Positions 1 to 64,000 of a stretch of DNA of 64,000 nucleotides are shown here, piece by piece. The stretch spans positions 11,730-75,729 of the forward strand of contig CAZEWH010000001.1 of assembly GCA_964515785.1 (NCBI GenBank), written 5' to 3'. Under the pieces are notes generated by a model. That model was not told the origin of the DNA. It saw nothing but the letters and a program-made list of their open reading frames with translations, and made no database searches. The position numbers and the translations under genes are program-made. The stretch comes from an uncultured Gammaproteobacteria bacterium (GTDB lineage: Bacteria; Patescibacteriota; Patescibacteriia; UBA1558; GWA2-36-10). Within the stretch, counting starts at the first letter, position 1, and each line of letters begins with the position of its first letter.

Positions 1-14
1 TATTTTGGCAAGGG

Positions 15-1325
15 CTAAGTAAGCCACGAGCTGCGGTTTTTTATGATTTTTTCTTCAGAGATCCAATGTTTACGCAATTCGCCAGCTAGATAAAAACTAC
101 CAGCTATTAATATTAAATCTTGCTTATTTGCTTTTGATAACGCAGTCTTTAGAGCTTGATATGGATCATGAAATATTTTGATATTTATTTTTTTAATTTT
201 TTTGCTTTGATTATACAAATCTCGTAAATTTGCTGCCTTGCGCATTGGCACCAAAAATCTAGTAAGATATAGATTATCAGCCAATGGCAATATTTTTTGC
301 AAAGCCTGTTTAGTATTTTTATCTTCAGCAAATCCCAATATCAAATATAGTTTATTATAGCTTTGTTTGTAAATAAATTCTACTAGATTTTTGATTTTAT
401 CAGCATTATGGGCTCCATCTAGTATTACTAGGGGATTGTTTTGAATTATTTCTTGCCGGCAAGGCAGTTTAAAATTACTTATAATTTCTTGAGTATTATT
501 TGTTTTAATATTTAGAATATCTAAAATATTCAAAGCTAGATTTAAATTTTGTTTTTGTCGTGGTGTATCAAAATAATTATTTATTTCATAATTAGATACT
601 AGATTTTTTAGATCAATAAATTTGGCTTTTTTTGTTTTACAAATTTTTTGAAATATTTTTGTTAGTTTAGTATTTTTTTCTGTGGTCAAAAATTTACTTG
701 ATTTTTTGATAATACCAGCTTTGTCGCGAGCAATAGCTTCTTTGGTATTGCCCAAGATTTCTGTATGATCAAGACCAATATTGGTAATAGCAGATACTGC
801 TGGAGCAGGGATGACATTACTAGCATCATGAGTACCACCCAAGCCTGCTTCCAAAACTACCCAGTCACATTTTTGATCCGCAAAATATACCAGAGCCAAA
901 GCCAACCAAGTTTCAAAATAAGAAATTGGTTCAGTGGGAAATTTTATAATATATTTGTCTAGAGCTGGCTTAATAATATTATGTAAAATGTTATTCAAGT
1001 CAGTAGCTGAAATTAGTTTATTATTTATTTTAATTTTTTCAGCAGCTGTTGTAGAATATGGTGAAGTATAGCAGCCTGTTTTATGACCAGCTGAGGTCAT
1101 CAATTCTTGTAAAATACTGACTGTACTACCCTTACCACTAGTGCCAGCTATATGGACAAACTTTAGTTTGTTTTGAGGATTGCCGACCAAGCTTAAAAAC
1201 TTTTTGAGACGGATTACAAAAATCTTTCTGTCGTTTATATTTAACAAAAATTTTTTATTGGGTTGGTTTATCAGAGATTCTAGAAAATCTATATTATCTT
1301 TATAAGTTTTATATAAATTATTCAT
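15..1325 (-). CDS. folC: Mur-ligase family folylpolyglutamate synthase / dihydrofolate synthase (FolC-like)
   Basis: 436 aa ORF; P-loop HIAGTSGKGST and DHTEILG-type Mur ligase motifs; C-terminal Mur ligase domain. Confidence 0.7.
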   Translation of the reverse strand: MNNLYKTYKDNIDFLESLINQPNKKFLLNINDRKIFVIRLKKFLSLVGNPQNKLKFVHIAGTSGKGSTVSILQELMTSAGHKTGCYTSPYSTTAAEKIKINNKLISATDLNNILHNIIKPALDKYIIKFPTEPISYFETWLALALVYFADQKCDWVVLEAGLGGTHDASNVIPAPAVSAITNIGLDHTEILGNTKEAIARDKAGIIKKSSKFLTTEKNTKLTKIFQKICKTKKAKFIDLKNLVSNYEINNYFDTPRQKQNLNLALNILDILNIKTNNTQEIISNFKLPCRQEIIQNNPLVILDGAHNADKIKNLVEFIYKQSYNKLYLILGFAEDKNTKQALQKILPLADNLYLTRFLVPMRKAANLRDLYNQSKKIKKINIKIFHDPYQALKTALSKANKQDLILIAGSFYLAGELRKHWISEEKIIKNRSSWLT

Positions 1326-1326
1326 C

Positions 1327-2391
1327 TTAGATTATTTCTATTTGATTGAGTTGATTTATATTGACTAGGCCTTGTAGCTCTAGTTCTGAGATAGATATAT
1401 TTATAATATCTTGACTTAAGTTTAGTCCAAAAACTAATTTTTCGATAGTCTGGGGCTCTATTTGCAATATTTTATAAATTTTGGCTGTAGTTTTATTATT
1501 AAAATTTATATTTTTACTATTATTTATTTTACTATCAATATTATAGATTTTCAAAATATTATTAGCATCTAATAATATTTCCGCGCCATTATTTATTAAT
1601 TTGTTTGGACCTTGATTCAGGGTTTGATTGATATTACCTGGCAAAGCCAATACTTCTCGGCCTTCATCTAGAGCCACTTGAGCTGTGATCAGAGTACCAG
1701 ATTTTTTGGCACCAGAGATGACAATCACTGCTTTGGCAATACCTGCCAAGATACGATTACGTTTGGGAAAATGGTGTAAGAGAGTTTTGGTGTTACTTGG
1801 GTATTCAGAAATAAGCAAGCCATTATTATTTATAATTTGTTCGGCTAGATTTATATTACATTGTGGGTAGAGTGATGATTTGTCTAGACTAGATCCCAAG
1901 ACTGCAATAGTTGGCAAATTATTCTCAAGAGCTAGATTGTGGCCGAGCGTATCTATACCGACGGCCAAGCCGCTAGCTATGACAAGTGAACTATGTTGTA
2001 GATGGCCGATTATTTTGTTAGTAGCTTGACGATGATAACTAGTTGTTTGTCTGGAGCCGACAATAGTCAAAATATATTTACTAGTCAGTAAATTTTTATT
2101 ACCTTTATAAAATAAAAATAAAGGTGGGTCATAAATGTTTTTGAGTAGAAGAGGATAATCAGGATCTTCTATAGTAATATATTGATCTGATAGATTATCA
2201 AATTCTTGTCTGATTTTAGCCAGCCAGCTTTTGTTATTTTTATGTTTTTGAATAATCTGACCAGCTTTATTATCTAGAGTAGCTTGATAGAGATTTTGAG
2301 CACTACCAAACTTTTGGATAAGCTCATAGATTTTATTTAAACCTAGGCCTTTTAGTTTGTAAAAGAAAAATAAATAGAAATCGCTTTTCAT
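1327..2391 (-). CDS. dprA: DNA processing protein DprA (Smf)
   Basis: 354 aa; Rossmann-like DprA core (GSRQTTSYHRQATNKIIGHL..LVIASGLAVGIDTLGHNLALE..PTIAVLGSSLD); 1-nt gap to folC, same strand. Confidence 0.85.
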   Translation of the reverse strand: MKSDFYLFFFYKLKGLGLNKIYELIQKFGSAQNLYQATLDNKAGQIIQKHKNNKSWLAKIRQEFDNLSDQYITIEDPDYPLLLKNIYDPPLFLFYKGNKNLLTSKYILTIVGSRQTTSYHRQATNKIIGHLQHSSLVIASGLAVGIDTLGHNLALENNLPTIAVLGSSLDKSSLYPQCNINLAEQIINNNGLLISEYPSNTKTLLHHFPKRNRILAGIAKAVIVISGAKKSGTLITAQVALDEGREVLALPGNINQTLNQGPNKLINNGAEILLDANNILKIYNIDSKINNSKNINFNNKTTAKIYKILQIEPQTIEKLVFGLNLSQDIINISISELELQGLVNINQLNQIEII

Positions 2392-2513
2392 ATATTTATT
2401 GTTAATTATCTAAACAGTCATAATCATAATACACACCTGGGGATTTGTCGAGACTTTACTAATAAGCGGTTTTTTGTTAATATAATGATGATAAATAATT
2501 AACTTAAATCAAT

Positions 2514-3053
2514 ATGCCCCCAACAAAAAGAACAGCTGCTCGTCGTCCTGCTGCGCCAAAAGCTAGTGCACCAGAGGAATTGACAGAGTTTGAGAGTTTT
2601 GTTTCTCAACGCCCTAAAGATAATAAATCTAGTAAGGGTTGGATGATACTAACTTTACTTATCTTGATTATTATTTTGGTTGGTGCTTTGTGGTTTATCA
2701 AACAACCAGATAGTAATTTTGTTAAAGATGCAAACTTAAAAGCAATTGCTTTGGACAATGGACAAGTTTATTATGCTAAAGTAGCCAAAGAAGATGCTTT
2801 AAATATTTATCTTGATGATGTCTATTATATTCAAACTGAGCAACGAATTATTCCAGCTCAAGATGAAGAATCTGAAGATCAGGTGGTCAATGTTCCAGTT
2901 TTGGTCAAGAGAGGAGATGAGCTTCACAAGCCAACTGGTCTATTGCAGATCAATCGTGATCGAGTCGTAGGTATAGAGACTATTGGTGAAGATTCTGAGA
3001 TTTTGTTAGAAATTCAGAGATTGATAGAAGCTGGAGATACTGTTACTCAATAA
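2514..3053 (+). CDS. hypothetical membrane-anchored protein (basic Pro/Ala-rich N-terminus, single TM helix)
   Basis: 179 aa ORF; one hydrophobic helix; followed by terminator hairpin 3071-3101. Confidence 0.55.
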   Translation: MPPTKRTAARRPAAPKASAPEELTEFESFVSQRPKDNKSSKGWMILTLLILIIILVGALWFIKQPDSNFVKDANLKAIALDNGQVYYAKVAKEDALNIYLDDVYYIQTEQRIIPAQDEESEDQVVNVPVLVKRGDELHKPTGLLQINRDRVVGIETIGEDSEILLEIQRLIEAGDTVTQ

Positions 3054-3070
3054 AATAGCTTATATTTAAA

Positions 3071-3101
3071 GAAATACCCTTATTTTATAAGGGTATTTTT
3101 T
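3071..3101 (+). terminator. intrinsic terminator (ATACCCTTATTTTATAAGGGTAT + T-run)
   Basis: perfect inverted repeat followed by TTTTTT. Confidence 0.7.
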
Positions 3102-3107
3102 GTTCTA

Positions 3108-3136
3108 TTGACAAAATAGTTTATATATGCTATACT
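3108..3136 (+). promoter_or_regulatory. sigma70-type promoter TTGACA-N17-TATACT driving GC-rich two-gene cassette
   Basis: TTGACA at 3108-3113, 17-nt spacer, TATACT at 3131-3136, about 70 nt upstream of SD TAGGAGG. Confidence 0.6.
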
Positions 3137-3216
3137 TTTTCATTGTTTGAAAGTTCGTTGACTTCGAAATAAACTAAATCCACTAAATCTGTCACTCATG
3201 CTTTAGGAGGAACGTC

Positions 3217-3762
3217 GTGACCCGAAAAAAGAAATTGGGAGGGATTTTGGTTGCCATTGCTTTGGCGGCTATCTTGCTTCCCGGAGGATTTTTCCTCTGG
3301 CAAACTTGGTTTGTCTTTGATGGTGATGACATGGCTTGGGATGTTGGCCTGCTAGCTGATTCGCCTAATGACTTTGTTAGGATGGATAATCTGCTGCAGA
3401 ATTCAGTGTCTGCCATGGAAGAGCGTGATCTGACTACCGGTCCAGTCAGTCCTTACCTAGCCCATTTTGGTAGCATGGACGAATGCTATCAGACAGTGGT
3501 TGATCTGCAGGCTGAAGTCCATACTTGGGCTGAAGCTTATCCGGATTCTGCTGCAGCCAACAGCGAAGAAGTCCTGGCTCGTCAGGATGAAGTCGCAGCT
3601 CTGCGTACTCGTTTCAACAAGTTGCCTGATAGCCCGATCTACAATTACTACTTTTACAATCGCTATGCCTGGATGGGAGTGGTCATGCTAGGAGCTATGT
3701 ATTTCTTGATCCTGGGACTGATCTGGTACAACCGTCCGGAGGAGGCGAGTCATGTTTGTTAA
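3217..3762 (+). CDS. hypothetical membrane protein (N- and C-terminal TM helices), GC-rich, GTG start with strong SD
   Basis: 181 aa; SD TAGGAGG 6 nt upstream of GTG 3217; local GC about 50% vs about 34% background. Confidence 0.55.
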   Translation: MTRKKKLGGILVAIALAAILLPGGFFLWQTWFVFDGDDMAWDVGLLADSPNDFVRMDNLLQNSVSAMEERDLTTGPVSPYLAHFGSMDECYQTVVDLQAEVHTWAEAYPDSAAANSEEVLARQDEVAALRTRFNKLPDSPIYNYYFYNRYAWMGVVMLGAMYFLILGLIWYNRPEEASHVC

Positions 3763-4702
3763 GAACCCGACTGTCAAACGATCTGGCTGGCCTTATCGTT
3801 TCTGGAAGTGGACCTATCAGAATCGTTTCTGGAACAAGGACTTGCCCGAGCGTTTCTCGCTCTGTGCCTTTACCCAGCGCAGCATCTGGTTGGGATTTTT
3901 CCTACTGCCGCTGCTGTATGCCATCTACTTCTTGGTGGCTTGGTTTATTTACGACGTGCTTTATCGTCGGGTGGTCAGTCATATCACCAAGTACGCACCG
4001 CTGGCTGCTCTGCTGATTTGGCTGCCTCTGGTAGCTCTCAGTTTCTGGGGAGGTATGTCTGAAACAGCAATTGTCTTGGTCATTCTGACAGGCATTCTTT
4101 TGGGTATCCTAGTGGCGGCCGTTGTGATCATGGTGGCATGTTACTTACTGTGGGAGTTGATTAAAAAGGTCTTTACCTTCAACACTCAAGTGCATAGCTA
4201 CCACTATGTGCCTAGTAGTGAGTATCGTCGGCCGCTGGATCGCTACGACTTCAACCACGACACTGATCAAGGACTTGTCCATACCTTGTTCTGGATGCAG
4301 CCTCTCATCTGGCTCGGCATCTTTGCTCTGCTGGGAGGTTTTGGCGGAGGACACTATATCTCTAACCAGACCTTTGATCCGGTGTTGGCCAAGAAGTTCA
4401 TGCTTGGCTATGGCATTTTCTTCGTTGCTTACTACATCGGTGCCACCTTTTTCCTTTGGCGACACTGGAAGAAGGAAGTCAGGATCGAGCGGGGAGAAAT
4501 CGAGCGTCATCCGGAAAAACCGTCCAAGCCCAAGAAAGTGCGCAAGCACAAGGGCTGGTTTGGCCGCTGGTGGCTGGGTACTGTTTGGCCTGGCCGGTTT
4601 GGTAACCTCTTCCGTAACATCGGCGAGTTCCTCTGTCTGCTATGGGATGGCCTCAAGGCCCTCAAGCATCAGGTCTGCCCGATCATGGAAGTAGTGGAAT
4701 AG
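3752..4702 (+). CDS. hypothetical polytopic membrane protein with basic C-terminal tail, GC-rich, overlaps upstream gene by 11 nt, SD GAGGAGG
   Basis: 316 aa; several hydrophobic helices; RBS GAGGAGGCGAGTCATG inside the upstream ORF end. Confidence 0.55.
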   Translation: MFVKNPTVKRSGWPYRFWKWTYQNRFWNKDLPERFSLCAFTQRSIWLGFFLLPLLYAIYFLVAWFIYDVLYRRVVSHITKYAPLAALLIWLPLVALSFWGGMSETAIVLVILTGILLGILVAAVVIMVACYLLWELIKKVFTFNTQVHSYHYVPSSEYRRPLDRYDFNHDTDQGLVHTLFWMQPLIWLGIFALLGGFGGGHYISNQTFDPVLAKKFMLGYGIFFVAYYIGATFFLWRHWKKEVRIERGEIERHPEKPSKPKKVRKHKGWFGRWWLGTVWPGRFGNLFRNIGEFLCLLWDGLKALKHQVCPIMEVVE

Positions 4703-4710
4703 TATTTCAA

Positions 4711-4742
4711 CTGGCGTGTACACTATGCACGCCAGTTTTTTA
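4711..4742 (+). terminator. intrinsic terminator (CTGGCGTG..CACGCCAG + TTTTTT)
   Basis: 8-bp GC stem, 9-nt loop, T6. Confidence 0.75.
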
Positions 4743-4759
4743 TTTATCCACAGATTTGT

Positions 4760-4788
4760 TTGACAATATTTTTATTAGCTGTTAATAT
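4760..4788 (+). promoter_or_regulatory. consensus promoter TTGACA-N17-TAATAT of an orphan small transcription unit
   Basis: TTGACA 4760-4765, 17-nt spacer, TAATAT 4783-4788; no protein gene downstream before terminator. Confidence 0.5.
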
Positions 4789-4795
4789 ATACATA

Positions 4796-4936
4796 TCATC
4801 GTTCTTCAAAGATGTAAGCAATTCACCGCCAGAGACGTCTCTCTATCACCCGGATCTTGGTCTAGACAGACTCTCAATCAATGCTTACAACTTTTACCCA
4901 CAGGACTCTACTTCGGTAGAGTCCTTTCTTTTATTT
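4796..4936 (+). ncRNA. candidate ~135-nt small RNA ending in terminator hairpin GGACTCTACTTCGGTAGAGTCC + T-run
   Basis: promoter at 4760-4788; internal palindromes GAGACGTCTC and GTCTAGAC; terminator hairpin 4903-4924 is near-identical to the one ending cassette U3 at 18063-18084 (minus strand); no SD-preceded ORF. Confidence 0.35.
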
Positions 4937-5016
4937 AACCCCCTAAATCCCCCTTGTCAGGGGGACTTTTTTGTTTAAATAATTCCTCCCCTGACAAGGG
5001 GAGGTTAGGAGGGGTT
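4937..5016. repeat. 80-bp GC-rich palindromic intergenic element, copy 1 (AACCCCCTAAATCCCCCTTGTCAGGGGGAC ... TCCTCCCCTGACAAGGGGAGGTTAGGAGGGGTT)
   Basis: two internal hairpins (C5-TTGTCA-G5 and CCTCCCC-TGACAA-GGGGAGG) whose loops are reverse complements; outer arms AACCCCC/GGGGTT; second copy at 10999-11092. Confidence 0.8.
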
Positions 5017-5029
5017 AATCCTTACCATA

Positions 5030-5047
5030 AAGTAATTATAATTACTT
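5030..5047. promoter_or_regulatory. perfect 18-bp palindrome AAGTAATTATAATTACTT upstream of MerR-like gene (candidate operator)
   Basis: exact dyad 36 nt upstream of the 5083 start, overlapping the likely promoter region. Confidence 0.4.
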
Positions 5048-5082
5048 TACACTTTTTACTTTATGGTTTATAATATATATAC

Positions 5083-5322
5083 ATGCCAAAACAGGGGACA
5101 GACACAAAATTGATAAAGATTGGTCAGCTAGCCAAGCTGTTTTCTGTTTTACCTTCTACGATCAATTTTTATACTAGAGAAGGTTTACTTCCTGAAGATA
5201 ATCGCTCTCAAGGCGGTTATCGTCTTTATGATAAAAATAAAGCTATCAAAATATTAAATAAAATAAATTATTTACAAAATAAGAAAAGATTAACTATAGA
5301 AGAGATTAAAAACTTGCTATAG
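5083..5322 (+). CDS. small MerR-family HTH transcriptional regulator
   Basis: 79 aa; N-terminal MerR-type HTH (IGQLAKLFSVLPSTINFYTREGLL..GYRLYD). Confidence 0.6.
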   Translation: MPKQGTDTKLIKIGQLAKLFSVLPSTINFYTREGLLPEDNRSQGGYRLYDKNKAIKILNKINYLQNKKRLTIEEIKNLL

Positions 5323-5361
5323 CCCTTTTATTTCTTTCCATGCTTGTGGAATAAAAGGGCT
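5321..5361 (+). terminator. hairpin AGCCCTTTTA..TAAAAGGGCT after MerR-like gene
   Basis: 10-bp stem with large loop, followed by AT-rich tract. Confidence 0.5.
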
Positions 5362-5572
5362 ATAATAATTTTTTAAAGAAAAATATGCCAAGAAAAAAAT
5401 TAAACACTACACCTATCAAGTCTTCTCAACAAACTAGAGTGTATCGAGGCAGATTAAAAACCAAAAAAAAGCAGTCTTGGTGGCAATATCTCTATTCTTT
5501 GTTTTTCTAGACAAAGCCCTATTTTTGGGATAGAATAGGATTTACAAAAGCTTTATCTTTAAGTAAAGAAAA

Positions 5573-8467
5573 ATGGCCGATTTTAAGAATCAAGAAAAGG
5601 AAATATTGGATTTTTGGGACAAAAATAAGATTTTTCAGAAATCAATAGACAAGGATGCTCCACAAGGTGATTATCTGTTTTATGATGGCCCGCCTTTTGC
5701 TACTGGCAGTCCTCATTATGGACATTTGGTGGCTAGTATTATGAAAGATGTTGTACCTCGCTACTTTAGTATGCAAGGTTACAAAGTCGAGCGTCGTTGG
5801 GGTTGGGATTGTCATGGTTTACCTATTGAAAATATTGTAGAAAAAGAATTGGGTTATGAAACCAAGCAGCAAATAGACAAGTTAGGTGTTGATAAATTCA
5901 ATGACATGTGTCGCTCCAAAGTATTGGAATATTCTGATGTTTGGAAAGATATTATTCATCGTTTGGGTCGTTGGGCTGATATGGACAATCCTTACAAGAC
6001 TATGGATCCACAATACATGGAAACTATCTGGTGGGTCTTCAAAGAGATGTGGGATCGTGATTTGATTTACAAAGATTATCGCTCTATGCATATTTGTCCG
6101 CGTTGTGAGACCACTCTTTCTCAATCTGAAGTAACAGAGGGTTACAAAGATATCAAAGATTTGTCACTGACTGCCAAGTTTGAGCTAGTCGATGAAGCAA
6201 ATACTTTTGTTTTGGCTTGGACTACTACGCCTTGGACTTTGATTGGCAATGTTGCTTTGGCAATTGGCAAAAAAATTGATTATGTAAAGCTAGATGCAGG
6301 CAAAGAAAAATATATTATTGCTCGTGAATTACTTCCTCAATATGAAAAAGATTTGAGTAAATTCCCTATTATAGAAGAGCTCAAAGGCAAAGATTTACTT
6401 GCTAAAAAATACAAGCCTTTATTTGATTATTATGCTAGTGATGATAAGTTGGAAAATAAAAATAATGGCTGGCAGATATATGACGCTGATTTTGTTTCTA
6501 CTGAAGAGGGTACTGGTGTGGTACATATTGCTCCAGCTTTTGGTGAGGATGATATGGTTTTGGGTAAAGTCAAGAATCTGCCCTTTGTCCAGCACCTAGG
6601 TATGGATGGTTTTATAAAGCCAGAGGCAGGAGAATTTGCTGGACTTCATGTCAAACCAAAAGATGATGTCCAAGCAACAGACGTCAAGATTATTCAGTAT
6701 TTAGCAAAACAAAATTTACTATTATCAAAAGAACAATACGAACATAGTTATCCGCATTGTTGGCGTTGTGATACACCATTGTTGAATTATGCAACCTCTT
6801 CTTGGTTTGTAGCAGTCACAAAAATCAAAGATAAAGCTCTTCAGCATGCTAAAAAAATCAATTGGTCCCCAGGGCACATCAAAGATGGTCGTTTTGGCAA
6901 TTGGCTTGAAGGAGCTCGTGATTGGTCTATATCTCGTCAACGTTATTGGGCTTCTGTGATACCGATTTGGGAATGTGACAAGTGTGAGGATAGGCAAGTT
7001 TTTGGTTCTATTGCAGAACTTGAAAATATTTCTGGTCAGACAGTCAAAGATTTGCACAAACACGTAGTTGATAAAGTCACTTTCGCTTGCAAGTGTAGCG
7101 GTACTATGAAACGTATTCCAGATGTTTTGGACTGTTGGTTTGAATCTGGCTCTATGCCTTATGCTCAATTTCATTATCCTTTTGAACATAGATCAGAGTT
7201 TGATCAAAAGTTTCCTGCCAAATTTATTGCTGAAGGAGCTGATCAAACTCGAGCTTGGTTTTATTATTTACATGTCATATCTGCAGCTATCAAAGATAGT
7301 CCAGCTTTTGAAAATGTGATTGTCAATGGTATTGTCGTAGCTGAAGACGGTAAAAAGATGGCTAAGAAGTTACAAAATTATCCAGATCCTACTGATGTTA
7401 TGGAAAAATATGGAGCTGATGCTTTGCGAATGTATCTTTTGTCTTCACCGGTTATGTTGTCTGAAAATATGTCTTTTATTGAAAAAGATTTGCAAATAGT
7501 TTATCGTCGTTTTACTGGCTTACTGCAAAATATTTTTAATTTTTATCAGATGTTTTGTCCTAGCAAAATTGATGGAGAAGAATTACCAAAATTAAATAAC
7601 GACTTAGATAAATGGATTGTTAGTAAATATTATAGTTTATTGAAAGAAGTGACTGAGGCTATGGAAAAATATAATCTAGTAAAAGCTAGTCGTCCTATTT
7701 TTGATTTTGTAGATGCTCTATCTACTTGGTATGTACGTCGTAGTCGTGATAGATTCAAAGGTAATGACAAAACAGACAAAGAACAAGCTGTACTTACTTT
7801 AGGATTTGTACTCAAACAATTATCAAAAATTATAGCACCATTTACACCAATGACTGCTGAGATGGTTTACCAGGCTTTTGCCAATCAAGAAGAATCTGTA
7901 CATCTTGAAACCTGGCCTGAGTTTGATAAGAAAATGATAGATCAAGATGTTTTAAAACAAATGGATACTATCAAACAAATTGCCGAAAGAGTCCATGCTT
8001 TGCGTGCCAAGGCTGGCCTCAAAGTCAGACAGCCATTGGCTACTCTAGAAGTCAAGACAAAATTAGATCAAGCTTATTTAGATATTTTGCAAGATGAGCT
8101 CAATGTAGAGAAGGTCAAATCAGTTGATGAAGTGAGTGAAAAATCTGCTTGGGAAAGTGATGAAAATACTCCAGCAGTGTCTTTGGATACAAACTTGACT
8201 GATGATCTCAAAGACAAGGGAGTGGTCAGAGAAGTAATTCGTTTTATAAATAGTCTGCGCAAAGAAGCTGGCTTGCAACCTGGCGACAAAGCTACAGAAA
8301 CCTATCAAACAGATTCTGAATATTTACAAACTATCATTGAAAAATTCAAAACAGATATTATAGCTGGTACTTCAGCTGGTAGTCTAGAAGCAGTAGAGAC
8401 TAGTCCTCAAAAAAGTAAAGAAGTAGTTATTAATAAAGCTAAAATTATTTTGGGATTAAAAATTTAG
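5573..8467 (+). CDS. ileS: isoleucyl-tRNA synthetase
   Basis: 964 aa; class I HIGH motif PPFATGSPHYGHL; KMSKS-like KMAKK; CP1 editing region; zinc-knuckle cysteines. Confidence 0.95.
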   Translation: MADFKNQEKEILDFWDKNKIFQKSIDKDAPQGDYLFYDGPPFATGSPHYGHLVASIMKDVVPRYFSMQGYKVERRWGWDCHGLPIENIVEKELGYETKQQIDKLGVDKFNDMCRSKVLEYSDVWKDIIHRLGRWADMDNPYKTMDPQYMETIWWVFKEMWDRDLIYKDYRSMHICPRCETTLSQSEVTEGYKDIKDLSLTAKFELVDEANTFVLAWTTTPWTLIGNVALAIGKKIDYVKLDAGKEKYIIARELLPQYEKDLSKFPIIEELKGKDLLAKKYKPLFDYYASDDKLENKNNGWQIYDADFVSTEEGTGVVHIAPAFGEDDMVLGKVKNLPFVQHLGMDGFIKPEAGEFAGLHVKPKDDVQATDVKIIQYLAKQNLLLSKEQYEHSYPHCWRCDTPLLNYATSSWFVAVTKIKDKALQHAKKINWSPGHIKDGRFGNWLEGARDWSISRQRYWASVIPIWECDKCEDRQVFGSIAELENISGQTVKDLHKHVVDKVTFACKCSGTMKRIPDVLDCWFESGSMPYAQFHYPFEHRSEFDQKFPAKFIAEGADQTRAWFYYLHVISAAIKDSPAFENVIVNGIVVAEDGKKMAKKLQNYPDPTDVMEKYGADALRMYLLSSPVMLSENMSFIEKDLQIVYRRFTGLLQNIFNFYQMFCPSKIDGEELPKLNNDLDKWIVSKYYSLLKEVTEAMEKYNLVKASRPIFDFVDALSTWYVRRSRDRFKGNDKTDKEQAVLTLGFVLKQLSKIIAPFTPMTAEMVYQAFANQEESVHLETWPEFDKKMIDQDVLKQMDTIKQIAERVHALRAKAGLKVRQPLATLEVKTKLDQAYLDILQDELNVEKVKSVDEVSEKSAWESDENTPAVSLDTNLTDDLKDKGVVREVIRFINSLRKEAGLQPGDKATETYQTDSEYLQTIIEKFKTDIIAGTSAGSLEAVETSPQKSKEVVINKAKIILGLKI

Positions 8468-8469
8468 TC

Positions 8470-9144
8470 ATGGCTTTTAAGACAGATGCATTTGTGTTGA
8501 GATCTCGTCCTTGGCACGGCGCTGATCGAATATATGATCTATTTACTCCTCACGAAGGAGTGATCAACGCTGTCTTAAAGTCAGCCGCTAAATCAAAGAG
8601 TAAATTGGCTGGACACCTTTTGCCATTTGCAAAAGTACGGGTAATGATTGGTCGTGGCCGCATGGATCATCTAGCAGGAGTGAGTGTGATCAAAGATTTT
8701 GCCCAGATACGAAATAATTTACGAAATTTATCTCTGGCTTCGTCATTGGCTGAGTTATTTCTAAACGAAGGTATCCAGAGTAATAAACAAGAAGAATTTA
8801 CCTTATTTGAAAATATTTTATCTTATCTTGACGATGCTCAAGTTTCGGATGAACAAAAATTATTGTTGGTAAGGATATTTTTGTGGAAATATCTTAGTTT
8901 GTCTGGCTGGCATCCAAAGTTTGATCAGGGTATAATGTATATATCGCCTGGCAATCGTGGACAAAATGTCAGTTCAGAACTATATGATTTTTTACAATTT
9001 ATAATCAAAGCTGATTGGACTGATTTTGTTGATTTGTCTATCAATCAGCGTTTAAATAAAGAATGGCTGAAAATTTCTCAAATTTATTATCAGGCAATTT
9101 ATGATCGGCCTTCACAAGCATTAAAATTATTGGCATATGGCTAA
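8470..9144 (+). CDS. recO: DNA repair protein RecO
   Basis: 224 aa; N-terminal OB-fold RecO signature (FVLRSRPWHGADRIYDLFT). Confidence 0.8.
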   Translation: MAFKTDAFVLRSRPWHGADRIYDLFTPHEGVINAVLKSAAKSKSKLAGHLLPFAKVRVMIGRGRMDHLAGVSVIKDFAQIRNNLRNLSLASSLAELFLNEGIQSNKQEEFTLFENILSYLDDAQVSDEQKLLLVRIFLWKYLSLSGWHPKFDQGIMYISPGNRGQNVSSELYDFLQFIIKADWTDFVDLSINQRLNKEWLKISQIYYQAIYDRPSQALKLLAYG

Positions 9145-10999
9145 AGTAGTAAAAAGAAATTTAGACGCAGCACGTCGAGCTCCAGTACGCAAAAAATCTT
9201 ATGAAGCCCCGGTAGTCCGTCGTCGTAAGCGTGAAGTACCAAAAGAATACCGTACTATGGAAAAAGCTTCCAAAAAAGGCGGTGGTTGTTTATTCTTTTT
9301 ATTTTTAATATTTGTAGTTGCTCTAGCTGGCCTCATCTATTGGAATAAAAACGGAACTACCAATACTGACGAGAGTATCACTGTCCGTGTAGATGGTCCC
9401 AAAAAAATAATTTCTGGTGATCAGGTAGTTTATGAAATAGAATATGAAAATTTAGATATAGTAACTCTAGAAAATATAAAGCTTTCTGTGCGTTGGCCAA
9501 ATGGATTTTATTTTGATGAAGCAAATATAGAACCTAGTGATCAAAATGCTACTACATGGTATCTTGATGATTTGCCAACCAAACAATCCAATTCACTAGA
9601 AATAAAAGGACAATTAGTTGGCCAAAAAGATGATGAGTTATCTGCTATCTTTACTCTAGAATATCAGCCAGTAAACTTTCATTCTGATTTTTCTGTCAAA
9701 GAAATTATAGATACAAAAATATCTGATAGCAAAATAGAGTTGAGTATAGATGCTGTAGACAAGACCTTGGTAGCCACTGAACAGACTATTAATATTAGTT
9801 TTAAAAATTTAACAAATAGAGATTTAGAAGATTTGTATCTAGATATTATTTATCCAGAAGATTTTGTTTTGTTAGATGAACTAAGTTCAAATGAAGAGGA
9901 GGAAGAAGATCTTGAAGATTTTGTAGACGAAGAAGTAGTAGAAGAAGAATCTATCTTTATTCCAGAGGATGATTATTGGAAATTTTCTTTGCCAGCAGCC
10001 ATTGAAGCTAATATGGTTTTGTATGGTGTTTTTCCGGTTGATAGCAAGAGTCAACAATCTTTGATTGTAGAAGTTGGTAATATGATTGATGGTACTTTCC
10101 GTCGTCTGTCACAAGTGACACAAGATATTCAAGTAGTAAATCCAAAATTTGATATAGATTTTTCTATCAATAACGAATACAACAATCCAACAGTCAATTG
10201 GGGTGACATTTTGCGTTATCAATTGGAAGTCACCAACCTAAGTGAGACAGAATTTAATGGTGTTGTTGTTACTGCCTTACTTGATAGTCAAGTATTAGAT
10301 TGGGAAGGTTTGGATACTGTTGGTATAGTACAAGAATCAAATATTATCTGGACCAGTGCTGAAGATGAAGAATTAGATATTTGGCCACCTGGTGATAGCC
10401 GAATTTTTACTTGGCAAATAGATATCATAGATCAGCCAGTCCCAGAACGCATGATTGAAAATATTATCAAAATAAATGTTGATGGCTTGGCAGATTGGGA
10501 ACAAGTGACTACTCCTTTGTTGGTCACTGTTGGTGAAGCAGTTGTCTTTAATAATGGTATTTATTGGGATTTGGGTGGACGACGTGTTGGCTCTGGTTTG
10601 CTGCCACCACAGATGGGAGAGAGTACTCAATATTTAGTGATATGGTCTATACCAGAAGCCACTGGTAATTTTGATTCAGCTACAGTTGTGACTACTTTTC
10701 CACCAGAGGTCAAATTTTTATCAGAAACAGATATACAAGAAGGTGAAATTATTTTTGATGATGATACTAGAAATTTGACTTGGCAGATAGATGATCTGGA
10801 CAATTTACTTTTACCAATGACTGCTTCATTTATTATTGAAGTCATCCCTACTGAAGACAATGTAGGTAGTGCTATGGTCTTGATGAATCCTACTACTTTG
10901 ACAGCTGAGGGTATAGAGCAAGTTATTATTAGATCCAAGATGCTCAAAACTTCTGATGTCTATGCTGATAGTAGCGAGCCGATTGGTATAGTTGAATAA
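9137..10999 (+). CDS. hypothetical large membrane-anchored protein (basic N-terminus, TM helix, acidic E-rich stretch, repeat-like beta domains)
   Basis: 620 aa; overlaps recO stop by 8 nt; TM CLFFLFLIFVVALAGLIYW; EEEEEDLEDFVDEEVVEEE. Confidence 0.6.
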   Translation: MAKVVKRNLDAARRAPVRKKSYEAPVVRRRKREVPKEYRTMEKASKKGGGCLFFLFLIFVVALAGLIYWNKNGTTNTDESITVRVDGPKKIISGDQVVYEIEYENLDIVTLENIKLSVRWPNGFYFDEANIEPSDQNATTWYLDDLPTKQSNSLEIKGQLVGQKDDELSAIFTLEYQPVNFHSDFSVKEIIDTKISDSKIELSIDAVDKTLVATEQTINISFKNLTNRDLEDLYLDIIYPEDFVLLDELSSNEEEEEDLEDFVDEEVVEEESIFIPEDDYWKFSLPAAIEANMVLYGVFPVDSKSQQSLIVEVGNMIDGTFRRLSQVTQDIQVVNPKFDIDFSINNEYNNPTVNWGDILRYQLEVTNLSETEFNGVVVTALLDSQVLDWEGLDTVGIVQESNIIWTSAEDEELDIWPPGDSRIFTWQIDIIDQPVPERMIENIIKINVDGLADWEQVTTPLLVTVGEAVVFNNGIYWDLGGRRVGSGLLPPQMGESTQYLVIWSIPEATGNFDSATVVTTFPPEVKFLSETDIQEGEIIFDDDTRNLTWQIDDLDNLLLPMTASFIIEVIPTEDNVGSAMVLMNPTTLTAEGIEQVIIRSKMLKTSDVYADSSEPIGIVE

Positions 11000-11092
11000 A
11001 CCCCCTAAATCCCCCTTGTCAGGGGGACTTGATGGATATAGAATATGTTAGTTAATTAGTTCCTCCCCTGACAAGGGGAGGTCAGGAGGGGT
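10999..11092. repeat. GC-rich palindromic intergenic element, copy 2 (same arms as 4937-5016 with longer central spacer)
   Basis: AACCCCCTAAATCCCCCTTGTCAGGGGGAC ... TCCTCCCCTGACAAGGGGAGGTCAGGAGGGGTT; arms nearly identical to copy 1. Confidence 0.8.
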
Positions 11093-11103
11093 TAAAAAGA
11101 ATA

Positions 11104-12189
11104 ATGTTTAAATTAAATAAACAATCAAAAAAATCTCAAGCAAGATTAGGGGTATTAAAAACTACTCATGGTAGTATTGATACTCCTTTTTTTATGCCCA
11201 TTGCTACCAAAGCAGCTATAAAGACTTTGACAGTCCAAGATGTGAAAGATCTAGGAGCACAAATAATATTATCAAATACTTATCATAATTATTTGCGTCC
11301 TGGAGTAGAGACTTTCAAGAAATTTAAAGGCCTGCATAATTTTATGGACTGTGATTTGCCGATTTTGACAGATTCAGGTGGTTATCAAGTATTTTCTTTA
11401 TCAAATTTGAGAAAAATCAAAGGCGACAATATAGAATTCAAGTCGCACCTAGATGGTTCCAAACATATTTTGAATCCCAAAAAAGTAATAGACATTCAAG
11501 CAGCTATAGGCTCAGATATTATGATGGTTTTGGACGAGTGTGTTGGCTTGCCAACCACAAAACAAGCCGCTACACAAGCATTAGAACGTACGACTCGTTG
11601 GGCAAAGCTTGCTTTAGATCATAAAAATAAACTCAAAATTAAAAAGCAATTATTATTTGGCATTATTCAAGGTGGGGATTTCAAAGATCTTAGACTAAGA
11701 TCTGCCAAAGAAATTACTGCTATGCCTTTTGATGGTTATGCCATCGGCGGCTTGGCAGTAGGCGAGCCTACTAAAATTATGTATAAAGTTTTGGATTATA
11801 CTGTACCAGCCTTACCAGCTGACAAACCACGTTATTTGATGGGAGTAGGATATCCTGATAATATTATAGAAGCAGTAAAAAAAGGCGTAGATATGTTTGA
11901 CTGTGTTATACCCACTCGCGAAGCTCGTCACGGTAGGTTGTTTATTAGAACCAAACAATCTTTATCTGGCAAATTTTTTGAAACTATCAATATTAGAAAC
12001 GGCAAATTTAAAAACGACAAGACTTTGGTTAACAAAACTACTTTGAAAAATTATAGCAAAGCTTATTTACATCATTTGTTCAAAACTGATGAAATATTGG
12101 GTTTGCGACTCGCTACTGTACATAATCTTGAATTTTATCTACAATTAATGCAGGACATAAGAAAAGCTATTAAAGCAGGTAAATTATAA
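11104..12189 (+). CDS. tgt: queuine tRNA-ribosyltransferase
   Basis: 361 aa; GVLKTTHGSIDTPFFMPIATKAAIK and TIM-barrel Tgt core. Confidence 0.9.
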   Translation: MFKLNKQSKKSQARLGVLKTTHGSIDTPFFMPIATKAAIKTLTVQDVKDLGAQIILSNTYHNYLRPGVETFKKFKGLHNFMDCDLPILTDSGGYQVFSLSNLRKIKGDNIEFKSHLDGSKHILNPKKVIDIQAAIGSDIMMVLDECVGLPTTKQAATQALERTTRWAKLALDHKNKLKIKKQLLFGIIQGGDFKDLRLRSAKEITAMPFDGYAIGGLAVGEPTKIMYKVLDYTVPALPADKPRYLMGVGYPDNIIEAVKKGVDMFDCVIPTREARHGRLFIRTKQSLSGKFFETINIRNGKFKNDKTLVNKTTLKNYSKAYLHHLFKTDEILGLRLATVHNLEFYLQLMQDIRKAIKAGKL

Positions 12190-12589
12190 ATAATTATTAA
12201 CTTGAAATATTATGAAAGTTGAGTTTAACAACGCACAAAAGACCTTTAGTGCCATTTACGCCATTATGTTTTTATGGGTAATAATGGATGTATGGATAAT
12301 AGACTTCATGGAATTCTCTAATGTTGTCTTCTTCTATATTATAATGATGATTGCCTTGTCAGGTGCAACACCTAGCTGGAACAAGAATAGATAATGTGTG
12401 ACCTAAGGGTTTATTAATAAATATATTTAGGACAATAGATCTTGTGTATTTGGTTTATAGCTATTGAAACGATAGTCTAATATTTGGTTTAGTATTAGCT
12501 TTTATTGGATTATTTATGGCTATATACACTTTTTTCTTTGCTTGGGTAGTTTAAAGATAAGCTAAAAAAGCAATATTTAGAATAATTAT

Positions 12590-12838
12590 ATGAAAAAGGC
12601 AAAAGATAAAAAAGATGCCATTATAAACAGTAAAACTATAGATGGATGGCAAAATATAATCGAAGAAAAATATGAGCTCTGCAAAAAAGCAGTAGATACT
12701 GCTTGTAGAAATGTAGAAAATCTTGATTCAAAAGCAAAACAGATGCAGCAGACTTTTGATGAAGCATCTAAACCCAAATTAGAAAAGCTTGATAAAATAG
12801 AAAAGGCCTTAAGAATAATTGGTAAGTTAGGTAAGTAG
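12590..12838 (+). CDS. hypothetical small coiled-coil protein
   Basis: 82 aa, lysine-rich helical; directly upstream of pilin-like pair. Confidence 0.4.
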   Translation: MKKAKDKKDAIINSKTIDGWQNIIEEKYELCKKAVDTACRNVENLDSKAKQMQQTFDEASKPKLEKLDKIEKALRIIGKLGK

Positions 12839-12863
12839 AGATAATATAATAAACAATAATATT

Positions 12864-13553
12864 ATGAAAAGCAAAAAAAAGAAAATTTTAGGATTTTCTA
12901 TAATAGAATTAATGGTTATTATTGGTGCAGTTGGTGTTGTATTGGCTGTGACTGTTTCATATGTCAATCCACTAAAACGTGTCGGAGAATCTAATGATTC
13001 TGTTCGTTGGTCAGATGTTGAAGAAATAGCTCAAGCTCTAGAGCTCTATGCTATAGATAATAGTCAGATACCGGATGATTTTTCTACTCCTATTATAGCG
13101 GTAGACGAAAAACATGTAATCTGTGATTCAGCAGATTCTTTGACTTGTGATGGTGATACCAATGATTGTTTGGTAATAGACGATACAGATTTTTTGGCTT
13201 ATATTGATGACTTGCCAGTTGATCCAGATAAGACAGACACATCTGATACTGGTTATTATGTATTAAGAAAAGAAAATCAGGGTAAGATAGCTATTGGAGC
13301 TTGTGATCCTTATGGATCTACTGCTATTGAAGTTATAGCTCGAGCTGCTTTTTCAGTAGGTTGCGGCAATGGAGTCTTGGAAGAAAGTCTAGGTGAAGTT
13401 TGTGATAGTACTTTTACATCACTATGCAGTGATCCTAGTCAGGAGGGCTGGGGTTTTGGTGACTATGTAAGTAATACTGATTGTAAATCACCTAATGATG
13501 TCTGTAGTCCTGATTGTACTGAGTGTGACGTTGCTTGTATTGGAGGACCATAA
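12864..13553 (+). CDS. type IV pilin-like protein with prepilin N-terminal motif and Cys-rich C-terminal domain (paralogue 1)
   Basis: 229 aa; class-III signal GFSIIELMVII (G/F cleavage site, E at +5); about 14 Cys in C-terminal half. Confidence 0.75.
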   Translation: MKSKKKKILGFSIIELMVIIGAVGVVLAVTVSYVNPLKRVGESNDSVRWSDVEEIAQALELYAIDNSQIPDDFSTPIIAVDEKHVICDSADSLTCDGDTNDCLVIDDTDFLAYIDDLPVDPDKTDTSDTGYYVLRKENQGKIAIGACDPYGSTAIEVIARAAFSVGCGNGVLEESLGEVCDSTFTSLCSDPSQEGWGFGDYVSNTDCKSPNDVCSPDCTECDVACIGGP

Positions 13554-13566
13554 ATTTTGAATAAAT

Positions 13567-14253
13567 ATGTCTAATTTTAAAAATAAGAGATCTGGTTTTT
13601 CTATGATAGAGCTCATGGTCATTATTGTTGGTATTGGTATTTTGTTAGCCATAACTATTTCTTATATCAATCCCTTAAAAAGGATTGGAGAGTCCCGTGA
13701 TGCTCGTCGTTGGACTGATGTAGAATTATTAACTCAAGCTATAGAGCTTTATAGCTTGGACAATGATCAGATTCCTTCTGATTTTTCTGATGCAGTCATA
13801 GCAGTAGATGAAAAGTATGTGATCTGTGATTCAGCAGATTCTTTGATTTGTGATGGTGATACCAATGATTGTTTGGTAATAGATGATGCAGATTTTTTGG
13901 CTTATATTGATACTATGCCAATAGATCCTGGCAAGAGTAGTGTGGCTGATACTGGCTATTATATGACCAGAGAAGAAGATCAAGGTAAGATAGCTATTGG
14001 AGCTTGTGATTCTTATGGTAGTGATCTCATTAAAATTATTTCTAGAGCAGCTTTTTCAGTAGGTTGCGGCAATGGAGTTGTAGAAGAAAGTTTGGGTGAA
14101 GTTTGTGATAGCAATCAAACACAGGTTTGCGATAATCCTGCTGGCTATTATGGAGGTGACTATGTAGAAGATGGTTCAACCTGTAAAATAAATGATGGTT
14201 GGTGCAATAGCACTTGTACAGCTTGTAGCTCTTCTTGTATAGAAGAGGGTTAA
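13567..14253 (+). CDS. type IV pilin-like protein with Cys-rich C-terminal domain (paralogue 2)
   Basis: 228 aa; GFSMIELMVII; about 60% identical to upstream paralogue with divergence concentrated in last 60 residues. Confidence 0.75.
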   Translation: MSNFKNKRSGFSMIELMVIIVGIGILLAITISYINPLKRIGESRDARRWTDVELLTQAIELYSLDNDQIPSDFSDAVIAVDEKYVICDSADSLICDGDTNDCLVIDDADFLAYIDTMPIDPGKSSVADTGYYMTREEDQGKIAIGACDSYGSDLIKIISRAAFSVGCGNGVVEESLGEVCDSNQTQVCDNPAGYYGGDYVEDGSTCKINDGWCNSTCTACSSSCIEEG

Positions 14254-14273
14254 AGTAATTATATTTTGATAAA

Positions 14274-14300
14274 AATCCTGTCTGATTATCAGCAGGGTTT
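14274..14300 (+). terminator. hairpin + T5 after pilin-like pair
   Basis: CCTGTCTGAT..ATCAGCAGG followed by TTTTT. Confidence 0.5.
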
Positions 14301-14358
14301 TTGATTTACCTGCCTGCCGGTAGGCGGGTAATTTTTAGTCAATTATGGTATAATTTAA

Positions 14359-14739
14359 TTGATGACACAAAACGTTATAATTCAAGCTTTTAAATCTTTT
14401 GTAATTGATTTACTAAAAGAAGTTTTATATTTTCCTATTTGGTGGTATACCGCTGGCCTTAAAAGAACTATTTTATATATTTGGAATGGTATAGTTGGTA
14501 GTTTACGTAATTTGTCATTGCCAATTATGTTTAAAAATCTTTTTAAGCCAATGTTTGGTCAATACGATCGTGAGGGTCGGATTATTAGCTTTTTTATGAG
14601 GATTATTTTGACTATCAGTCGTTCGGTAGCTTTTATTTTCTTTGTTATTTTCTATATTTTATTATTAATAGCTTGGATTGTTATACCAATTATTGTTATC
14701 TGGGGCATAGTAAATAATTTGCAGCTCATATGGAAGTAA
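14359..14739 (+). CDS. hypothetical small polytopic membrane protein, translationally coupled to ClpC-like gene
   Basis: 126 aa; 10-nt overlap with downstream ORF. Confidence 0.5.
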   Translation: MMTQNVIIQAFKSFVIDLLKEVLYFPIWWYTAGLKRTILYIWNGIVGSLRNLSLPIMFKNLFKPMFGQYDREGRIISFFMRIILTISRSVAFIFFVIFYILLLIAWIVIPIIVIWGIVNNLQLIWK

Positions 14740-17417
14740 TCAAATTCCAACAATGTGATAAGTGTCAAGGCAAGGGCTTGATAGATAATCGTAAATGCGA
14801 AGCCTGTTTTGGATTTAAGAGTTTTTATTTTTCAAATAACAATTTTCTTTTTTGGCAAGACAAGATAAATTATGCTCAGATTTTTATTCGGGAGTTCAAA
14901 CAGACTATCAACATGTTGGTCAATACTTTATTGATCTTGGGTGCTATTTTTACTTTAGTCTTGATTTATATTATTTTAAATAAGGTTCAATTTGATCCTC
15001 GCAACTTATGGGCTTTTATAACTGACGTTCATCGATACAATCTGTGGTTGTTTATTATGATTGTCTTGGATATGTATTTGTATTATCGTTTGACTATTCC
15101 TACTATCAAATCTAAAAACAAATTTAGTATTTTAAAAAATAAAAATTCTTTTGTAAAACATAATATTGCTGACAATTTGAGTCAGGAAGCTAGACGGATT
15201 ATTGATCGAGCTTGGCTTTATGCTCATCACAAAAAAGTCTGGCCAGTCACATCTTGGCATGTTTTGTATGTTTTATTTGATGACAAGGATATTCGTTTAG
15301 TGTTGGCTCGTCTGGGCTTGGGAGCAGACAATCTAAAAAATAAAATAGACCAAGATATAGCTCAATTAGCTAAACAGTCAGAGCCAGGTAAAGGTTTGAC
15401 ACATACTATCAAAGAAGCATTGCTAAATGCTTATTTTCATATGCATGATCGTCAAGCTCAGACTATTGCTGAAGTTGATTTGTTGTTTGGTTTAGCTGTG
15501 TCTAGTCAAGGTGTCAAAAATTTCTTTTATGATTTTGATATTGATGAACAAAAAATCAACAATGTTGTTGCTTGGATTAAAATAAATAATTTATTAAAAC
15601 GACGTTATCAACGTTTTCGTTCCAAATCATTTTTAAAACCAAAAGGTGATGTTAATCGAGCTTATACAGCTATAGCTACTCCGATTTTAGATTCTTTTTC
15701 TCAGGACTTTACCAAGATGGCTAGAGCTGGATATTTACCTCTTTCAGTAGCTCGAGAAAAAGAGATTGACGAAGTTCTCAATACTATTGAAAGTGGTCAA
15801 GATTCTGTAGTGCTGGTCGGTGACCCAGGAGTAGGTAAGGGCAATATTGTCGAAGGTCTAGCCAATCGTATGATGGCTGAAGAAGTACCTTTGTTTTTTC
15901 AAGACAAACGCTTGGTGAGTGTTTCTATACCATTATTGATTTCTGGGGCCACTGGTACAGGTAAATTGGAGGAAAGATTTATAGCTCTACTCAATGAAGT
16001 AGCAGTCTCTGGAAATATTATTTTATTTATCGATGATATCCATAATCTAGCTGGTGTATCTTCTGAGGGGACTGAAGGGGTTGATCTTTCAGAAGTTTTA
16101 GCTGCTGAAGTACGCAAACACAATATTATTGTGATTGGTGCAACCAACAGCAAAGAATTTGTTCAATACATAGAAGGCAAGGCTCTTGGACAGGCCTTAA
16201 AAAAGATAAATATCTTAGAACCAGATAAAAATCAAGCTATTCAAATCATGCAAGCACATGTTGGTCATGTAGAAAATAAACATCATGTTTATTTTACTTA
16301 TGATGCTTTGGAAAAAATTTATGATTTAGCTGGTAGATATATTACTGATCAAGCTTTACCAAAAAAAGCTATCGGACTAATGGATGAAGCTGGTATTATG
16401 GTAGCCAAAGCTGGTCGTCAAGATAAATTAGTTAGAGGTGAGGATATTGCATCTTTAGTTAGTCATAAGACCAACATACCATTGACACAAGTTACAGCTA
16501 AAGAATCGACTAAATTAATGAATTTGGAAGAAGAAATTCATCAGCGTATCATTGGTCAAGATGAAGCAGTCAAGCTAGTATCAGCTGCCCTGCGTCGCGC
16601 TCGAGCTGAGTTGCGAGACCGTAAACGACCAATAGTAAATCTATTATTTTTGGGTCCAACTGGTGTGGGTAAAACAGAACTTGCCAAAACTGTAGCGGAA
16701 AAATATTTTGGTGATGAACAAAATATGATCAGACTGGATATGTCAGAATATCAGACTCAAGCTAGCTTGCCGCGCTTGATTGGTTCACCACAAAATTCTA
16801 CTCCAGGTTTATTGACTGAAGCTGTCCGTCACAAACCATTTGCTTTGCTGTTGCTTGATGAAATAGAAAAAGCTCACCCAGAAATACTTAATATCTTTTT
16901 ACAAATTATGGAAGATGGTCGTTTGACTGATGCTTTGGGTCGGACTGTTGATTTTACCAATTTGATATTGGTAGCTACTTCCAATGCTGGTACATCTTAT
17001 ATTCAAGATCAGATAAATGCTGGCCGGCAGATAGATGACTTTAAAGATGATTTGATAAAAAATCAAATTAGAGATATTTTTGCTCCAGAATTTATCAATC
17101 GTTTTGATGGTACAGTAGTTTTCCGGCCACTTACTCAAGATGAGATTTTTAAGATTGCTGGTCTGATGCTAAATAAAGTTAGAAAGCGTTTAGAAATCAA
17201 AGGCATATTTTTTGAAATTACAGAAGATGCTCAATGGGAGTTGGCTAGAGCTGGTTTTGATCCAGTCTTTGGCGCCAGGCCTTTGCGTAGAGTGATCCAA
17301 GACAATGTAGACAATGCTTTGGCAAATTATTTATTGACTGGCAAGATTGGTCGTCGTGATACAGTAGTCTATGATGAGGGTGGCAAGATCAGTGTCAAAA
17401 AAGCCAAAGGTTACTAA
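14730..17417 (+). CDS. ClpC/ClpB-like double-ring AAA+ chaperone with N-terminal DnaJ-type zinc finger and two TM helices
   Basis: 895 aa; CDKCQGKG and CEACFGFK (CxxCxGxG x2); two hydrophobic helices; two Clp_N repeats; NBD1 Walker A GDPGVGKGN (Thr replaced), Walker B FIDDIH (E to D); NBD2 canonical GPTGVGKT / LLLDEIEKA; no IGF/VGF-type ClpP loop seen. Confidence 0.85.
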   Translation: MEVIKFQQCDKCQGKGLIDNRKCEACFGFKSFYFSNNNFLFWQDKINYAQIFIREFKQTINMLVNTLLILGAIFTLVLIYIILNKVQFDPRNLWAFITDVHRYNLWLFIMIVLDMYLYYRLTIPTIKSKNKFSILKNKNSFVKHNIADNLSQEARRIIDRAWLYAHHKKVWPVTSWHVLYVLFDDKDIRLVLARLGLGADNLKNKIDQDIAQLAKQSEPGKGLTHTIKEALLNAYFHMHDRQAQTIAEVDLLFGLAVSSQGVKNFFYDFDIDEQKINNVVAWIKINNLLKRRYQRFRSKSFLKPKGDVNRAYTAIATPILDSFSQDFTKMARAGYLPLSVAREKEIDEVLNTIESGQDSVVLVGDPGVGKGNIVEGLANRMMAEEVPLFFQDKRLVSVSIPLLISGATGTGKLEERFIALLNEVAVSGNIILFIDDIHNLAGVSSEGTEGVDLSEVLAAEVRKHNIIVIGATNSKEFVQYIEGKALGQALKKINILEPDKNQAIQIMQAHVGHVENKHHVYFTYDALEKIYDLAGRYITDQALPKKAIGLMDEAGIMVAKAGRQDKLVRGEDIASLVSHKTNIPLTQVTAKESTKLMNLEEEIHQRIIGQDEAVKLVSAALRRARAELRDRKRPIVNLLFLGPTGVGKTELAKTVAEKYFGDEQNMIRLDMSEYQTQASLPRLIGSPQNSTPGLLTEAVRHKPFALLLLDEIEKAHPEILNIFLQIMEDGRLTDALGRTVDFTNLILVATSNAGTSYIQDQINAGRQIDDFKDDLIKNQIRDIFAPEFINRFDGTVVFRPLTQDEIFKIAGLMLNKVRKRLEIKGIFFEITEDAQWELARAGFDPVFGARPLRRVIQDNVDNALANYLLTGKIGRRDTVVYDEGGKISVKKAKGY

Positions 17418-17440
17418 ATTATATTTTTATTAAAAAAAGA

Positions 17441-17469
17441 AAAAAGGAACAGAATACTGTTCCTTTTTG
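17441..17469. terminator. bidirectional intrinsic terminator (AGGAACAG-AATA-CTGTTCCT flanked by A-run and T-run)
   Basis: 8-bp stem; A10 upstream, T5 downstream. Confidence 0.75.
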
Positions 17470-17473
17470 ATTT

Positions 17474-17689
17474 TCAAGTATTGACTTGCATAGAAAGCCA
17501 ACGGTCTAGCACGCTGCGCAAAAAGCGCCAATCACCACCGACTTTTTTGGCCGGGATCTTACCTTCTCTGGCTAGACGACAGACTGTCTTTGTGTGCATC
17601 TTGAGATATTCGGCTGCCTCGACAGCGTTAAGGACAGGGGGAGGAGTAGAGGTATGATGGCTTAGGTGCCCCTGATCATTATTGGTCAT
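17474..17689 (-). CDS. excisionase-family helix-turn-helix DNA-binding protein (GC-rich, strong SD)
   Basis: 71 aa; AVEAAEYLKMHTKTVCRLAREGKIPAKKVGGDWRF matches Xis/MerR-superfamily excisionase HTH; SD AAGGAGA 6 nt upstream of ATG; about 50% GC. Confidence 0.7.
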   Translation of the reverse strand: MTNNDQGHLSHHTSTPPPVLNAVEAAEYLKMHTKTVCRLAREGKIPAKKVGGDWRFLRSVLDRWLSMQVNT

Positions 17690-17744
17690 AATTATCTCCT
17701 TGAAAATGATGCATTTTAGTGAAAGAGCTTATTAAAACAATTGT

Positions 17745-17774
17745 ATTAAAGCATTTAATATGTTTTTTTGTCAA
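17745..17774 (-). promoter_or_regulatory. promoter TTGACA-N18-TTTAAT for excisionase-family gene
   Basis: minus-strand TTGACA (plus 17769-17774), TTTAAT (plus 17745-17750). Confidence 0.5.
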
Positions 17775-17794
17775 CCTGCCTGCCGGTAAGCAGG

Positions 17795-17926
17795 AAATAA
17801 AAAGGGCCCCGTCGAGATGATCTCGACGGGGCTTCAGCACCCCTGCTGCACCAGCTTGCTTTACCTTCTTGCGGAGGCGTAAAGGCTGGTATTTTTATTT
17901 TAGCAGTTATTTTGATTTTTTGTCAA
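17795..17926 (-). ncRNA. mini-cassette U1: promoter TTGACA-N18-TAAAAT, ~95-nt GC-rich structured RNA, perfect terminator (GCCCCGTCGAGA-TCA-TCTCGACGGGGC + U-run)
   Basis: minus-strand -35 at plus 17921-17926, -10 at 17897-17902; 5' hairpin ACCAGCCUUUAC..GUAAAGCAAGCUGGU; terminator stem plus 17806-17832, A-run 17795-17803. Confidence 0.4.
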
Positions 17927-18042
17927 AAGAAAAAGGGGACCTCACTAGAGATCCCCCGAGAAACGAAGTAGTCGTCTTCATATTGCCAATCGGAGTTTCC
18001 GATTAGCATATTTATTGTATTATTTATATAAAAAGTAGTCAA
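17927..18042 (-). ncRNA. mini-cassette U2: promoter TTGACT-N17-TACAAT, ~80-nt structured RNA, terminator GGGGAUCUCUAGUGAGGUCCCC + U-run
   Basis: -35 at plus 18037-18042, -10 at 18014-18019; 5' hairpin AAUCGGA-AAC-UCCGAUU; terminator plus 17935-17956. Confidence 0.4.
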
Positions 18043-18055
18043 GAATTTAAGATAA

Positions 18056-18227
18056 AGAAAAAGGGCTCTACCGAAGTAGAGCCCCTGTCGAAAGCGGCCA
18101 TACAGGCCCCTCGTACCTGCGGTCTCGCAGAGTCATCCTGTTACCTCCTGCTGGAGGTGCGCCGTGTCGGTTCGCTGTGTACAGCGAACGCAATATTAAT
18201 TGTATAGATAATTTAGTGTTTTGTCAA
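18056..18227 (-). ncRNA. mini-cassette U3: promoter TTGACA-N17-TACAAT, ~135-nt structured RNA with four perfect hairpins, terminator GGGCUCUACUUCGGUAGAGCCC + U-run; contains SD-preceded 22-codon ORF
   Basis: -35 at plus 18222-18227, -10 at 18199-18204; hairpins GUUCGCUGU/ACAGCGAAC, CCUCC/GGAGG, CUGCG/CGCAG; AGGAGGU-N6-AUG (ATG at 18136, stop 18068) encodes MTLRDRRYEGPVWPLSTGALLR; SD lies inside the CCUCC/GGAGG hairpin. Confidence 0.4.
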
Positions 18228-18250
18228 TTCTGCCTTTGGATGGGACAAGC

Positions 18251-18279
18251 TTGATAAATACCTTGATTTTAGCTATAAT
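18251..18279 (+). promoter_or_regulatory. promoter TTGATA-N17-TATAAT for glyQS
   Basis: TTGATA 18251-18256, TATAAT 18274-18279, about 38 nt upstream of ATG. Confidence 0.6.
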
Positions 18280-18316
18280 TTGTGTGTTAATAAGTATATA
18301 AATTTATTATTTTTTT

Positions 18317-19699
18317 ATGGAAAACGCACGGAAATTTGACAAGGTGGTAAATCTGGCAAAAACAAGAGGTTTTGTCTACCCATCTTCAGATATTTATGGA
18401 GGACTGAATTCTATTTATGATTATGGCCCACTAGGAGTTGAGCTAAAAAACAACATCAAGCAAGCTTGGTGGGATTTTATGTTGGCTCGCAAAGATGTAG
18501 TTGGGCTTGATTCAGCTATTTTGGCGCATCCCAAAATCTGGGAAGCTTCTGGGCATCTAGAGGGTTTTACTGATCCACTAGTAGATTGCAAAAAATGTAA
18601 AGCTAGATTTAGGGCTGATAATCTTCTTGAAAAAAAAGGTATCAAACCTGAATTTGTCCAAGGCAAGCCACAGAATATGAATGATATAAAATGTCCAGAT
18701 TGTGGCGGTGAGTTGACTGACGTTCGTCAGTTCAACCTTATGTTCAAGACTTTTATGGGAGCTTTGGAAGATCAGGCTAGTCAGATCTATATGCGACCTG
18801 AAACTGCTCAAGGTATTTATGTCAATTTTTTGCATGTCAAAGACAGCATGCGCATGAAGATGCCTTTTGGTGTTGCCCAGATTGGTAAAGCTTTTCGTAA
18901 TGAGATCACGCCAGGTAATTTTATTTTCCGTATGCGTGAATTTGAGCAAATGGAAATGCAATATTTTGTCAAAGCAACTGATACTCAAAAAGTTTTTGAT
19001 ACTTGGCAAAAATTACGTATGGACTGGTATTTGTCTTTAGGTATTGATAAAAATAATATTAGATTTCGTGATCATGCCAAAGATGAATTAGCTCATTATG
19101 CTAAACAAGCTATAGATATTGAATATAAGTTTGAATTTACTCCTAATGAAGATTTCAAAGAACTAGAAGGCATCCATGATCGGGGTAATTGGGATCTATC
19201 TCGTCACCAAGAATTTTCCGGACAAAAGATGTCTGTCAAAGACGAAGCAGAGTATATTCCCAATATAATAGAAACTTCAGGTGGAGTTGATCGAGCTATG
19301 TTTGCTTTTTTGATGGATGCTTATGATGAAGTAGATACTCGTAGTGGTGACAAAGATGCCAAGCATAGTACTGAAGTAGTTCTTAGACTTCATCCTAAAT
19401 TGGCGCCTATTAAAATAGCGATCTTGCCATTATCTAAGAAACCTGACTTAGCCAAAAAGACTCAAGGAGTCTATGATATGCTTGTCAATAAATATCGTAT
19501 TCAATATGATGAGACTGGTAGCATTGGTAAACGTTATCGTCGCCAAGATGAGATTGGTACGCCATATTGTATTACTATTGACTTTGATAGTTTGGAAGAT
19601 GATCAAGTGACTATTCGTGATCGCGATACTATGAAGCAAGAGCGAATTGCTATCAAGGATTTAGAAAATTATTTTGTTGATAAATTTTCACCCTGTTAA
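18317..19699 (+). CDS. glyQS: glycyl-tRNA synthetase (dimeric class II GlyRS)
   Basis: 460 aa; class II motifs; zinc-knuckle CKKCKARF..CPDCGGEL; anticodon-binding domain. Confidence 0.95.
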   Translation: MENARKFDKVVNLAKTRGFVYPSSDIYGGLNSIYDYGPLGVELKNNIKQAWWDFMLARKDVVGLDSAILAHPKIWEASGHLEGFTDPLVDCKKCKARFRADNLLEKKGIKPEFVQGKPQNMNDIKCPDCGGELTDVRQFNLMFKTFMGALEDQASQIYMRPETAQGIYVNFLHVKDSMRMKMPFGVAQIGKAFRNEITPGNFIFRMREFEQMEMQYFVKATDTQKVFDTWQKLRMDWYLSLGIDKNNIRFRDHAKDELAHYAKQAIDIEYKFEFTPNEDFKELEGIHDRGNWDLSRHQEFSGQKMSVKDEAEYIPNIIETSGGVDRAMFAFLMDAYDEVDTRSGDKDAKHSTEVVLRLHPKLAPIKIAILPLSKKPDLAKKTQGVYDMLVNKYRIQYDETGSIGKRYRRQDEIGTPYCITIDFDSLEDDQVTIRDRDTMKQERIAIKDLENYFVDKFSPC

Positions 19700-19724
19700 A
19701 TAAATTTAAATCTAAATATTTATT

Positions 19725-19979
19725 ATGTTTTATACTTATATATTGCTTAGTGAGAAAGATAATAAATTTTATACGGGTTTTACAAAAGATTTAAATTTAA
19801 GATTTAAGCAACACAAAGAAGGTAAAGTAAAATCTACTATGAATAGGCGGCCTCTTAAATTAATATATTATGAAGTATGTTTAAATCAACAGGATGCTAC
19901 AAAAAGAGAAAAATATTTTAAAACATATTTTGGTAAAATGTTTATTAGAAATAGACTTAAATCTTATTTAACAGGGTGA
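19725..19979 (+). CDS. GIY-YIG nuclease domain protein (UPF0213-like)
   Basis: 84 aa; FYTYILLSEKDNKFYTGFTKDLNLRFKQH = GIY-YIG core with conserved R and E. Confidence 0.75.
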   Translation: MFYTYILLSEKDNKFYTGFTKDLNLRFKQHKEGKVKSTMNRRPLKLIYYEVCLNQQDATKREKYFKTYFGKMFIRNRLKSYLTG

Positions 19980-19989
19980 AAATAAAAAT

Positions 19990-21567
19990 ATGAAAAAAGT
20001 ATTATTAATTTTGAGCCTATTTATTTTATTAGCTCCAAGTATTTCTCAAGCCGCTCCAGCAGAATCAAGGCTTAGAGGTATGATTTTACTACAAGTAGAA
20101 GACTACGGTAAAGCTTGGTATGTTCATCCTGATGAAGGTACTAGAATGTATATGAAAGACGGTGATGCAGCCTATGGTATGATGCGGGATTTAGGGCTTG
20201 GCATTACCAACGCTGATCTAGCAAAAATACCCATTGGTGTTGAAGAAAGATTCGAATGTCTTGATAATGACAATGATGGACTTTGTAATAAATTAGAAGA
20301 AGGTTTGGGTACTGAAATAGATGTAGTTGATTCAGATAATGATGGTTATTATGATGGTACAGAAATACTCAATGGGTATGATCCACTTGGTCCTGACAAA
20401 CTCATTTATGATAATTCTCTTGTTAATCGATTAAAAGGAAAGATATTATTGCAAGTAGAAGAACGTGGCCAAGCTTGGTATATCAATCCCCAAGATAATA
20501 AAAGATATTATATGACAGATGGTCCAGCTGCTTATGAGATAATGAGATATCTTAGTTTGGGTATTAGTAATACTGATATAAATAAAATTAGTATTTATGG
20601 ACAAGTACAATGGGAGTCTTATACCAATCAGGAATATGGTATAGCTTTTGACTATCCACCTGACTGGCCTGTACCTGTTGTGGATGCAGATGGTGAATAT
20701 TCAGATGGCGGATATCCGCAAGGAGAACATTCACTTTGGTCAATGGATTTAGGAGAGGAGTATTTAGATAATGGGGGTCCTGGTTATATTTATACTTTAA
20801 ATGCTTATAATCCTAAAGATCCTGCTCAGGTGGTCGAGGATTTTGAGAATGATAGTTTAATAAGCATAGTAAATGATACTGTGTTCAATGACACTAGAAT
20901 GATTTTTTATACCGAAGGTGGTATTTGTGGTTTTTATAATGTCTTTATCTTTGGTGATAATTATAGTATCAAGCTTAAATCAGTTTGTGGAGCCGATAGT
21001 CAAGAAAGAACTGGTATGACGGAAGATATAGCAAGGACTTTTCGATTTATAGATCAAGATGTAGTAATAGATTGTGGGAGTGTTGTAACGCAAGAAGATT
21101 CTTGGGATAATCCGTCTAATTATGATTGTTTTATAGCTGCTTCACAAGATTGTCAATTAGCTGAGTTATCCAGTACAATGTCAATAATTTTTGGCATGGC
21201 TATTACTGCTACAACTAATATGCAATTAAAAGGTTTAGAATCAGATAAGTGTGCTTACGTTCAAGAAGTTGAGAGTTATAATGTAGAATTTACTGATGAA
21301 TATGTACAAGAAATGTTAGATGGGGGTTCTACTCAAGAAGAAATTGATCAAGCAGAACAAGAAGCTAATGATAGTGCTCAAGATTTAGTTGGTGTAGAAT
21401 TAACATGTAAATTTGAACAAGATGATTTAACTGCTATGTTAAGTAGGTGGAAGACAGGTGAATTTCACGGTGGTACAAGCTGTCAACTTAATTTTGATGG
21501 AGGAGAACATGATTGTGAATATACAGGAGATTTTGAAGGTGCACAATGTGAGTATAATTGGGAATAA
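19990..21567 (+). CDS. secreted protein with duplicated ~110-aa module and DxDxDG calcium-binding-like loops
   Basis: 525 aa; signal peptide MKKVLLILSLFILLAPSISQA; internal repeat (ESRLRGMILLQVEDYGKAWYVHPDEG / NRLKGKILLQVEERGQAWYINPQDN); DNDNDGLCN and DSDNDGYYDG; Cys-rich C-terminus. Confidence 0.6.
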   Translation: MKKVLLILSLFILLAPSISQAAPAESRLRGMILLQVEDYGKAWYVHPDEGTRMYMKDGDAAYGMMRDLGLGITNADLAKIPIGVEERFECLDNDNDGLCNKLEEGLGTEIDVVDSDNDGYYDGTEILNGYDPLGPDKLIYDNSLVNRLKGKILLQVEERGQAWYINPQDNKRYYMTDGPAAYEIMRYLSLGISNTDINKISIYGQVQWESYTNQEYGIAFDYPPDWPVPVVDADGEYSDGGYPQGEHSLWSMDLGEEYLDNGGPGYIYTLNAYNPKDPAQVVEDFENDSLISIVNDTVFNDTRMIFYTEGGICGFYNVFIFGDNYSIKLKSVCGADSQERTGMTEDIARTFRFIDQDVVIDCGSVVTQEDSWDNPSNYDCFIAASQDCQLAELSSTMSIIFGMAITATTNMQLKGLESDKCAYVQEVESYNVEFTDEYVQEMLDGGSTQEEIDQAEQEANDSAQDLVGVELTCKFEQDDLTAMLSRWKTGEFHGGTSCQLNFDGGEHDCEYTGDFEGAQCEYNWE

Positions 21568-21588
21568 ATTATTTAAAATAAAAATTAT

Positions 21589-23859
21589 ATGATGGAGGAA
21601 AATTTTAAAGAAGAAAGAATAGAAGAAGAGCAATGGACTTGGTCACCAGCCAAGATTTTGGCTTGGATAGCTGTTGTAATTGTGGCTGTTGTGATTGGTG
21701 TGTTGTGGTGGATGAACGCCAATATGATAGTTGATCCAGTATTTGATAATACTAATCAGAATAATGTAGTAGATGTTGTAGATTGTAATGACATCACTGA
21801 TGAAGCAACTTGTTTGGATCGTAGTGATTGTGTAGCTGTAGATACTAATTCTTGTTTTACCAAAATGAGACAGGCTGGAAAATGTAATATAGCTGTAGAC
21901 TATTTATGTACAGAAGATACTAGTTTTGATCGTTGTGAAGATTTGAATTGTGATACTTATGATTTTGATGAAGAAATTACTTGGCAGACTTATAATGATA
22001 GTAGATATAATTTTAGTTTTGATTATCCTGAAACTTGGTATGCTTATGGTTTAAGTGAGTTGGAGGAATATACAGTAATTATATCATCAGATATGTCGAA
22101 TTCAGATGATGATTTATGGGGTATAGAGATTTATGACTTATCAGATATTGATATTGAAGGAATAACTGCTGAAGCTTATATTAATCTTATTATAGATAAT
22201 ACAGGGTCTGAATTTTCGCCATATCGTGATGAGGTAAGAAAAAATGTAGAGTTCAATGGTATTGAGGCCTTGGAGGTTATTGTTACAATGGATGAAGAAG
22301 GTCCAGAAATACTTAGTGGTTGGTACCAGAGAACAATTATTTTTGAACATGAAGACACTATATTTGTGTTTAGTAATAATAATGTTAAAGAGTTTGATGA
22401 TATATTTACAAGTATTTATCAAAGTTTTAAATTTACAGATCAAGAATCAGATTGGCAGACTTATGAAAATACAGATTATGGTTTTAGTTTTGATTATTCT
22501 TCAGATTATATTACGAGGATTCATGAATATGAAGATTATTTTATTGTTGATTTAGCCATAGCTGAAGATAGTATTTGGATGATCAGTATTAAGGTTAAAG
22601 AAAATGTAGATAACCAGAGTCTTGATCAGTTGGTTGAAGAAGGGCGGAGAGCTGGTTTTGAGTTTGAAATTACTGATGTTATTATTAGCGGTCAAGAAGG
22701 AAAAAAATATTCAAGGCCAGATTATGATGGTTATGGCAACACAGCTGCTATTGTAATATTTGAAGATAATATTTTTACAATTGAAGGTAATGATAAGCCT
22801 AGTGACCTAAAAAGTATTTTTGAAAAAACTTTGTCTAGTTTCCAATTTACAGATCAAGAATCAGATTGGCAGACTTATGAAAATATTTGGGATCCAAATC
22901 ATTCCGGTCCTGGTGGCCAATTAGATATTGCTTTTCAATTTGATTATCCAAATAATTGGCAAGTTACTGGTGATGGTTCTGGAAGATATTTGAGACCTGT
23001 TGATGGTTCTAACAGTATTTTTGCAGATATTTATCCAAAATCTAAAGAGTCTTATGATGGTTATAAATATCATAATCCAGATAGCTTTATCAGTGATTAT
23101 ATAGTACATGAAGCTATGTATTCATGCGAAGCAGATGGGCATGGGGGTAGTGTACATTGTGAAGAAGCCTTGATTGTTGAACAGGGAGTGTCTGATCATG
23201 GTATTACTTATCATAAATTAGGTATGACAGAAGTCTCGATTCGTGTTGAAAATGATTGGCAAGAGGAAAAAAGATATAGAGGACCTGTTTATGCTTTGGA
23301 AGTAAGTGAATTTACTAATGGTGAATATGAAATAATTTTTCTTTCCCCAAGGGGAGAGGGTATAGGTGATGAAGGATTGAATGATATTTTTATAGGTATA
23401 GTAAATAGTTTCCAATTCACAGATCAAGAAGAAGACATAGGAGATACACAAACTTACATAAATCAAGAATATAGTATTAGTTTAAATTATCCAATGTCTT
23501 TTTATATGCAAGAAGAAAGCTCAGAAGAAGTGTTGTTTGATTCAGACGAAGGACATTTTTGGTTTAGAATAGCTGACAATGAAGACAATCTTGATGCTCA
23601 AGGCATAATGGATTTTTATTATGCTAATGATGGTTATGGTTATCAATATGAAGATAGTTTTGTGACAATAGCTGACATCAATAGCTATAAGCAAGGTCGT
23701 TATGATCTTGGTATTATAGAAAATTATTTCATTCCATCAGGAGATCAAGTTTTTAATCTTTCTTTTGAATTTAATTTTGATGAAAATAATACAGAATTAT
23801 TTGATGAATATTCACAAATAATTTCAGATATTATAAATAGTTTTGTTTTTATTTATTAA
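21589..23859 (+). CDS. large membrane-anchored repeat protein (four copies of FQFTDQESDWQTYEN..GFSFDY module)
   Basis: 756 aa; N-terminal TM helix; Cys-rich segment then four ~150-aa repeats. Confidence 0.6.
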   Translation: MMEENFKEERIEEEQWTWSPAKILAWIAVVIVAVVIGVLWWMNANMIVDPVFDNTNQNNVVDVVDCNDITDEATCLDRSDCVAVDTNSCFTKMRQAGKCNIAVDYLCTEDTSFDRCEDLNCDTYDFDEEITWQTYNDSRYNFSFDYPETWYAYGLSELEEYTVIISSDMSNSDDDLWGIEIYDLSDIDIEGITAEAYINLIIDNTGSEFSPYRDEVRKNVEFNGIEALEVIVTMDEEGPEILSGWYQRTIIFEHEDTIFVFSNNNVKEFDDIFTSIYQSFKFTDQESDWQTYENTDYGFSFDYSSDYITRIHEYEDYFIVDLAIAEDSIWMISIKVKENVDNQSLDQLVEEGRRAGFEFEITDVIISGQEGKKYSRPDYDGYGNTAAIVIFEDNIFTIEGNDKPSDLKSIFEKTLSSFQFTDQESDWQTYENIWDPNHSGPGGQLDIAFQFDYPNNWQVTGDGSGRYLRPVDGSNSIFADIYPKSKESYDGYKYHNPDSFISDYIVHEAMYSCEADGHGGSVHCEEALIVEQGVSDHGITYHKLGMTEVSIRVENDWQEEKRYRGPVYALEVSEFTNGEYEIIFLSPRGEGIGDEGLNDIFIGIVNSFQFTDQEEDIGDTQTYINQEYSISLNYPMSFYMQEESSEEVLFDSDEGHFWFRIADNEDNLDAQGIMDFYYANDGYGYQYEDSFVTIADINSYKQGRYDLGIIENYFIPSGDQVFNLSFEFNFDENNTELFDEYSQIISDIINSFVFIY

Positions 23860-23877
23860 TTAAAAGTTTTTTAATAT

Positions 23878-25146
23878 ATGTTTAAACGGATTGTCCGTAA
23901 AGATGGTACAGTCATTATCTTGGTACCAAAAAAAGACACCAAAGCAGTCACCTTTGAAGTGCTGTACAAAGTTGGTAGTCGTCAAGAAAGTTTGAAGAAT
24001 AATGGTGCTTCTCATTTTGTCGAACACCTGATGTTCAAAGGCACTGCCAAGCGTCCTGATACAGCTACGATTTCCAAAGAGCTTGATGGTGTGGGAGCTG
24101 AGTACAATGCTTTTACTGGTAAGGATCATACGGGTTATTATATTAGAGCTGACAACAAACATCTGGGTCTAGCTGCAGATATGATCTCCGACATGGTCAA
24201 TAATTCTAAATTTGACAAAAATGATATTGATCGTGAGCGAGGAGTGATTGTCGAAGAAATCAATATGTATGAAGACAATCCTATGTTTTATGTAGAAGAT
24301 GTTTTTGAAAATCTTCTTTATCAAGGATCTACTTTAGGCAAATCTATTGCTGGACCACGGAGCAATATTCAGAATATGTCTAGAACTGCTCTTTATAATT
24401 ATTATCAAAAATATTATTACAACGGCAATGCAGTCATTGGCGTAGCTGGAAAATTCAATGAAGCTCAAGTTTTGAAGTTAATAGACCAGCTATTTCCTAT
24501 CAAGAAAAAACAAGCTCGTGTAAAAATCAAGCCAGTTAGTTTGACTAAACAAACTCAGCCAAAGATTAATATTATTAAAAGAGATTTAGAACAAGTCCAG
24601 CTTATGCTCGGTTTTCCTAGTTTGTCTAGTACTGACAAAAATTATTTAGCTAGTCAGGTCTTGAGTAATATTTTGGGTGGTACTATGAGCTCTCGTTTAT
24701 TTTTAGAAATCAGAGAAAAACGGGGCCTATGTTATTTTGTTAGATCACAAGTGCAGGGTTATGAAGATATTAGTAGTCTGGCTATACAAGCAGGCTTAAA
24801 TAAAGAAAAAATATATAGTGCTATACAAGCTATCAAAGATGAGCTTAATAAAATTAAAGACCATGGTGTAACTTTAGAAGAATTGATTAGAGCCAAAGAT
24901 AATATTCGTGGTCGTTTGATTCTCAAAATGGAATCTGCTAGTAATCAACTAAACTTTTTGGCCGGTCAAGAATTATTAGGACAAAAAATTAAGAATCTAG
25001 AAGCTAAATTAGTAGAATTAAATAAAATTAATATTAATCAAATTAATAATATAGCAAAACAAATTATCAAATGGTCAAACAGCAATTTAGCTATTATTGG
25101 GCCTTTTGATAAAAAACAAAAGTTTTTAAATATTCTTAAAAAATAA
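23878..25146 (+). CDS. M16-family (pitrilysin/insulinase-like) zinc peptidase
   Basis: 422 aa; inverted zinc motif HFVEHLMFKGT (HxxEH) and downstream E. Confidence 0.85.
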   Translation: MFKRIVRKDGTVIILVPKKDTKAVTFEVLYKVGSRQESLKNNGASHFVEHLMFKGTAKRPDTATISKELDGVGAEYNAFTGKDHTGYYIRADNKHLGLAADMISDMVNNSKFDKNDIDRERGVIVEEINMYEDNPMFYVEDVFENLLYQGSTLGKSIAGPRSNIQNMSRTALYNYYQKYYYNGNAVIGVAGKFNEAQVLKLIDQLFPIKKKQARVKIKPVSLTKQTQPKINIIKRDLEQVQLMLGFPSLSSTDKNYLASQVLSNILGGTMSSRLFLEIREKRGLCYFVRSQVQGYEDISSLAIQAGLNKEKIYSAIQAIKDELNKIKDHGVTLEELIRAKDNIRGRLILKMESASNQLNFLAGQELLGQKIKNLEAKLVELNKININQINNIAKQIIKWSNSNLAIIGPFDKKQKFLNILKK

Positions 25147-25150
25147 AATT

Positions 25151-26170
25151 ATGTCTACTAAATCAATTTCAATTTCAACGGATACTATGATCAGGTTTAT
25201 CTTGATTTTATTATTATTGGGATTTCTTTATTGGATCAAAGACGTTATTGCTTTATTTTTTGTAGCAATCATTTTGTCAGCTGCTTTTGATCCATTGATA
25301 GATTGGCTCAAAGCTCGTAGAGTTCCGCGACCTTTGAGTATTATTGGAGTTTATTTGATTTTCTTTTCTTTGATAGGAGGAGCTATCTTTTTACTGATTG
25401 AGCCAATTGGTGTACAGGTCACAGAAATGAGTCGGGCTTTTCCTGAATATTATGTCAAAATCAATGAAGGTATACAGCATTTAACCAACACTGCTACTGA
25501 AAGTGAATCAGTGGCCACCAGTATTAGTGATATTACTGCTAGTATTACCAAAGCTGGTGCCGGTATATTTAGCTTTGTTACTTCTATTTTTGGTGGAGTG
25601 ATTAGCTTTTTTGTAGTTTTGGTTATTACTTTTTATCTGACAGTCGAAGAAGAGGGTATGAAGCGTATGATTTCTAATATAACACCAAGCCGCCATAGAT
25701 CTTATGTCAACCAGTTGATTGCTCAGATGCAGCATAGGATGGGTTATTGGTTGCGTGGTCAATTATTTTTGTCAATTATTATTTTTATACTGACATATCT
25801 TGGCTTGACTTTATTAGGTATTAAATATGCTTTGGTATTGGCTTTGATTGCTGGTTTGTTTGAAATAGTACCTTTCTTGGGTCCATTGATATCTGCTGTG
25901 CCAGCTATTTTCTTGGCTTTTATGCAAAGCCCTAGCAAGGCTATCTTTGTGGCTATATTGTATTTGGTTATTCAACAATTAGAAAATAATCTTATCGTCC
26001 CTAAAGTGATGGGCAAGGCTACGGGCCTCAATCCTTTGGTTGTTATTTTGAGTATTTTGACTGGTGCTCGGATTGGAGGGATAGTCGGTGCACTACTTGC
26101 TGTACCAGTAGCTATTGCAATTTCTGTTTATATTGAGAGTCTTATGGGTAATAAAAAAATAGCCAAATAA
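25151..26170 (+). CDS. AI-2E family transporter (PerM/UPF0118-like permease)
   Basis: 339 aa; 7-8 TM helices; conserved C-terminal LIVPKVMGKATGLNPLVVILSIL block. Confidence 0.8.
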   Translation: MSTKSISISTDTMIRFILILLLLGFLYWIKDVIALFFVAIILSAAFDPLIDWLKARRVPRPLSIIGVYLIFFSLIGGAIFLLIEPIGVQVTEMSRAFPEYYVKINEGIQHLTNTATESESVATSISDITASITKAGAGIFSFVTSIFGGVISFFVVLVITFYLTVEEEGMKRMISNITPSRHRSYVNQLIAQMQHRMGYWLRGQLFLSIIIFILTYLGLTLLGIKYALVLALIAGLFEIVPFLGPLISAVPAIFLAFMQSPSKAIFVAILYLVIQQLENNLIVPKVMGKATGLNPLVVILSILTGARIGGIVGALLAVPVAIAISVYIESLMGNKKIAK

Positions 26171-26172
26171 AC

Positions 26173-26838
26173 TTGATGTCAAAACTTTTTATAGTTGCTA
26201 CCCCAATTGGGAATTTAGAAGATCTGACTTTTAGAGCTTTGCGTATATTGCAAGAAGCTGATCTTGTCTTAGCTGAAGATACTCGCGTCACGCAAAAATT
26301 GTTGCAGCACTATAAAATAAAAAAAGATTTGATTACTTGGCATCAACATAGTAAAAATTTTTCTAAAATCAAAAAATATTTTCAAGATGACAAAAACATA
26401 GTCTATGTCTCAGATGCTGGTACGCCTGGTGTTTCTGATCCAGGCGGTAAACTTATAGAGCAGGTGTTGTTAGATTTTCCAGATACTGAAATTATAGCTG
26501 TGCCTGGTCCTTCAGCTCTTAGTGCTATTGTTTCAGTAGCAGGCATTGCTCTAGATAAATTTTTATTTTTAGGTTTTTTGCCTCACAAAAAAGGCCGCCA
26601 GACTTTATTTACTGAAATAAAAGATTCTAAGATTCCTGTTATCTTTTTTGAATCAGTTCATCGCATTACCAAAACTTTAGAATCTTTATCAGATTGCGAT
26701 AAGCAATTAATTATTGGCCGGGAACTTACCAAACAGTTTGAGACTATATATAGAGGCAAGGCATCAGATATTTTAGAAATTTTAAATAATAACAAACAAC
26801 AACTCAAAGGCGAATTTGTAGTAATAGTTAATAAGTAA
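26173..26838 (+). CDS. rsmI: 16S rRNA (cytidine1402-2'-O)-methyltransferase RsmI
   Basis: 221 aa; tetrapyrrole-methylase fold; N-terminal LFIVATPIGNLEDLTFRALRIL. Confidence 0.9.
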   Translation: MMSKLFIVATPIGNLEDLTFRALRILQEADLVLAEDTRVTQKLLQHYKIKKDLITWHQHSKNFSKIKKYFQDDKNIVYVSDAGTPGVSDPGGKLIEQVLLDFPDTEIIAVPGPSALSAIVSVAGIALDKFLFLGFLPHKKGRQTLFTEIKDSKIPVIFFESVHRITKTLESLSDCDKQLIIGRELTKQFETIYRGKASDILEILNNNKQQLKGEFVVIVNK

Positions 26839-26851
26839 ACAAAAAAAACAC

Positions 26852-27046
26852 ATGGATATCAAAACAGTACTATATATTTTAAATATAGTTTTAGCACTAG
26901 GTACTTTGTATGCCTGGTATCAATTTTATAAAGTAGTAGCTAATAAGTGTGATACTTGTTCTGTGGGTTTACATCAAAATCCATTCAAATCAAAATGTTT
27001 TACTGGGGCAGTATTTTTTACTCTAGCTTTTGCTTTTGCACTTTAG
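26852..27046 (+). CDS. hypothetical small membrane protein
   Basis: 64 aa, two hydrophobic segments; weak support. Confidence 0.3.
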   Translation: MDIKTVLYILNIVLALGTLYAWYQFYKVVANKCDTCSVGLHQNPFKSKCFTGAVFFTLAFAFAL

Positions 27047-27056
27047 GCTTTATTAA

Positions 27057-27446
27057 TTGTATAAATTTATGGAAAATCCAGAATCAATCCCTCAAGCTGA
27101 GGGAAATAAAACAAAAGAATTTGCTAGTTGGGATGAATTGCCAGCTAATTCCCAAGAAGAGGGCTTGCGACCTTATGGAAAATACGCTGGTGGAGATCCA
27201 GACGAGATAATTGTCGTTGCTGGTGTTAGGTATAGAAAAAAGATCGCCTATACAAAACAAATGGGTGGCGGTGCAATGGAACCAGCTACTGAAAGAGATT
27301 ATTTTAATCATCCTGGTCCAGGTTGGGATGCTTTTACTGCTGGGTATTTGGAGGATTTTGGATTTGAGGGGACTGAAATAAGAGATCCAAAAAATTTGTC
27401 TGAATTAATACTTTATAGACTAGTAGAATTAAAAGATGAAGAATAA
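27057..27446 (+). CDS. hypothetical protein (overlaps metG start by 11 nt)
   Basis: 129 aa; no recognisable motifs; slightly elevated GC. Confidence 0.45.
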   Translation: MYKFMENPESIPQAEGNKTKEFASWDELPANSQEEGLRPYGKYAGGDPDEIIVVAGVRYRKKIAYTKQMGGGAMEPATERDYFNHPGPGWDAFTAGYLEDFGFEGTEIRDPKNLSELILYRLVELKDEE

Positions 27447-28878
27447 ATTTTATATCACAACTCCAATATATTATGTAAATGATAAGCCGCATATAGGTCA
27501 TGCTTATACGACTATTGTGGCTGATGTTTTGGCACGTCATTATCGTCAAAAACTGGGAGACAAGGCAGTTTATTTTTTGACTGGCACAGACGAACATGGC
27601 GCCAAGATTGCAGAAGCTGCCACTAAAGCCAATATCAGTCCCCAAGAATTTACTGATCAAATAACTCAAGAGTTCAAAACAGCTTGGGAAAATCTTGATA
27701 TAAAATATAATGACTTTATCAGGACCACAGAAGATAGACACAAAAAAATAGTTGTAGATATTTTAGAAAAATTAAAACAAACTGGTGCTCTATATGAAGC
27801 TGACTATGAAGGCTTGTACTGTGTGGGTTGTGAAAAATTTTTTACAGAAAACGATCTAGTAGATGGTAAATGTCCTGATCATGACAGAGAACCAGAGCAG
27901 GTCACAGAAAAAAATTGGTTTTTTAAACTAGCCGACTATTTGCCAGCTATAAAAAAGAAAATAGAATCTGACGAGTTAAAAATTTATCCTGAAACTCGTA
28001 AAAACGAAGTACTTGGTTTGATCAAACAAGGCATTCCTGATTTTTCTATTTCTCGATCAAATAAGTCTGTACCTTGGGGCATAGATTTGCCTTGGGATTC
28101 AGAGCAAAAAGCTTATGTCTGGGTAGATGCTTTATCCAATTATATTACAGCCTTGGATTATCCTGATGGTAAGTTGTTTGAAAAATTTTGGCCAGCTGAC
28201 AAACAATTTTTAGCTCTAGATATTTTAAAGTTTCATACTTTATATTGGCCGGCTATTTTAATGGCTTTAGAAATTGAACTTCCTAGAGAACTAGACATTC
28301 ATGGATTTTTTACAATCAATGGTCAGAAGATGTCAAAGACTCTGGGTAATGTCATTAGTCCCAATGAACTAGTAGATAAGTATGGTGCAGAAGTAAGCAA
28401 GTATTTGATTTTGTCTCAATTTTCTTTTGGCTCAGAATCAGATATTCGTGTTGATCATTTTACAGAAAAGTACAATGCTGATTTAGTAAACGGCCTTGGT
28501 AATCTTGTAAATAGAGTGACAAATATGATAGAAAAATATTTGGACGGCAAAGTAGATAAATTAAATAAAACAAATTTTGTAGAGCAAATAAACTCCAAAA
28601 TAGAATCTCTCAAATTACGTGAAGCATTGTTAGATATCTGGAAATTGATCCAAGAATCAAATCATCTAGTAGATGATGCCAAGCCTTGGGATTTAGCAAA
28701 AAACAACGAAGATGATAAAATAAAAGAGGTACTACAAACTTTGAGTAATAACCTGTATAATATAGCTGTAGCTTTGGAGCCTTTTATGCCCAATACATCT
28801 CAGCAAATTGTAGATATAATAACAGCTAAGCAGATCACAAAACCAGACAAACCTTTATTTCCTAGATTAAATAATTAA
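27436..28878 (+). CDS. metG: methionyl-tRNA synthetase
   Basis: 480 aa; HIGH (KPHIGHAYT) and KMSKS (KMSKT) motifs; CxxC knuckle CVGCEKF..CPDH. Confidence 0.95.
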   Translation: MKNKFYITTPIYYVNDKPHIGHAYTTIVADVLARHYRQKLGDKAVYFLTGTDEHGAKIAEAATKANISPQEFTDQITQEFKTAWENLDIKYNDFIRTTEDRHKKIVVDILEKLKQTGALYEADYEGLYCVGCEKFFTENDLVDGKCPDHDREPEQVTEKNWFFKLADYLPAIKKKIESDELKIYPETRKNEVLGLIKQGIPDFSISRSNKSVPWGIDLPWDSEQKAYVWVDALSNYITALDYPDGKLFEKFWPADKQFLALDILKFHTLYWPAILMALEIELPRELDIHGFFTINGQKMSKTLGNVISPNELVDKYGAEVSKYLILSQFSFGSESDIRVDHFTEKYNADLVNGLGNLVNRVTNMIEKYLDGKVDKLNKTNFVEQINSKIESLKLREALLDIWKLIQESNHLVDDAKPWDLAKNNEDDKIKEVLQTLSNNLYNIAVALEPFMPNTSQQIVDIITAKQITKPDKPLFPRLNN

Positions 28879-28884
28879 AAAACT

Positions 28885-29115
28885 ATGTTTGAAAACAGGA
28901 TAACCCCATTACAAAGACTAAGGAAAAGATTTCCCAATATTTATTCTATTTTAATCAGTATTGCCTTTATTTTATATTTACGAGGTTTATTGGGTATAAT
29001 GGATTTATTGGTTTTTCCTGGCGACAAATTTTTGAGTTATAGTGTTTCTATTGTTTTGGGATTATTGTTTTTGTTTTTAAATGATTTTAAATTAAAAGAA
29101 ATAGAAAGAGAATAA
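28885..29115 (+). CDS. hypothetical small membrane protein
   Basis: 76 aa with two TM segments; followed by GC hairpin 29126-29150. Confidence 0.35.
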   Translation: MFENRITPLQRLRKRFPNIYSILISIAFILYLRGLLGIMDLLVFPGDKFLSYSVSIVLGLLFLFLNDFKLKEIERE

Positions 29116-29180
29116 ATATAAAGCCTGATCGTCCCGCCGGAGGCAGGACAATAGAAGAGCATTAATATTAAATAAAAATT

Positions 29181-29687
29181 ATGAATTTTTTAGACATCAT
29201 TTTATTAATAGTACTTTTTTTCTTTGTTTGGAGAGGATTTAGAGCTGGTATTGTAGGAGCTATTGGTGGCTTGGTTGGTATTATTGCTGGTATTTGGGCT
29301 GGATCAAATTATATGCACCTAGTATCTGAATGGCTCATGGATGTAGTCAACCTTGGTAATGAAGGTCTAGCCAAAATTGTGGCTTTTATTGTTATCTTTA
29401 TTGTTGTTAATGTTGCTATAGGTCTAGTAGTTGGTATTATTAACAAAATTTTTCATATTATTCCTTTCATCAATCTAGCCAATAAACTATTGGGAGCTAT
29501 CATTGGTTTGATTGGTGGCTCTTTGGGTATTGCAGCTTTAGTATATCTGATGTCTATTTTGCCAATTAGCAATACTATTAGTGATATGCTGATTGCTTCA
29601 CAAGTAGCTGATTGGGCTATGATGATAGCTGTTATTATCAAACCTTTTATTCCAGCAGCTCTCAATGAATTAAAATCTATACTCTAA
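29181..29687 (+). CDS. cvpA: CvpA-family membrane protein
   Basis: 168 aa; N-terminal MNFLDIILLIVLFFFVWRGFRAG typical of CvpA; 4 TM. Confidence 0.75.
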   Translation: MNFLDIILLIVLFFFVWRGFRAGIVGAIGGLVGIIAGIWAGSNYMHLVSEWLMDVVNLGNEGLAKIVAFIVIFIVVNVAIGLVVGIINKIFHIIPFINLANKLLGAIIGLIGGSLGIAALVYLMSILPISNTISDMLIASQVADWAMMIAVIIKPFIPAALNELKSIL

Positions 29688-30466
29688 TGTTGATTGATTC
29701 TCACTGCCATCTAAATTTCAAAGCATATAATGACGATCTATCAGAAGTGGTAGATCGTTGTCATCAAGCTGACATGAAAGTCATCAATGTTGGAGCTGCT
29801 TATGATACTTCTGTCAGGGCAATTGAGCTTACATCAGAAAAAAATTTTTATGCTTCTATTGGTTTGCATCCTATACATGTTTTTGACGAAGAATTTGATA
29901 TTAAAAAATATCAAGAGCTGATAGATAATAACAAAAAAATCATAGCCATAGGCGAGACTGGTTTTGATTATTGGCATATGTCACCTGAGAAGGGCAAAGC
30001 CAAACAGCAAGAAGTATTTGCTGCTCATATCCAATTAGCCAAAGACAATGACTTACCATTGATAGTCCATGGCCGCAACGGCCAAGATCACGAATCAGCC
30101 TATCAAGACATTTATAATATTTTAAAAACACATGATGTCAATAAAGGTGTGGTGCATTGTTATGGTGGAAATTTAGAAGAAGCCAAGAAATTTGTGGATT
30201 TAGGTTTGCATTTGGGTTTTACTGGTATTGTTACTTTCAAAAAGGCAGAAGAGTTGCAAGCTATTGCCAAATGGATTCCATTTGCTAAGATGCTAATAGA
30301 GACTGATGCGCCTTATTTGACACCAGAACCCTATCGTGGCAAGCGCAATGAACCTGAGTTTGTCAAATATGTAGCGCAACATATTGCCAAGCTTAGACAT
30401 ATGGAAGAAGAAGATGTTGTAGAAATTACCGGCCAAAATGCCATTGAATTGTTTAAATTAAAATAA
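29687..30466 (+). CDS. tatD: TatD-family metal-dependent hydrolase/DNase
   Basis: 259 aa; MLIDSHCHLN, GETGFDY, VVHCYG motifs; 1-nt overlap with cvpA. Confidence 0.9.
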   Translation: MLIDSHCHLNFKAYNDDLSEVVDRCHQADMKVINVGAAYDTSVRAIELTSEKNFYASIGLHPIHVFDEEFDIKKYQELIDNNKKIIAIGETGFDYWHMSPEKGKAKQQEVFAAHIQLAKDNDLPLIVHGRNGQDHESAYQDIYNILKTHDVNKGVVHCYGGNLEEAKKFVDLGLHLGFTGIVTFKKAEELQAIAKWIPFAKMLIETDAPYLTPEPYRGKRNEPEFVKYVAQHIAKLRHMEEEDVVEITGQNAIELFKLK

Positions 30467-30467
30467 T

Positions 30468-31511
30468 ATGGAATATTTAAATACTATTTTAATAGTCATC
30501 GCCTTTGGAGTTATTATTTGGTTGATGATGAAAAATAAGCAGCCTGTTGAACAAAAAGACGACAAGGCTACTTTGATGTTGCAACAGCAAGTCAGTGACT
30601 TGAGCAAACAACTTGGTGAAAAAATAGATCAGACTACTCATCGTTCTGCCAAGATGTTGCAAGATCAGTTTATAGAAACTTCTCGCATTTCCAAAGACAT
30701 GACAGAGAAATTATTAAAGCTTGAAGAAACCAATAAACAAGTGGTTGGTTTTACTGATCAGTTACAAAATCTTGAAAAAGTACTGACCAATGCCAAGACT
30801 CGCGGTAATCTTGGCGAAGCAAGTCTTGAAATGATTTTAGCAAATATTTTGCCGCCGCAGAGTTTTGAAATGCAATATCATTTTAAAAACAACGAAGCAG
30901 TTGATGCAGTTGTTAAGATCAAAGACAAAGTTTTACCAGTTGATGCCAAATTTTCTCTAGAAAATTATCGCCGTATTATAGACGAAAAAGATAAAAGCAA
31001 AAAAGAAATTCTTGAAAAAGAATTTAAAAACGACCTGAAAAAACGAATCGACGAAACAGCTAAATATATTCGCCCAAATGAAGATACTCTAGAGTTTGCT
31101 TTTATGTTTATTCCAGCTGAAGGAATTTATTATGATCTGCTTATCAACGAAGTAGGTGCTGTCAAAGTTAACACTCGTAGCTTGATTGATTATGCTTTTA
31201 ATGAAAAAAAAGTCGTCATAGTATCACCAACTACTTTTGCAGCTTATTTACAGACAGTATTACAGGGCCTGAAAGCTTTACAAATAGAGGAATCTGCTAA
31301 AGAGATTCGCAAAAATGTTGAAAAATTGCAAAAACATATGCTAGCTTATGCAGATTTTCATAAAAAATTGGGTAATCAGATTTCTACAGTTACTAATACT
31401 TATAATATATCTAGCAAAGAATTCAAAAAAATCGACAAAGATATCCTTAAAATAAGCGAAAAAGGTGGGGATTTGGAGCTGGAAGAACTAGATAAGCCTA
31501 GATTAGAGTAA
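30468..31511 (+). CDS. rmuC: DNA recombination protein RmuC
   Basis: 347 aa; N-terminal TM, coiled coil, RmuC C-terminal domain (NAKTRGNLGEASLEMIL). Confidence 0.8.
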   Translation: MEYLNTILIVIAFGVIIWLMMKNKQPVEQKDDKATLMLQQQVSDLSKQLGEKIDQTTHRSAKMLQDQFIETSRISKDMTEKLLKLEETNKQVVGFTDQLQNLEKVLTNAKTRGNLGEASLEMILANILPPQSFEMQYHFKNNEAVDAVVKIKDKVLPVDAKFSLENYRRIIDEKDKSKKEILEKEFKNDLKKRIDETAKYIRPNEDTLEFAFMFIPAEGIYYDLLINEVGAVKVNTRSLIDYAFNEKKVVIVSPTTFAAYLQTVLQGLKALQIEESAKEIRKNVEKLQKHMLAYADFHKKLGNQISTVTNTYNISSKEFKKIDKDILKISEKGGDLELEELDKPRLE

Positions 31512-31523
31512 ATTAAAACAGTA

Positions 31524-31552
31524 TTGACATTTTGGACAAGGCGGTATATAAT
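31524..31552 (+). promoter_or_regulatory. consensus promoter TTGACA-N17-TATAAT of the ATP synthase operon, with its -10 inside the loop of the rmuC terminator hairpin
   Basis: TTGACA 31524-31529, TATAAT 31547-31552; flanking AAGGCGG..CCGCCTT stem + T5. Confidence 0.65.
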
Positions 31553-31578
31553 GTAGCCGCCTTTTTGTTATTTTTTAT

Positions 31579-31887
31579 ATGCCAGATAAACAAACTAACA
31601 AAAATTTTTGGCTGCAAACAGGCCTAAAAATGTTTGCCGAAAGTACGGGCTGGATTGCCATCCCGATTATTGGCGCTCTATATTTGGGTCGCTGGCTAGA
31701 TACCAAACAAGGCACAGAACCTTTATACTTTTTAAGTATTACAGCCGGAGCTTTTATCATATCCTGTATAGGTATTGGTATGACAGGCGTCAAATATATC
31801 AGACAGATAGAAAAAGAAGATAAAAAGAAATCTCAACTAGAGAATAAAAACAATGACACAAGACAGCGAAAGTCATCAATCGAATAA
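31579..31887 (+). CDS. atpZ: small membrane protein at head of atp operon (AtpZ/AtpI-like)
   Basis: 102 aa, two TM helices; overlaps atpB start by 35 nt. Confidence 0.5.
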   Translation: MPDKQTNKNFWLQTGLKMFAESTGWIAIPIIGALYLGRWLDTKQGTEPLYFLSITAGAFIISCIGIGMTGVKYIRQIEKEDKKKSQLENKNNDTRQRKSSIE

Positions 31888-32734
31888 GATATTAGATAAT
31901 GAAGAACATGATGTTGCAACTGGAGAACACGCAGTTGAAGAACATCATGAAGCTCATGCTGAGCACGAACATACATTATATTCCGAGCCCCTATTTGATA
32001 TAGGTCAGTTTACAGTGACCAATTCACTGCTTACTTCTTGGGTAGCAGTTTTTTTAATTATTTTGTTATCGATTGCTATTCGTCGTAAGACCAAAAAAAT
32101 TCCAGGAGTTTTTCAGAGTATTATGGAAAAAGTTGTCGAAGGTGCACTGGGTATGATGGATATGGTGACCAACGATCGTAAGAAAAGTAAAAAAATTTTT
32201 CCGATTATATTTTCTATATTTATTTTTATATTAATAAATAACTGGCTTGGTCTAATCCCTGGCATTGGCTCGATTACTTACAACGGCACTGCTTTATTGC
32301 GTGGCGGTACAGCTGATCTCAACACTACACTAGCTCTAGGATTATTTGGAGTAGTAGCTGCTAATATTTTTGGTATTGTTGTAGTCGGCGGGTGGAGTTA
32401 TTTCAACAAATTTATAAACCTCAAAGCTTTGATAGATATTCCCCGTAAGATAAAGAAAGAACCAACTATTGTTTTGATCAATCCTATTCAGTTTTTTGTC
32501 GGTCTAGTTGAAATTATTTCTGAAGTTGCTAAAATTGCTTCATTATCATTTCGTCTTTTTGGCAACATATTTGCTGGTGAAGTTTTATTGGCTTCTATTG
32601 CTGCAATGATTGCCTGGGGTGTACCATTACCATTTATGTTTTTGGAAATTATAGTAGGTATTATTCAGGCTTTGATTTTTGCTATACTGACGCTGGTGTA
32701 TTTTACTATAGCCTCTACAGAACACGAGCATTAA
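31853..32734 (+). CDS. atpB: F-type ATP synthase subunit a with His/Glu-rich N-terminal extension
   Basis: 293 aa; conserved LSFRLFGNIFAGE (essential Arg); N-terminal EEHDVATGEHAVEEHHEAHAEHEH. Confidence 0.9.
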   Translation: MTQDSESHQSNKILDNEEHDVATGEHAVEEHHEAHAEHEHTLYSEPLFDIGQFTVTNSLLTSWVAVFLIILLSIAIRRKTKKIPGVFQSIMEKVVEGALGMMDMVTNDRKKSKKIFPIIFSIFIFILINNWLGLIPGIGSITYNGTALLRGGTADLNTTLALGLFGVVAANIFGIVVVGGWSYFNKFINLKALIDIPRKIKKEPTIVLINPIQFFVGLVEIISEVAKIASLSFRLFGNIFAGEVLLASIAAMIAWGVPLPFMFLEIIVGIIQALIFAILTLVYFTIASTEHEH

Positions 32735-32740
32735 TTTTGT

Positions 32741-32810
32741 GTCATTTCGACTGAAGTGGAGAAATCTAGTTTATAGATCTCTCGACTGCGCTCGAGATGA
32801 CAGAAGTTAT
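32741..32810. repeat. palindromic intergenic element of TGTCATTNCGA..AATCTAG type
   Basis: GTCATTTCGACTGAAGTGGAGAAATCTAG / AGATCTCTCGACTGCGCTCGAGATGAC imperfect inverted repeat. Confidence 0.6.
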
Positions 32811-32859
32811 CAAAATTACAAAATAATTAATTAAATAACAAAGGCGACGTAAAAAATAA

Positions 32860-33159
<300 letters not shown>

Positions 33160-33221
33160 ATTATTTTGTCTGTTCTGGATTTATTCCAGGACAGCTATAA
33201 ATAATTAATTTATTATTTAAT

Positions 33222-33716
33222 ATGGAAATTTTAGAATTATTTGGAGTTGATTGGAAACTAATGCTAGCGCAATTGGTCAACTTTGCTATTGTGGTTTTTG
33301 TTTTATGGAAATTTGCTATCAAACCATTGATGGCTACTATGGAAGAACGCAACAAAGAAATTTCTAAAGGTTTGGATGATGCCAAGTCAGCTACAGAACG
33401 TCTTGATCAAGTAGAACAAGAAGTCAAAACCAAACTCAATGAAGTCAAACAAGAAGGAGCTGTAGTTTTGGACAAAGCTCGTAAGCAATCAGAATCAGAA
33501 CGCCAAGCAACTATTGATAAAACAAAACAAGAAGTAGAAACAGTAATTGCCAAAGCCAAAGAACAGATTCAAGCTGAAAAAACTGCTATGGTTTCAGAAG
33601 TGAAAAAAGAAGTGGCTGATATGGTAGTGATTGCTTTGCAAAAGATTTTATCTGAAAATCTTAGTAAAGATCTTGATCAAAAATATATAGACAAAGTATT
33701 GAAAGATATTAGTTAA
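33222..33716 (+). CDS. atpF: F-type ATP synthase subunit b
   Basis: 164 aa; N-terminal TM then long charged helix. Confidence 0.85.
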   Translation: MEILELFGVDWKLMLAQLVNFAIVVFVLWKFAIKPLMATMEERNKEISKGLDDAKSATERLDQVEQEVKTKLNEVKQEGAVVLDKARKQSESERQATIDKTKQEVETVIAKAKEQIQAEKTAMVSEVKKEVADMVVIALQKILSENLSKDLDQKYIDKVLKDIS

Positions 33717-33720
33717 TAAT

Positions 33721-33800
33721 CTGTCATTACGAGGAACATAGTGACGAAGTAATCTAAAAACTATTAGATTGCCACGCCCTACGGGCTCGCAATGACAATA
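33721..33800. repeat. palindromic intergenic element (TGTCATTACGAGG..AATCTAA / TTAGATTG..CTCGCAATGACA), same family as 32741-32810
   Basis: terminal inverted repeats TGTCATT[A/G]CGAG...AATCTAA. Confidence 0.6.
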
Positions 33801-33813
33801 GTAAAATAAGTTT

Positions 33814-34209
33814 ATGAAAGACAAAGATAAAGCAAAAATTTTAGCCAAAGCCATTTATCAGGCTCTGCAAGATAAAGATAATAAAGAAATTATTTCTAGC
33901 TTTTCTGATTATCTAAAAAGCCATAGATTAGTATATTTGATTCCAGTGATTTTGAAAGAATTAGAAAAAATAAATCTTATAGCTACTGGCCATATTGCAG
34001 CTACTGTCACAAGCAAAGATGAATTAGATAATAAAGAAGTAAATGAAATTAAAAATATTATAGAACAACGTAGCTCCAAAAAAGTTATTATCAAAGAAGA
34101 ATTAGATCAAAATATATTGGGAGGAGTAGTTATCAAGTATCAAGATAAATTGCTTGATCTTTCTCTCAAAAAACATCTTAATAGTTTAAGTAAAGCATTA
34201 TCAAATTAA
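33814..34209 (+). CDS. atpH: F-type ATP synthase subunit delta (short form)
   Basis: 131 aa; C-terminal ILGGVVIKYQDKLLDLSLKKHL resembles OSCP/delta C-terminus; operon position. Confidence 0.65.
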   Translation: MKDKDKAKILAKAIYQALQDKDNKEIISSFSDYLKSHRLVYLIPVILKELEKINLIATGHIAATVTSKDELDNKEVNEIKNIIEQRSSKKVIIKEELDQNILGGVVIKYQDKLLDLSLKKHLNSLSKALSN

Positions 34210-34221
34210 ATAAATAATAAT

Positions 34222-35724
34222 ATGTCTTACGATTATTTAGTAAAAAGTTTACAAAAGCAACTTAGTGACTGGCAAGCTTCTTCTGGAGAAGAAACTGTTG
34301 GTGAGGTTATTGAAGTTGGTGATGGTATTGCCAAGGTAGCTGGTCTATCTGATGTCATGGCTTCAGAAATGCTTGAATTCGAAACTCAAAGCAATGACAA
34401 GATCTATGGTGTAGCTCTCAATCTAGAAGAATATGCAGTGGGTGCTATTATCCTCGGAGATTTTGAAGCTCTACGTGAAGGTGACAAAGTCCGCTCTACC
34501 AAACGTATTTTAGAAGTACCAGTTGGTGAAGCAGTAGTTGGTCGCGTAGTTGATCCATTGGGTCAGGCTTTAGATGGCAAAGGCAAGATTGAATCAGAAA
34601 AACATTATCCAGTTGAAAAGATTGCTCCTGGTGTTATTGCTCGTCAATCAGTAAATTCTCCAATTGAAACTGGTATCAAAGTAATTGATTCTATTATTCC
34701 GATTGGTAAAGGTCAACGTGAGCTTATCATTGGTGATCGTCAGACTGGTAAAACTGCTCTGGCAATTGATGCTATTATCAATCAAAAGGGTAAAGATGTA
34801 ATTTGTATTTATGTAGCTATTGGTCAAAAAGAATCAAAGATTGCTCGTATTCTTGGAAAGCTCGAAGAAACTGGTGCTATGGATTATACAACTATAGTAT
34901 TGGCTGGTGCCTCTGACTCAGCTGCTCTATCATATATTGCGCCATATGCTGGCTGTGCTATGGGAGAATATTTTATGGATCAAGGCAAAGATGTCTTGGT
35001 GATTTATGATGATTTATCTAAACATGCGGTCGCTTATCGTCAAGTTTCTTTACTTCTACGTCGTCCTCCAGGACGTGAAGCTTATCCTGGCGATGTATTT
35101 TATTTACATTCACGTCTCTTAGAAAGAGCTGCTCGCATGAGTGATGAACTTGGTGGTGGTTCTTTGACTGCTTTACCAATTATTGAAACTCAAGCTGGCG
35201 ATATTTCTGCTTATATTCCAACTAATGTAATTTCTATTACAGACGGACAGATTTTCTTGGAAACAGACTTATTTAATAAAGGCATTAGACCTGCTCTAAA
35301 TGCTGGACTATCTGTATCTCGTGTTGGATCAGCTGCTCAGATCAAAGCTATGAAAAAAGTAGCAGGAAAATTAAAACTTGATCTTGCTCAATATAGAGAA
35401 TTAGAAGCTTTTGCTCAATTTGGATCAGATCTTGATGATGCTACTCGTCAACAATTAAATAGAGGAGCTCGTATTACAGAAATTTTGAAGCAAGGACAAT
35501 TTGTCCCTATAGATCAAGCCAAACAAGTTGCTATTATTTATGCAGTATCAAATGGTCTATTAGATGAAGTAGCTGTAGAAGGTCTAGCTAAATTTGAAAA
35601 AGATTTATTTGCAAAATTAGACAATGAAGCCAAAGATGTTTTAGATAATATTACTAAGACTGGTGAGCTATCAGAATCTGATGAAGAAAAATTAAAGAAA
35701 ATAATTACAGAATTAGTAAATTAA
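34222..35724 (+). CDS. atpA: F-type ATP synthase subunit alpha
   Basis: 500 aa; P-loop GDRQTGKT; highly conserved throughout. Confidence 0.97.
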
Positions 35725-35725
35725 T

Positions 35726-36646
35726 ATGCCTCAAGCAACTAGAGACATCAAAAGAAGGATCAAGTCGGTTACCAATACTCATAAGATTACCAAAGCTATG
35801 GAATTGGTGGCGGCTTCCAAAATGCGTAAGGCAGTTGCCAAAGTATTGGCTACTCGCTCTTATGCTGATTTGACCTGGGCTACAGTTTTACGTTTGGTCA
35901 AAAGACTAGATGCTTTGAGCCATCCTTTTTTTCAAGAAGCTGATGAGATCAAAAATGTCGCTGTGGTCTTGATTAGTACCAATAGAGGCTTGTGTGGTAG
36001 TTTCAATTCCAATTTAGTCATGAAAGTAGTTGATTCTATCAAACTTCATCATCCTGATAGTCGAGTGACTGATTTGATCACTCTTGGTAGTCGTGGTCGC
36101 GATGAAGCTCGTCGTCATGGTCTAAATATTATTGCTGATTTTGATAAAGAAGATATAACGCAAGATTCTACGATTATTAGACCAGTTGCTAATATGATTA
36201 TCAAAGATTTTGTAGCCAAAAAATATGATAAAGTTTTTGTAGCTTATGTTGATTTTCAATCTTCACTCAAGCAGATGCCACATGTCAAACAATTATTACC
36301 AATTGTACCGGAGATTGATGATAGATTGGGTCATATTGTCCATTCAGCAGAAAAAGAAGTCAATGGCAATATTGATTTAAGCAATGTACCTGAATTTGTT
36401 TTTGAACCAGGTCGTCATGCAGTCTTAGAAGCTTTTTTACCCCGCTTGCTAGAAATCCAAACTTATCAAGCAGTCTTAGAAAGTGAAGCAAGTGAACATT
36501 CTGCTCGTATGTTTGCGATGCGTAATGCTTCTGATGCAGCCACCGAGATGATAAATGAATTAACATTAGCATATAATCAAGCTCGTCAAGCTGGTATTAC
36601 TGCCGAGTTGGCAGAAATTTCAGCTGGGGCAGCTAGTTTAGAATAG
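35726..36646 (+). CDS. atpG: F-type ATP synthase subunit gamma
   Basis: 306 aa; N- and C-terminal coiled-coil helices; operon position. Confidence 0.9.
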   Translation: MPQATRDIKRRIKSVTNTHKITKAMELVAASKMRKAVAKVLATRSYADLTWATVLRLVKRLDALSHPFFQEADEIKNVAVVLISTNRGLCGSFNSNLVMKVVDSIKLHHPDSRVTDLITLGSRGRDEARRHGLNIIADFDKEDITQDSTIIRPVANMIIKDFVAKKYDKVFVAYVDFQSSLKQMPHVKQLLPIVPEIDDRLGHIVHSAEKEVNGNIDLSNVPEFVFEPGRHAVLEAFLPRLLEIQTYQAVLESEASEHSARMFAMRNASDAATEMINELTLAYNQARQAGITAELAEISAGAASLE

Positions 36647-36664
36647 TAATAAAATTTATAATAA

Positions 36665-38050
<1,386 letters not shown>

Positions 38051-38074
38051 ACAAGCTAAAGTAGCGATTGTCTT

Positions 38075-38512
38075 ATGGCAGAGTTCAAATTAAAAATAGT
38101 AACCCCAGAAAAGACTATATTTACAGATGTAGTCACTCAAGTATCAGTGTCAACGACAACTGGTCAGATTACTATTTTGCCAAATCATATACCTCTGGTT
38201 TCACAACTTGCCCCTGGTGAGATTGTGATAAACCACAATGGCAATCAAGAAGATTTGATGGCTGTTTCAGGTGGCTTTATAGAAGTTTTGCCTGACGAAG
38301 TGATTGTTTTGGCAGATACAGCAGAACGTGCTGAAGATATAGATGAAGAACGGGCAGAAGAAGCTCGTAAAAATGCTGAAGAATTATTAAAAACCAAAGT
38401 ACAAGACGCCAAACAGTTTGCTATGTTTACAGCTATGGTAGAAAAAGAATTAGCTCGTCTACGAGTCGCTCGCAAATATAAAAAGAAAGGTGTTAGAACT
38501 AGTATTAAATAA
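38075..38512 (+). CDS. atpC: F-type ATP synthase subunit epsilon
   Basis: 145 aa; beta-sandwich + C-terminal helices. Confidence 0.85.
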   Translation: MAEFKLKIVTPEKTIFTDVVTQVSVSTTTGQITILPNHIPLVSQLAPGEIVINHNGNQEDLMAVSGGFIEVLPDEVIVLADTAERAEDIDEERAEEARKNAEELLKTKVQDAKQFAMFTAMVEKELARLRVARKYKKKGVRTSIK

Positions 38513-38517
38513 ATTAT

Positions 38518-38964
38518 ATGTTTACAGTCCCAAATGACAAATTAAATAAACATGAATGTCCCTTAGCTGTCATCAAATGTGTTGACTGGCGTTTTCGTGA
38601 ATCTGATCAAGAGTTTATTTATAAAGGTCTTGGTTTTGAAGATTTTGATCTTTATGCCTGGCCAGGTGCTGCCAAAGAAGTCCTCAAAGACAATGGCTTT
38701 AAACGAAGTTTTACAGAAAAAGTAGTGGCAGTATCTAAAAATTTACATAATATAAAAAAGCTTTTATTACTCTGGCATTGGGATTGTGGTGGTTATGGTG
38801 GTTCTAAAGCTTTTAAGACTCCCGAAGAAGAGCAGGAGACTTATGAAAAAGATCTACGAACAGTCAGAGATATGCTAGCTCCAGAACTTCCTGAAGATCT
38901 AGAAATAATTATGGCTTATAGTAAAGCCACTCCGCAAGGACTTGAATACAAAACTATAGAATAA
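38518..38964 (+). CDS. hypothetical protein with beta-carbonic-anhydrase-like zinc-ligand motifs (CxDxR ... HxxCGG), 6 nt downstream of atpC
   Basis: 148 aa; CVDWRF (Cys-x-Asp-x-Arg) and LWHWDCGGYGG (His-x-x-Cys-Gly-Gly) about 60 residues apart, as in beta-CA. Confidence 0.5.
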   Translation: MFTVPNDKLNKHECPLAVIKCVDWRFRESDQEFIYKGLGFEDFDLYAWPGAAKEVLKDNGFKRSFTEKVVAVSKNLHNIKKLLLLWHWDCGGYGGSKAFKTPEEEQETYEKDLRTVRDMLAPELPEDLEIIMAYSKATPQGLEYKTIE

Positions 38965-38971
38965 ATTAACA

Positions 38972-38996
38972 GCCCGGCGTATGCCGGGTTTTTTTG
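38972..38996 (+). terminator. intrinsic terminator of atp operon (CCCGGC-GTAT-GCCGGG + T8)
   Basis: GC stem and long T-run. Confidence 0.8.
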
Positions 38997-39081
38997 TTTA
39001 TCCTGAGCCTACCGAATGGATTGACAATAATATAAAAATATAGTTATATAGTTATGAAACGATCATTTTAAGGAGGTGTTA

Positions 39082-39372
39082 ATGCATCTAAAGTCTACTT
39101 GGGGAGCTTTATATTCATATATAAATACCCCAGATATAGAAGAACCCCCTTTGAGTCAATCTCAAAAACTGCAGAAGATCGCTGTTGCTGTAGGCGTCAC
39201 TTTGCGTACAGTCAAGAGATGGTTGAAAGAGAAAATTGAGCCCAATGCAAAAAATTTGGAAGCATTAGAAATCTTTCTGGAAGGAGAGGTAGTAGAATCA
39301 GAGGGAGAGACATATGGCTATAACCTCTCTGGTCAGTGGATAAGCCAAAATGCATATGGACAGCACATATGA
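39082..39372 (+). CDS. small HTH (XRE/Cro-like) DNA-binding protein with strong SD
   Basis: about 96 aa from ATG 39082; SD AAGGAGGTG 4 nt upstream; KLQKIAVAVGVTLRTVKRWLK helix-turn-helix; GC about 42%. Confidence 0.55.
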   Translation: MHLKSTWGALYSYINTPDIEEPPLSQSQKLQKIAVAVGVTLRTVKRWLKEKIEPNAKNLEALEIFLEGEVVESEGETYGYNLSGQWISQNAYGQHI

Positions 39373-39376
39373 ATTA

Positions 39377-39405
39377 GGACCACGTTATTGCGTGGTCTTT
39401 TTTAT
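39377..39405 (+). terminator. intrinsic terminator (GACCACG-TTATTG-CGTGGTC + T-run)
   Basis: hairpin followed by TTTTTTATTTT. Confidence 0.75.
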
Positions 39406-39406
39406 T

Positions 39407-39434
39407 TTGCTAAAAATAGTTTATTTGTTATAAT
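39407..39434 (+). promoter_or_regulatory. promoter TTGCTA-N16-TATAAT producing near-leaderless mRNA for 39441 gene
   Basis: -10 ends 6-7 nt before ATG 39441; no SD. Confidence 0.5.
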
Positions 39435-39440
39435 AAAATT

Positions 39441-41045
39441 ATGAAATTTAAAGATTGGATAATAAATGGTTTTCCTAATTCGATGTTATGGTTTATTGTA
39501 GTAACTTTTGTATTGTATGTTATGAATTTAAATATCATCGCTGTGTTATTATCTTTAACATTTTTTGTATTCTCAATTTTTTATTTTATATACAATTTGC
39601 CTTTTCAAAATAAGAAAAAATCTATAGTAATTTTTCTTAATTTATTATTTAGTGCTTTTTTTGCCTTTTTTGTTGTACTTTTTGAATTTGCAGATCCGGA
39701 GGGTATTATAGTACCAATATGGTTATTTGCAAGTCTATTTTATATATTAATAAACATTAATGTTTTAACTAAAAGAACATTAAAGGAAAGTAAAAATAAT
39801 CACGATTATGATAATGTTAAAAGTAATAATAATGAAATAGAACATCATAAACATAATATTAAAAATAACAACATTAAAGTAAAACATTATTTATTATTCA
39901 CTATATTAGATAATATTTTTGCTGTTATCTTATTTATATGGGCTATCTTTCTTATTATAGATGATTTAGGTAGTAGTGGCTTAGGGTCAGGATGGGTAGC
40001 TATAGGTTTAAGTTTTTGGGGTATAATAGCTTTTATTATTTGGTATATTTTAAATTTAAAATTGATTAAATTGATACATAATAAAAAATCTTTTATAAAA
40101 TTATCAACTATCATGATTTTTATTCAATTAGTTGTGTTTATTCCAGTCGTTTATTTTAGCTATGATGATATTGTTGATGATATGAGGAGTAAAAGAGATA
40201 ATGATATCTTAAGTAAGGCACAAAGTTATGAGGATTGTGAAAACATCCATTCTTATACTAGCAAAGAAAAATGTGCTAATAATATTTTTGATGACATAAA
40301 TGATATAGTGGGTTGTGTTCAATTAATAGCTTCTGTTAAGAATGTAAGTTCTTTTAAATGTGATGGTATAGAATATGATAGTAGTTGGTATTATAGGTTA
40401 GATGAAGTAGAAGAATATCATTTTAAAATAAAACAAGAACAACTTGAGGAAGAGATTGAATTAGCAAAGCAAGATATATTTTTGACTGTTAGAGATAACG
40501 AAGGCTTTATTGCTCGGACACTAGAATTGGGTTGTAATGAAAAGCAATATCATCGTGTTAAGGTTGATAATAAATATGAAAAGTATTACCGCCCTTGTAA
40601 TAGTGAGTGCCAATATGACATGCGTTTAAACGTGAATAAAGAGGTTACTGAATTTGAAAAAATGACTAATCTTGATAAAGAGGAAGCATGTTTAGCAAAA
40701 AAAGATTATTTTCAAAATAAAGTAGATAATTTTAATCAAGATAAATTATCTAAGCTTAGTAGTAATAAAACATTAGTAACTCTTAAGGAATTGTTGGATT
40801 ATTTTTATAGTTACCATCTTGATAGATGCATTTATTCATATGGACTCAATACTGTAGAGATCAACAACCAATTAAGAAACGGGATTTTAGATTTTAATTA
40901 TCTAACTGCCATTAGTAATAGATATTTTATTGATGGTATAACTATACATCCACCTAATAATACTGTGTCATCTTATGGGTGTGAGGGATATGGATTAGTG
41001 GATTATATAGAATATGAAGCATTAATTAATAAATATAAAGATTAA
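39441..41045 (+). CDS. hypothetical polytopic membrane protein with Cys-containing soluble C-terminal domain; extremely AT-rich
   Basis: 534 aa; about 8 TM helices in first 240 aa; coding GC about 25%, below genome background; own promoter and terminator. Confidence 0.6.
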   Translation: MKFKDWIINGFPNSMLWFIVVTFVLYVMNLNIIAVLLSLTFFVFSIFYFIYNLPFQNKKKSIVIFLNLLFSAFFAFFVVLFEFADPEGIIVPIWLFASLFYILININVLTKRTLKESKNNHDYDNVKSNNNEIEHHKHNIKNNNIKVKHYLLFTILDNIFAVILFIWAIFLIIDDLGSSGLGSGWVAIGLSFWGIIAFIIWYILNLKLIKLIHNKKSFIKLSTIMIFIQLVVFIPVVYFSYDDIVDDMRSKRDNDILSKAQSYEDCENIHSYTSKEKCANNIFDDINDIVGCVQLIASVKNVSSFKCDGIEYDSSWYYRLDEVEEYHFKIKQEQLEEEIELAKQDIFLTVRDNEGFIARTLELGCNEKQYHRVKVDNKYEKYYRPCNSECQYDMRLNVNKEVTEFEKMTNLDKEEACLAKKDYFQNKVDNFNQDKLSKLSSNKTLVTLKELLDYFYSYHLDRCIYSYGLNTVEINNQLRNGILDFNYLTAISNRYFIDGITIHPPNNTVSSYGCEGYGLVDYIEYEALINKYKD

Positions 41046-41067
41046 TTATTATCTATCATACAATAAA

Positions 41068-41095
41068 ACAGACCTTGAAAGGGGTCTGTTTTTTC
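41068..41095 (+). terminator. intrinsic terminator (ACAGACC..GGTCTGT + T6)
   Basis: hairpin + TTTTTT. Confidence 0.75.
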
Positions 41096-41157
41096 GCCCT
41101 TCGGTTACGCTCAGGACGTATTTTGATTTTTCTATTATTATGCGCTAAAATATAGCC

Positions 41158-44100
41158 ATGACAGTTGATTTGTCACAACTAAATAAAGCACAAAAACAGG
41201 CGGTCACTCACGATCAAGGGCCGGCTATTTTGATTGCTGGAGCTGGTACTGGTAAGACTACTGTGATTACACAAAGAATAGCTCATCTGATAGAACAAAA
41301 AAAAGCTACTCCAGAAGAAATATTGGCTGTGACTTTTACTGAAAAAGCAGCTGGTGAGATGGCTGAGCGAATAGATCAGCTTTTGCCTTTAGGATATTCT
41401 GATCTATGGATTCATACTTTTCATGGATTTTGTGAGCGTATCCTCAAAGACTATGCTATAGACATTGGCTTGCCAAATGATTTCAAATTATTAGATGGTA
41501 CAGCAGCTTGGCTATTGGTTCGACAAAATTTAGATAAGTTTAAATTAGACTATTATAAGCCTTTAGGGAATCCTACAAGATTTGTCCATGCTTTGTTACA
41601 ACATTTTTCTCGTTGTAAAGACGAAGTCATTTATCCAGAAGATTATCTCAAGCACGCTGAAAATATTCACCTTGATACTGATCAAGCTGCTGACCGCGAA
41701 GAAGTAGAGCAAGAGAGCAAGAGAATCAGGGAAGTGGCTGAAGCTTATCATGTTTATCAGCAATTGTTACTAGACAACAATGCTTTAGACTTTGGTGATT
41801 TGATAAATTATACTCTAAAATTATTTCAAAAACGAAAAAATATTTTAGAAAAATTTCAGCAGCAATTTAAATATATTTTAGTCGATGAATTTCAAGATAC
41901 AAATTGGGCTCAATATGAATTGATCAAATTATTGGCAGAGCCAAAAAATAATATCATGGTCGTGGGTGATGATGATCAGGCTATTTATAAATTTCGCGGA
42001 GCTGCTATTTCCAATATTTTGAATTTTCAAAAAGAATATAAACAAGTGGCTGAAATATTTTTGACAGACAATTATAGATCAGGTCAAAAAATACTAGATA
42101 CTGCTTATAATTTTATTCAGCTCAACAATCCAGACAGACTGGAGTTTGTATTTAAAAACCCAGCCTCCGCCAAGGCTTCGGCGGGCAGGGAAAAATTGAG
42201 CAAGTATTTAAAGAGCCATATAGAAAATAAAGGCGAGGTAAAAGTTTTGTCTTTTGCTGACAAAAATTCTGAAATAGACGGCATCTTAAATAAAATAGTT
42301 GATCTTAAGAAGAAAAACAAAGATTTGCAATGGTCTGATTTTGCAATTTTAGTGCGAGCCAATGACCAAGCCCAGGGATTTGTATCTATGATGCGTAAAA
42401 TCGGTGTCCCACACCAGTTTATGGCTTCTCGGGGCTTGTATGCTCAGGATATTGTCTTAGATATTATTGCTTATTTAAAATTATTAGATAATTATCATGA
42501 ATCCCCAGCTTTGTTTAGAATCTTAAGTTTGCCGATCACTGGTCTAGATATCAAGACAATTATTAATTTGACGCATTTGTCGAATAAAAAACGCTGGAGC
42601 TTGTATTATACTTTGCAACACTACAAAGGTGAACTTAATATTTCGCTAGGCGAAGAAAGAATAATTCAAGAAATTTTTAATAATATAAATAAACATACAG
42701 AACTTGCTAAAAGCAAACCAGTTTCCCAAGTAGTTTATCAATGGCTAGAAGATAGTGGTTATCTCCAGATGTTGACCATTGAAGATAGTCAGTACAACAA
42801 AGAACAGCTTGGATTTTTGAATCAATTTTATAGAAAGATACGTTCTTGGGAAGAAGAAGCTTTAGCTCCTACTGTACATGATTTTATTGAATCTATGGAA
42901 ATGGAGCTAGAGTCCGGTGAACAAGGTGCAATGCAATATGACCAAGAAGCTGGACCTGATGTAGTCAAAGTCATGACAGTTCATGGAGCCAAAGGCCTAG
43001 AATTCAAATATATTTTTGTCAGCAATTTAGTGCACTTGAGATTTCCAAGTACTAGCCGCAAAGATCCGATTGAGATGCCAGAAGAATTTATCAAAGAAGA
43101 CTTACCTTCTGGTGATGCACATTTGCAAGAAGAAAGAAGATTATTTTATGTTGCTTTGACTCGAGCCAAGTTGGGTGTTTATCTGACTTGGGCCAAAGAC
43201 TATGGCGGAGCTCGGGAGAAAAAGCCTTCTCGATTTTTGGAAGAAATCAAAATCAAACATCAGCCTATCAAAGCTGATCAAATCAAAGAACCTAAAGATG
43301 TTGATCAAAAACTAGTTGATGTCAAATTTGCTTTACCCAAGACTTTTTCTTTTTCGCAGCTTAAGGCTTATGAAACTTGCCCACGGCAATATTATTATAA
43401 TTGGATTGCTAAAGTACCAATCAAAGGCAATGCTGTATTTTCTTTTGGACAGACTATGCATAGTACTTTGCACAAGTTTTATAAACTAGTCAAAGAAAGA
43501 TCAGAAGCTAGTCAGCAAGACTTATTTAATAAAGCTTCAAAAATAAAATATCCTGATCAAAAAGATTTGTTGAAATTTTATGAGGAGTCCTGGATAGATG
43601 ATTGGTATAATTCAGCTGAACAAAAAGAAGAATATCGTAAAAATGGCGTCAGAATATTGCAGGAATATTATGATGAACATAAAAATAAATTAACTGTGCC
43701 TTTGCATTTAGAAAAAGGTTTTACTATTAAAATCAAAAACTATTCTTTGCGAGGTGTAATAGATAGAGTAGATACAGACAAAGCAGGCGAGTGGCAGATT
43801 ATTGATTACAAAACAGGTCGCCCCAAAGACAAAGTTACTTTTGAAGATAAAAAGCAATTGTTGCTTTATCAGATAGCAGCTGACGAAGTCTTCAAATCTA
43901 AAACAAAAAATCTTGCATTTTATTATTTGGACAATAATACTGCAGTTGATTTTGTCGGCACTGAATCTGAAATTACCAAAACCAAAGATTGGGTGGTCAA
44001 ATCTATAGATAATATTTTGTCAGCTGATTTTACAGCCAAGCCTGGTAATCCTTGCCAGTACTGTGACTTTAAGCAGATTTGTCCTTTTGTCAAAAAATAA
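41158..44100 (+). CDS. UvrD/PcrA-family SF1 helicase fused to C-terminal Cas4/AddB-like PD-(D/E)xK nuclease with Cys cluster
   Basis: 980 aa; Walker A GAGTGKT, UvrD motifs; C-terminus C-x5-Y..D..IIDYKTG..C-x2-C-x5-C (iron-sulfur RecB-nuclease-type cluster). Confidence 0.9.
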   Translation: MTVDLSQLNKAQKQAVTHDQGPAILIAGAGTGKTTVITQRIAHLIEQKKATPEEILAVTFTEKAAGEMAERIDQLLPLGYSDLWIHTFHGFCERILKDYAIDIGLPNDFKLLDGTAAWLLVRQNLDKFKLDYYKPLGNPTRFVHALLQHFSRCKDEVIYPEDYLKHAENIHLDTDQAADREEVEQESKRIREVAEAYHVYQQLLLDNNALDFGDLINYTLKLFQKRKNILEKFQQQFKYILVDEFQDTNWAQYELIKLLAEPKNNIMVVGDDDQAIYKFRGAAISNILNFQKEYKQVAEIFLTDNYRSGQKILDTAYNFIQLNNPDRLEFVFKNPASAKASAGREKLSKYLKSHIENKGEVKVLSFADKNSEIDGILNKIVDLKKKNKDLQWSDFAILVRANDQAQGFVSMMRKIGVPHQFMASRGLYAQDIVLDIIAYLKLLDNYHESPALFRILSLPITGLDIKTIINLTHLSNKKRWSLYYTLQHYKGELNISLGEERIIQEIFNNINKHTELAKSKPVSQVVYQWLEDSGYLQMLTIEDSQYNKEQLGFLNQFYRKIRSWEEEALAPTVHDFIESMEMELESGEQGAMQYDQEAGPDVVKVMTVHGAKGLEFKYIFVSNLVHLRFPSTSRKDPIEMPEEFIKEDLPSGDAHLQEERRLFYVALTRAKLGVYLTWAKDYGGAREKKPSRFLEEIKIKHQPIKADQIKEPKDVDQKLVDVKFALPKTFSFSQLKAYETCPRQYYYNWIAKVPIKGNAVFSFGQTMHSTLHKFYKLVKERSEASQQDLFNKASKIKYPDQKDLLKFYEESWIDDWYNSAEQKEEYRKNGVRILQEYYDEHKNKLTVPLHLEKGFTIKIKNYSLRGVIDRVDTDKAGEWQIIDYKTGRPKDKVTFEDKKQLLLYQIAADEVFKSKTKNLAFYYLDNNTAVDFVGTESEITKTKDWVVKSIDNILSADFTAKPGNPCQYCDFKQICPFVKK

Positions 44101-44110
44101 TAATTATAAT

Positions 44111-44169
44111 ACCCCCACTGTCGCTGCCGCGACATCTCCCCCTAGACTAGGGGGAGACTGAGAGGGGGT
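44111..44169. repeat. nested GC-rich palindrome (ACCCCC..TGTCGC-TGCC-GCGACA..TCTCCCCCTAG-AC-TAGGGGGAGA..GGGGGT)
   Basis: three hairpins; outer ACCCCC/GGGGGT. Confidence 0.6.
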
Positions 44170-44181
44170 ACAAGTAAGAAA

Positions 44182-44547
44182 ATGCGATTAAAATTTAATA
44201 ATCCAAATTTAAAACCAACAAGACAAGAATTGCGTAATAAAATGACGCAAGCAGAAGTTTTATTATGGGGTAAAATTAGAGATAAGAAATTATTAGGGTA
44301 TAAATTCCGTAGACAATACAGTGTCGGCCCATTCATTTTAGATTTTTATTGTCCAAAGTTAAAATTAGCTATAGAATTAGACGGCAGTCAACACGCTCAA
44401 GAAGAGCAAGAAAGATATGACGAAGGCCGAACTAATTATTTAAATGATCGTGATATAATAGTTATTAGATATTGGAATAACGAAATTATAGAAGATATAG
44501 AAAATGTGTATTTAGATATTATAAATAAAATAGAAGATTTAAAATAA
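44182..44547 (+). CDS. DUF559 / Vsr-like endonuclease-domain protein
   Basis: 121 aa; LRNKMTQAEVLLWGKIRDKKLLGYKFRRQYSVGPFILDFYCPKLKLAIELDGSQH typical DUF559 core. Confidence 0.8.
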   Translation: MRLKFNNPNLKPTRQELRNKMTQAEVLLWGKIRDKKLLGYKFRRQYSVGPFILDFYCPKLKLAIELDGSQHAQEEQERYDEGRTNYLNDRDIIVIRYWNNEIIEDIENVYLDIINKIEDLK

Positions 44548-44551
44548 TTAT

Positions 44552-44887
44552 ATGGATTTTCAAATTATTAGATCTAAAGATCTACAAGAAAAAGATTTTG
44601 GAGCTACAAAGACTACCAACTTGTTTGAATTTAATGAGTTTAGTATTGCCAAAGTTAGGAAAGTTTCCGATGATATCAAACTTGGTTATGATACAGAGAG
44701 CAATGTGGTTTATTATGTTTTAGAAGGGGAGGGTGATTGTGTTATCGAGAACACAAAATATCATATAAATAAAGGTGATTTAATTTTTTATCCAAAAGGA
44801 ACAAAGTATAAGCACTTAGAAGGTTTAACCCTATTGGCTATAGCTTCACCGCCTTTTGATAGAAATAAAAGAAAATATGTTGAATAA
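44552..44887 (+). CDS. cupin-fold small protein
   Basis: 111 aa; beta-rich; VLEGEGDCVIENTKYHINKGDLIFYPKG cupin-like strand pattern. Confidence 0.5.
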   Translation: MDFQIIRSKDLQEKDFGATKTTNLFEFNEFSIAKVRKVSDDIKLGYDTESNVVYYVLEGEGDCVIENTKYHINKGDLIFYPKGTKYKHLEGLTLLAIASPPFDRNKRKYVE

Positions 44888-44894
44888 TTAATAT

Positions 44895-45191
44895 ATGTCT
44901 TGGGATACTTTCAAAAATATAGCCAGTGAGCAATTAGATAAAAAAGGTATGACTGACCAAATGCAGGAGTCTCTGGTATTAGTAGAGGCCAATAATTTGT
45001 TAAATAATTTTTTTGGTGAAGAATTTAAAGATAAAGCTAGGGCAATTTATTGGAGAGACAATATTTTGACAATTGCTATTTTGATTGACGACTTGGCTGA
45101 AAAATTAGATAATAATAAACAGCAGTTTATAGACGATTTAAATAATAGATTTACTAGCATCTTGGTAAGTGAAATAAAATTTTTGATATAA
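44895..45191 (+). CDS. hypothetical small protein
   Basis: 98 aa; tightly packed in 4-gene run. Confidence 0.4.
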   Translation: MSWDTFKNIASEQLDKKGMTDQMQESLVLVEANNLLNNFFGEEFKDKARAIYWRDNILTIAILIDDLAEKLDNNKQQFIDDLNNRFTSILVSEIKFLI

Positions 45192-45200
45192 AAACAAAAA

Positions 45201-45596
45201 ATGAAATTAAAAAAACAATATACTGTCAAAGGCATTGTAGCCTATGAAGGAAAATATCTATTATTACGTAAAGAAAATTTTACAGGAGGTGATTATGACG
45301 TGCCAGGTGGCCGTAAGTTTTTTGATGATGAGCCAGACGAAGTAACTCTAAAAAGAGAAATAAAAGAAGAAACAGATCTGGAGATAGATATTGCCAAATT
45401 TTTATATAAATGGGATATCAAATTAAAAGATCAAGGTATTCACCTAATGGGTAAGACATATCTCTGTCGAACATCATTAGATTTGGTACATTTGAGTAGT
45501 GAGCATTATAGTTTTGTTTGGGTTAAATATGATCATATTAAAAAGTTTAATTTACCTAAATGGTTGAGAATATCATTCAAAAAAATATATCATTGA
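45201..45596 (+). CDS. NUDIX hydrolase
   Basis: 131 aa; Nudix box GGRKFFDDEPDEVTLKREIKEETDL (Gx5Ex7REUxEExGU). Confidence 0.8.
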   Translation: MKLKKQYTVKGIVAYEGKYLLLRKENFTGGDYDVPGGRKFFDDEPDEVTLKREIKEETDLEIDIAKFLYKWDIKLKDQGIHLMGKTYLCRTSLDLVHLSSEHYSFVWVKYDHIKKFNLPKWLRISFKKIYH

Positions 45597-45629
45597 TTTT
45601 TTGTCCCATTTTTACTATAATTCATACTG

Positions 45630-46031
45630 ATGAATATTAAAACTTACAATATATTTATGATTCTAGCCACTGCTATAGCGTGGCTGGGTTTTTTTATTAT
45701 TATTAATAATTTTGATCCTTTTTTGGGCAATTGGACGGTTTTTACTATGTTTTATGTTGTTTTGTTTTTGGCTATTTTAGGTACTCTATCTTTATTGGGG
45801 TATTGGTGGCGTAAAATACTCAATCGTAGTAAAGAAATGCCGCGATTTTTGGTATCTGAATCTTTTCGGCAAGCTATTATTTTTTCGGCTGTAGCTATCA
45901 TAGCTTTATGGCTGCAGGCGGGACGTATTTTGACTTGGTGGAATATATTATTATTGATTGTTTCTGCTACTCTGTTAGAATTTATTATTATATTGTTTAG
46001 ACAAAACAATAGTGACAAATTAAATGCATGA
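45630..46031 (+). CDS. hypothetical membrane protein (4 TM), overlaps pheS start
   Basis: 133 aa; hydrophobic helices. Confidence 0.5.
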   Translation: MNIKTYNIFMILATAIAWLGFFIIINNFDPFLGNWTVFTMFYVVLFLAILGTLSLLGYWWRKILNRSKEMPRFLVSESFRQAIIFSAVAIIALWLQAGRILTWWNILLLIVSATLLEFIIILFRQNNSDKLNA

Positions 46032-47041
46032 TTATGAAAAAGAAATTGCAAGAGCTAAAGGCACAAGCTCAAAAAGAAATTAAAAATATTGAAGATAGTG
46101 GTGTTTTGGAAGAATTACAAAATAAATATTTAGGGCGTAAAGGTGAGTTAAATAAAATTTTGAAAGGTCTCAAAGATTTAGCTAAAGAAGAAAAACCAAA
46201 AATTGGTAAATTGGCCAATGAGATCAAAACAGAATTGTCAGATATTTTTAATAAAAGTTCTAATCTTGTCAAAAATGTCAAAGGTGCTAGTCTTGATTTT
46301 GATACTACAGTGCCAGGCCACAAACGCAAAATAGGACATCTTCATCCTTCAACGATTATTCAAAACGAAATAGAACAAGCCTTTGCCAAGATTGGTTTTA
46401 CAGTTTATGATGGTCCGCAACTTGAGTCAGATTTTTATAATTTTACTGGTCTCAATATTCCAGCTGATCATCCAGCTCGTGATACGCAAGATACTTTTTG
46501 GGTAGAAGGGGATAATTTATTACGTACTCATACTTCTCCTCTTCAAGTCAGAATGTTAGAAAAATATGGAGCACCTTTTCGTGGTATTTTTCCAGGTAGA
46601 GTTTTTCGTTATGAAGCTACTGATGCTTCTCATGATCACACTTTTTATCAACTCGAGGGTCTGATGGTTGATAAAAATATCAATATTGGCAATCTGATTG
46701 CAGTCATGAAATCTTTATTATCATCAGTGTTTCATACTGAAGTGGATGTTCGTCTGCGGCCAGGATTTTTTCCTTTTGTGGAGCCAGGTTTTGAACTAGA
46801 TATCAAGTGCTTGGTTTGTGAAGGTGAGGGTTGTTCAGTTTGTAAGCAATCTGGTTGGGTAGAATTGATGCCTTGTGGTATGGTCCATCCCAAGGTCTTG
46901 GAATACGGTGGATTAGATCCAAAACAATATTCAGGTTTTGCCTTTGGTCTAGGACTAACTAGACTAGTTATGATGAAATATAAAATAGATGATATCAGGT
47001 TATTGCAATCTGGAGATTTAAGATTTTTAAGACAATTTTAG
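46028..47041 (+). CDS. pheS: phenylalanyl-tRNA synthetase alpha subunit
   Basis: 337 aa; class II motifs 1-3; CxxC..CxxC insert. Confidence 0.95.
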   Translation: MIMKKKLQELKAQAQKEIKNIEDSGVLEELQNKYLGRKGELNKILKGLKDLAKEEKPKIGKLANEIKTELSDIFNKSSNLVKNVKGASLDFDTTVPGHKRKIGHLHPSTIIQNEIEQAFAKIGFTVYDGPQLESDFYNFTGLNIPADHPARDTQDTFWVEGDNLLRTHTSPLQVRMLEKYGAPFRGIFPGRVFRYEATDASHDHTFYQLEGLMVDKNINIGNLIAVMKSLLSSVFHTEVDVRLRPGFFPFVEPGFELDIKCLVCEGEGCSVCKQSGWVELMPCGMVHPKVLEYGGLDPKQYSGFAFGLGLTRLVMMKYKIDDIRLLQSGDLRFLRQF

Positions 47042-47042
47042 T

Positions 47043-49475
47043 ATGTATTTATCACTTAATTGGGTAAAAAATTGGATAAAGCTTCCCAAAGATATAACAG
47101 CCAAACAAATCGCTGATGATTTGACAATGGCTACTGTAGAAGTAGAAGAAATCATAGACCAAGCTGCTAGATTAGAAAATATTGTGGTAGGAAAAGTTGA
47201 AGCCATTACCAAACACCCTCAAGCTGACAAACTTCAAGTTTGTGAAGTAAAGATTGGTTCAGAAATAGTCAAGGTAGTTTGTGGTGGTAGTAATTTGCGT
47301 CAAGGTATGCTGGTAGCTTTTGCTAAAGTAGGTTCTCAAGTCAAATGGCATGGTGAAGGAGAATTAGTAAAGCTTGAATCAGCTAAAATAAGAGGAATAA
47401 AAAGTGATGGCATGATTGCGGCAGCTAGTGAAATTGGTTTGACTAATTTATTTCCACAAACATCTGAAACTGAAATTTTAGATTTATCTGATTTCAAGCT
47501 CAAAATTGGTCAGCCTTTAGCAGAAGCTCTAGAGTTAAATGATACTATTATTGATATAGATAATAAATCTATTAATCATCGTCCTGATTTGTGGGGTCAA
47601 TATGGTATTGCCCGCGAACTGGCAGCTATCTACAAAACCAAGCTCAAAGATTATGAGGTAGAGGAATTTAAGACAAAAAATGACGCTGAACTTAAAGTAA
47701 CAGTTAGAGACAAAGTAAATTGTTATCGATATTTAGGTTTGGTGATGCGCAATGTCAAAGTACAGGATTCACCCTGGTGGCTAAAAAAACAACTAGAAGC
47801 AGTTGGTATTCGGCCGATCAACAATATAGTCGATGTGACAAATTATGTGATGTATGAACTAGGCCAACCCCTACATGCTTTTGATGCCAATCAGGTAACT
47901 AACAATCATATTGAAGTAGTCAAATCTCAACAAGCTGAAAATATAGTTACCCTTGATGGAGTCAAACGTCGTTTACCAGAAGGATCTTTGATGATTGCTG
48001 ACAACAGAAAATATTTAGCCATTGCTGGTATCATGGGCGGGCAAAATAGTGAAATCAGTAGTGAGAGTACAGAGATTATCTTAGAGTCAGCCAATTTCAA
48101 AGCTAGTTCTGTTCGTAATACATCTCAGGCTCTAGGATTGCGTAGTGAGTCTTCAGCTCGTTTTGAAAAGTCATTGGATCCCAATATAGCTAGTTTGGCT
48201 ATCAAAAAAGCCACAGCTATGATTTTGGCCCTTAATCCGGATACTTATGTAGCTAGTCAGCTGATAGATATAAATAACAATCCATTCAAAGAAATAAATT
48301 TAGAAGTCGAACATGAATTAATCAATAATATTTTTGGACAAGTTATTCCTACAGCAAATATCAAAGATATTTTGCAGCGTTTGCAATTTGAAGTAAAACA
48401 CAAGGCCAAAAAATTTACTATCAAAGTACCTAGCTTTAGGGCTACCAAAGATATTTCTATACCAGAAGACATTGTCGAAGAAGTAGCTCGTATTTATGGC
48501 TATGCAAACATCGAACCACAATTACCAACAGTGACTATTGAAGAAGCTCAAGAAGATTTGACTCATCAGGCTTCCAAAAATATAAAAACTTGGTTGGCTT
48601 TATCACAAAGCTATGATGAGGTTTATACTTATGCTTTTACTGATCAAGATTGGGCTGGCAAACTAGGATACGATCTCGAAGATCATATCAAAGTCACCAA
48701 AGCAATGAGTCCTGATATGGCTTTTATGAATTTGTCTCTCTTACCAAATTTATTCAAAAAAGCTGAAGAAAATTTACGCTGGTTCAAAGAGTTTAAAATT
48801 TTTGAATTGGATAGAATTTTTGATAAAAATACTAAAGGGCATTTTCATATAGACCAATCAAAGAAAAAATATTTACCTCTTCAAGATAAGTATTTAGCCG
48901 GGGTAGAAGTCAGTAAACAATCAGCTGCCAATACTTTTTTGTCAATCAAAGGTTTGATAGAATCTATGATGGATTATTGGAATATAGATTTTGAAATTGT
49001 ATCTACAAAATTGTCTTATGCCAATATGGCCTTTAATATCAAACATCAAGATATTATTTTAGGTAGTTTTGGTATTTTGAAAAATAAATTATTTGATGAT
49101 AATAATTTGAATATAAATATTGGCTGGTGGAATCTTGATTTTGATTTGTTAGTAAAATATATTCAACAAACAAAGCAATATAAAGCCTTGACAAAATATC
49201 CTAGTATTGATCGAGATATTGCTATTGTAGTATCCAATAATATTACTTGGCAAGAGATAGAACAAGAAGTTTCCAAAATCTCGCCTTTACTCAAACAAAT
49301 AGAATTATTTGACAGTTATACAGGTAAGGGCATTGAAGCAGGGCACAAGTCTATAGCTTTTCATCTAGAATTTCGTTCAGATGACAAGACTCTCTTGGCA
49401 GAGGATATTGATGAGTTAGTTAACAAGATTATTATCAATTTAGAGGAAAAATTTCAAGCTAAAATAAGACAATAA
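47043..49475 (+). CDS. pheT: phenylalanyl-tRNA synthetase beta subunit
   Basis: 810 aa; tRNA-binding OB domain, B3/B4, B5, FDX-ACB domains. Confidence 0.95.
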   Translation: MYLSLNWVKNWIKLPKDITAKQIADDLTMATVEVEEIIDQAARLENIVVGKVEAITKHPQADKLQVCEVKIGSEIVKVVCGGSNLRQGMLVAFAKVGSQVKWHGEGELVKLESAKIRGIKSDGMIAAASEIGLTNLFPQTSETEILDLSDFKLKIGQPLAEALELNDTIIDIDNKSINHRPDLWGQYGIARELAAIYKTKLKDYEVEEFKTKNDAELKVTVRDKVNCYRYLGLVMRNVKVQDSPWWLKKQLEAVGIRPINNIVDVTNYVMYELGQPLHAFDANQVTNNHIEVVKSQQAENIVTLDGVKRRLPEGSLMIADNRKYLAIAGIMGGQNSEISSESTEIILESANFKASSVRNTSQALGLRSESSARFEKSLDPNIASLAIKKATAMILALNPDTYVASQLIDINNNPFKEINLEVEHELINNIFGQVIPTANIKDILQRLQFEVKHKAKKFTIKVPSFRATKDISIPEDIVEEVARIYGYANIEPQLPTVTIEEAQEDLTHQASKNIKTWLALSQSYDEVYTYAFTDQDWAGKLGYDLEDHIKVTKAMSPDMAFMNLSLLPNLFKKAEENLRWFKEFKIFELDRIFDKNTKGHFHIDQSKKKYLPLQDKYLAGVEVSKQSAANTFLSIKGLIESMMDYWNIDFEIVSTKLSYANMAFNIKHQDIILGSFGILKNKLFDDNNLNINIGWWNLDFDLLVKYIQQTKQYKALTKYPSIDRDIAIVVSNNITWQEIEQEVSKISPLLKQIELFDSYTGKGIEAGHKSIAFHLEFRSDDKTLLAEDIDELVNKIIINLEEKFQAKIRQ

Positions 49476-49553
49476 AAATTACTATATTTTTTGCTAACAT
49501 TAGCTAAAAAACAGCCTAAAAATTAGGTTGTTTTTTTGTCAGAAATATGCTAA

Positions 49554-51668
<2,115 letters not shown>

Positions 51669-51689
51669 TTACAATTAACTTACAAGCAT

Positions 51690-52520
51690 ATGTCAGAAGA
51701 ACAACAAACAATTATTCAAAATGTGCAACCACAGGGGGAGGGGAAAAAGTTGCCTGACAAACAACCAGAAAAATTTGAAATCAAAAACATAGCCTTATTT
51801 ATTATCATCATTGTAGTGGCTATAGTACTTGGGGTTAGTTCTCGTAGCTCCGATACTGAAGAAGATCTTACAAATGAGATGCCTGATATTGTAGACAGTG
51901 TAGACAATCAAGGTACGGGTGGAGTAGTGATGGGAGAAAGTGACGAATCACTTACTACTGATAATGACGATAATAAAGAAAAGTGGTATGTCTATTGGAA
52001 CGAAGATGCTAAATTGTGGATGGCTTATCCTGATTGGGTACCATTAGGACTTAGTGAAAATTACAACTTAAAAGTTGAGGCTCGAGTAGCCTTGGATGCT
52101 GGAGAAGATGTTTTACTTGATCAACAAAGTCTATCTGATGGTGAGTATGGTCAAGATATAGATCTGGCTTTACCAGCTTCTCGTCAGGTAATTGATTTTG
52201 ATACTTGGTATGCCAAACAATATATGGTTTTGGAAGATGGTGATGTATGTAATCTTGTCTTTAACCGTAGTTTGATTTTTTATGCTAAAGGTTACCAAAT
52301 TAGAGTTAGTTTATCTCTAAATAAAGATAAGCAAACGCAGATTGTTGAACAGATGCCTCAGTTTTTCATAAGCAAGCCAGCTTGTGGCGATCAATTAGTT
52401 TGGGGAGAGAATAAACAAATTGATTTTTATCAGACTTTAGCTACTCATCAGGGTAGTGGATTAGCTCAAGAATGGTATAGTATATTTGATAGAATAATTA
52501 GTACTATCAAGCTATATTAA
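51690..52520 (+). CDS. hypothetical membrane-anchored protein
   Basis: 276 aa; single TM IALFIIIIVVAIVLGV; acidic extracytoplasmic domain. Confidence 0.5.
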   Translation: MSEEQQTIIQNVQPQGEGKKLPDKQPEKFEIKNIALFIIIIVVAIVLGVSSRSSDTEEDLTNEMPDIVDSVDNQGTGGVVMGESDESLTTDNDDNKEKWYVYWNEDAKLWMAYPDWVPLGLSENYNLKVEARVALDAGEDVLLDQQSLSDGEYGQDIDLALPASRQVIDFDTWYAKQYMVLEDGDVCNLVFNRSLIFYAKGYQIRVSLSLNKDKQTQIVEQMPQFFISKPACGDQLVWGENKQIDFYQTLATHQGSGLAQEWYSIFDRIISTIKLY

Positions 52521-52547
52521 TAAGATTTATCTAATATTAGCCAAAAT

Positions 52548-52585
52548 AACGACCCCAAGGGTCAAAATTGACCCTTGGGGTCGTT
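52548..52585. repeat. perfect 18-bp inverted repeat AACGACCCCAAGGGTCAA-AA-TTGACCCTTGGGGTCGTT
   Basis: exact palindrome, no T-run; between 51690 gene and secE promoter. Confidence 0.7.
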
Positions 52586-52592
52586 AATAGAC

Positions 52593-52621
52593 TTGCCAAG
52601 ATTGCTTTTTTGTGATATACT
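52593..52621 (+). promoter_or_regulatory. promoter TTGCCA-N17-TATACT for secE-nusG-rplKA
   Basis: hexamers at 52593-52598 and 52616-52621. Confidence 0.55.
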
Positions 52622-52676
52622 CATGTCGTAATAAACAGCTGACCAATAGCTGTTTTAAAAAACTTTTATAAATTAT

Positions 52677-52859
52677 ATGAGTAAATTAGTTGATTATTTA
52701 AAGGGTTCTCGTGAAGAATTGTCTAAAGTTGTTTGGCCTTCTCGTGAAACAATTACCAATCATACTGTTATGGTGATTGGTATTTCTATAGCTGTAGCTA
52801 TATTTTTAGGTACAATTGATTTTGTTTTAAGCAAAGTCTTAGAAGTAGTTATTAGATAA
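52677..52859 (+). CDS. secE: preprotein translocase subunit SecE
   Basis: 60 aa; single C-terminal TM; canonical position before nusG. Confidence 0.8.
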   Translation: MSKLVDYLKGSREELSKVVWPSRETITNHTVMVIGISIAVAIFLGTIDFVLSKVLEVVIR

Positions 52860-52870
52860 TTTTAAATATT

Positions 52871-53416
52871 ATGCCAAAACAAACTTCACAACAAGGAAAA
52901 CGCTGGTATGTCTTACATACTTATTCTGGTTACGAAGAAAATGTTTGCCGTAATCTAAGCCAGAGAATTGAATCTATGGACATGGAAGACAAGATTTTTG
53001 ATGTTTTAATTCCAACTGAAACCAAGATAAAGATTAAAAATGGTAAAAGAAAGACTGTAAAAGAAAAGATTTTTCCAGGTTATGTTTTGGTAAACATGAT
53101 TGTAACTGATGCTTCTTGGTATGTAGTTCGTAATACACCAAATGTGACTGGTTTTGTAGGAAGTGGTACTACTCCTACTCCAGTTTCAGAATCTGAGATC
53201 AAAGCTTTGATGCAACGCATGGGTCAAGAAGAGCCAGAGTACAAAGTAGATATTGCTATCGGTGAGTTGATTAAAATTACAGATGGACCATTCAAAGATT
53301 ATGAAGGTAAAGTTTCAAATATTGATGAAGCTCGCGGCAAAGCTAAAGTATTAGTTTCCATGTTTGGTCGTGAGACTCCAGTAGAATTAGATTTTTTACA
53401 AATCAAAAAATTATAA
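52871..53416 (+). CDS. nusG: transcription termination/antitermination factor NusG
   Basis: 181 aa; NGN domain + KOW (GPFKDYEGKV). Confidence 0.92.
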   Translation: MPKQTSQQGKRWYVLHTYSGYEENVCRNLSQRIESMDMEDKIFDVLIPTETKIKIKNGKRKTVKEKIFPGYVLVNMIVTDASWYVVRNTPNVTGFVGSGTTPTPVSESEIKALMQRMGQEEPEYKVDIAIGELIKITDGPFKDYEGKVSNIDEARGKAKVLVSMFGRETPVELDFLQIKKL

Positions 53417-53486
53417 TTAAAAATAATTTTATAGAGGGAGCTTGATTAGTCATCAAGCGTATGAACCTCGTAATCCAATATTTTAT

Positions 53487-53912
53487 ATGGCAAAAGAAGT
53501 AAAACAATTGGTCAAGATGCAAATCCAAGCCGGAAAAGCTACTCCAGCTCCACCGGTAGGTACTGCTTTGGGACCGCATGGTGTAAATATTCAAGAATTT
53601 TGTACCAAGTTCAATGACGCTACCAAAGAGCGTATGGGTGAAATAGTCCCAGTAGATCTATCTATCTATGAAGATAGAACTTTTGATTTTGTACTGAAGA
53701 CTGCTCCAGCTTCTGAGATGATCAAAAAGAAAATCAATTTGAAAAAAGGCTCAGGTAGTCCACTCCAAGAAAAGGTCGGTAAACTTACAGACAAAGATTT
53801 GACTGAAATCGCTCAGGCTAAGATGCCTGATCTCAATACTGATGATGTCGAAGCTGCTAAAAAGATAATCGCTGGTACTGCCCGTCAAATGGGCGTCCGA
53901 GTGGAGGAATAA
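53487..53912 (+). CDS. rplK: 50S ribosomal protein L11
   Basis: start moved to MAKEVKQLVKMQIQAGKATPAPPVGTALGPHGVNI (L11 N-terminus); ORF track start 53442 probably too early. Confidence 0.9.
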   Translation: MAKEVKQLVKMQIQAGKATPAPPVGTALGPHGVNIQEFCTKFNDATKERMGEIVPVDLSIYEDRTFDFVLKTAPASEMIKKKINLKKGSGSPLQEKVGKLTDKDLTEIAQAKMPDLNTDDVEAAKKIIAGTARQMGVRVEE

Positions 53913-53916
53913 ATAT

Positions 53917-54603
53917 ATGGCTAAAATTGGAAAAAGACTCAAAGAAGCCAAAGCTAAAATTGAGTCAGATAAAGTTTATGAAATAAGTGAGGCTATCAAA
54001 TTAGCCAAAGAAACTTCTAAAGTAAAATTTGATGCTAGTCTAGAAGTCCATGCTCGTTTAGGTATCGACCCCAAAAAAGGTGATCAGATTATCCGTGGTG
54101 CTGTAGTTTTACCACATGGTACAGGAAAAGCTATCAAAATTGCTGCTTTTGTAGCTGATGATAAAGCCAAGGATGCTAAGGCAGCCGGAGCTGATGTGAT
54201 TGGTAACGAAGATTTGATTGCACAAATCAAAAAAACTAGCAAAACAGATTTTGATATTGCTGTAGCTACTCCTGATATGATGCCAAAGTTAGCTGCTATT
54301 GCCAAGATTTTGGGACAAAAAGGTTTGATGCCAAACCCAAAAGCAGGTACTATTGGTCCTGATATTACAAAGATTATTGAAGAACTCAAAAAAGGTAAAG
54401 TAGCTTACAAAAATGATGCTCAAGCCAATGTGCATGTTTTGATTGGTAAGCTGTCATTTGATGATGCTAAATTGCAAGAAAATTTTACTACTTTCTTGGA
54501 TTCATTGAAAAAGTCAAAGCCGCAAAGCTTGAAAAGTACTTTTATCAAGAACATGAGTATTAGTTCATCTATGGGACCTGGTATCAAAGTATCTATTAAT
54601 TAA
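53917..54603 (+). CDS. rplA: 50S ribosomal protein L1
   Basis: 228 aa; conserved L1 fold motifs. Confidence 0.92.
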   Translation: MAKIGKRLKEAKAKIESDKVYEISEAIKLAKETSKVKFDASLEVHARLGIDPKKGDQIIRGAVVLPHGTGKAIKIAAFVADDKAKDAKAAGADVIGNEDLIAQIKKTSKTDFDIAVATPDMMPKLAAIAKILGQKGLMPNPKAGTIGPDITKIIEELKKGKVAYKNDAQANVHVLIGKLSFDDAKLQENFTTFLDSLKKSKPQSLKSTFIKNMSISSSMGPGIKVSIN

Positions 54604-54627
54604 ATTTATTTTTACTCAATAAGAAAA

Positions 54628-54651
54628 GACTCACCACTGGTGAGTCTTTTT
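54628..54651. terminator. bidirectional intrinsic terminator (GACTCACC-ACT-GGTGAGTC + T-run) shared by rplA and the minus-strand zinc-ribbon gene
   Basis: 8-bp stem; T-rich on both strands. Confidence 0.75.
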
Positions 54652-54654
54652 GGT

Positions 54655-54936
54655 TTAGGCTGGAGGTTCGACGCGTCGGGCAGATTTGAGTATTAGACCC
54701 GTACCATCGCTTTCGCCACTCAAACAGCGTCCACAAGCTTCGATAGCTCGTATCTCTTTGAGCGTGCGAGCTTGTTTGATCTTGGGCGGCATTTTATCCA
54801 TCATAAGACGTTCGCATTGTGGGCAGTAAAAACCAAGACCGACGACAATTTCTTCGAGTTCAGCCACTGTAGTGGCTGTTTTAGCCTCGGTTTCGGTACG
54901 ACCTTCTCTGAGACGATTCCATCCGATTGTAGCCAT
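54655..54936 (-). CDS. small zinc-ribbon protein (CPQC..CGRC), GC-rich, strong SD
   Basis: about 93 aa from ATG 54936; SD AAGGAG + 6 nt; four Cys in two CxxC pairs; GC about 50%. Confidence 0.5.
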   Translation of the reverse strand: MATIGWNRLREGRTETEAKTATTVAELEEIVVGLGFYCPQCERLMMDKMPPKIKQARTLKEIRAIEACGRCLSGESDGTGLILKSARRVEPPA

Positions 54937-54972
54937 TTCTCTCTCCTTTTTTAGTGAACCATGATTCAAGGT

Positions 54973-55037
54973 AATATATATTATATTTATTATTTTGTCA
55001 ATCATGATTTGACAACTTAAAAAACTTGCTTTATACT
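54973..55037. promoter_or_regulatory. divergent promoter pair whose -35 boxes form the palindrome TTGTCAA-TCATGAT-TTGACAA (candidate operator)
   Basis: minus-strand TTGACA(plus 54996-55001)-N17-TATATT(54973-54978); plus-strand TTGACA(55009-55014)-N17-TATACT(55032-55037). Confidence 0.55.
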
Positions 55038-55270
55038 AATAAACAATAATTTAAATATGAAAAGTTTTAACTTTCAACTAAATACTAAGAAACACAGCGC
55101 TAAACATTATCGCTGGTATTTTGGTGTCTTAGTTGATGGTTAATATATAATATTTATTAGAATTATTATAATTTAATATAAATTTTTTAGATAATTAGCT
55201 ATCAACTAAAGTTGGTGGCTTTTTTTGTTGTATAAAAAAGTTCTTTCCCAACACCAAAAGGAGGTGAAAC

Positions 55271-55564
55271 ATGTCTATCATCAAGACCCCAATGTCTCGT
55301 GCTTTGCAAGAAGCTTGGCAAGAGCGTTTGTCTCAGAATCCTACTCGAGCTGAGCTGATTGATGTCATTCAGCAGATTGCTGTCTGGCGTGAAGAAGCAG
55401 CGACTGAGCTTTTTAAAGCTGAGTTGTCTCTGACTGATAAAGAGTTGGAGATTATCGTTGAGCATGTGCCTGAGTTTCGTCAGCGGGCAGCTCGCTTGCT
55501 TGCTCGAGTCAATGACTGGGCTGAGCTACAGGCTTCCAAGTGCCACGGTGGCTTTGTCATCTGA
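55271..55564 (+). CDS. hypothetical helical protein, GC-rich, SD AAAGGAGGTGA
   Basis: 97 aa; about 225-nt AT-rich leader from divergent promoter. Confidence 0.5.
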   Translation: MSIIKTPMSRALQEAWQERLSQNPTRAELIDVIQQIAVWREEAATELFKAELSLTDKELEIIVEHVPEFRQRAARLLARVNDWAELQASKCHGGFVI

Positions 55565-55578
55565 AAAGGAGGTGAATA

Positions 55579-55773
55579 ATGTCAGATATGCCAGAGCATG
55601 ATGACAGCTTTGTCCGCGAAGATACACTTGGTTGGACAGGTAATCATCATGATGAAATCGGCCTCAAAGACAGTGGCCAGTATCAAGCAATTACTGGCCA
55701 AGAAGATCACAGTTTCAGTGATGTTTCTTGGTCTGGTGATAGTGTGACTGGAGATGCTATCTTTCCTGGCTGA
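55579..55773 (+). CDS. hypothetical acidic small protein, GC-rich, SD AAAGGAGGTGA
   Basis: 64 aa; D/E/H-rich, low complexity. Confidence 0.4.
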   Translation: MSDMPEHDDSFVREDTLGWTGNHHDEIGLKDSGQYQAITGQEDHSFSDVSWSGDSVTGDAIFPG

Positions 55774-55784
55774 TCTAGCCTCGC

Positions 55785-55820
55785 TTTGTATTTTTACAAG
55801 GCGAGGCTATCTAAAAATTA
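55785..55820 (+). terminator. hairpin TAGCCTCGC..GCGAGGCTA after GC-rich module
   Basis: 9-bp stem, 16-nt loop. Confidence 0.45.
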
Positions 55821-55879
55821 ATTATTTGATATATATTTTAGCTTATGTTAAGTTAAAGCTAATTATTAAGAACAAACAT

Positions 55880-57370
55880 ATGAATTTAGTATTACAAGCA
55901 AAAATTGAACAAATGCCACAGGTGATGTTTTATCCTGTTTTGGAGGACAATCAAGCTATTATTAGATTGATTAATAGTTTTGACTATGAAGATCAATCAG
56001 CTATTTTGACTCGTCTTAAAGCTGAAAAATTTGTAGGAAAAAAATCACAGGTTTTTATTATAAATGAACCTGGTTTATCAGTAGTTTTACTAGGTACTGG
56101 TCAAAGTAAAAAATTAAACTCAGAAGATTGGAGAATTTTAGCTGGAAATATTATAGCTTATCTTCAAAAATATTCAGCTAAAAATATTGGCCTTATAGCT
56201 CAAGACTGGCTGAAAAATAATTCTAATGTAGAATTATTTGGTCAATCTTTAGCCGAAGGCTTGATGCTAGCAAGTTATGAATTTATTAAGTACAAAAAAA
56301 TAGACAAAAATAAAATAAATATAAATATTGAAAATATTTTTGTAGAAATTTCTTCAGATAAAAAAAATAAATTTCAAAAAGGCTGGGATACTGGTTTATT
56401 GATGACTGAGGCAACTAATCTAGCTCGTGATCTAGTCAATGAACCAGCTGGCGTGATGACGCCGACTTTTTTGGCAGATACAGCTCGTCAGATTGCCAAA
56501 GACAATAAAAATATCTCTGTAAAAATATTAGACAAAGAAGCTTGTCAAAAATTAGGTATGAATGCATATCTTGGAGTTGACCAAGGTTCAGAACAGCCTT
56601 TGCAGTTTATACATCTTGTATACAAACCAGCTCGCAAATCAAAAGATATTATTGCTTTGGTGGGCAAGGGTATTACTTTTGATAGTGGAGGACTCAACAT
56701 CAAGACAGGCGATAGTATGTCTCAAATGAAAGTTGATATGGCGGGAGCAGCGACCGTCTTAGGTATTTTTGCTAGTATTGGAAAACTGAAACCAAAGTCA
56801 GAAGTCCATGGTATTGTAGCTGCTTGTGAAAACATGCCATCTGGTACAGCCCTCAAACCTGGAGATGTTATTTCTAATATGCAGGGTAAGACTATTGAAA
56901 TAGGTAATACTGATGCTGAAGGTCGAGTGACTCTAGCTGACTCTCTGGCTTATGCTCAAAAAAAAGGCGCCAAAACTATCATAGACTTAGCTACTTTGAC
57001 TGGAGCTTGTATGATTGCTCTAGGACCAGAATATACTGCTTTGTTTGCCAATGATCAAAGTTTAGCTAAAGATTTATTAAAAACTGCAGATCAAACTGGC
57101 GAGAAAATATGGCAATTGCCTTTACCAGATGAATATAAAGAACTCAATAAAAGCAAGATAGCTGATATAAATAATATACCAAACACTAGATATGGCGGAG
57201 CTATTACTGCAGCTTTGTTTTTGCAAGAATTTATAAATCAAGATATCAAATGGTCTCACTGGGATATAGCAGGACCTGCTTATGCTGAAAAACCGTTCAA
57301 TAGCTATATTCCTCAGGGAGGGGTTGGTTTTGGAGTAAGGACTTTACTTGCTTGGTTATTAGCTAAATAG
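55880..57370 (+). CDS. pepA: leucyl aminopeptidase (M17 family)
   Basis: start set at MNLVLQAK; NTDAEGRVTLAD signature and Zn ligands; ORF-track N-terminal 42 aa likely spurious. Confidence 0.9.
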   Translation: MNLVLQAKIEQMPQVMFYPVLEDNQAIIRLINSFDYEDQSAILTRLKAEKFVGKKSQVFIINEPGLSVVLLGTGQSKKLNSEDWRILAGNIIAYLQKYSAKNIGLIAQDWLKNNSNVELFGQSLAEGLMLASYEFIKYKKIDKNKININIENIFVEISSDKKNKFQKGWDTGLLMTEATNLARDLVNEPAGVMTPTFLADTARQIAKDNKNISVKILDKEACQKLGMNAYLGVDQGSEQPLQFIHLVYKPARKSKDIIALVGKGITFDSGGLNIKTGDSMSQMKVDMAGAATVLGIFASIGKLKPKSEVHGIVAACENMPSGTALKPGDVISNMQGKTIEIGNTDAEGRVTLADSLAYAQKKGAKTIIDLATLTGACMIALGPEYTALFANDQSLAKDLLKTADQTGEKIWQLPLPDEYKELNKSKIADINNIPNTRYGGAITAALFLQEFINQDIKWSHWDIAGPAYAEKPFNSYIPQGGVGFGVRTLLAWLLAK

Positions 57371-57374
57371 GCTA

Positions 57375-57538
57375 TTGACAGTATTTGAGGGAATTGCTAT
57401 GCTATAAGCAGTTCTTTCATGCAGTCGTCATTCCAAACCATCTACTGGGTTTTTTGCTCCTGACCTGACCGCCTCCTTGACCGCGTTTGATTGCCATGAC
57501 GAGCCTCCGACCCTCGTAGCTTTGCTACGGGGGTTTTT
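57375..57538 (+). ncRNA. orphan cassette A: promoter TTGACA-N17-TATGCT, ~120-nt GC-rich structured RNA, terminator CCCTCGTAG-CTTTG-CTACGGGGG + T5
   Basis: located between convergent pepA and pth; contains CCUCCUU (anti-SD-like) and GTCGTCATTCC..GCCATGACGAGC inverted repeat; no credible ORF. Confidence 0.4.
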
Positions 57539-57554
57539 CTTATTTATCAAAGAC

Positions 57555-57700
57555 TTGACAGGATATTTGATTTGGTATAATATATATCCACGATCTTTCG
57601 ATGCCAGAAGAGCGATCTAACAAATGTCGGGAGCCCATTCCCACTCTCGTGTGCTGCGCTTTTCCGACGAGCCCTTGTTGCCTTGCAACAAGGGTTTTTT
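57555..57700 (+). ncRNA. orphan cassette B: promoter TTGACA-N17-TAATAT, ~105-nt GC-rich structured RNA, terminator CCCTTGTTGC-CTT-GCAACAAGGG + T6
   Basis: shares CGACGAGCC + terminator architecture with cassette A. Confidence 0.4.
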
Positions 57701-57755
57701 CTTTGTATACTAAAAATGTCCAGAGTGCGAAAAGCACCGGGGACACAACCTGAAT

Positions 57756-57784
57756 AACCCTTTCAGCAATTTGTTGAAAGGGTT
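57756..57784 (-). terminator. hairpin AACCCTTTCAGCAA-TT-TTGTTGAAAGGGTT abutting pth stop
   Basis: near-perfect 14-bp dyad. Confidence 0.5.
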
Positions 57785-58339
57785 TTAATTATATTTATTA
57801 GAAGTGACTGTAAATCCTTTTTTGATAATAGATTCTAAAATCAAATGACTAGTGTCGATAATTTCAGCTAGTTTTTTCTTTTGTTCAGAATCAAATTTTT
57901 TAAGCACAAAACCTTCTGCATTACCTTTTTGAGTGCCAATACCAAGTCTAATACGGATAAAATCTTTTGATTTTAGATGTTTGATAGTTGATTCAACACC
58001 TTTATGACCACCAGCTGATTTTTTTCGGCTGATACGTATTTTGCCAAAAGGCAAATCTATATCATCATAAATAATAATTATTTTTGTGGTGGGTATTTTA
58101 TAAAAAGATTTTAGTTTTTTGACAGCTCTACCAGATTCATTCATATAAGTCAGTGGCTTGGCAATAATATTTTTTTCTCTATCAATCTTGAAGTCAGCCA
58201 AGGCACTATTACTGGCTTTATGTGATTTCCAGTTCAAGCTTTTTTTGTTAGCTAAAGAATCCAAAACCATCCAACCAAAGTTGTGGCGGGTCTTAGCATA
58301 TTTTTTGTCTGGATTTCCTAGTCCAATGATCAAACGCAT
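57785..58339 (-). CDS. pth: peptidyl-tRNA hydrolase
   Basis: 184 aa; MRLIIGLGNPDKKYAKTRHNFGW N-terminus with catalytic His. Confidence 0.92.
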   Translation of the reverse strand: MRLIIGLGNPDKKYAKTRHNFGWMVLDSLANKKSLNWKSHKASNSALADFKIDREKNIIAKPLTYMNESGRAVKKLKSFYKIPTTKIIIIYDDIDLPFGKIRISRKKSAGGHKGVESTIKHLKSKDFIRIRLGIGTQKGNAEGFVLKKFDSEQKKKLAEIIDTSHLILESIIKKGFTVTSNKYN

Positions 58340-58359
58340 AAAATTTTATTATTTTTCTA

Positions 58360-58395
58360 GTCATCCCGCCTGCCTGCCGGCAGGCAGGCACTTGA
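58360..58395. repeat. perfect GC palindrome GCCTGCCTGCCGGCAGGCAGGC (CCTGCCTGCCGG hairpin family)
   Basis: 22-nt exact dyad; second hairpin ATTCCCGC-CTGC-GCGGGAAT at 58427-58446. Confidence 0.7.
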
Positions 58396-58462
58396 TGCGT
58401 GATCTAGTTTTTTTAATTAAATAAGCTTATAGATTCCCGCCTGCGCGGGAATGACAAGGGGA

Positions 58463-59821
58463 TTAAGTATCTTGTGTATTTTGGCTTTTATTAACAATGA
58501 TTTTTATAGGTGTACCACTAAAGCCAAATTTATATCTCAAATTATTTTCAATAAAACGCAAGTAAGAATCGTGTAACTCAGCTTTAAAGTTCATCTTGAT
58601 AGCAAAGACTGGAGGATTGGTTCTTATTTGTTTCAAACTATAGATATAAGGATGTTTTGTACCTTTGCCACGAGATGGTTTATGTCTTTTTACTATTGAC
58701 TTGAGTAATTTGTTTAGAGCATTCTCAGTAATGGTTTTATTTTTTTCTTTATAGATATTTACAATTAAAGTCAATAATCTTTTTAATCTGATTTTTTGAG
58801 TAGCAGAAGTAAAAATTATTGGCGCCCAAGTGATAAATGGCAGAAATCTTTGATAATATTTGGTATATTCATTGATGGTGTCTTTGTCTTTATCAGGAAT
58901 CAAGTCCCATTTATTGGCAACAATGATAATACCAACACCATGCTCTTGGGCTTCATTGATCAAGTGTTTGTCCTGCCAGCTGAGTTTTTTGGAAACATCA
59001 GTCATCAAGATCATAATATCAGCTCTTTTGAGAGTTTGGAGGCTTTGTTCAACACTTTGTTTTTCAAAATTATTTTTAGATTTTTTACTACGTCGTCTGA
59101 TACCAGCAGTATCTATCAGAGTTAGTTTTTGTTTTTCAAAATTCAAAACTATATCTTGAGCATCACGAGTAGTGTGAGGTGTTGCTGACACTACTAGACG
59201 TTTGACTCCCAAGAGAGCATTGATCAGAGATGATTTTCCAACATTTGGTCTACCAACTATAGCTACTTTAATATTTGATTCATCTTCTTTAACAACTTTT
59301 TTTACGCTAGGTTTTTTTATTTTTTTTAGATTCTTGACTATTTCATCAAGTAGATCACCAGTACCGACTCCGCTAGCTGCCGAGATAGGCCATGGTGCAT
59401 CAAGATTTAATTTATAAAATTCAGCAATATTTTGTCTAGCTTTATTATTATCTGTTTTGTTAGCTACTAATAATATTTTCTTTTTAGTCTTTTGTAATAG
59501 TTTTACTAGGTCATTATCTTCTGGCATGATCCCAGTTTTGGTGTCAACAACAAATAAAATCAAATCAGCTTCGTCTATAGCCTGTAGAGCTTGCTCACTA
59601 ATAGCTTTGTCCATACTATCTGTTACTTCACTTACCAAACCGCCTGTATCTATAATATTAAAGTCAAGATCTTTCCATGTACAGATAGCATAATTTCGAT
59701 CGCGAGTCGTACCAGCTATATTAGAAATAATAGCTTTATTGCTAGCTAATAGACGATTAAACAATGTTGATTTTCCAACATTTACTCGACCGACTATAGC
59801 TACATTATAAAGTTTTGACAT
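58463..59821 (-). CDS. der: ribosome-associated GTPase Der (EngA), tandem GTPase domains + KH-like domain
   Basis: 452 aa; two G1 motifs GRVNVGKS and GRPNVGKS. Confidence 0.95.
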   Translation of the reverse strand: MSKLYNVAIVGRVNVGKSTLFNRLLASNKAIISNIAGTTRDRNYAICTWKDLDFNIIDTGGLVSEVTDSMDKAISEQALQAIDEADLILFVVDTKTGIMPEDNDLVKLLQKTKKKILLVANKTDNNKARQNIAEFYKLNLDAPWPISAASGVGTGDLLDEIVKNLKKIKKPSVKKVVKEDESNIKVAIVGRPNVGKSSLINALLGVKRLVVSATPHTTRDAQDIVLNFEKQKLTLIDTAGIRRRSKKSKNNFEKQSVEQSLQTLKRADIMILMTDVSKKLSWQDKHLINEAQEHGVGIIIVANKWDLIPDKDKDTINEYTKYYQRFLPFITWAPIIFTSATQKIRLKRLLTLIVNIYKEKNKTITENALNKLLKSIVKRHKPSRGKGTKHPYIYSLKQIRTNPPVFAIKMNFKAELHDSYLRFIENNLRYKFGFSGTPIKIIVNKSQNTQDT

Positions 59822-59830
59822 AGTATAAAT

Positions 59831-61477
59831 TTATTCTTCTTCTACTTCTTCTTCATCTCCTATTATTTCAATAGTAGAAGTTGTTGTGCTAGAGAGTAAT
59901 GAAGTATCAATTGTAGTAATGATTTCTCGATCTTCATCAACTACTTGATCAGATCCTAAAATAACCAAAAAGTCTAATTGTTCATATTCACCTTCGTCAT
60001 CCAGAATTTGCCAATTGGATGTAATGACAGCATTAGTATATTCTAGAGGAATATTGTCACTAGTTTTAGTATTAAAGATTGCCTCTAAAGATTTTTTAGT
60101 CTGAGGTTTGTCATTAGTATAATTATAGATGATTGTGCTGATTTTGTCTTGTGTATCAGCATTACCATAACGCAAAATATTATAACCCATTTGATTTAGA
60201 TGGTTGACTGCTTTGAGAGCAAGTCCAGGGACCTTAGTACCATTTTGAACAACTAGTTTGGCATTTTCCAAAATACCATGTTCTATTTCAAAAATATTTT
60301 TGATTAATAATTCTATTTGATGGAAATCTCCAGTTACTGGCTGCAAGATATAAGAACCAGATGCTGCAATACCACCACTTAGATAGCCACCAGCCCTATC
60401 ATCTATAGATTGATGAATAATTGTCCCTGTATTGAGATCTTTATTCATATGAACTAGTTTAACTGCTTCCCAGGGTTCTATATCAGTGGTGGTATATTGA
60501 TTAAATAAGGAAAACAAGCTAGTGATTTTTTTTGGATTTATTAATGTATTAAAAGATGTAATTTTGTCTTTGATAGCTAATAAGATTTTTTGTTGTCGTT
60601 TTATACGGGCAAAATCAGATCCTTCGCCATTATTGCCATGGCGTGAACGGGCAAAGCGTAAGGCAGTTATACCATCCATTTCCTGTTCTCCAGATTCAAA
60701 AGAAACTTCGCGATATTTATAGTCATAAGTAGGAAATTGAGTGTCAGTAAAACTACGATCAACAGTGATATCTACACCACCAATAGCATCAATTATTTCT
60801 ACAAAGCCATTGAAATCTACAGCAGCAAAATAATGAATTTTCATATTGAAAGTACGTCCTAGTACTTCTTTTATCAGTTCACCACCACTAGTATTTTCTT
60901 CTTGTTGTCCAATAGTATAGATAGAGTTGATTTTTCGATAGTTGCCAGAGCTCAAGGGTACGATCATATCACGAGGTAAAGATATCATAGCAGCTTCTTT
61001 GGTGGATGGTTTAAAACTAGCTATGACTATAGTGTCAGTTAGATATGGACCATTATGTCCTTCGCCACCCATACCCAATAATACAAAATTAATGCGATCT
61101 TCTTTTTCGCCTTGCAAATATTTTTCAGATGGAGAGATGATATGAGTAATTTGTCTGACCAGATAAGAATTTTTGACTCCACCCAAAAAACTATCATTGT
61201 CTTTGGATAAAGCTGTAGAAATTATCAAAAACAAAATTATAAGAATTATAAAAAAGCAGGAAAATTTTTTGCGTTTTCCTGATGATTTTTTTCCGCCAGA
61301 GGCGGATCCGCCTCTGGCGGAGATTACTCTCTTGACTGGTCTGGTTTTGTAAGGTTGATTTTTATTATCTTCTTCTTTCCAGGCCTCATCCAGTAGGTTG
61401 ATTTTTCGTTTTTTAAAATCCGATTTCATACTCAAATAAAGTAAATCAATTATACTAATAGATAGGATAAAAGTCAA
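59831..61477 (-). CDS. LytR-CpsA-Psr (LCP) family cell-envelope phosphotransferase
   Basis: 548 aa; N-terminal TM; LCP core with conserved Arg/Asp; C-terminal LytR_C-like domain. Confidence 0.85.
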   Translation of the reverse strand: MTFILSISIIDLLYLSMKSDFKKRKINLLDEAWKEEDNKNQPYKTRPVKRVISARGGSASGGKKSSGKRKKFSCFFIILIILFLIISTALSKDNDSFLGGVKNSYLVRQITHIISPSEKYLQGEKEDRINFVLLGMGGEGHNGPYLTDTIVIASFKPSTKEAAMISLPRDMIVPLSSGNYRKINSIYTIGQQEENTSGGELIKEVLGRTFNMKIHYFAAVDFNGFVEIIDAIGGVDITVDRSFTDTQFPTYDYKYREVSFESGEQEMDGITALRFARSRHGNNGEGSDFARIKRQQKILLAIKDKITSFNTLINPKKITSLFSLFNQYTTTDIEPWEAVKLVHMNKDLNTGTIIHQSIDDRAGGYLSGGIAASGSYILQPVTGDFHQIELLIKNIFEIEHGILENAKLVVQNGTKVPGLALKAVNHLNQMGYNILRYGNADTQDKISTIIYNYTNDKPQTKKSLEAIFNTKTSDNIPLEYTNAVITSNWQILDDEGEYEQLDFLVILGSDQVVDEDREIITTIDTSLLSSTTTSTIEIIGDEEEVEEE

Positions 61478-61560
61478 TGATTATCGGTCAGATATGCTAT
61501 TTGCTTTTAATTTTGGCATTGTGTATAATGAACTTTGTAAAACTAATTTTTAAGTAAAAT

Positions 61561-62205
61561 TTGGACATGGAATCCAAGCTAAAAAATAAACAGACAGACA
61601 GCAAAAATTCTATGTCAGAAGATGACTTTGATATGAGTCATTTTTCTGATAAAGGGGAAAGTATGGCTACTTCTTGGGCAAAACGATTTGGTTTGTTGGT
61701 GTTTGAAATAGTTAAAGTTGTTTTGATATCTTTGGCTATTATTTTACCGATTCGTCTGTGGTTGGTTCAACCATTTTATGTTGAAGGTGCTTCTATGGAG
61801 CCAAGTTTTTATGATAGTGAGTATTTGATCATAAATGAAATATCTTATCGTTTTGAGGATCCTGAGCGTGGTCAAGTTATTATTTTTAAAAATCCTCAAA
61901 ATACCAAAGTTTATTTTATCAAACGAGTAATAGGCTTGCCAGGAGAGACCATTGAAATAAAACAAGGCAATGTTTTTATCAATAATGAATTGATCGAGGA
62001 AACATATATTGAAAATTTTTCTACTCAAAGCAATCAACCCGTTACTTTGGATGATGATGAATATTTTGTCATGGGTGACAATCGGACCAATAGTCATGAT
62101 TCTCGTAATATTGGCCCAATTAAAAAACAACATATCATTGGAAAGGTTTGGTTTAGGGGCTGGCCTTTAGATAGAATCAATACTTTTAATTTACCTATTT
62201 ATTAA
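61561..62205 (+). CDS. lepB: signal peptidase I
   Basis: 214 aa; S26 motifs GASMEPS (Ser nucleophile), KRVIGLPGE (Lys), GDNRTNSHDSR. Confidence 0.85.
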   Translation: MDMESKLKNKQTDSKNSMSEDDFDMSHFSDKGESMATSWAKRFGLLVFEIVKVVLISLAIILPIRLWLVQPFYVEGASMEPSFYDSEYLIINEISYRFEDPERGQVIIFKNPQNTKVYFIKRVIGLPGETIEIKQGNVFINNELIEETYIENFSTQSNQPVTLDDDEYFVMGDNRTNSHDSRNIGPIKKQHIIGKVWFRGWPLDRINTFNLPIY

Positions 62206-62209
62206 AACT

Positions 62210-63517
62210 ATGGCTAAACAAAGTAAAATTCAATTAGTCAAAGGCATGAAAGATATCTTGCCTGACGAGCAATTATTATGGAATATTATTAGAGATAGCG
62301 TAAAATCTTTTGCTCATAGCTATGGTTTTTCTAGAATCGATACCCCAATAGTTGAATTTACCAATTTATTTAAAAGAACAGTTGGCGAAAGCACAGATAT
62401 CGTTAGTAAAGAAATGTATTCTTTTGTAGCACCAGGCGGTGACAAGTTATCACTACGCCCAGAGTCTACTGCTTCAGTAGTTAGAGCTTATATAGAGCAT
62501 GGCATGCTCAATCTACCTCAACCAGTCAAACTTTTCTATATTGGACCTCAGTTTAGACATGATAAACCACAGGCTGGTCGTTATCGACAATTTTGGCAAT
62601 TTGGTTTTGAATCTTTAGGTAGTGATGAACCAGTGATTGATGCCCAGCTTATAGCTATTTCTTATAAAATAGTAAAAGAGCTTGGTTTGGATGTTGAGAT
62701 ACAGATAAATAGTGTTGGTGACAAAGAATGTCGTCCTCAATATATCAAAGTATTAAAAACATATTATCAAAGTTATAAAAAAGATCTTTGTAAAGATTGT
62801 CAGAATCGTATTACAAAAAATACTTTACGTTTATTAGATTGTAAAAATAAAAAGTGTCAGGAATTAGCTGATCAAGCACCTCAAATAGTTGATCATCTTT
62901 CAGATTCCTGCAAAGAGCATTTTATGATGGTTTTAGAATATCTTGATGAGATGGATGTTGTTTACAATCTCAATCACAAGATTGTCAGGGGATTAGATTA
63001 TTATACTCGGACTGCTTGGGAAATTATGACTACTGGTGATGAAGGTAAATTACATGCTATCGGTGGTGGTGGACGCTATGACGAGTTGGTGAGTATCTTG
63101 GGTGGTCGTTCGATACCAGCAGTAGGTTTTGCTATGGGTATTGAGCGTATCTTACTAAAACTTCAAGAAGCCAAGATAAATTTTGACAAACCAAAAGACT
63201 ATGATGTCTATGTAGCTCAACTTGGTATAGAGCCACGCAAAAAAGCTCTAAAATTATTTGATGATTTACGTATCAATGGATTTAGAGTAACAGCTGATAT
63301 GTCCAAAAAAGGCCTCAAAGATCAGATGGACATTGCCAATAAAAGAGGAGTACCTTATACATTGATATTGGGTCAAAAAGAAATTTCTGATGAAACAGTC
63401 TTACTTAGAGACATGGAATCTGGTGTCCAAGAAGTCTTTGATTACAAAAAAATCAAGACAGAACTCAAAAAACGCTTAGCCAATCAAGAAGTCAAGATCA
63501 TAAAAACCAAAAAATAA
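62210..63517 (+). CDS. hisS: histidyl-tRNA synthetase
   Basis: 435 aa; class II motifs, HisA/HisB signatures, anticodon-binding domain. Confidence 0.95.
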   Translation: MAKQSKIQLVKGMKDILPDEQLLWNIIRDSVKSFAHSYGFSRIDTPIVEFTNLFKRTVGESTDIVSKEMYSFVAPGGDKLSLRPESTASVVRAYIEHGMLNLPQPVKLFYIGPQFRHDKPQAGRYRQFWQFGFESLGSDEPVIDAQLIAISYKIVKELGLDVEIQINSVGDKECRPQYIKVLKTYYQSYKKDLCKDCQNRITKNTLRLLDCKNKKCQELADQAPQIVDHLSDSCKEHFMMVLEYLDEMDVVYNLNHKIVRGLDYYTRTAWEIMTTGDEGKLHAIGGGGRYDELVSILGGRSIPAVGFAMGIERILLKLQEAKINFDKPKDYDVYVAQLGIEPRKKALKLFDDLRINGFRVTADMSKKGLKDQMDIANKRGVPYTLILGQKEISDETVLLRDMESGVQEVFDYKKIKTELKKRLANQEVKIIKTKK

Positions 63518-63530
63518 TTATTACAATAAA

Positions 63531-63560
63531 AACAACCCCGCCGTTGGCGGGGTTGTTTTA
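63531..63560 (+). terminator. intrinsic terminator AACAACCCCGCC-GTT-GGCGGGGTTGTT + T-run
   Basis: 12-bp GC stem then TTTTA. Confidence 0.8.
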
Positions 63561-63678
63561 AACACATTGACTTTTGTTTTAAAATCTGTCATTATGATAG
63601 TAGGAATTTTCACTTTTAGGGTGTGATTCTTTGGATATAATTATTTAAATTTAAAATATAGAAAGAGAGGTGGAAATA

Positions 63679-63924
63679 GTGTTGGAAGTCAAAAGAAAAG
63701 ATGGAGAATCATTTGAAAGTCTGATTCGTAGGTTTACTAAAAAGACTATCCAAAGCGGCAAAATTTTACAAGCAAAAAAAGTAAGATTTTTTAACAAAGA
63801 TAAGAGTAAAAGAGCCCAAAAAGAAGGGGCTCTTCGCCGCAGGAACATTAGTTCAAAAATGGATTATATGAAAAAAATTGGCAAATTAGATGAATTTGCT
63901 TTGAGACGACGTAAAAGAAGATAG
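63679..63924 (+). CDS. rpsU: 30S ribosomal protein S21
   Basis: basic about 80-aa protein; S21-like; GTG/TTG start region 63670-63682 with GAGAGGTGG RBS-like sequence (start codon uncertain). Confidence 0.65.
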   Translation: MLEVKRKDGESFESLIRRFTKKTIQSGKILQAKKVRFFNKDKSKRAQKEGALRRRNISSKMDYMKKIGKLDEFALRRRKRR

Positions 63925-64000
63925 TCGTTGTATTTATTTTTATAAAAGATGTCCTTACAACAAGATATTGATAATAATTTAGTACAAGCATTAAAAGAAA

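Follow-up and report, generated by a model that had tools for sequence, protein, structure and literature searches.

The window analysed here, a stretch of 64,000 nucleotides, carries a compact cassette of two overlapping genes, which we call A and B, preceded by a putative promoter and an AT-rich leader and followed by an intrinsic terminator (Table 1). The cassette is flanked by folC, dprA, p179, a merR-family gene, ileS and recO. The first-pass annotation had described it as bracketed by a promoter and a terminator, and both were found. The promoter call is a consensus match only, and the transcription start placed downstream of it is putative.

Table 1. Features of the cassette and its left border (positions in the window).
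Feature	Position	Strand	Description and basis
Terminator of the upstream host gene p179	3069..3101	+	15-pair hairpin and T-run; left edge of the insertion site, outside the cassette
Cassette promoter (putative)	3108..3136	+	TTGACA-N17-TATACT with TG-extended -10; 11/12 consensus positions
5' leader, about 74 nt, AT-rich	3143..3216	+	putative start; ends in AGGAGG at 3205-3210
Gene A, 181 aa, GTG start	3217..3762	+	ORF; homologues immediately precede B in six further loci
Gene B ribosome-binding site GGAGGAGG	3738..3745	+	lies within the 3' end of gene A, 6 nt before the ATG at 3752
Gene B, 316 aa	3752..4702	+	ORF; phmmer relatives; family alignment
Cassette intrinsic terminator	4709..4743 (hairpin 4709-4737)	+	12-pair stem (6 GC), 5-nt loop, T-run

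Translation signals and composition of the cassette

Both genes have strong AGGAGG-type ribosome-binding sites, with the spacing and the 11-nt overlap (3752-3762) that had been proposed for them. The site of gene A stands 6 nt before the GTG at 3217 and has a predicted anti-Shine-Dalgarno (anti-SD) pairing of -10.2 kcal/mol; the corresponding value for gene B is -12.1 kcal/mol. The ribosome-binding site of B falls within the 3' end of A, which suggests that the two genes are translationally coupled. The promoter had been regarded as host-type, a view we could not maintain, as the same promoter-leader layout accompanies the cassette in other genomes; since this layout travels with the cassette, the promoter is a part of it and no addition by the host. 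The leader had no match in Rfam, and an alignment of seven leaders contained no common element apart from the promoter. A DnaA box (TTATCCACA, 4744-4752) just past the terminator was dropped as a candidate, being a single occurrence that 52% of shuffles equalled.

The coding part of the cassette (3217-4702) has 50.5% GC, against 34.3 ± 2.6% in the other 1.5-kb windows (maximum 0.407). It thus lies about 6 sd from their mean, and the originally reported figures of about 50% and 34% were borne out. The GC3 of A and B, 0.49 and 0.64, compares with 0.14-0.34 in the large majority of host genes, and a check of the host core genes revealed that they do not share the cassette GC3. The composition shifts abruptly at both cassette borders, and the promoter and leader have 27.6% GC, in contrast to the coding part. 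Stop codons are rarer within the cassette (frequency 0.029 versus 0.067 elsewhere), and the low frequency therefore gives rise to additional overlapping ORFs at 3467, 3756, 3808, 4206, 4145(-) and 3192(-). The first four had already been judged spurious, correctly in our analysis: none of the six has a counterpart in the homologous cassettes, whereas the frames of A and B do. A and B are real coding genes, because six or seven other loci conserve these two frames at the protein level but none of the alternative ones. The idea that the GC-rich stretch is a known structured RNA was rejected because Rfam at the gathering threshold gave no match in the whole window; a permissive scan of 3050-5100 returned sub-threshold chance matches only, and an open frame of 316 codons and homology among the proteins favour coding.

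Strong Shine-Dalgarno (SD) sites are unevenly distributed over the window. An anti-SD pairing of -6 kcal/mol or better was predicted for 11 of 69 ORFs, and strong sites are tied to the GC-rich ORFs (Fisher p = 1e-4). GC-rich regions with strong ribosome-binding sites number at least four in the window, where three had been claimed. The genome had also been called otherwise SD-less. That description was overstated, since SD-like sequences also precede the core genes rplK, rplA and atpE.

Insertion site and homologous cassettes

The gene order DprA-p179-[spacer]-MerR-IleRS-RecO is kept in five related genomes, including L011, L013, L014 and L015, and p179 itself, with a host-like GC3 of 0.23, is kept in relatives at 44-58% identity. 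The spacer between p179 and MerR measures about 160-400 bp in L013-L015, one of which is nearly empty there, and holds 3.7 kb of different genes in L011. Neither A nor B is present in these four genomes, which are all the syntenic relatives covering the spacer. To judge from this comparison, the cassette is an insertion, because the syntenic relatives hold a near-empty spacer or other cargo; the claim of an autonomous inserted unit of foreign composition thus gained support from relatives without the cassette. We found no phage genes within ±10 kb of the cassette, no tRNA or rRNA genes in the window, no recombinase ORF next to the cassette and no flanking direct repeats.

An exhaustive phmmer search identified about 12 distant relatives of protein B (P0002-P0013; E 1e-21 to 9e-6), the closest being about 30% identical. 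A word-indexed protein search returned self-matches only for A and B, and the family alignment added little. At every locus with upstream sequence present, B lies directly behind a partner A of 160-183 aa. By tblastn, A matched L094 with E = 1e-11 and both L092 and L095 with E = 7e-6. All complete loci (L091, L093, L095, L098 and L100; L094 ends at the promoter) have a common layout of promoter, 55-95-nt leader, two strong ribosome-binding sites and terminator, the TTGACA promoter being 55-95 nt 5' of gene A in each of the five. Gene B is preceded by AAGGAGG or AGGAGG in L093, L094, L095 and L098 and by weaker sites in L091 (GGGAGGGA) and L100 (AAAGGAGC), and an equivalent hairpin follows B in other loci.

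Copies of the cassette that are GC-rich occur in four AT-rich genomes. The cassette has 43-45% GC versus 31% in L094, 54-57% versus about 30% in L100, where it lies within a 3.9-kb island, and 54-57% versus 26-30% in L106. Because four AT-rich genomes carry such copies, the 43-57% GC indicates recent and repeated transfer, presumably out of donor genomes or mobile elements with a GC content near 50%. In L093, L095 and L098 (45-48% GC), the cassette GC is in line with that of the surroundings. The L091 copy is host-like in GC, and high GC is thus not obligatory.

The homologous cassettes adjoin unrelated genes in each genome, namely rpsL, metK, a Cys/Met-metabolism PLP enzyme or a helicase, and their hosts were characterised by GC and neighbour genes. 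A pilin-like gene lies just 5' of the cassette in L095. The membrane proteins encoded 3' of B in L100 and L106 have no detectable kinship with each other. The conserved unit consists of A and B only, because no further island gene is common between loci. A phage or the host of an epibiont had been suggested as the donor. The phage retains a remote link through the N-terminal module of B, described below, and nothing was found in favour of an epibiont's host, a donor left unsupported because the full-length relatives are all chromosomal, beside housekeeping genes and with the same style of promoter.

The two membrane proteins and the phage kinship of B

Protein A was found not to be bitopic, as had been stated, because two hydrophobic segments (residues 4-29 and 149-171 in the numbering of the scanned sequence) flank about 120 residues. 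This helical middle part is probably located outside the cell. The AlphaFold2 model of A, computed from the single sequence, is all-helical with a pLDDT of 67.7, and the best fold resemblances, which include a NarQ sensor plus transmembrane fragment, are non-significant (TM-scores 0.34-0.40, E about 2-5). Protein B begins with a basic aromatic N-terminal module, followed by about five hydrophobic helices, a lysine-rich linker that is disordered (residues 259-280), and a C-terminal helix whose last residues are KHQVCPIMEVVE. It thus has five hydrophobic segments, yet both of its ends are strongly basic. The AlphaFold2 model of B with the family alignment reached a pLDDT of 75.6 and a pTM of 0.45. 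Neither protein had been credited with a recognisable motif, which proved incorrect for both: A and its homologues have in common LE-x-RGLT-x-G-x-V-x-P, and B bears the motifs of its family, the module W-x-Y-[KR]-x-W ... [SN]-[IL]-C near the N-terminus and V-C-P near the C-terminus.

The motifs of B lead to a family of phage proteins, phrog_944, which is represented in Pakpunavirus and in T4-like phages of Acinetobacter and Aeromonas. Over residues 7-52, its N-terminal module, B aligned to the short phage forms with an hhalign probability of 97.9% (E = 5.5e-13). The phrog_944 profile matched B itself weakly (E = 2.7e-4, 21.7 bits), and no individual stretch of that match passed; it matched the long B forms with E-values from 1.9e-11 (P0003) to 1.7e-4 and the short forms P0014 and P0015 with 2.1e-18 and 2.3e-20. 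B has SGWPYRFW ... SLCAF and KHQVCPIMEVVE as its versions of the phrog_944 motifs, with Cys39, Cys309 and Pro310 conserved. In phage forms such as p134/p135 of Acinetobacter phage Acj61 and gp023 of Pseudomonas phage PaP1, the N-terminal module reads S-W-H-Y-[KR] ... [SN]-L-C-x-Y and leads into the first transmembrane helix as it does in B, and the C-terminal motif K-x-K-[VI]-C-P-x-[IV]-E-[FV] is likewise shared. However, the phage forms have 118-165 aa and two to four helices and occur singly or as tandem paralogues without an A-type partner, whereas B is chromosomally encoded, has 316 aa and about five helices, and differs further in its long outside loop, the disordered lysine-rich linker and a proline in place of the SWHY histidine. 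On the evidence of profiles and motifs, B is homologous to phrog_944 in its N-terminal module, and the phage connection is a remote one only. B is a long member, with about five helices, of a superfamily whose short forms (118-165 aa) are common phage membrane proteins.

Full-length relatives of B were found neither in the IMG/VR viral contigs nor, by tblastn, in GenBank phages. Pfam and NCBIfam gave nothing significant for A, B or their homologues, and a PDB sequence search and Foldseek against PDB and BFVD returned nothing for A or B. Known anti-phage defence systems offered no parallel, as neither protein matched any model of PADLOC-DB 2.0 (A181, B316 and six homologues; E ≤ 0.1).

A moron-like unit and its possible role

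Morons are defined as having their own promoter, their own terminator and a GC content unlike that of their neighbours (PMC3594210). The cassette shares with phage morons, for example HK97 gene 15, a sigma-70-type promoter and a terminator of its own, atypical GC, the status of extra DNA relative to syntenic relatives, and a small membrane-protein cargo. It differs in its location, a cellular chromosome between housekeeping genes and not a phage or prophage, and in comprising two coupled genes; an exclusion role would be assigned to it by analogy only. Hence, the cassette works like a moron but is not a moron in the strict sense, because its flanks, from folC to recO, contain no phage genes.

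Genomic islets, which are small chromosomal insertions of horizontal origin recognised by their atypical GC, provide a further comparison. The cassette resembles them in atypical GC and codon use, in its presence or absence among relatives and in occupying a variable spacer with differing cargo. Unlike them, it is not accompanied by a tRNA gene, an integrase or direct repeats, its whole promoter-to-terminator module is kept across distant genomes, and its genes have strong SD sites in a genome where such sites are rare. The integrase or recombinase, tRNA target and direct repeats that mark a classical genomic island or integrative element are likewise missing from the cassette.

We consider it probable that 3108-4743 is a complete, horizontally acquired, moron-like transcription unit and belongs to a family of A/B cassettes that moves whole. 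This family is small and previously undescribed. Two other accounts of the locus dispense with such a transfer. An assembly chimera or contamination would fit the abrupt change of composition at both borders, but ten contigs from ENA, JGI and Logan, derived from differing samples, studies and assemblers, are 100% identical over 3000-5100, including both junctions, and those spanning both junctions reach up to 329 kb. Moreover, the AT-rich promoter and leader form a continuation of the flank, and a proper terminator closes the unit. The contig comparison excludes a chimera, and we regard this explanation as effectively refuted. The ratio dN/dS is uninformative, because all contig copies are identical and the protein variants are one residue apart. 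We also judge it very improbable that A and B are an old, vertically inherited pair lost in the sampled relatives, with high GC and strong SD sites maintained by selection, for instance on mRNA stability or expression level. Most homologues do have strong SD sites, even in genomes of intermediate GC where most of the native genes are without such sites, and further GC-rich ORFs in the window have SD sites as well. Vertical descent is nevertheless difficult to reconcile with the absence of the cassette in each of the four syntenic relatives for which the spacer is covered, the unrelated neighbours of the homologous cassettes in every genome, the host-like GC of the L091 copy, and a GC3 of 0.64-0.84 at a host GC of about 26-35%, which is far from mutational equilibrium.

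For the horizontally acquired unit, we propose the following mechanism. A sigma-70-type promoter, a 74-nt leader, two coupled genes with strong SD sites and an intrinsic terminator together form the unit, which would move between chromosomes from promoter to terminator. Here it occupies the variable spacer that extends from the p179 terminator to the promoter of the conserved MerR-family gene, in the AT-rich chromosome of a Parcubacteria-type member of the Patescibacteria. The strong promoter would drive constitutive expression, and A and B would be made in fixed proportion and form a complex in the cytoplasmic membrane. A would show a helical bundle outside the cell, and the basic N- and C-terminal ends of B, each with a conserved cysteine, may meet on the cytoplasmic side, to which the model assigns their strands.

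As the most likely role we suggest, with low confidence and by analogy, that the pair would be of phage origin and serve the envelope in an accessory way, for example by excluding superinfection or protecting against phage. The HK97 moron gene 15 encodes an inner-membrane superinfection-exclusion protein (gp15) and is the precedent for this guess. Another and rather doubtful reading makes A and B a sensor-effector module in which A relays a surface signal to B, serving the envelope or partner-cell attachment in an episymbiotic lifestyle and not phage. The layout of A, with a helical bundle outside the cell between two hydrophobic segments, is that of a membrane sensor without an output domain; a NarQ sensor fragment is among its best, non-significant fold resemblances; A is always found with B, and the two are apparently coupled in translation; and L095 has the pilin-like gene just upstream. 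However, those fold matches come from a single-sequence model (pLDDT 67.7), and the patchy spread, the GC-rich copies in AT-rich hosts and the phage kinship of B better suit accessory mobile cargo. It is less likely still that the pair is a lysis or membrane-permeabilising module, whether as a holin-like protein plus regulator or as a membrane toxin-antidote pair, and whether left by a prophage or acting in abortive infection. B and its short phage relatives have holin-like features, with several transmembrane helices and a highly charged basic C-terminal tail; the two paralogues in Acj61 lie beside rI, a lysis-inhibition gene, and the PaP1 member is six genes away from the endolysin. Compared with a holin-endolysin lysis cassette, though, only the basic tail of B is alike, and no endolysin or other phage gene is near any cassette locus. 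A near-consensus, probably constitutive promoter ill suits a lethal product, PADLOC gave no match, and we know of no holins with conserved paired N- and C-terminal modules, which also counts against lysis.

Beyond this locus, we would venture, as a conjecture that we hold to be improbable, that AT-rich, SD-poor Patescibacteria maintain a circulating pool of GC-rich, SD-dependent mini-cassettes, swapped without a recombinase of their own at terminator/promoter junctions. If so, each unit would extend from promoter to terminator, with the A/B pair as the largest example here, and accessory genes would follow an SD-dependent regime beside a core translated without SD. The p179-MerR spacer would then be a natural landing pad that receives differing units in each species.

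The genomes of Patescibacteria are tiny, most of their accessory genes are without known function, and to our knowledge little is known about DNA exchange among them. Taken alone, the present case is a horizontal acquisition of a fairly ordinary kind. The locus is nonetheless a clean, bounded instance of the movement of a whole transcription unit between such genomes, and it brings to light a new two-protein membrane module, one component of which is tied to a widespread, unstudied family of phage membrane proteins. Furthermore, in the window and in L100, strong SD sites are found on GC-rich accessory genes and not on core genes. If this link between SD sites and high GC is general, it would bear on translation start and on the expression of foreign genes in these organisms.

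Composition and signals of the A/B cassette

In 1.5-kb windows, GC content averages 34.3% (sd 2.6%), and the region 3217-4702, which encodes the putative membrane proteins A and B, is a clear outlier at 50.5%, the runner-up reaching 40.7%. GC3 is 0.14-0.34 in most host genes; nearly all genes lie on a single strand, and their upstream regions are mostly AT-rich without a Shine-Dalgarno (SD) site. The predicted anti-SD pairing is -10.2 kcal/mol for A and -12.1 kcal/mol for B, which overlap by 11 nt, whereas only 11 of 69 ORFs reach -6. With promoter and terminator both confirmed, the signals read from the sequence show the cassette to be a complete transcription unit with consensus signals.

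The first-pass annotation had described this GC contrast, the strong AGGAGG-type sites with 6-nt spacing, the overlap and the bracketing signals, and all of these held up, although several other details had to be corrected. The extra overlapping ORFs in the cassette, which it had called spurious, arise because stop codons are scarce in GC-rich DNA (0.029 per codon in the cassette vs 0.067 elsewhere); none is conserved in homologous loci, where the frames of A and B are. The cassette region contained no known RNA family and no tRNA gene. The label of a host-type promoter did not survive: promoter and leader are AT-rich here (27.6% GC) and likewise in the cassettes of mid-GC genomes, so the promoter would most simply be part of the transferred unit.

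Features of the A/B cassette and of other loci in the window
Feature	Position	Strand	Description
Cassette promoter	3108-3136	+	TTGACA-N17-TATACT, TG-extended -10
A ribosome-binding site	3205-3210	+	AGGAGG, 6 nt to GTG
A	3217-3762	+	181 aa, GTG start, GC3 0.49
B ribosome-binding site	3738-3745	+	GGAGGAGG, 6 nt to ATG
B	3752-4702	+	316 aa, ATG start, GC3 0.64
Cassette terminator	4709-4737	+	Confirmed
Small autonomous unit	4760-4932	+	TTGACA-N17-TAATAT, ~135-nt transcript, terminator 4902-4925
Repeat, two copies	4930-5018; 10992-11095		~90-nt GC-rich double hairpin, 85-92% identical
MerR-family gene	region 5030-5322		79 aa, TATAAT ends 8 nt ahead of ATG
Tandem paralogous genes	12864-13553; 13567-14253		229 and 228 aa, 76-78% DNA identity
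GC-rich region	17474-17689	-	71-aa ORF, 50% GC, AAGGAG site, excisionase-like HTH_17
Small GC-rich units	17765-18045; 18050-18240	-	Clustered in 800 bp otherwise ORF-free
GC-rich region	39076-39372		Less clear case
ORF	39441-41045		534 aa, only 25% GC (the window's low extreme), strong GC skew
GC-richer ORF	54655-54936	-	93 aa, strong SD AAGGAGAGAG, TTGACA-type promoter
GC-richer ORF	55271-55564	+	97 aa, strong SD AAAGGAGGTGAA
GC-richer ORF	55579-55773	+	64 aa, strong SD AAAGGAGGTGAA

Insertion site and other GC-rich units

The exact B protein occurs on at least 15 contigs. All ten contigs compared, which stem from different samples (ENA, JGI and Logan assemblies) and reach 329 kb in length, are 100% identical over 3000-5100, both junctions included, which rules out the chimeric assembly considered at first pass. 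The source organism belongs to the Patescibacteria (Parcubacteria type). Its IleRS shares 68-69% identity with the enzymes of six species representatives in GTDB, of which three are Parcubacteria or Patescibacteria MAGs.

The order DprA-p179-spacer-MerR-IleRS-RecO, p179 being a conserved host gene, is kept in four loci of IleRS relatives (L011, L013, L014, L015), while the sequences of L012 and L028 begin within or past the p179-MerR spacer. None of the six encodes A or B. No two of the four have the same spacer between the p179 terminator and the conserved MerR promoter-operator: it is essentially empty in L014 (~160 bp), contains GC-rich hairpins in L015 (~360 bp), and in L013 (400 bp) carries, at 9090-9370, a GC-rich 64-aa ORF of another kind behind AAGGAGG and a very GC-rich terminator. 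The 3.7-kb spacer of L011 holds, at 5880-9400, two response regulators and a PAS histidine kinase at host GC, together with a GC-rich 101-aa ORF that has a promoter, an SD and a terminator of its own. The window spacer has three additions, namely the cassette, the small unit behind it and one repeat copy. Given this different cargo per genome and the three additions, the spacer is, on sequence comparison, a hotspot accumulating small autonomous units, and the alignments show the cassette as inserted into a variable spacer.

The RNA of the 4760-4932 unit is predicted to fold much more stably than shuffled sequences (z = -5.3), matches no Rfam family and is missing from the same spacer in relatives; it is a candidate small RNA. 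The repeat resembles a REP or MITE element, and its second copy accounts for the apparent AGGAGG upstream of tgt (11104). The MerR-family gene appears leaderless. A palindrome in its promoter, CCATAAAGTAA ... TTACTTTATGG, covers the -35, extends to the -10, is conserved in L011, L013, L014 and L015, and is probably an autoregulatory operator.

Including the cassette, at least four GC-rich regions of the window have a strong SD, one being less clear; thus the recurrence reported at first pass stands, but not its count of three. The 17474-17689 ORF matches HTH_17 (6.5e-14) and phage excisionase families (phrog_66, 1.9e-10), has no integrase near it, and may be a mobile-element remnant. Further small units follow up to about 18250. 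In one of them a TTGACA..TACAAT promoter is combined with an AGGAGG site and a 22-codon mini-ORF, and the terminator hairpin, CTCTACTTCGGTAGAG, is near-identical to that of the 4760-4932 unit. The three ORFs at 54655-55773 (44-49% GC), the minus-strand one divergent from the other two, are flanked by rplA and a leucyl aminopeptidase gene and have no Pfam or PHROGs match. In the window, strong SDs precede five of seven high-GC ORFs but only 3 of the 62 remaining ones (Fisher p = 1e-4); the counts in L100, an AT-rich genome with the cassette, are 4/8 vs 0/16 (p = 0.007). The genome had been called SD-less, which is true of most genes, but rplK, rplA and atpE have SD-like sites, so that the ribosome is probably able to use SD pairing. 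In 7 of 62 host genes, among them the MerR-family gene, a -10 element stops 4-14 nt short of the start codon, and these genes look leaderless.

The A/B module and the phage relatives of B

Word-indexed searches with A and B returned only self-matches. An exhaustive phmmer search with B against 1.84 billion cluster representatives (E <= 1e-3) found 15 proteins, about 12 of them full-length relatives (262-327 aa, 26-37% identity over matched stretches); by this measure the family is very rare, about a dozen clusters in 1.8 billion. DNA was compared for several of these, and in all loci with upstream sequence (L091-L095, L098 and L100, L092 covering just the 3' part), a 160-183-aa gene directly precedes B. 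These genes have A's layout, with hydrophobic segments at both termini around ~110-120 helical residues, and share with A the motif LE-x-RGLT-x-G-x-V-x-P; tblastn with A gave E = 1e-11 (L094) and 7e-6 (L092, L095). In all complete loci, A has a TTGACA-type promoter 55-95 nt ahead of it and B is followed by a hairpin terminator; a strong AGGAGG-type site precedes B in 4/6. Such comparisons show that in other genomes the entire module is conserved. Because the flanks differ genome by genome (rpsL, metK, a Cys/Met-metabolism PLP enzyme, a helicase) and no other gene is common to the loci compared, the mobile unit, as delimited by alignment, is exactly promoter-A-B-terminator. In L100, the cassette heads a 3.9-kb island (region 9400-13300; 51-57% GC) with three further unannotatable genes. 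Separately, L100 has at 550-1080 a ClpP-like gene, GC-rich and preceded by a strong SD, that matches phage head-maturation protease families (1e-25), as a cellular ClpP would too.

Cassette GC is 46-51% where flank or host GC is 45-48% (L093, L095, L098), 50% against 34% in the window, 43-45% against 31% in L094, and 54-57% in L100 (flank or host ~30%, within the island) and L106 (26-30%). The presence of GC-rich cassettes in no fewer than four different AT-rich genomes speaks for transfer that was repeated and recent, with donors or mobile elements of ~50% GC as the presumed sources. Selection could instead have kept the GC high, which is unlikely, since high GC is evidently dispensable in the L091 copy (36-38%, against 37% for flank or host). 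With the cassette also absent from syntenic relatives, the central proposal made at first pass, an autonomous unit acquired recently, has good support.

A and B match nothing in Pfam, NCBIfam, PADLOC or PDB sequences. The lack of a recognisable motif reported at first pass does not hold: both families have motifs of their own, and B is linked to phrog_944, a PHROG annotated 'membrane protein'. The B family has an N-terminal module, M-F-x(3)-P-x-[IV]-x-R-S-x-W-H-Y-K-x-W-x-W-T ... S-I-C-x-Y, running into the first hydrophobic helix, and a C-terminal one, W-x-K-A-x-K-E-K-V-C-P-x-V-E-F-V-D; our B has SGWPYRFWKWT ... SLCAF and KHQVCPIMEVVE. Two short relatives, P0014 (131 aa) and P0015 (146 aa), have both modules around just two hydrophobic helices and match phrog_944 at 2e-18 and 2e-20, the long forms at 1.9e-11 to 1.7e-4 and B itself weakly (2.7e-4). 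Profile-profile comparison of the long family with the phage short forms (97.9% probability, E = 5.5e-13, B residues 7-52) shows B to be distantly related, by sequence profile, to phrog_944. Phage members come from T4-like Acinetobacter, Aeromonas and Salmonella phages and Pseudomonas Pakpunavirus; in phage Acj61, two tandem paralogues adjoin rI. Intermediate forms of 118-220 aa occur in metagenomes, and searches of GenBank phages and IMG/VR found no full-length relative of B.

The AlphaFold2 model of B (12-sequence alignment; pLDDT 75.6, pTM 0.45) has helices at 37-77, 82-100, 102-152, 173-198, 210-252 and 283-305, a disordered lysine-rich linker (259-280) and short strands (7-9, 311-315). 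The N- and C-termini would come together, placing the conserved Cys39 and Cys309 near each other. Each end is strongly basic, with 8 K/R in residues 1-42 and 18 in 236-316, which argues for both in the cytoplasm, at odds with the odd count of five hydrophobic segments. The single-sequence model of A is all-helical (pLDDT 67.7), and a fold search with it returned only generic helical bundles and a NarQ sensor plus transmembrane fragment, none significant.

Proposed working and role

The near-consensus extended -10 promoter would drive strong, probably constitutive transcription, and the gene overlap, with the SD of B inside A, would couple translation, so that A and B would be produced jointly and assemble into a membrane complex. 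A would display its helical domain outside, and B would supply the membrane core and, from its two ends, a cytoplasmic clasp.

Those morons that have been characterised and whose cargo is a membrane protein, HK97 gp15 for instance, work in superinfection exclusion. Measured against the definition of a phage moron (PMC3594210), the cassette has every feature except location, as it does not lie within a phage. For these two reasons, a phage-derived role in envelope protection or exclusion is ranked first, although we propose it tentatively, as a possibility nearer to doubtful than to probable. Behind it we place a sensor-effector envelope function, then a holin-like or toxic membrane module and, last of the four, ancient vertical inheritance. 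Whatever the role, sequence evidence indicates that the cassette is a horizontally acquired operon that resembles a moron but sits in a cellular chromosome, and A and B would represent a previously undescribed two-protein membrane module, distantly tied to a phage family.

Follow-up and report, generated by a model that had tools for sequence, protein, structure and literature searches.

The window, by which we mean the whole 64,000-nucleotide stretch of DNA analysed here, is chromosomal, AT-rich (~33% GC) and occupied by housekeeping genes, including those for DprA, IleRS, RecO, TGT, a ClpC-like protein and GlyRS. Identical copies of its proteins are present on metagenome contigs, and the MerR-like protein encoded beside the unit described below has its nearest named homologues in Parcubacteria, Komeilibacteria and other Patescibacteria; the window is a piece of the chromosome of an AT-rich Patescibacteria/Parcubacteria-like bacterium. 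A Shine-Dalgarno (SD)-like motif (GGAG, GAGG or AGGA, up to 20 nt 5' of the start codon) precedes 10 of the 58 ORFs in the window, and translation of most genes of this organism seems to begin without such an element.

Between an overlapping pair of GC-rich genes and the MerR-like gene, a promoter, a structured predicted RNA and an intrinsic terminator form a compact intergenic unit, here called unit A (Table 1). The gene pair has no Pfam match and a single weak PHROG match (membrane protein), and it is missing from the related loci L027, L030 and L031. Comparison of these loci points to a later, strain-specific insertion 5' of an already existing unit A, because in L027 and L030 the same site is occupied by unit A while genes 3217-4702 are missing. 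Unit A would be older than the insertion and its adjacency to the GC-rich genes therefore coincidental, so that, for unit A, the link with GC-rich, SD-dependent foreign genes proposed in an earlier reading of the sequence alone (the sequence-only reading) falls away.

The MerR-like gene on the other side is widely conserved in Patescibacteria and, with its -10 hexamer at 5069-5074 and its ATG at 5083, looks to be transcribed into a leaderless mRNA. An inverted repeat, CCATAAAGTA...TACTTTATGG (5025-5085, plus strand), extends across its promoter, possibly as an operator for autoregulation. The interval between unit A and this promoter also holds one of two copies (4938-5015 and 11000-11093) of a MITE-like palindromic element; its arms, ~30 nt long (ACCCCCTAAATCCCCCTTGTCAGGGGGAC ... 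CCTCCCCTGACAAGGGGAGGTYAGGAGGGGTT), each form a small hairpin and enclose a variable centre, and the copy adjoining unit A is present in L027 and absent from L030.

Table 1. Positions of unit A, its neighbours and the other orphan cassettes in the window
Feature	Position	Strand	Remarks
Inserted cassette	~3102-4743	+	~1.64 kb; own promoter 3108-3136, own terminator 4709-4737
GC-rich gene pair	3217-3762 and 3752-4702	+	Overlapping; 45-50% GC; gene 3217 has a GTG start after AGGAGGAACG
Perfect DnaA-box consensus TTATCCACA	4744-4752	+	7 nt upstream of the unit A -35 hexamer
ORF	4760-4978	+	72 codons, overlaps unit A; its TTG start codon opens the -35 hexamer
Unit A, predicted transcript	4795-4934	+	~135-140 nt; 5' end placed from the -10 hexamer, 3' end from the U-tract
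Unit A, leader motif GUUCUUC	4801-4807	+	In unpaired 5' leader; candidate base-pairing seed
Unit A, central hairpin (body)	4808-4894	+	Predicted; long, irregular, ~87 nt
Unit A, intrinsic terminator	4902-4937	+	10-bp stem AGGACUCUAC-UUCG-GUAGAGUCCU, then U-rich tail
MerR-like gene	5083-5322	+	79 aa; own 11/12 promoter 5046-5074
Cassette U3	18227-18054	-	Promoter 18227-18199, RNA ~18192-18054 (~135 nt), terminator 18086-18061
Cassette U2	Promoter 18042-18014, terminator 17957-17934	-	Downstream of U3
Cassette U1	Promoter 17926-17897, terminator 17832-17806	-	Downstream of U2
pepA	55754-57370		Flanks C4/C5
Cassette C4	Promoter 57375-57403, RNA ~57410-57542	+	Between pepA and pth
Cassette C5	Promoter 57555-57583, RNA ~57590-57705	+	Between pepA and pth
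pth	57785-58339	-	Flanks C4/C5

Promoter, predicted RNA and terminator of unit A

The promoter that the sequence-only reading had placed at the head of the unit is present on the plus strand, with TTGACA at 4760-4765, a 17-nt spacer and TAATAT at 4783-4788, and a TG at 4780-4781 adds an extended -10 element (TGnTAATAT). This predicted sigma-70-type promoter scores 10/12 against the consensus, plus the TG extension, and is kept in two relatives. A lone promoter-like site means little in such AT-rich DNA, which yielded 117 of them where 76 per 20 kb were expected; what goes beyond chance in unit A is the combination of the promoter with a terminator, an intergenic place and conservation in relatives.

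At the other end of the unit, a terminator scan scored a 10-bp stem (4902-4925) as a terminator. The hairpin GGACTCTACTTCGGTAGAGTCC at 4903-4924 is followed by TTTCTTTTATTT, the hairpin and U-run that had been proposed to close the transcript, and this G+C-rich hairpin lies directly 5' of the U-tract, as is typical of intrinsic terminators; in L030 and L027 the T-runs are uninterrupted. The predicted RNA between promoter and terminator has a minimum free energy of -39.5 kcal/mol (z = -5.5 versus shuffles) and folds into an unpaired leader of 12-13 nt, a long irregular hairpin, a short spacer and the terminator, a plan that is the same in the versions from the window, L030 and L027. Two short perfect palindromes singled out earlier, GAGACGTCTC (4832-4841) and GTCTAGAC (4860-4867), are there; they are incidental as DNA palindromes because their halves pair with other segments in the predicted fold, and the counterpart of the former in L030, GAGACGTTTC, has lost the palindrome, so that they carry no separate significance.

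The unit also stands apart from its neighbours. The preceding gene ends in its own terminator 5' of unit A (4709-4737 in the window; in L030 the own hairpin of a gene for a 180-aa protein), and one terminator separates unit A from the MerR promoter in all three lineages, with a second in the window (4948-4965). Because the preceding gene has a terminator and the MerR-like gene a promoter of its own, unit A would be neither a leader nor a 3' UTR. A role as leader or attenuator of the MerR-like gene was rejected on the same ground, as relatives that have no unit A keep the MerR promoter too. Bounded by a promoter and a terminator of its own, and overlapped by an ORF that is broken in the orthologues, unit A behaves like the independent, non-coding promoter-RNA-terminator orphan that it had been taken for.

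Directly upstream lies the sole perfect DnaA box of the window, kept in position in L030 and L027, which may be a regulatory site that places unit A under the control of DnaA. Boxes with at most one mismatch occur in the window at chance level (22 versus 21.7 expected), and since we estimate from base composition that roughly 0.8 perfect boxes are expected by chance per 64 kb, one perfect box is about the chance expectation. An origin of replication, which a perfect box might bring to mind, was rejected: there is neither a cluster of boxes nor a switch in skew, and the cumulative GC skew climbs near-monotonically across the window with a small local dip only at the GC-rich insertion.

Conservation of unit A in related lineages

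Syntenic loci of relatives were collected through homologues of the MerR-like protein. The slot formed by the 180-aa gene, unit A, the MerR-like gene and the IleRS gene is the same in L030 and L027-L029, whose MerR-like proteins are 92% and 95% identical to that of the window, respectively. Unit A is absent from three loci with MerR proteins 77-84% identical (L031, L033, L035), which have only ~115 nt in the slot, from L034, which has an unrelated spacer there, and from the loci of more distant MerR homologues (P0004, P0005, P0009, P0011). Its absence where the MerR protein is still 77-84% identical indicates that unit A is young or dispensable.

Between the window and L030, identity is 96% over the promoter and its upstream block and 86% over the RNA, against 60-76% at the third codon positions of five flanking genes (~68% overall), a divergence that is a rough neutral yardstick only. 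The two RNAs differ by 26 substitutions. Measured on the fold computed from the window alone, these break 2 of 37 pairs in L030 where random placement would break 8.2 (P about 0.002), and in the RNAalifold fold of the alignment there are three compensatory and four one-sided (G-U) changes and no broken pair. On these models the substitutions preserve the predicted fold, with covariation statistics that are thin at three sequence variants.

The third variant, L027, has flanks 80-95% identical to the window and keeps the promoter hexamers as TTGACG and TATTAT. Its body is unalignable with the window version; neither local alignment nor a covariance model picks up more than the terminator, and the global identity of ~60%, compared with 62-80% at third positions, is near what unrelated sequence gives in a gapped alignment. 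As this body is unalignable while promoter, leader and terminator are kept, it would either have been replaced or be unconstrained in sequence and free to drift. The motif GUUCUUC shows no change in any of the three lineages, the one with the differing body included, and its predicted probability of being unpaired is 0.86-0.97 in the three versions versus 0.42-0.44 for the whole RNA; it is thus a conserved and accessible candidate seed across the three sequences. The terminator likewise keeps its CUCUAC/GUAGAG core in L030 and L027, with outer pairs that covary (GGA/UCC and GAG/CUC) and, in L027, a CCU loop instead of UUCG.

A terminator hairpin shared with cassette U3

The sequence-only reading had noted that the same hairpin, preceded by ACAGG, terminates a second cassette, U3, on the opposite strand. 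This copy, GGGCTCTACTTCGGTAGAGCCC, lies at 18084-18063 on the minus strand, ACAGG precedes both copies, and the two differences between them are both compensatory. The 22-nt hairpin GGRCTCTACTTCGGTAGAGYCC has exactly two matches in the 64 kb with up to three mismatches and none in any of 100 shuffles, which excludes chance, and the stretch that is near-identical in the two units reads ACAGG(R)CUCUACUUCGGUAGAG(Y)CCUUU. Six sequences from the two loci have an identical inner stem and covarying outer pairs.

The resemblance is limited to ~25-35 nt of terminator and tail. Pairwise alignment, shuffle-controlled local alignment and a covariance-model search all found no similarity between the bodies, and an alignment of the whole units was rejected, since only the terminator and the promoter hexamers align. 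A covariance model of unit A matches U3 over 49-50 nt at the 3' end only, and the model from the window and L030, run over 188 kb of sequence, returned nothing but terminator-level matches beyond the orthologues. The suggestion that the two loci form one family of small RNA genes accordingly holds for ~30 nt of terminator and fails for the bodies, which are unrelated. We take the two hairpins to be paralogues whose likeness reflects common descent of the 3' module only, by duplication or recombination; sharing it does not indicate a shared RNA function.

In other respects U3 is both like and unlike unit A. It too has a consensus promoter, a structured RNA of ~135 nt (well folded as predicted, z = -4.0) and a terminator, whereas it conserves the 3' 80 nt, near-invariant among relatives, and unit A conserves the 5' leader and varies in its body. 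The 5' end of U3 is a paired hairpin with a compensatory C-G to U-A change. Orthologues of U3, found through the hairpin scan, adjoin the GlyRS gene in three loci (L020, L022, L023). The cassette contains a 22-codon ORF (18136-18068, minus strand) with AGGAGG and ATG, MTLRDRRYEGPVWPLSTGALLR, which stops at the TAG in the loop region of the terminator; in relatives it shows a 1-nt indel near its end and a Tyr-to-Cys change, and a conserved hairpin pairs its GGAGG with CCUCC. Because of this pairing, the frame shift of its end and the conservation of all codon positions alike, the ORF is probably non-coding, with a micropeptide as the alternative.

Beyond the window, the 812-kb contig of a relative holds one exact copy of the hairpin, and that lineage probably has its own unit A with the CCU-loop variant. 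Scans for the hairpin in 596 Gb of genomes, JGI metagenomes and IMG/VR returned only unrelated terminators (of a 5S rRNA in an Armatimonadota MAG, and of Vibrio) and one phage family of 52% GC. A dispersed terminator or REP- or MITE-like repeat was consequently rejected: with two copies in 64 kb, one exact copy in 812 kb and few, unrelated matches in the collections, this is not a ubiquitous terminator repeat, the outcome that the sequence-only reading had named as its refutation. The core of U3 had no match in viral contigs. In the phage-like family (L021, L024-L026, L040-L042; ~52% GC), the identical hairpin GGGCTCTACTTCGGTAGAGCCC stands without a T-run between a gene ending in ...VEYDYE* and the AGGAGG box of the next gene, and this stable UUCG hairpin seems to occur there independently.

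Other orphan cassettes in the window

At least six orphan promoter-RNA-terminator units lie in the window (unit A, U1, U2, U3, C4 and C5), none with an Rfam match. C4 and C5 are kept in L037-L039 with conserved promoter, 5' end and terminator and, in C4, a largely variable body; like unit A, they are orphan units with conserved ends, and they differ from it in their dissimilar bodies and in a terminator of another type, GACCCUCGUAGC-UUU-GCUACGGGGGU. They resemble each other in the terminator hairpin only, so that sRNA cassettes unrelated in all but a reused terminator module are not confined to unit A and U3 and seem, from these sequences, to recur in the lineage. C4 starts with GUUCUUU and C5 with GAUCUUU, both resembling the GUUCUUC of unit A, and the pattern of promoter plus leader motif, which was defined after seeing the data, has three matches versus 0.03 expected. 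The leader motif of C4 is not consistently unpaired in the predicted folds. C4 also carries CCUCC just 5' of its terminator, kept in all three lineages.

On the minus strand, a further TTGACA promoter and a gene for a 71-aa HTH_17 (excisionase-like) protein (17689-17474) follow 3' of U1. In L020 and L023, an unrelated unit of ~214 nt takes the place of U2, U1 is kept in its 5' half only, and an additional unit follows the HTH gene.

Known RNA families and candidate targets

Searched at the gathering threshold, Rfam had no match anywhere in the window; 6S, SRP, tmRNA and every other curated family were thereby rejected as identities for unit A. Permissive searches (E up to 10) gave sub-threshold matches only, the longest to IS102 with 23 bits versus a threshold of 46, and nothing credible in 4650-5150, in 17700-18350 or in 6900-8200 of L020. 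ARAGORN found no tRNA and no tmRNA in the window, and blastn-short against the collected loci found no antisense or duplicated source of the RNA bodies. A search of the literature on sRNAs in Patescibacteria and the candidate phyla radiation found no description of regulatory RNAs, and we know of no RNA chaperone or sRNA regulon in Patescibacteria.

The leader of unit A was compared with 58 translation-initiation regions, all from the window. The best duplex, -13.0 kcal/mol, was equalled by 46% of shuffled seeds, and the best match, to the AGGAGGAACG box of the inserted gene 3217, is no better than theirs; no base-pairing target beyond chance emerged among these 58 regions.

Discussion

We consider it somewhat better than an even chance that unit A is a genuine, independently transcribed sRNA gene of ~135-140 nt, confined to a narrow clade, which would act by base pairing through its 5' leader. 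A strong sigma-70-type promoter, possibly modulated through the conserved upstream DnaA box, would drive synthesis of an RNA that consists of the 12-13-nt unpaired, pyrimidine-rich leader with GUUCUUC, a long stabilising hairpin and the intrinsic terminator. The leader would pair in trans with purine-rich stretches of target mRNAs, as do 5'-seed sRNAs elsewhere, and the hairpin body would be mainly a scaffold, able to diverge or be replaced. Function as a base-pairing regulator through the leader is probable, and this mechanism is favoured because promoter, leader and terminator have been kept while the body was replaced or drifts; many base-pairing sRNAs keep these three parts while their bodies diverge. 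Among generally known examples, the enterobacterial 5'-seed sRNAs RybB, OmrA/OmrB and MicC are likewise stand-alone intergenic genes of ~80-140 nt in which the single-stranded 5' end and the terminator are most conserved and the middle diverges fast. Unit A differs from them in having no sequence or Rfam similarity, in its Patescibacterium host and in its single ~87-nt hairpin body. RsaE/RoxS of Firmicutes, known to pair with Shine-Dalgarno regions, also present an unpaired C/U-rich motif; that of unit A could likewise base-pair with ribosome-binding sites rich in purines, but it reads GUUCUUC where theirs has UCCC or CCCC, the RNAs are not homologous, and an SD-like box is found in only 10 of the 58 genes of the window.

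That the unit instead encodes a small protein, whether the 72-codon ORF or a shorter peptide ending in the hairpin such as MLTTFTHRTLLR, we regard as very improbable and rejected in view of the stop codons that the orthologues contain. The window does have an ORF, and U3 with its AGGAGG, ATG and 22 codons likewise ends at a TAG inside the shared hairpin. The long ORF, however, begins in the -35 hexamer and its frame contains stop codons in both L030 and L027, so that its earlier dismissal as a spurious entry of the ORF track was sound; the 12-codon ORF is preceded by no Shine-Dalgarno sequence, and the orthologues either lack it or have it out of frame. In U3 the end of the frame is displaced by the 1-nt indel, all codon positions of the 80-nt region are near-invariant, and CCUCC pairs with GGAGG. 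Unit A could also be a decaying relic or a selfish promoter-hairpin-terminator cassette, its RNA, if any, functionless and its conserved parts persisting as strong signals or through the recent divergence of the lineages. The narrow distribution, with absence from the next-closest relatives, the replaced or unconstrained body of L027 and the plastic surroundings (the 1.64-kb insertion upstream and, in the window and L027 but not L030, the palindromic, mobile-looking element downstream) would all suit such an origin. It is nevertheless an unlikely one in our judgement: the promoter and RNA of L030 are 96% and 86% identical against ~68% at third codon positions, substitutions avoid breaking pairs, and the leader motif is invariant in three lineages despite the differing body.

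A regulator of another kind, one that binds a protein or acts locally rather than by base pairing, seems to us not likely either, if marginally less doubtful than a relic. The terminator hairpin CUCUAC-UUCG-GUAGAG could bind a protein common to unit A and U3, a thought encouraged by the inner stem being identical, and the outer pairs covarying, across the six sequences of the two loci, although terminator stems are conserved for termination alone. Alternatively, DnaA-controlled transcription of unit A would modulate the downstream MerR-like promoter by interference or read-through. The perfect DnaA box conserved 7 nt upstream of the -35 hexamer fits this version, as does the placement of unit A and of the U1-U3 cluster each 5' of a same-strand gene for a small MerR-superfamily or HTH_17 protein, and the lack of a base-pairing target among the 58 regions of the window would agree with either version. 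Against local action, the MerR promoter and its operator-like inverted repeat are also found at orthologues that have no unit A beside them, one or two terminators stand between unit A and the MerR promoter, and the DnaA box is single, without a cluster, and close to chance expectation.

A broader reading, which we hold to be quite improbable, would make unit A, C4, C5 and U1-U3 modular sRNA cassettes specific to Patescibacteria that damp translation of SD-dependent, often horizontally acquired genes, each assembled from a constant consensus promoter, a short, pyrimidine-rich anti-SD-like element (GUUCUUC, GUUCUUU, or the CCUCC of U3, U1 and C4), a reusable terminator and a swappable body. If it were true, the inserted genes 3217-4702 would be examples of targets in a mostly SD-less genome.

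On the sequences compared here, unit A is most likely a gene for a small non-coding RNA, specific to its lineage, credible yet of an ordinary kind. The six units of the window, if real, would form a starting catalogue of sRNA genes for the reduced, mostly episymbiotic Patescibacteria, and also a clean case of sRNA evolution in which the promoter, 5' leader and terminator of a gene persist, its body gives way to another, and one terminator module comes to serve several genes. As a candidate sRNA of narrow distribution, unit A matters mainly as a way into the sRNA repertoire of these bacteria, so far unexplored.

Follow-up and report, generated by a model that had tools for sequence, protein, structure and literature searches.

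An operon of two genes in the 64,000-nucleotide stretch of patescibacterial DNA analysed here (the window) encodes a membrane-anchored, class I Clp/Hsp100-like AAA+ ATPase and a small membrane protein. The ATPase belongs to a previously undescribed variant of the Clp family that spans hundreds of species of Patescibacteria (CPR). In the textbook picture, Clp/Hsp100 proteins are soluble, two-motor unfoldases that grip their substrates with tyrosine paddles. Members of this family depart from that picture jointly, being anchored in the membrane, probably operating with one ring, having mostly lost the pore tyrosines, offering no known docking route for ClpP and being tied to a 125-amino-acid membrane protein. 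We put the odds at about even (a probability near 0.5) that the ATPase acts as a ClpP-independent, single-motor, membrane-embedded Hsp100 which, together with its obligate small partner, would work on membrane-associated proteins.

No description of a membrane-anchored Clp/Hsp100 protein or of this CPR family was found in the literature searched, nor any report there of a naturally dead D1 ring in Hsp100 proteins; the clp genes mentioned in a TM7x transcriptome paper are mostly those of the host. The family is conserved across a huge and poorly understood radiation whose members have tiny genomes, in which retained genes tend to matter. It represents a natural experiment on what Hsp100 proteins are capable of without D1 hydrolysis and aromatic pore loops, and might provide a prokaryotic analogue of the still-enigmatic torsins.

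Domain architecture and family assignment

The ATPase gene occupies positions 14,730 to 17,417 of the forward strand and encodes 895 amino acids, exactly as proposed in an earlier interpretation made from the DNA letters without database searches (the sequence-only reading). Pfam models for AAA (E = 3e-23), AAA_lid_9 (E = 2e-13), AAA_2 (E = 1e-51) and ClpB_D2-small (E = 3e-22) define two tandem AAA+ modules, one composed of AAA plus AAA_lid_9 and the other of AAA_2 plus ClpB_D2-small, which is the arrangement of class I Clp/Hsp100 proteins. The full domain order is a putative C4 zinc knuckle, a transmembrane (TM) hairpin, a probable Clp N-domain of divergent sequence, a degenerate D1 and a catalytically intact D2. 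Pfam detects no Peptidase_M41 domain in the protein, whose C-terminus is formed by ClpB_D2-small.

Among PDB sequences ClpC matches best (E = 1.8e-134), and the ClpE structure 29hb is also among the matches. The D1-D2 core of an AlphaFold model (pLDDT 87.7) superimposes on active ClpC protomers with a TM-score of about 0.9, an rmsd of about 3.3 A and 40-43% identity, making these the best structural match. The NCBIfam equivalog cutoffs are all missed, with scores of 562 against a cutoff of 1232 for ClpB, 519 against 993 for ClpA, 427 against 885 for ClpV (TssH), 480 against 1900 for ClpK and 467 against 1900 for ClpG. The ClpB model gives the top NCBIfam score yet stays below its cutoff, and its match is split into two pieces. 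The names that public pipelines give to members of the family are 'ATP-dependent Clp protease ATP-binding subunit' or 'ClpC', and these database names, which imply ClpC or a ClpP partner, need correcting.

Motifs in the ATPase were called from a residue-level HMMER alignment to Bacillus subtilis ClpC, and family motif counts were made on the top 150 representatives from an exhaustive HMMER search. Clustering at 50% identity divides the family into at least 150 clusters, and all of its named members are Patescibacteria. Its outer members extend into Saccharibacteria, for which transposon and gene-replacement tools are now available. Together, the ClpC alignment and the family-wide counts agree with the proposal that this protein departs from both standard ClpC and standard ClpB. 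They also extend to the whole family the description of a membrane-tethered ATPase with a zinc finger and one active ring.

The putative N-terminal zinc knuckle, membrane anchor and probable Clp N-domain

Two CxxCxGxG motifs had been noted at the N-terminus. The first (CDKCQGKG, residues 9-16) matches this consensus exactly, while the second (CEACFGFK, residues 23-30) is a partial match of the form CxxCxGxK. The putative C4 zinc knuckle that they form (residues 9-30; positions 14,754 to 14,819, forward strand) is part of a beta-rich module covering residues ~7-41. C9, C12, C23 and C26 are the only cysteines in the ATPase and are candidate Zn2+ ligands. C12 is invariant in a 69-member family alignment and the other three are at least 90% conserved, so a chance match can be dismissed.

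Calling this zinc finger 'DnaJ-type' is justified only at the motif level, where two CxxCxGxG-type motifs ~10 residues apart correspond to one DnaJ zinc centre. However, the Pfam model DnaJ_CXXCXGXG (PF00684) matches with only 20 bits (E = 8e-4, profile positions 42-63 of 65) against a cutoff of 32.7 bits, DnaJ itself carries four motifs forming two centres, and the ATPase has no J-domain. The Clp ATPases ClpE and ClpX likewise have a C4 zinc module at the very N-terminus. In our protein the motif is instead a DnaJ-type CxxCxGxG pair followed by TM helices, whereas ClpE keeps a ClpP loop and active rings.

Two TM helices had likewise been predicted. TM helix 1 (residues ~62-85; positions 14,913 to 14,984, forward strand) is strongly hydrophobic (KD hydropathy 2.5) and lies within a helix at residues 48-85 of the AlphaFold model. 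TM helix 2 (residues ~102-123; positions 15,033 to 15,098, forward strand) is weaker and contains a conserved Asp, but it is upheld by the model (helix 102-136) and by the family motif FW-S-L-D-Y--YR, which includes D114, Y119 and R120. At least one TM segment is present in 140/140 members with a complete N-terminus. A Lys-rich segment lies behind TM helix 2, and by topology the ATPase must be cytoplasmic; the putative zinc knuckle is placed on the cytoplasmic side as well.

A probable, divergent Clp N-domain follows at residues ~151-300 (positions 15,180 to 15,629, forward strand), where alignment to ClpA starts at residue 151/157. In this region the Pfam Clp_N model reaches 16.7 bits, short of its 20.7-bit cutoff. 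The alignment with the ClpA N-domain is, however, continuous from residue 151, and the region is modelled as a confident helical domain.

A degenerate D1 and a D2 with intact ATPase motifs

D1 (residues ~341-565; positions 15,750 to 16,424, forward strand) is a degenerate pseudo-ATPase module. Its Walker A sequence GDPGVGKGN (residues 364-372) lies opposite GEPGVGKTA of ClpC, such that Thr is replaced by Gly371, and its Walker B sequence ILFIDDIH (IDD at 434-436) lies opposite ILFIDELH, such that the catalytic Glu is replaced by Asp436. Both losses had been recognised by the sequence-only reading, and the concern that the missing residues might be present but offset is answered by the ClpC alignment, in which the motifs are in register. 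The decay of D1 goes beyond what was described there, as Gly409 occupies the position of the pore-loop Tyr, and Gln488 and Ala489 stand in place of both arginine fingers. The GK[ST], DE and Arg-finger elements that make D1 competent in ClpA, ClpB and ClpC therefore read GKG, DD and Q488/A489. Among the family representatives, a D1 Walker B DE is found in 8/149, a D1 pore aromatic in 16/149 and an RR finger in 13/149. The P-loop glycines G364, G367 and G369 are invariant in the family.

D2 and the D2-small domain (residues ~606-895; positions 16,545 to 17,414, forward strand) carry Walker A GPTGVGKT, Walker B LLLDE, sensor-1 N752, Arg finger R791 and sensor-2 GARPLRR. In the 69-member alignment, Walker A and the sensor-1 Asn are conserved in 69/69, the Walker B DE in 68-69/69 and the Arg finger in 68/69. 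This is the best-conserved region of the family, with 61% identity to the query compared with 40% in D1. The view that the second nucleotide-binding domain is canonical is thus correct for all five of these motifs, but it fails for pore loop 1. Here GSPQNSTPG (residues 685-693; positions 16,782 to 16,808, forward strand) lies opposite GSPPGYVGYDEGG in ClpC and is four residues shorter than the canonical GxPPGYVGYxxGG. This deletion accounts for the absence of the Tyr, and no other aromatic is present in the loop.

An aromatic residue at this position (PG[YF]) is found in 27/151 family members. The pore-1 loops of the family are rich in Gly (40% in D2) and range from 4 to 14 residues in length, and they consequently appear unconstrained. 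Threading unfoldases use the aromatics of KYR in D1 and GYVG in D2, for which the ATPase has G409 and GSPQNSTPG. Substrate threading by this protein is therefore doubtful on the basis of its sequence. The earlier label 'unfoldase' assumes classical threading and in that sense is not supported.

Absence of an M-domain and of a ClpP-docking loop

Residues 558 and 559 of the ATPase are aligned by HMMER opposite ClpC residues 402 and 462, indicating that an M-domain of ~60 residues is missing. The protein consequently has no equivalent of the short ClpC M-domain, which is the site for the adaptors MecA and McsB. Nothing is inserted between D1-small and D2, and so the reported absence of a long ClpB M-domain is also substantiated. 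The lack of a ClpP-docking tripeptide is equally clear, because the V-G-F of ClpC lies opposite A764-G765-R766. A loop of the form [LIVM]G[FLM] is found in 0/151 family members; their corresponding site is a helix-loop that is conserved, resembles that of ClpB and does not vary in length.

These features distinguish the ATPase from each of its closest relatives. ClpC (from B. subtilis, Staphylococcus aureus and, as ClpC1, Mycobacterium tuberculosis) shares the order N-domain (probable in the query), D1, D2 and D2-small, but the query has no M-domain coiled coil, VGF loop, D1 Glu, D1 Arg fingers or pore Tyr in either ring, and it adds the zinc knuckle, the TM hairpin and the obligate partner. 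ClpA also lacks an M-domain and aligns in one continuous piece (query 151-874 to ClpA 2-725), but it is a soluble protein in which both rings are active, the pore loops carry aromatics and an IGL loop serves for ClpP. ClpB/Hsp104 similarly has no ClpP loop, and the stretch from sensor-1 to FRPEF in the query is ClpB-like in length and character. Unlike the query, however, ClpB/Hsp104 is soluble, couples to DnaK through a long M-domain, has both rings active and cannot do without its pore tyrosines.

A conserved two-gene operon

The small partner gene (positions 14,362 to 14,739, forward strand) encodes a 125-amino-acid helical membrane protein. Its start had been placed at a TTG at position 14,359, but homologues and gene callers favour the ATG at 14,362. 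The 10-nucleotide overlap with the ATPase gene (positions 14,730 to 14,739) is real. Residues P25, W27, W28, G32, P63, M64, D69, S76, F77, R80 and P109 are invariant among the partner proteins. Searches of Pfam, NCBIfam, PADLOC and the PDB gave zero matches, and without a recognisable fold or family the partner provides no clue to function.

A homologous small open reading frame is located directly upstream of the Clp gene in 6/6 loci when the search is made from the Clp side, and the Clp gene is directly downstream of the partner in 71/75 testable loci when the search is made from the partner side. The two genes overlap or are separated by 12 nucleotides or less in 60 of these 71 loci, and the pairing is kept even at a locus (L009) where every other neighbour differs. 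The small membrane protein is thus an almost obligatory, translationally coupled neighbour of the Clp protein, in agreement with the co-transcription that had been proposed.

The two genes form an operon of their own, which is conserved across Patescibacteria and is carried, for example, by OZ246416.1 (886 kb; locus L049) and by a 517-kb contig (locus L091). Upstream, a terminator-like hairpin (positions 14,306 to 14,331, forward strand; 11-bp stem with 5 GC pairs and a TTTTT tail) separates it from two pilin-like genes. An extended -10 promoter element, TGgTATAAT (positions 14,346 to 14,354, forward strand), can be read 7 nucleotides 5' of the ATG of the small gene, and the transcript probably has little or no leader. 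Just past the ATPase stop codon, an inverted repeat with flanking A and T runs (positions 17,435 to 17,474) is a probable bidirectional terminator that would mark the end of the operon.

Proposed mechanism and alternative explanations

We propose that the ATPase forms a hexamer on the cytoplasmic side of the membrane, where it would be anchored by 12 TM helices that turn the N-domain/D1 entry face toward the membrane. D1 may serve as a nucleotide-stabilised assembly ring, leaving D2 as the sole motor. This division resembles that in NSF D2 and PEX1/PEX6 D1, where one ring keeps its nucleotide-binding glycines but not its hydrolysis residues and has an assembly role; the likeness is an analogy, and the AAA clade of those proteins is a different one. 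While touching the partner physically, D2 might hydrolyse ATP to power the remodelling, extraction or release of proteins in or close to the membrane, with neither hand-over to ClpP nor coupling to DnaK. In such a complex, R80 or a PMFGQYD loop of the partner could face D114, Y119 and R120 of TM helix 2 or the zinc knuckle. The zinc knuckle could be an element for binding clients, for binding the partner or for oligomerisation. Because both pore-1 loops in this lineage are glycine-rich and have no aromatic residue, any grip on a substrate would have to be non-classical.

FtsH and Msp1/ATAD1 follow a comparable logic for membrane-protein extraction, being N-terminally anchored hexameric AAA+ proteins with the entry face toward the membrane. 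Both have aromatic pore loops and lie outside the Clp/Hsp100 double-ring family; FtsH in addition possesses an M41 protease domain, and Msp1 consists of one ring. The aromatic-free pore loops in both rings of the ATPase argue against threading or extraction, as they do for torsins.

An explanation that dispenses with threading is that D2 unfolds no clients but changes conformation with ATP, as a switch by which the small membrane partner or the envelope is regulated or reshaped. Torsins, which act with LAP1 or LULL1, are Clp/Hsp100-derived, membrane-associated AAA+ proteins that have no aromatic pore loops and depend on membrane-protein cofactors, and the query, with most of its relatives, shares the missing aromatics, the unconstrained-looking Gly-rich loops and the obligate membrane partner. 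However, torsins are eukaryotic and luminal, have a single AAA module and take their Arg finger from the cofactor, whereas the query keeps a probable Clp N-domain and the double-ring body, all of the catalytic motifs of D2 and an Arg finger of its own. Its partner is small and helical rather than AAA-like in fold, and so the resemblance is one of analogy only. The PG[YF] motif retained in D2 by a minority of members moreover suggests that some branches of the family may still thread substrates. We regard this explanation as possible but unlikely, and with the same reserve we speculate that a CPR Hsp100 disaggregase has turned into a bacterial counterpart of the torsins, with a dead D1, no threading and a switch acting on a membrane cofactor. 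If so, an envelope or membrane process at the core of the CPR lifestyle would be under ATP-driven control. A poorer prospect is that the ATPase is a non-canonical partner of ClpP, together making an FtsH-like membrane protease from separate parts. No ClpP gene is present within the 64-kb window, but ClpP is common among the Patescibacteria that carry the two-gene module, which counts against the ClpP-independent reading. In 5/80 loci ClpP lies ~4 kb upstream in the same orientation, one of these genomes has no ClpX less than 10 kb from ClpP, and the public annotations name a Clp protease subunit. Yet this adjacency is lineage-specific, with RNase Y, rnpA, yidD and yidC intervening, and although an N-terminus held in the membrane would leave the exit face of D2 free, the known docking modes cannot apply to a family that has no docking tripeptide.

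The sequence-only reading had also suggested a role in pilus or secretion substrate handling, in which the ATPase would be a dedicated accessory motor for type IV pilins or YidC substrates. The two pilin-like genes lie immediately upstream of the module in the window, and rnpA-yidD-yidC does so in one sub-lineage, but pilin-like neighbours occur in 24/80 related loci and YidC in 5/80, the hairpin splits the pilin-like genes from the operon, and the gene pair is kept in entirely different contexts. We therefore reject pilin and YidC linkage as conserved features (these neighbours, like ClpP, are lineage-specific only) and give an accessory-motor role still less chance than a ClpP partnership. 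The generic database annotation would agree with a normal ClpC or ClpB made to look unusual by misalignment, or with a pseudogene in decay, but both readings are effectively refuted by the in-register substitutions, the scores far below the NCBIfam cutoffs, an intact open reading frame with a near-invariant D2, the recurrence of the architecture in at least 150 clusters and the presence of an identical protein on 8 independent contigs.

Other features of the neighbourhood

The conserved neighbours outside the gene pair are housekeeping genes and hence give no hint of a pathway. A defence-system assignment was considered and rejected, because the PADLOC matches to the ATPase are to generic AAA models and the synteny is vertical and of housekeeping character. 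No type VI secretion genes, the expected context of ClpV, are present in the window or in related loci, and scans of the window for tRNAs and Rfam families gave no hits. A word-indexed search with the N-terminal 330 amino acids recovered only 4 partial relatives, whereas the family becomes visible by exhaustive HMMER search.

Domain content and motif status of the ATPase

The 895-codon ORF at 14730-17417 of the forward strand is uninterrupted in the window sequence, and its product, hereafter the ATPase, carries a complete class-I Clp/Hsp100 body according to Pfam (AAA, AAA_lid_9, AAA_2 and ClpB_D2-small). By fold and domain content it is a member of this superfamily. The NCBIfam models for ClpB, ClpA, ClpV, ClpK and ClpG all match the protein, with scores (562, 519, 427, 480 and 467, respectively) that fall far under the equivalog cutoffs (1232, 993, 885, 1900 and 1900).

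Motifs were called by residue-level alignment to Bacillus subtilis ClpC. In the first AAA+ ring (D1), Walker A (GDPGVGKGN) and Walker B (ILFIDDIH) lie in register opposite GEPGVGKTA and ILFIDELH of ClpC, so the two substitutions noted in the sequence-only reading hold. That reading was also correct in calling the ring crippled, but it understated the damage. The D1 pore-loop stretch TGTGKLE aligns with KYRGEFE of ClpC, which places Gly409 at the tyrosine position, and the arginine-finger stretch GQAL aligns with ERRF, which places Gln488 and Ala489 at the two arginine positions. The long M-domain and the ClpP-docking tripeptide had both been reported missing, and the alignment establishes their absence: residues 558 and 559 align with ClpC 402 and 462, respectively, so that the ~60-residue M-domain is lacking, and A-G-R lies opposite the V-G-F of the ClpC docking loop.

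The second ring (D2) keeps Walker A (GPTGVGKT), Walker B (LLLDE), sensor-1 (TSN), the arginine finger (PEFINR) and sensor-2 (GARPLRR), and its catalytic site is therefore intact. However, pore loop 1 of D2 (GSPQNSTPG, versus GSPPGYVGYDEGG in ClpC) lacks any aromatic and is shorter by four residues. The earlier description of this ring as canonical thus holds as regards catalysis; as regards substrate grip it does not.

Conservation across the family

An exhaustive HMMER search yielded at least 150 representatives at 50% identity, and nearly all of the 150 listed align end to end (roughly residue 5 to 893). Motifs were counted in a MAFFT alignment of the listed representatives and in a curated 69-member alignment. 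Among the members listed, D1 retains a Walker-A K[ST] in 68/149, a Walker-B DE in 8/149 (ED, EN, DN and DD dominate), a pore-loop aromatic in 16/149 and an RR finger in 13/149, while the P-loop glycines G364, G367 and G369 are invariant or nearly so. Judged from sequence, such a degenerate D1 would be expected still to bind nucleotide, but not to hydrolyse it. The curated alignment shows D2 Walker A and the sensor-1 Asn in 69/69 members, Walker-B DE in 68-69, and the arginine finger and sensor-2 Arg in 68 each. A D2 pore-loop aromatic is present in 27 of the 151 members listed and an [LIVM]G[FLM] ClpP tripeptide in none of them. Across the family, glycine makes up 40% of the D2 pore loop, which varies in length between 4 and 14 residues and shows no consensus; the pore loops of both rings look unconstrained. 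Identity to the query is highest in D2-large (61%), and falls to 40% in D1, 23% in the N-domain and 16-22% in the TM region.

The identical ATPase is present on eight contigs, the longest of which are 329-371 kb, and its closest named relatives belong to Candidatus Komeilibacteria. The module formed by the ATPase gene and the small gene directly upstream (its partner) was found in Komeili-, Parcu-, Buchanan-, Magasanik-, Falkow-, Jackson- and Kerfeldbacteria, and outer members of the ATPase family extend to Saccharibacteria. Public pipelines name these proteins 'AAA family ATPase', 'ATP-dependent Clp protease ATP-binding subunit' or 'ClpC'. The curated models of Pfam and NCBIfam cover neither the N-terminal module nor the partner, nor the family as a whole, and full-text literature searching found no description of the family. 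We conclude that these proteins form a genuine Hsp100 subfamily that is widespread but undescribed.

N-terminal module and membrane anchor

The four cysteines of the ATPase, the only ones it has, all lie within CDKCQGKG...CEACFGFK at the N-terminus, and residues 1-60 match one zinc centre of the DnaJ CXXCXGXG domain weakly, with a score below threshold (20 bits, E = 8e-4). About half of the members listed (72/140) carry the CxxC...CxxC pair; in the closer 69, C12 is invariant and C9, C23 and C26 are at least 90% conserved. Hydropathy reveals a strong TM1 (~62-85) and a weaker TM2 (~102-123) containing an Asp. This residue lowers the hydropathy score, but it sits in the family motif FW-S-L-D-Y--YR and is therefore a conserved feature. 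All 140 members with a complete N-terminus have at least one N-terminal TM segment, and 82 have two.

A full-length model built with the family alignment (pLDDT 87.7, pTM 0.77) contains a small beta-rich module, the putative zinc knuckle (residues ~7-41), a helix (48-85), a short helix (90-98), a further helix (102-136) and a disordered linker (~132-140), followed by a helical N-domain and two AAA modules. The two TM helices proposed earlier are thus recovered, and both the domain order and the membrane anchor are established. Superposition of the modelled D1-D2 core on ClpC protomers with bound substrate gives a TM of about 0.9 and an rmsd of about 3.3 Å. Given two TM helices, the putative zinc knuckle and the ATPase share one side of the membrane, necessarily the cytoplasmic one, and the N-domain/D1 face would therefore adjoin the membrane.

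A small membrane protein is encoded immediately upstream

The partner ORF is best read from the ATG at 14362 (14362-14739, 125 aa), in agreement with gene callers and homologues. The sequence-only reading had proposed a co-transcribed small membrane protein at 14359-14739; its 10-nt overlap with the ATPase gene stands, but its start does not. A perfect extended -10 element (TGgTATAAT, 14346-14354) ends 7 nt before this ATG, and the interval 14346-14364 shows no recognisable Shine-Dalgarno sequence; together these suggest that the operon mRNA may be leaderless or near-leaderless. Past the stop codon of the ATPase gene, an inverted repeat flanked by runs of A and T (17435-17474) marks the downstream boundary of the operon.

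All six related loci examined, at 33-56% ATPase identity, have a homologous small ORF directly before the ATPase gene, including one where annotation had not called it (L007) and one where all other neighbours differ (L009). When one genome per species was scanned, the partner turned up in 333 genomes. Among 80 fetched loci, a Clp-like gene starts right after the partner in 71, with the two genes overlapping or at most 12 nt apart in 60 of these. Contig ends account for five of the nine misses; the other four are real (L048, L059 and, from Candidatus Jacksonbacteria, L074 and L080), and RuvA comes next in L074. In these four, which have no Clp-like gene adjoining the partner, either the ATPase gene lies at another site in the genome or the partner has its own function. 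The partner is a near-obligate, translationally coupled neighbour of the ATPase.

The partner family comprises 1,484 clusters, all 'hypothetical' and none with a Pfam domain, whose named sources are all Patescibacteria. Its invariant residues (P25, W27, W28, G32, P63, M64, D69, S76, F77, R80 and P109) fall in the motifs LYFPxWWY and KPMFGQYDxxGRxISFxxR. A confident AlphaFold model (pLDDT 91.5) has long helices at 5-50 and 70-124 with a conserved loop between them, and a Foldseek search of the PDB gave no match better than E = 2.

Possible modes of action

The ATPase lacks the defining features of ClpC, ClpA, ClpB, ClpE, ClpV and FtsH. It shares the missing M-domain with ClpA, the missing ClpP loop with ClpB, a putative N-terminal zinc module with ClpE and ClpX, a membrane anchor with FtsH and Msp1, and, in its D1, a presumed dead assembly ring with NSF (D2) and PEX1/6 (D1). 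We propose that it forms a hexamer in which D1 would serve as a nucleotide-stabilised assembly ring and D2 as the sole motor. With its entry face directed to the membrane and in complex with the partner, it could act, without ClpP or DnaK, on proteins embedded in the membrane or close to it.

This reading is weakest where substrate grip is concerned. Processive unfolding by Clp/Hsp100 proteins depends critically on aromatic pore loops, and the lack of such loops is among the features that distinguish torsins. Since they are missing from both rings of the ATPase, we assign a probability of about 0.5 to a ClpP-independent membrane remodeller or extractor. A torsin-like, non-threading switch is distinctly less probable, although the missing and seemingly unconstrained loops speak for it, and torsins likewise have a membrane cofactor. 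A non-canonical partnership with ClpP is improbable; ClpP is widespread in module-bearing lineages, and is a neighbour in 5/80 loci. We give little weight to a pilus, secretion or YidC role, the corresponding neighbours being pilin-like proteins (24/80) and YidC (5/80), or to an artefact or pseudogene. Other neighbours are TGT (36/80), DUF11 (33/80) and GlyRS (24/80), and all neighbours except the partner reflect lineage synteny only.

Additional observations on the locus

The window holds ordinary CPR housekeeping genes (tRNA synthetases, RecO, TGT, F-type ATPase, GyrB, Der, and M16 and M17 peptidases). Across this gene-dense stretch (1-64000), ARAGORN detected no tRNA genes, and no Rfam family reached its gathering threshold. 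Two paralogous proteins, each of about 229 aa, are encoded in tandem (12864-13553 and 13567-14253) and have a type IV pilin-like N-terminus (GFS[IM]IELMV), a weak Pfam N_methyl match and a Cys-rich C-terminal half with a common GCGNGV-EESLGEVCDS; a terminator-like hairpin after the second gene (14306-14331) stands between them and the Clp operon. In one sub-lineage (L046, JAQTOB010000001.1; L091, a 517-kb JGI contig), a stand-alone ClpP is encoded about 4 kb upstream in the order RbfA-ClpP-RNaseY-rpmH-rnpA-yidD-yidC-PRC-partner-Clp (PRC, PRC-barrel protein), with no ClpX within 10 kb.

On the minus strand, 630 nt without a gene (17690-18316) contain three tandem promoter-terminator units, whose promoter region is a threefold direct repeat. 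Near-consensus promoters (-35 TTGACA/TTGACT at 18227, 18042 and 17926) are followed after 80-140 nt by strong GC-rich terminator hairpins (18086-18061, 17957-17934 and 17832-17806). These units look like putative small-RNA genes; ARAGORN and Rfam returned nothing credible in this region, which is not conserved among the fetched related loci. Two large ORFs (525 and 756 aa) occupy 19990-23859, where GC skew is higher than anywhere else in the window (0.33). At least the first has a signal-peptide-like N-terminus and is Asp/Gly/Glu-rich, and Pfam gave essentially nothing for either beyond a marginal PsbP_2 in the second.

A 541-aa predicted protein on a 3.5-kb ENA contig (P0001) is 83% identical to the ATPase N-terminus over its first ~344 residues and continues as a peptidase_S9/DLH-type hydrolase; it is most likely an assembly chimera, not a real fusion. 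Finally, many GTDB representative TPA records titled 'uncultured Gammaproteobacteria bacterium' (including L019, L024, L027 and L032-L035) carry the CPR-specific pair and CPR-type synteny, and their Gammaproteobacteria label looks like a placeholder or error.

Follow-up and report, generated by a model that had tools for sequence, protein, structure and literature searches.

The interval between the clpC and glyQS genes of a Komeilibacteria-like CPR bacterium is, judging from its sequence, probably an island of new, genus-restricted and independently transcribed small RNA genes, whose units are individually replaced and whose products would act in trans as riboregulators. In the analyzed window (the whole 64-kb stretch of DNA, 34.6% GC), this block is surrounded by clpC, glyQS, tgt and pilin-like genes, and its minus strand from 18227 to 17797 carries three near-consensus sigma-70 promoters, each followed by 80–140 nt of stable hairpins and an intrinsic terminator. 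Each of these units (termed here U3, U2 and U1, from glyQS toward clpC) would thereby form a self-contained assembly of promoter, structured RNA and terminator. U3 and U1 appear to be genuine genus-restricted RNA genes under purifying selection at the nucleotide level, and U2 a young unit, specific to this species, in a slot where sister species carry another RNA.

The predicted U3 RNA (18055–18193, minus strand, ~140 nt) follows a promoter TTGACA-N17-TACAAT (18199–18227, 11 of 12 consensus matches) and comprises a 5' hairpin, an ACCUCC/GGAGGU hairpin, two more hairpins and an intrinsic terminator (18061–18086). The species-specific U2 RNA (17930–18008, minus strand, ~79 nt) is preceded by TTGACT-N17-TACAAT (18014–18042, 10 of 12 matches) and ends in a terminator located by the scan at 17934–17957. 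The U1 RNA (17797–17891, minus strand, ~95 nt), downstream of a promoter TTGACA-N18-TAAAAT with a TG-extended -10 box (17897–17926, 11 of 12 matches), folds into two hairpins and a terminator (17806–17832); one hairpin is long and has an apical CCUC/GAGG stem, the other exposes a GGGG loop. Downstream of the three RNA units lies a 71-aa HTH_17 DNA-binding protein gene of excisionase-family fold (17474–17689, minus strand). It is served by a promoter of its own, TTGACA-N18-TTTAAT with a TG-extended -10 box (17745–17774, minus strand), and converges with clpC on a two-way terminator common to both genes (inverted repeat I1, 17441–17468, both strands). The GC content of the region, initially put at 50–55%, measures 44% over 17474–18230 and varies widely by part: 59% in U3, 57% in U1, 47% in U2, 50% in the HTH coding sequence and 13–18% in the promoter spacers. 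Likewise, the proposed passage of each terminator U-run directly into the next -35 box holds at the U2–U1 junction only, the other two junctions being separated by 20–30 nt.

Consensus scans, shuffles and folds bear out the description of three minus-strand promoter/hairpin RNA/terminator units given in the initial annotation. The region contains 10 promoter-like sites (vs. 4.7 ± 1.8 in shuffled sequences) and seven terminator-like sites (vs. 1.5 ± 1.1), and all of the promoters and terminators are co-stranded, in promoter–RNA–terminator order. The predicted U3, U2 and U1 transcripts are each more stable than 200 of 200 shuffles (z = -3.9, -6.6 and -5.0, respectively; -62.2 kcal/mol for the U3 fold). 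The generic attributes of an sRNA gene, namely its own promoter and intrinsic terminator around a predicted non-coding intergenic transcript, are present in all three units.

No known RNA family accounts for the block. An Infernal search of the whole window against Rfam 15, 6S RNA and riboswitches included, gave no matches at the gathering score, and in the 17300–18400 interval at E ≤ 10 only terminator look-alikes were returned, scoring about half of the gathering score or less inside the array and highest (33 of 45 bits) at the HTH/clpC terminator; Rfam searches of the sister loci and of a second array (see below) produced nothing meaningful. Candidates considered by eye, i.e., SRP RNA, RNase P RNA and tmRNA, were rejected and had no Infernal support; the same applies to a CsrA-binding sponge, as the GGA in ACAGGAUGA is AGA in the sister species. 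The units also share no similarity with each other beyond the promoter and terminator consensus (repeat search of 17400–18300 and unit-vs-window comparison), and a U3 covariance model run over the analyzed sequences revealed no paralogs, matching, apart from U3 itself, only a terminator at 4894–4932. Regularly spaced repeats of CRISPR, TIGR or type III antitoxin-like kind are absent, the direct repeats in 17400–18300 being pieces of promoter and terminator consensus only. Because the units are alike in nothing else, a solitary-repeat or decoy array, one of the readings originally offered, is not supported.

Between the window and same-genus sister species (ClpC 91% and GlyRS 93% identical), U3 is ~90% identical overall, with a near-invariant core of ~100 nt (window, L025 and L028). 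This conservation equals that of the surrounding housekeeping coding sequence, whereas non-essential neighbours drop to 50–75% identity. The 5' hairpin has undergone one compensatory change (C-G to U-A) in the sister-species comparison; in the promoter, the -35 box is invariant, the -10 box reads TACAAT or TATAAT and the spacer is variable.

The same RNA, as recognized at the outset, contains a 22-codon ORF (18068–18136, minus strand; product MTLRDRRYEGPVWPLSTGALLR), whose Shine-Dalgarno (SD) sequence is sequestered in the hairpin ACCUCC-AGCA-GGAGGU (18158–18143) ahead of an AUG at 18136, and whose UAG stop lies within the 3' arm of the terminator. U3 could accordingly be the mRNA of a small basic 22–26-aa protein, with the SD-sequestering hairpin gating translation in a riboregulated or heat-sensitive manner and a type I toxin as a sub-case. 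We consider this unlikely, despite the presence in every sequence type of AGGAGG 7–9 nt from the AUG (SD and AUG are retained across linkers of differing length), a frame that in both species runs open as far as the terminator or through it, and first 18 codons that are identical; the retention of a strong SD, AUG and open frame in both species also counts against the RNA-gene explanation that we prefer. What speaks against a coding function is the pattern of substitution. Synonymous changes are absent from the 18 shared codons, as compared with 26–34% of conserved codons that differ in glyQS and clpC (P ~0.002–0.005 at the synonymous rate of these genes). The only two substitutions are non-synonymous and radical (Y8C and W13R) and fall at predicted unpaired positions, and a 1-nt indel shifts the C-terminal frame between species, altering the last four to eight residues. 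The ORF is thus unlikely to be a conventional coding gene.

The type I toxin–antitoxin sub-case, also raised in the initial annotation, fares no better. U3 shares with such loci a short ORF, a hairpin-sequestered SD and a small terminated transcript, but differs from them in its RNA-type rather than coding conservation, in a peptide that is basic and hydrophilic (GRAVY -0.47, pI 10.7), unlike membrane-inserting type I toxins, and in having no antisense RNA gene: the plus strand of U3 contains no promoter-like site, the nearest being the glyQS promoter at 18251 and a weak 9/12 site at 17983.

U1 is kept in three species (window, L025 and L032), in which the motif AAGCAA.CUGGU.CAGCAGGGGUG and the promoter TGnTAAAAT are invariant. 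MAFFT misaligned the 5' half of U1, and its helices were compared from individual folds; the outer stem shows C-G to U-A and A-U to G-U changes, and the terminator stems covary. In two of the three species, the GGGG loop is predicted to be unpaired with a probability of 1.0. In total, there is one compensatory pair in U3 and there are one or two in the outer stem of U1, with several more in the stems of terminators, and this covariation evidence is thin because U3 and U1 are each represented by only three sequence types from one genus. Taken with congener conservation, retained promoter hexamers and the lack of an Rfam match, it nevertheless supports the suggestion of a new family of small structured RNAs for U3 and U1, for which the alignments may serve as seeds of new RNA families. 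For U2, no homolog was found in the sister species, where an unrelated RNA of ~215 nt occupies its slot. Individual units therefore get replaced, and U2 offers a small but clean case of sRNA gene turnover.

The gene order in the sister species is glyQS, U3, RNA, U1, HTH_17, clpC, and their loci additionally hold an extra cassette and a DUF5684 gene. Since the block occupies the same place there, it appears to have been inherited vertically within the genus. A contig with a ClpC of 90% identity (L024) ends just after clpC and is compatible with the sister-species layout bearing an extra 148-aa gene; two further contigs (L042 and L043) end at or just after clpC and are uninformative on the block. 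A metagenome scan with the U1 core returned the sister species only, so U1 is either narrow in distribution or fast-diverging. The finding is confined to one genus and is a useful lead rather than a surprise. Within that genus it is not restricted to one locus, as a second three-unit array at 57375–57790 is conserved in two congeners, which makes arrays of RNA units a genus feature. In these small-genome CPR organisms, several intergenic regions appear to be given over to structured small RNAs with strong promoters. Our literature search found no study of sRNAs in CPR/Patescibacteria and almost nothing on their riboregulation; the units described here, with their coordinates, promoters and structures, provide candidates for metatranscriptome tests.

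An acquired origin, as suggested by the initial annotation, would make the block a remnant or the boundary of a mobile element gained by horizontal transfer, with the HTH_17 protein as excisionase and the RNAs as cargo. This appears quite unlikely, and the idea of acquisition survives in a weak sense only. In Komeilibacteria with 70–73% ClpC identity, clpC adjoins glyQS and the HTH_17-plus-RNA block is missing; the HTH gene, at 50% GC in a 34.6% GC genome, has its closest homologs in Krumholzibacteria and other high-GC non-CPR phyla (≤85% identity over about three quarters of the protein). The content of the interval differs in the sister species (the 215-nt RNA instead of U2, the extra cassette and the DUF5684 gene), and five metagenome contigs (L002, L005, L006, L024 and L042) break here. 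Against a mobile element stands, besides the identical location and orientation in the sister species, the content of the surroundings. As the initial annotation had stated, no integrase or attachment site is present: the flanks contain clpC, glyQS and housekeeping genes without an integrase or recombinase, ARAGORN detected no tRNA or tmRNA in the window, and no direct repeats flank the block. Comparison of the block with phage genomes (blastn) gave only one 25-nt chance match, and scans of viral sequences gave one chance match in a collagen-like ORF for the U1 core and none for the U3 core.

The HTH_17 protein itself does not fit the excisionase role. The 71-aa excisionase-family assignment and the promoter of the gene were both correctly called, the protein matching PF12728 (HTH_17) with E = 6.5e-14 (52 bits, cutoff 27) and TIGR01764 with 45 bits (cutoff 28.8); an excisionase would have this HTH_17/Xis-type domain, but the partner integrase and attachment sites are lacking. 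Its closest solved structure, at weak similarity (E ~0.002–0.004), is BldC (6AMA/6AMK), the small MerR-like/excisionase-fold developmental regulator of Streptomyces, which it resembles in size (~70 aa), in a single HTH_17-type domain and in being encoded by a stand-alone chromosomal gene. Unlike BldC, it scores far below the cutoff of the NCBIfam HTH_BldC model (NF033787; 19.2 bits vs. 77) and belongs to a separate, very conserved family of ~72 aa that many phyla share (core EAAEYLKMHVKTVCRLAKEGKIPAKKVGSEWRFL). Outside CPR, its homologs are single chromosomal genes with sigma-54-like boxes upstream, not phage or ICE genes, and their flanks, compared with the RNAs to see whether these are relics of donor DNA, show no similarity beyond the HTH coding core. 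By homology, the protein is a member of a chromosomal family of small BldC-like regulators and not an excisionase module. Its gene, whose promoter TGnTTTAAT is retained in L025 and L032, is a separate transcription unit, and its tie to the RNAs is positional only.

Tandem sRNA gene arrays are known from LhrC1-4 of Listeria, PrrF1/2 and the Qrr RNAs, which consist of paralogous copies. The island described here resembles them in the head-to-tail order of sRNA genes that each have a separate promoter and terminator. It departs from them in that its units show no sequence relationship to one another and that in one slot the RNA differs between sister species. Individually, the units are reminiscent of Hfq-independent trans-acting sRNAs of Firmicutes (RsaE/RoxS and the Staphylococcus Rsa RNAs; PMC2790875), which are likewise intergenic, 80–140 nt in length and driven by their own sigma-70 promoter; further likenesses to the Rsa-type sRNAs (PMC2790875) are a fold of several hairpins, the Rho-independent type of terminator and conserved short motifs of the SD/anti-SD kind. 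They differ in having no sequence or Rfam relationship to those RNAs, in the G-rich (GGGG) rather than C-rich exposed motif of U1, in CCUCC motifs that are paired within the RNA and in their CPR host.

A trans-acting role for U3 and U1 is suggested by hairpins of CCUCC/GGAGG type in both RNAs, in which an anti-SD-like CCUCC pairs with SD-like GGAGG or GAGG, and by the invariant GGGG loop in U1. Acting as riboregulators, U3 and U1 would control translation or mRNA stability through SD/anti-SD-type pairing, whether to mRNAs or to the 16S rRNA 3' end. It counts against this explanation that, in the predicted folds, the CCUCC motifs are for the most part engaged in base pairs. A search for target complementarity by short-word BLAST of each unit against the 64-kb window gave best antisense matches of 10–12 nt, which is at chance level. 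A bolder version, which we regard as very unlikely, would have U3, and perhaps U1, represent a new class of constrained CPR structured RNA built around an internal SD/anti-SD helix and acting on the ribosome, where it would imitate or sponge up the 16S 3' end or serve as a switchable decoy for a translation start site; the clpC–glyQS and pepA–pth intervals would then be dedicated RNA-gene islands that gain and swap unrelated promoter–RNA–terminator cassettes as modules.

As opposed to such trans-acting RNAs, the hairpin units could be cis-acting leaders or attenuators, i.e., a terminator cascade in which read-through tunes HTH_17, for example by translation of the U3 ORF melting its terminator. 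The units are indeed co-oriented with the HTH gene, the window has one junction, and the sister species four, at which a terminator U-run abuts the following -35 box, and the U3 ORF stops within the terminator (window) or shortly beyond it (L025), so that a translating ribosome would prevent termination. This arrangement is nevertheless decidedly improbable, given that every unit and the HTH gene have their own strong conserved promoter and that read-through would meet two further strong terminators. Moreover, the same HTH gene, as it occurs in L031, is preceded by an unrelated ORF and has no U1, and the second array at 57375–57790 runs up to a converging gene, leaving no ORF downstream that it could regulate.

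Finally, that the units lack an RNA function of their own and represent chance features or structural DNA, such as insulators, stacked terminators or REP-like elements, is highly improbable: although AT-rich genomes are rich in promoter-like hexamers (117 sites per 20 kb vs. ~76–85 in shuffles) and one terminator hairpin recurs elsewhere (CTCTACTTCGGTAGAG of U3, which also closes another cassette at 4902–4925), the near-invariance of the U3 core, the compensatory changes, the conserved hexamers and the ordered promoter–RNA–terminator layout at two loci and in three species would be unexpected without selection.

Inspection of the minus strand of 17200-18500 revealed three promoter/hairpin RNA/terminator units (U3, U2 and U1, in order of transcription) followed by a gene for a 71-aa DNA-binding protein, as described in the initial annotation. 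Promoters and terminators were located by sequence reading and a consensus scan, and transcripts by sequence reading. U3 has a TTGACA-17-TACAAT promoter (18227-18199), ~140 nt of hairpins after it and a terminator at 18086-18061. U2 combines TTGACT-17-TACAAT (18042-18014), a ~79-nt transcript and a terminator at 17957-17934, and U1 combines TTGACA-18-TAAAAT with a TG extension (17926-17897), a ~95-nt transcript and a terminator at 17832-17806. The downstream 71-codon ORF (17689-17474) matches PF12728 (HTH_17), has an AAGGAG ribosome-binding site and, by sequence reading, its own promoter (TTGACA-18-TTTAAT with TG in front, 17774-17745), and has a two-way terminator (17468-17441) in common with the converging clpC-like gene. 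Promoter-like and terminator-like sites exceed those in shuffles (10 vs. 4.7 +/- 1.8 and 7 vs. 1.5 +/- 1.1), and the predicted folds of the three transcripts beat 200 of 200 dinucleotide shuffles (z = -3.9, -6.6, -5.0). Two details required revision: the block is 44% GC over 17474-18230 rather than 50-55% (transcribed parts 47-59%, promoter spacers 13-18%, window 34.6%), and a U-run leads directly into the next -35 box at the U2-U1 junction only.

Assignment of the block to one known RNA was looked for without success. Rfam 15 gave no match at gathering score across the entire 64-kb window and, at E <= 10 over 17300-18400, only terminator look-alikes far under threshold; ARAGORN detected no tRNA or tmRNA. 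Identical hairpin blocks serving as plain terminators at many loci are absent as well, the single recurring hairpin closing a promoter-bearing unit. The best-supported reading is that the block groups small RNA genes, each independent of the others, in an island.

A sister species, represented by contigs of up to 812 kb encoding the HTH_17 homologue P0021, shows the order glyQS, 760-nt gap, HTH_17, small cassette, 148-aa gene and clpC; its GlyRS and ClpC are 93% and 91% identical to those of the window, and it is therefore a congener. The gap contains a U3 homologue, a different RNA of ~215 nt in U2's place, which a separate promoter (TTGACA-17-TAGAAT) and terminator delimit, and a U1 homologue. 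A third species (contig L032, HTH protein P0005) has the 3' portion of the 215-nt RNA and a U1 homologue, and contig L031, with the same HTH protein, carries an unrelated ORF upstream instead. An HTH protein identical to that of the window is confined to same-strain contigs, where the RNA block is identical save isolated single-base differences in L003 and L004 (one in a U3 hairpin loop). Several contigs of the genus or its relatives (L002, L005, L006, L024, L042, L043) stop inside the RNA block or right after clpC, and such breaks may reflect differences among strains.

Across three sequence types from this one genus, U3 is almost invariant from ACCUCC through the terminator, the core differing by one G/A in a hairpin loop, one A/G and one 1-nt indel. 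The linker ahead of the AUG varies in length by 1-2 nt and differs at one base (GGAUG/AGAUG); the 5' hairpin and the next linker are variable, with a C-G to U-A compensatory pair and a U-A to U-G change. Identity in 60-nt windows is 82-92% vs. 80-98% for glyQS/clpC coding sequence and 50-75% for non-essential neighbours, and the promoter keeps its -35 box with an altered spacer and a -10 of TACAAT or TATAAT. U1 is ~68-80% identical among three species, with invariant TGnTAAAAT, ACC.G, CCUCC.CAA.GA.G and AAGCAA.CUGGU.CAGCAGGGGUG; its outer stem shows C-G to U-A and A-U to G-U changes, and its terminator stems are fully re-written in sequence with pairing kept. Conserved across congeners with compensatory changes and negative in Rfam, U3 and U1 thus appear to be real, selected and genus-restricted, and would represent the new small RNA families envisaged initially; the comparison covers a single genus and three sequence types per RNA, and the metagenome scan used one exact 22-base pattern, which diverged homologues would escape.

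U2 has no counterpart in the relatives, nor the 215-nt RNA in the window, and U2 would have arrived recently in a slot whose contents can be replaced. The 215-nt RNA (L025 2509-2725, L032 1-117) is conserved between two species, with no Rfam match and one or more compensatory changes in a hairpin (GGCGU/AUGCC vs. AGCG/GCGCU). U2 also contains a 28-codon ORF (17925-18011, minus strand) whose AUG (18011-18009), 2 nt past the -10 box, coincides with the predicted transcription start or slightly precedes it (leaderless at best), and which continues across the terminator into the next -35 box; since U2 is not conserved, this ORF is probably due to chance.

Acquisition of the block has weak support, and a mobile-element remnant is unlikely. 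Counterparts of the clpC-like protein in a Candidatus Komeilibacteria genome bin and a Parcubacteria bin are 73% and 70% identical to it, respectively, and the window therefore comes from a CPR/Patescibacteria genome. Both relatives have clpC and glyQS close together without an HTH_17 gene at this locus, one with an AT-rich 264-nt spacer free of hairpin cassettes and the other with an inserted malic-enzyme-like gene; gain of the block would postdate divergence from the Komeilibacteria whose ClpC is 70-73% identical. The HTH protein is a member of a remarkably well conserved ~72-aa family, mostly from high-GC non-CPR phyla (e.g., Krumholzibacteria), with the CPR-type variant 'MHTKTVCRLAR' in only three further proteins, P0021 among them. 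Its closest solved-structure relative is BldC, it scores below the BldC and MADS1 family cutoffs, and it is a small stand-alone regulator. Because the gene is 50% GC and shares 75% nucleotide identity, confined to the coding core, with Krumholzibacteria-type genes, it was probably acquired horizontally from a high-GC lineage. Mobile-element marks are absent from the block, which appears to have been passed on vertically inside the genus. Upstream of the non-CPR homologues (host genomes 65-71% GC) lies in each case a sigma-54-promoter-like TGGCAT-N5-TTGCTG box (L007 3848-3864, L008 ~3929-3946, L012 ~3927-3944), ~55-155 nt 5' of the start codon, and given these shared boxes the family may depend on sigma-54 outside CPR.

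The U3 ORF is probably not a conventional protein-coding gene. The ACCUCC-AGCA-GGAGGU hairpin, the AUG and a 22-codon ORF ending inside the terminator stem are present as annotated, and translation is still conceivable because the Shine-Dalgarno sequence, AUG and open frame all persist (linker to the AUG 7-9 nt). None of 18 shared codons differs synonymously, compared with 26% (glyQS) and 34% (clpC) of same-amino-acid codons between the two species (P ~ 0.7^18 to 0.74^18 = 0.002-0.005). Both substitutions, Y8C (L028 type) and W13R (L003/L004), are non-synonymous and fall at sites predicted to be unpaired, and a 1-nt indel turns the C-terminus from ...STGALLR into ...STGLYFGRALF; such a pattern is what RNA-level constraint would be expected to produce. 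A type I toxin-antitoxin-like locus, also proposed initially, is ruled out in its classic form by the lack of synonymous change, the C-terminal frame change and the basic, hydrophilic peptide.

For U3 and U1 as RNA genes, a mode of action can be proposed. Both are centred on a CCUCC:GGAGG-type helix, to which U1 adds an invariant G-rich loop (GGGG, unpaired probability 1.0 in two of three species in predicted folds), which suggests an interaction with sequences of the Shine-Dalgarno or anti-Shine-Dalgarno type; in predicted folds the CCUCC motifs lie largely in paired positions. Complementarity to potential targets within the window did not exceed chance.

A scan of the remaining window revealed three further promoter-RNA-terminator units, arranged head to tail as a second array (57375-57790, plus strand) between pepA (55754-57370) and pth (57785-58339, minus strand). 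This array has no Rfam match and is kept in two congeners (Pth 89% and 86% identical) in position, promoters, terminators with compensatory changes, and the unit B core, GUCGG..GGCCCAUUCCC...GUGCUGCGC.UUUCCGAC. The same scan found a single plus-strand cassette (4760-4935; TTGACA-17-TAATAT promoter, ~140 nt, terminator) whose terminator has CTCTACTTCGGTAGAG in common with that of U3, its hairpin AGGACUCUACUUCGGUAGAGUCCU being near-identical and the remainder of the unit unrelated. Together with the additional cassette downstream of the HTH gene in the P0021 species, these suggest that tandem, strongly promoted, terminated, structured small RNAs are a recurring feature of the genus. A paired-hairpin element, CCCCCTTGTCAGGGGGA ... 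CCTCCCCTGACAAGGGGAGG, occurs at two intergenic sites ~6 kb apart (4937-5010 and 10999-11087; 32/32 and 27/28 nt identical) and looks like a REP-type intergenic repeat. Directly after glyQS, an 84-aa GIY-YIG domain ORF (19725-19979, plus strand) is missing from the sister species, where the alignment shows a clean gap, and may represent the recent insertion of a homing-endonuclease-like gene.
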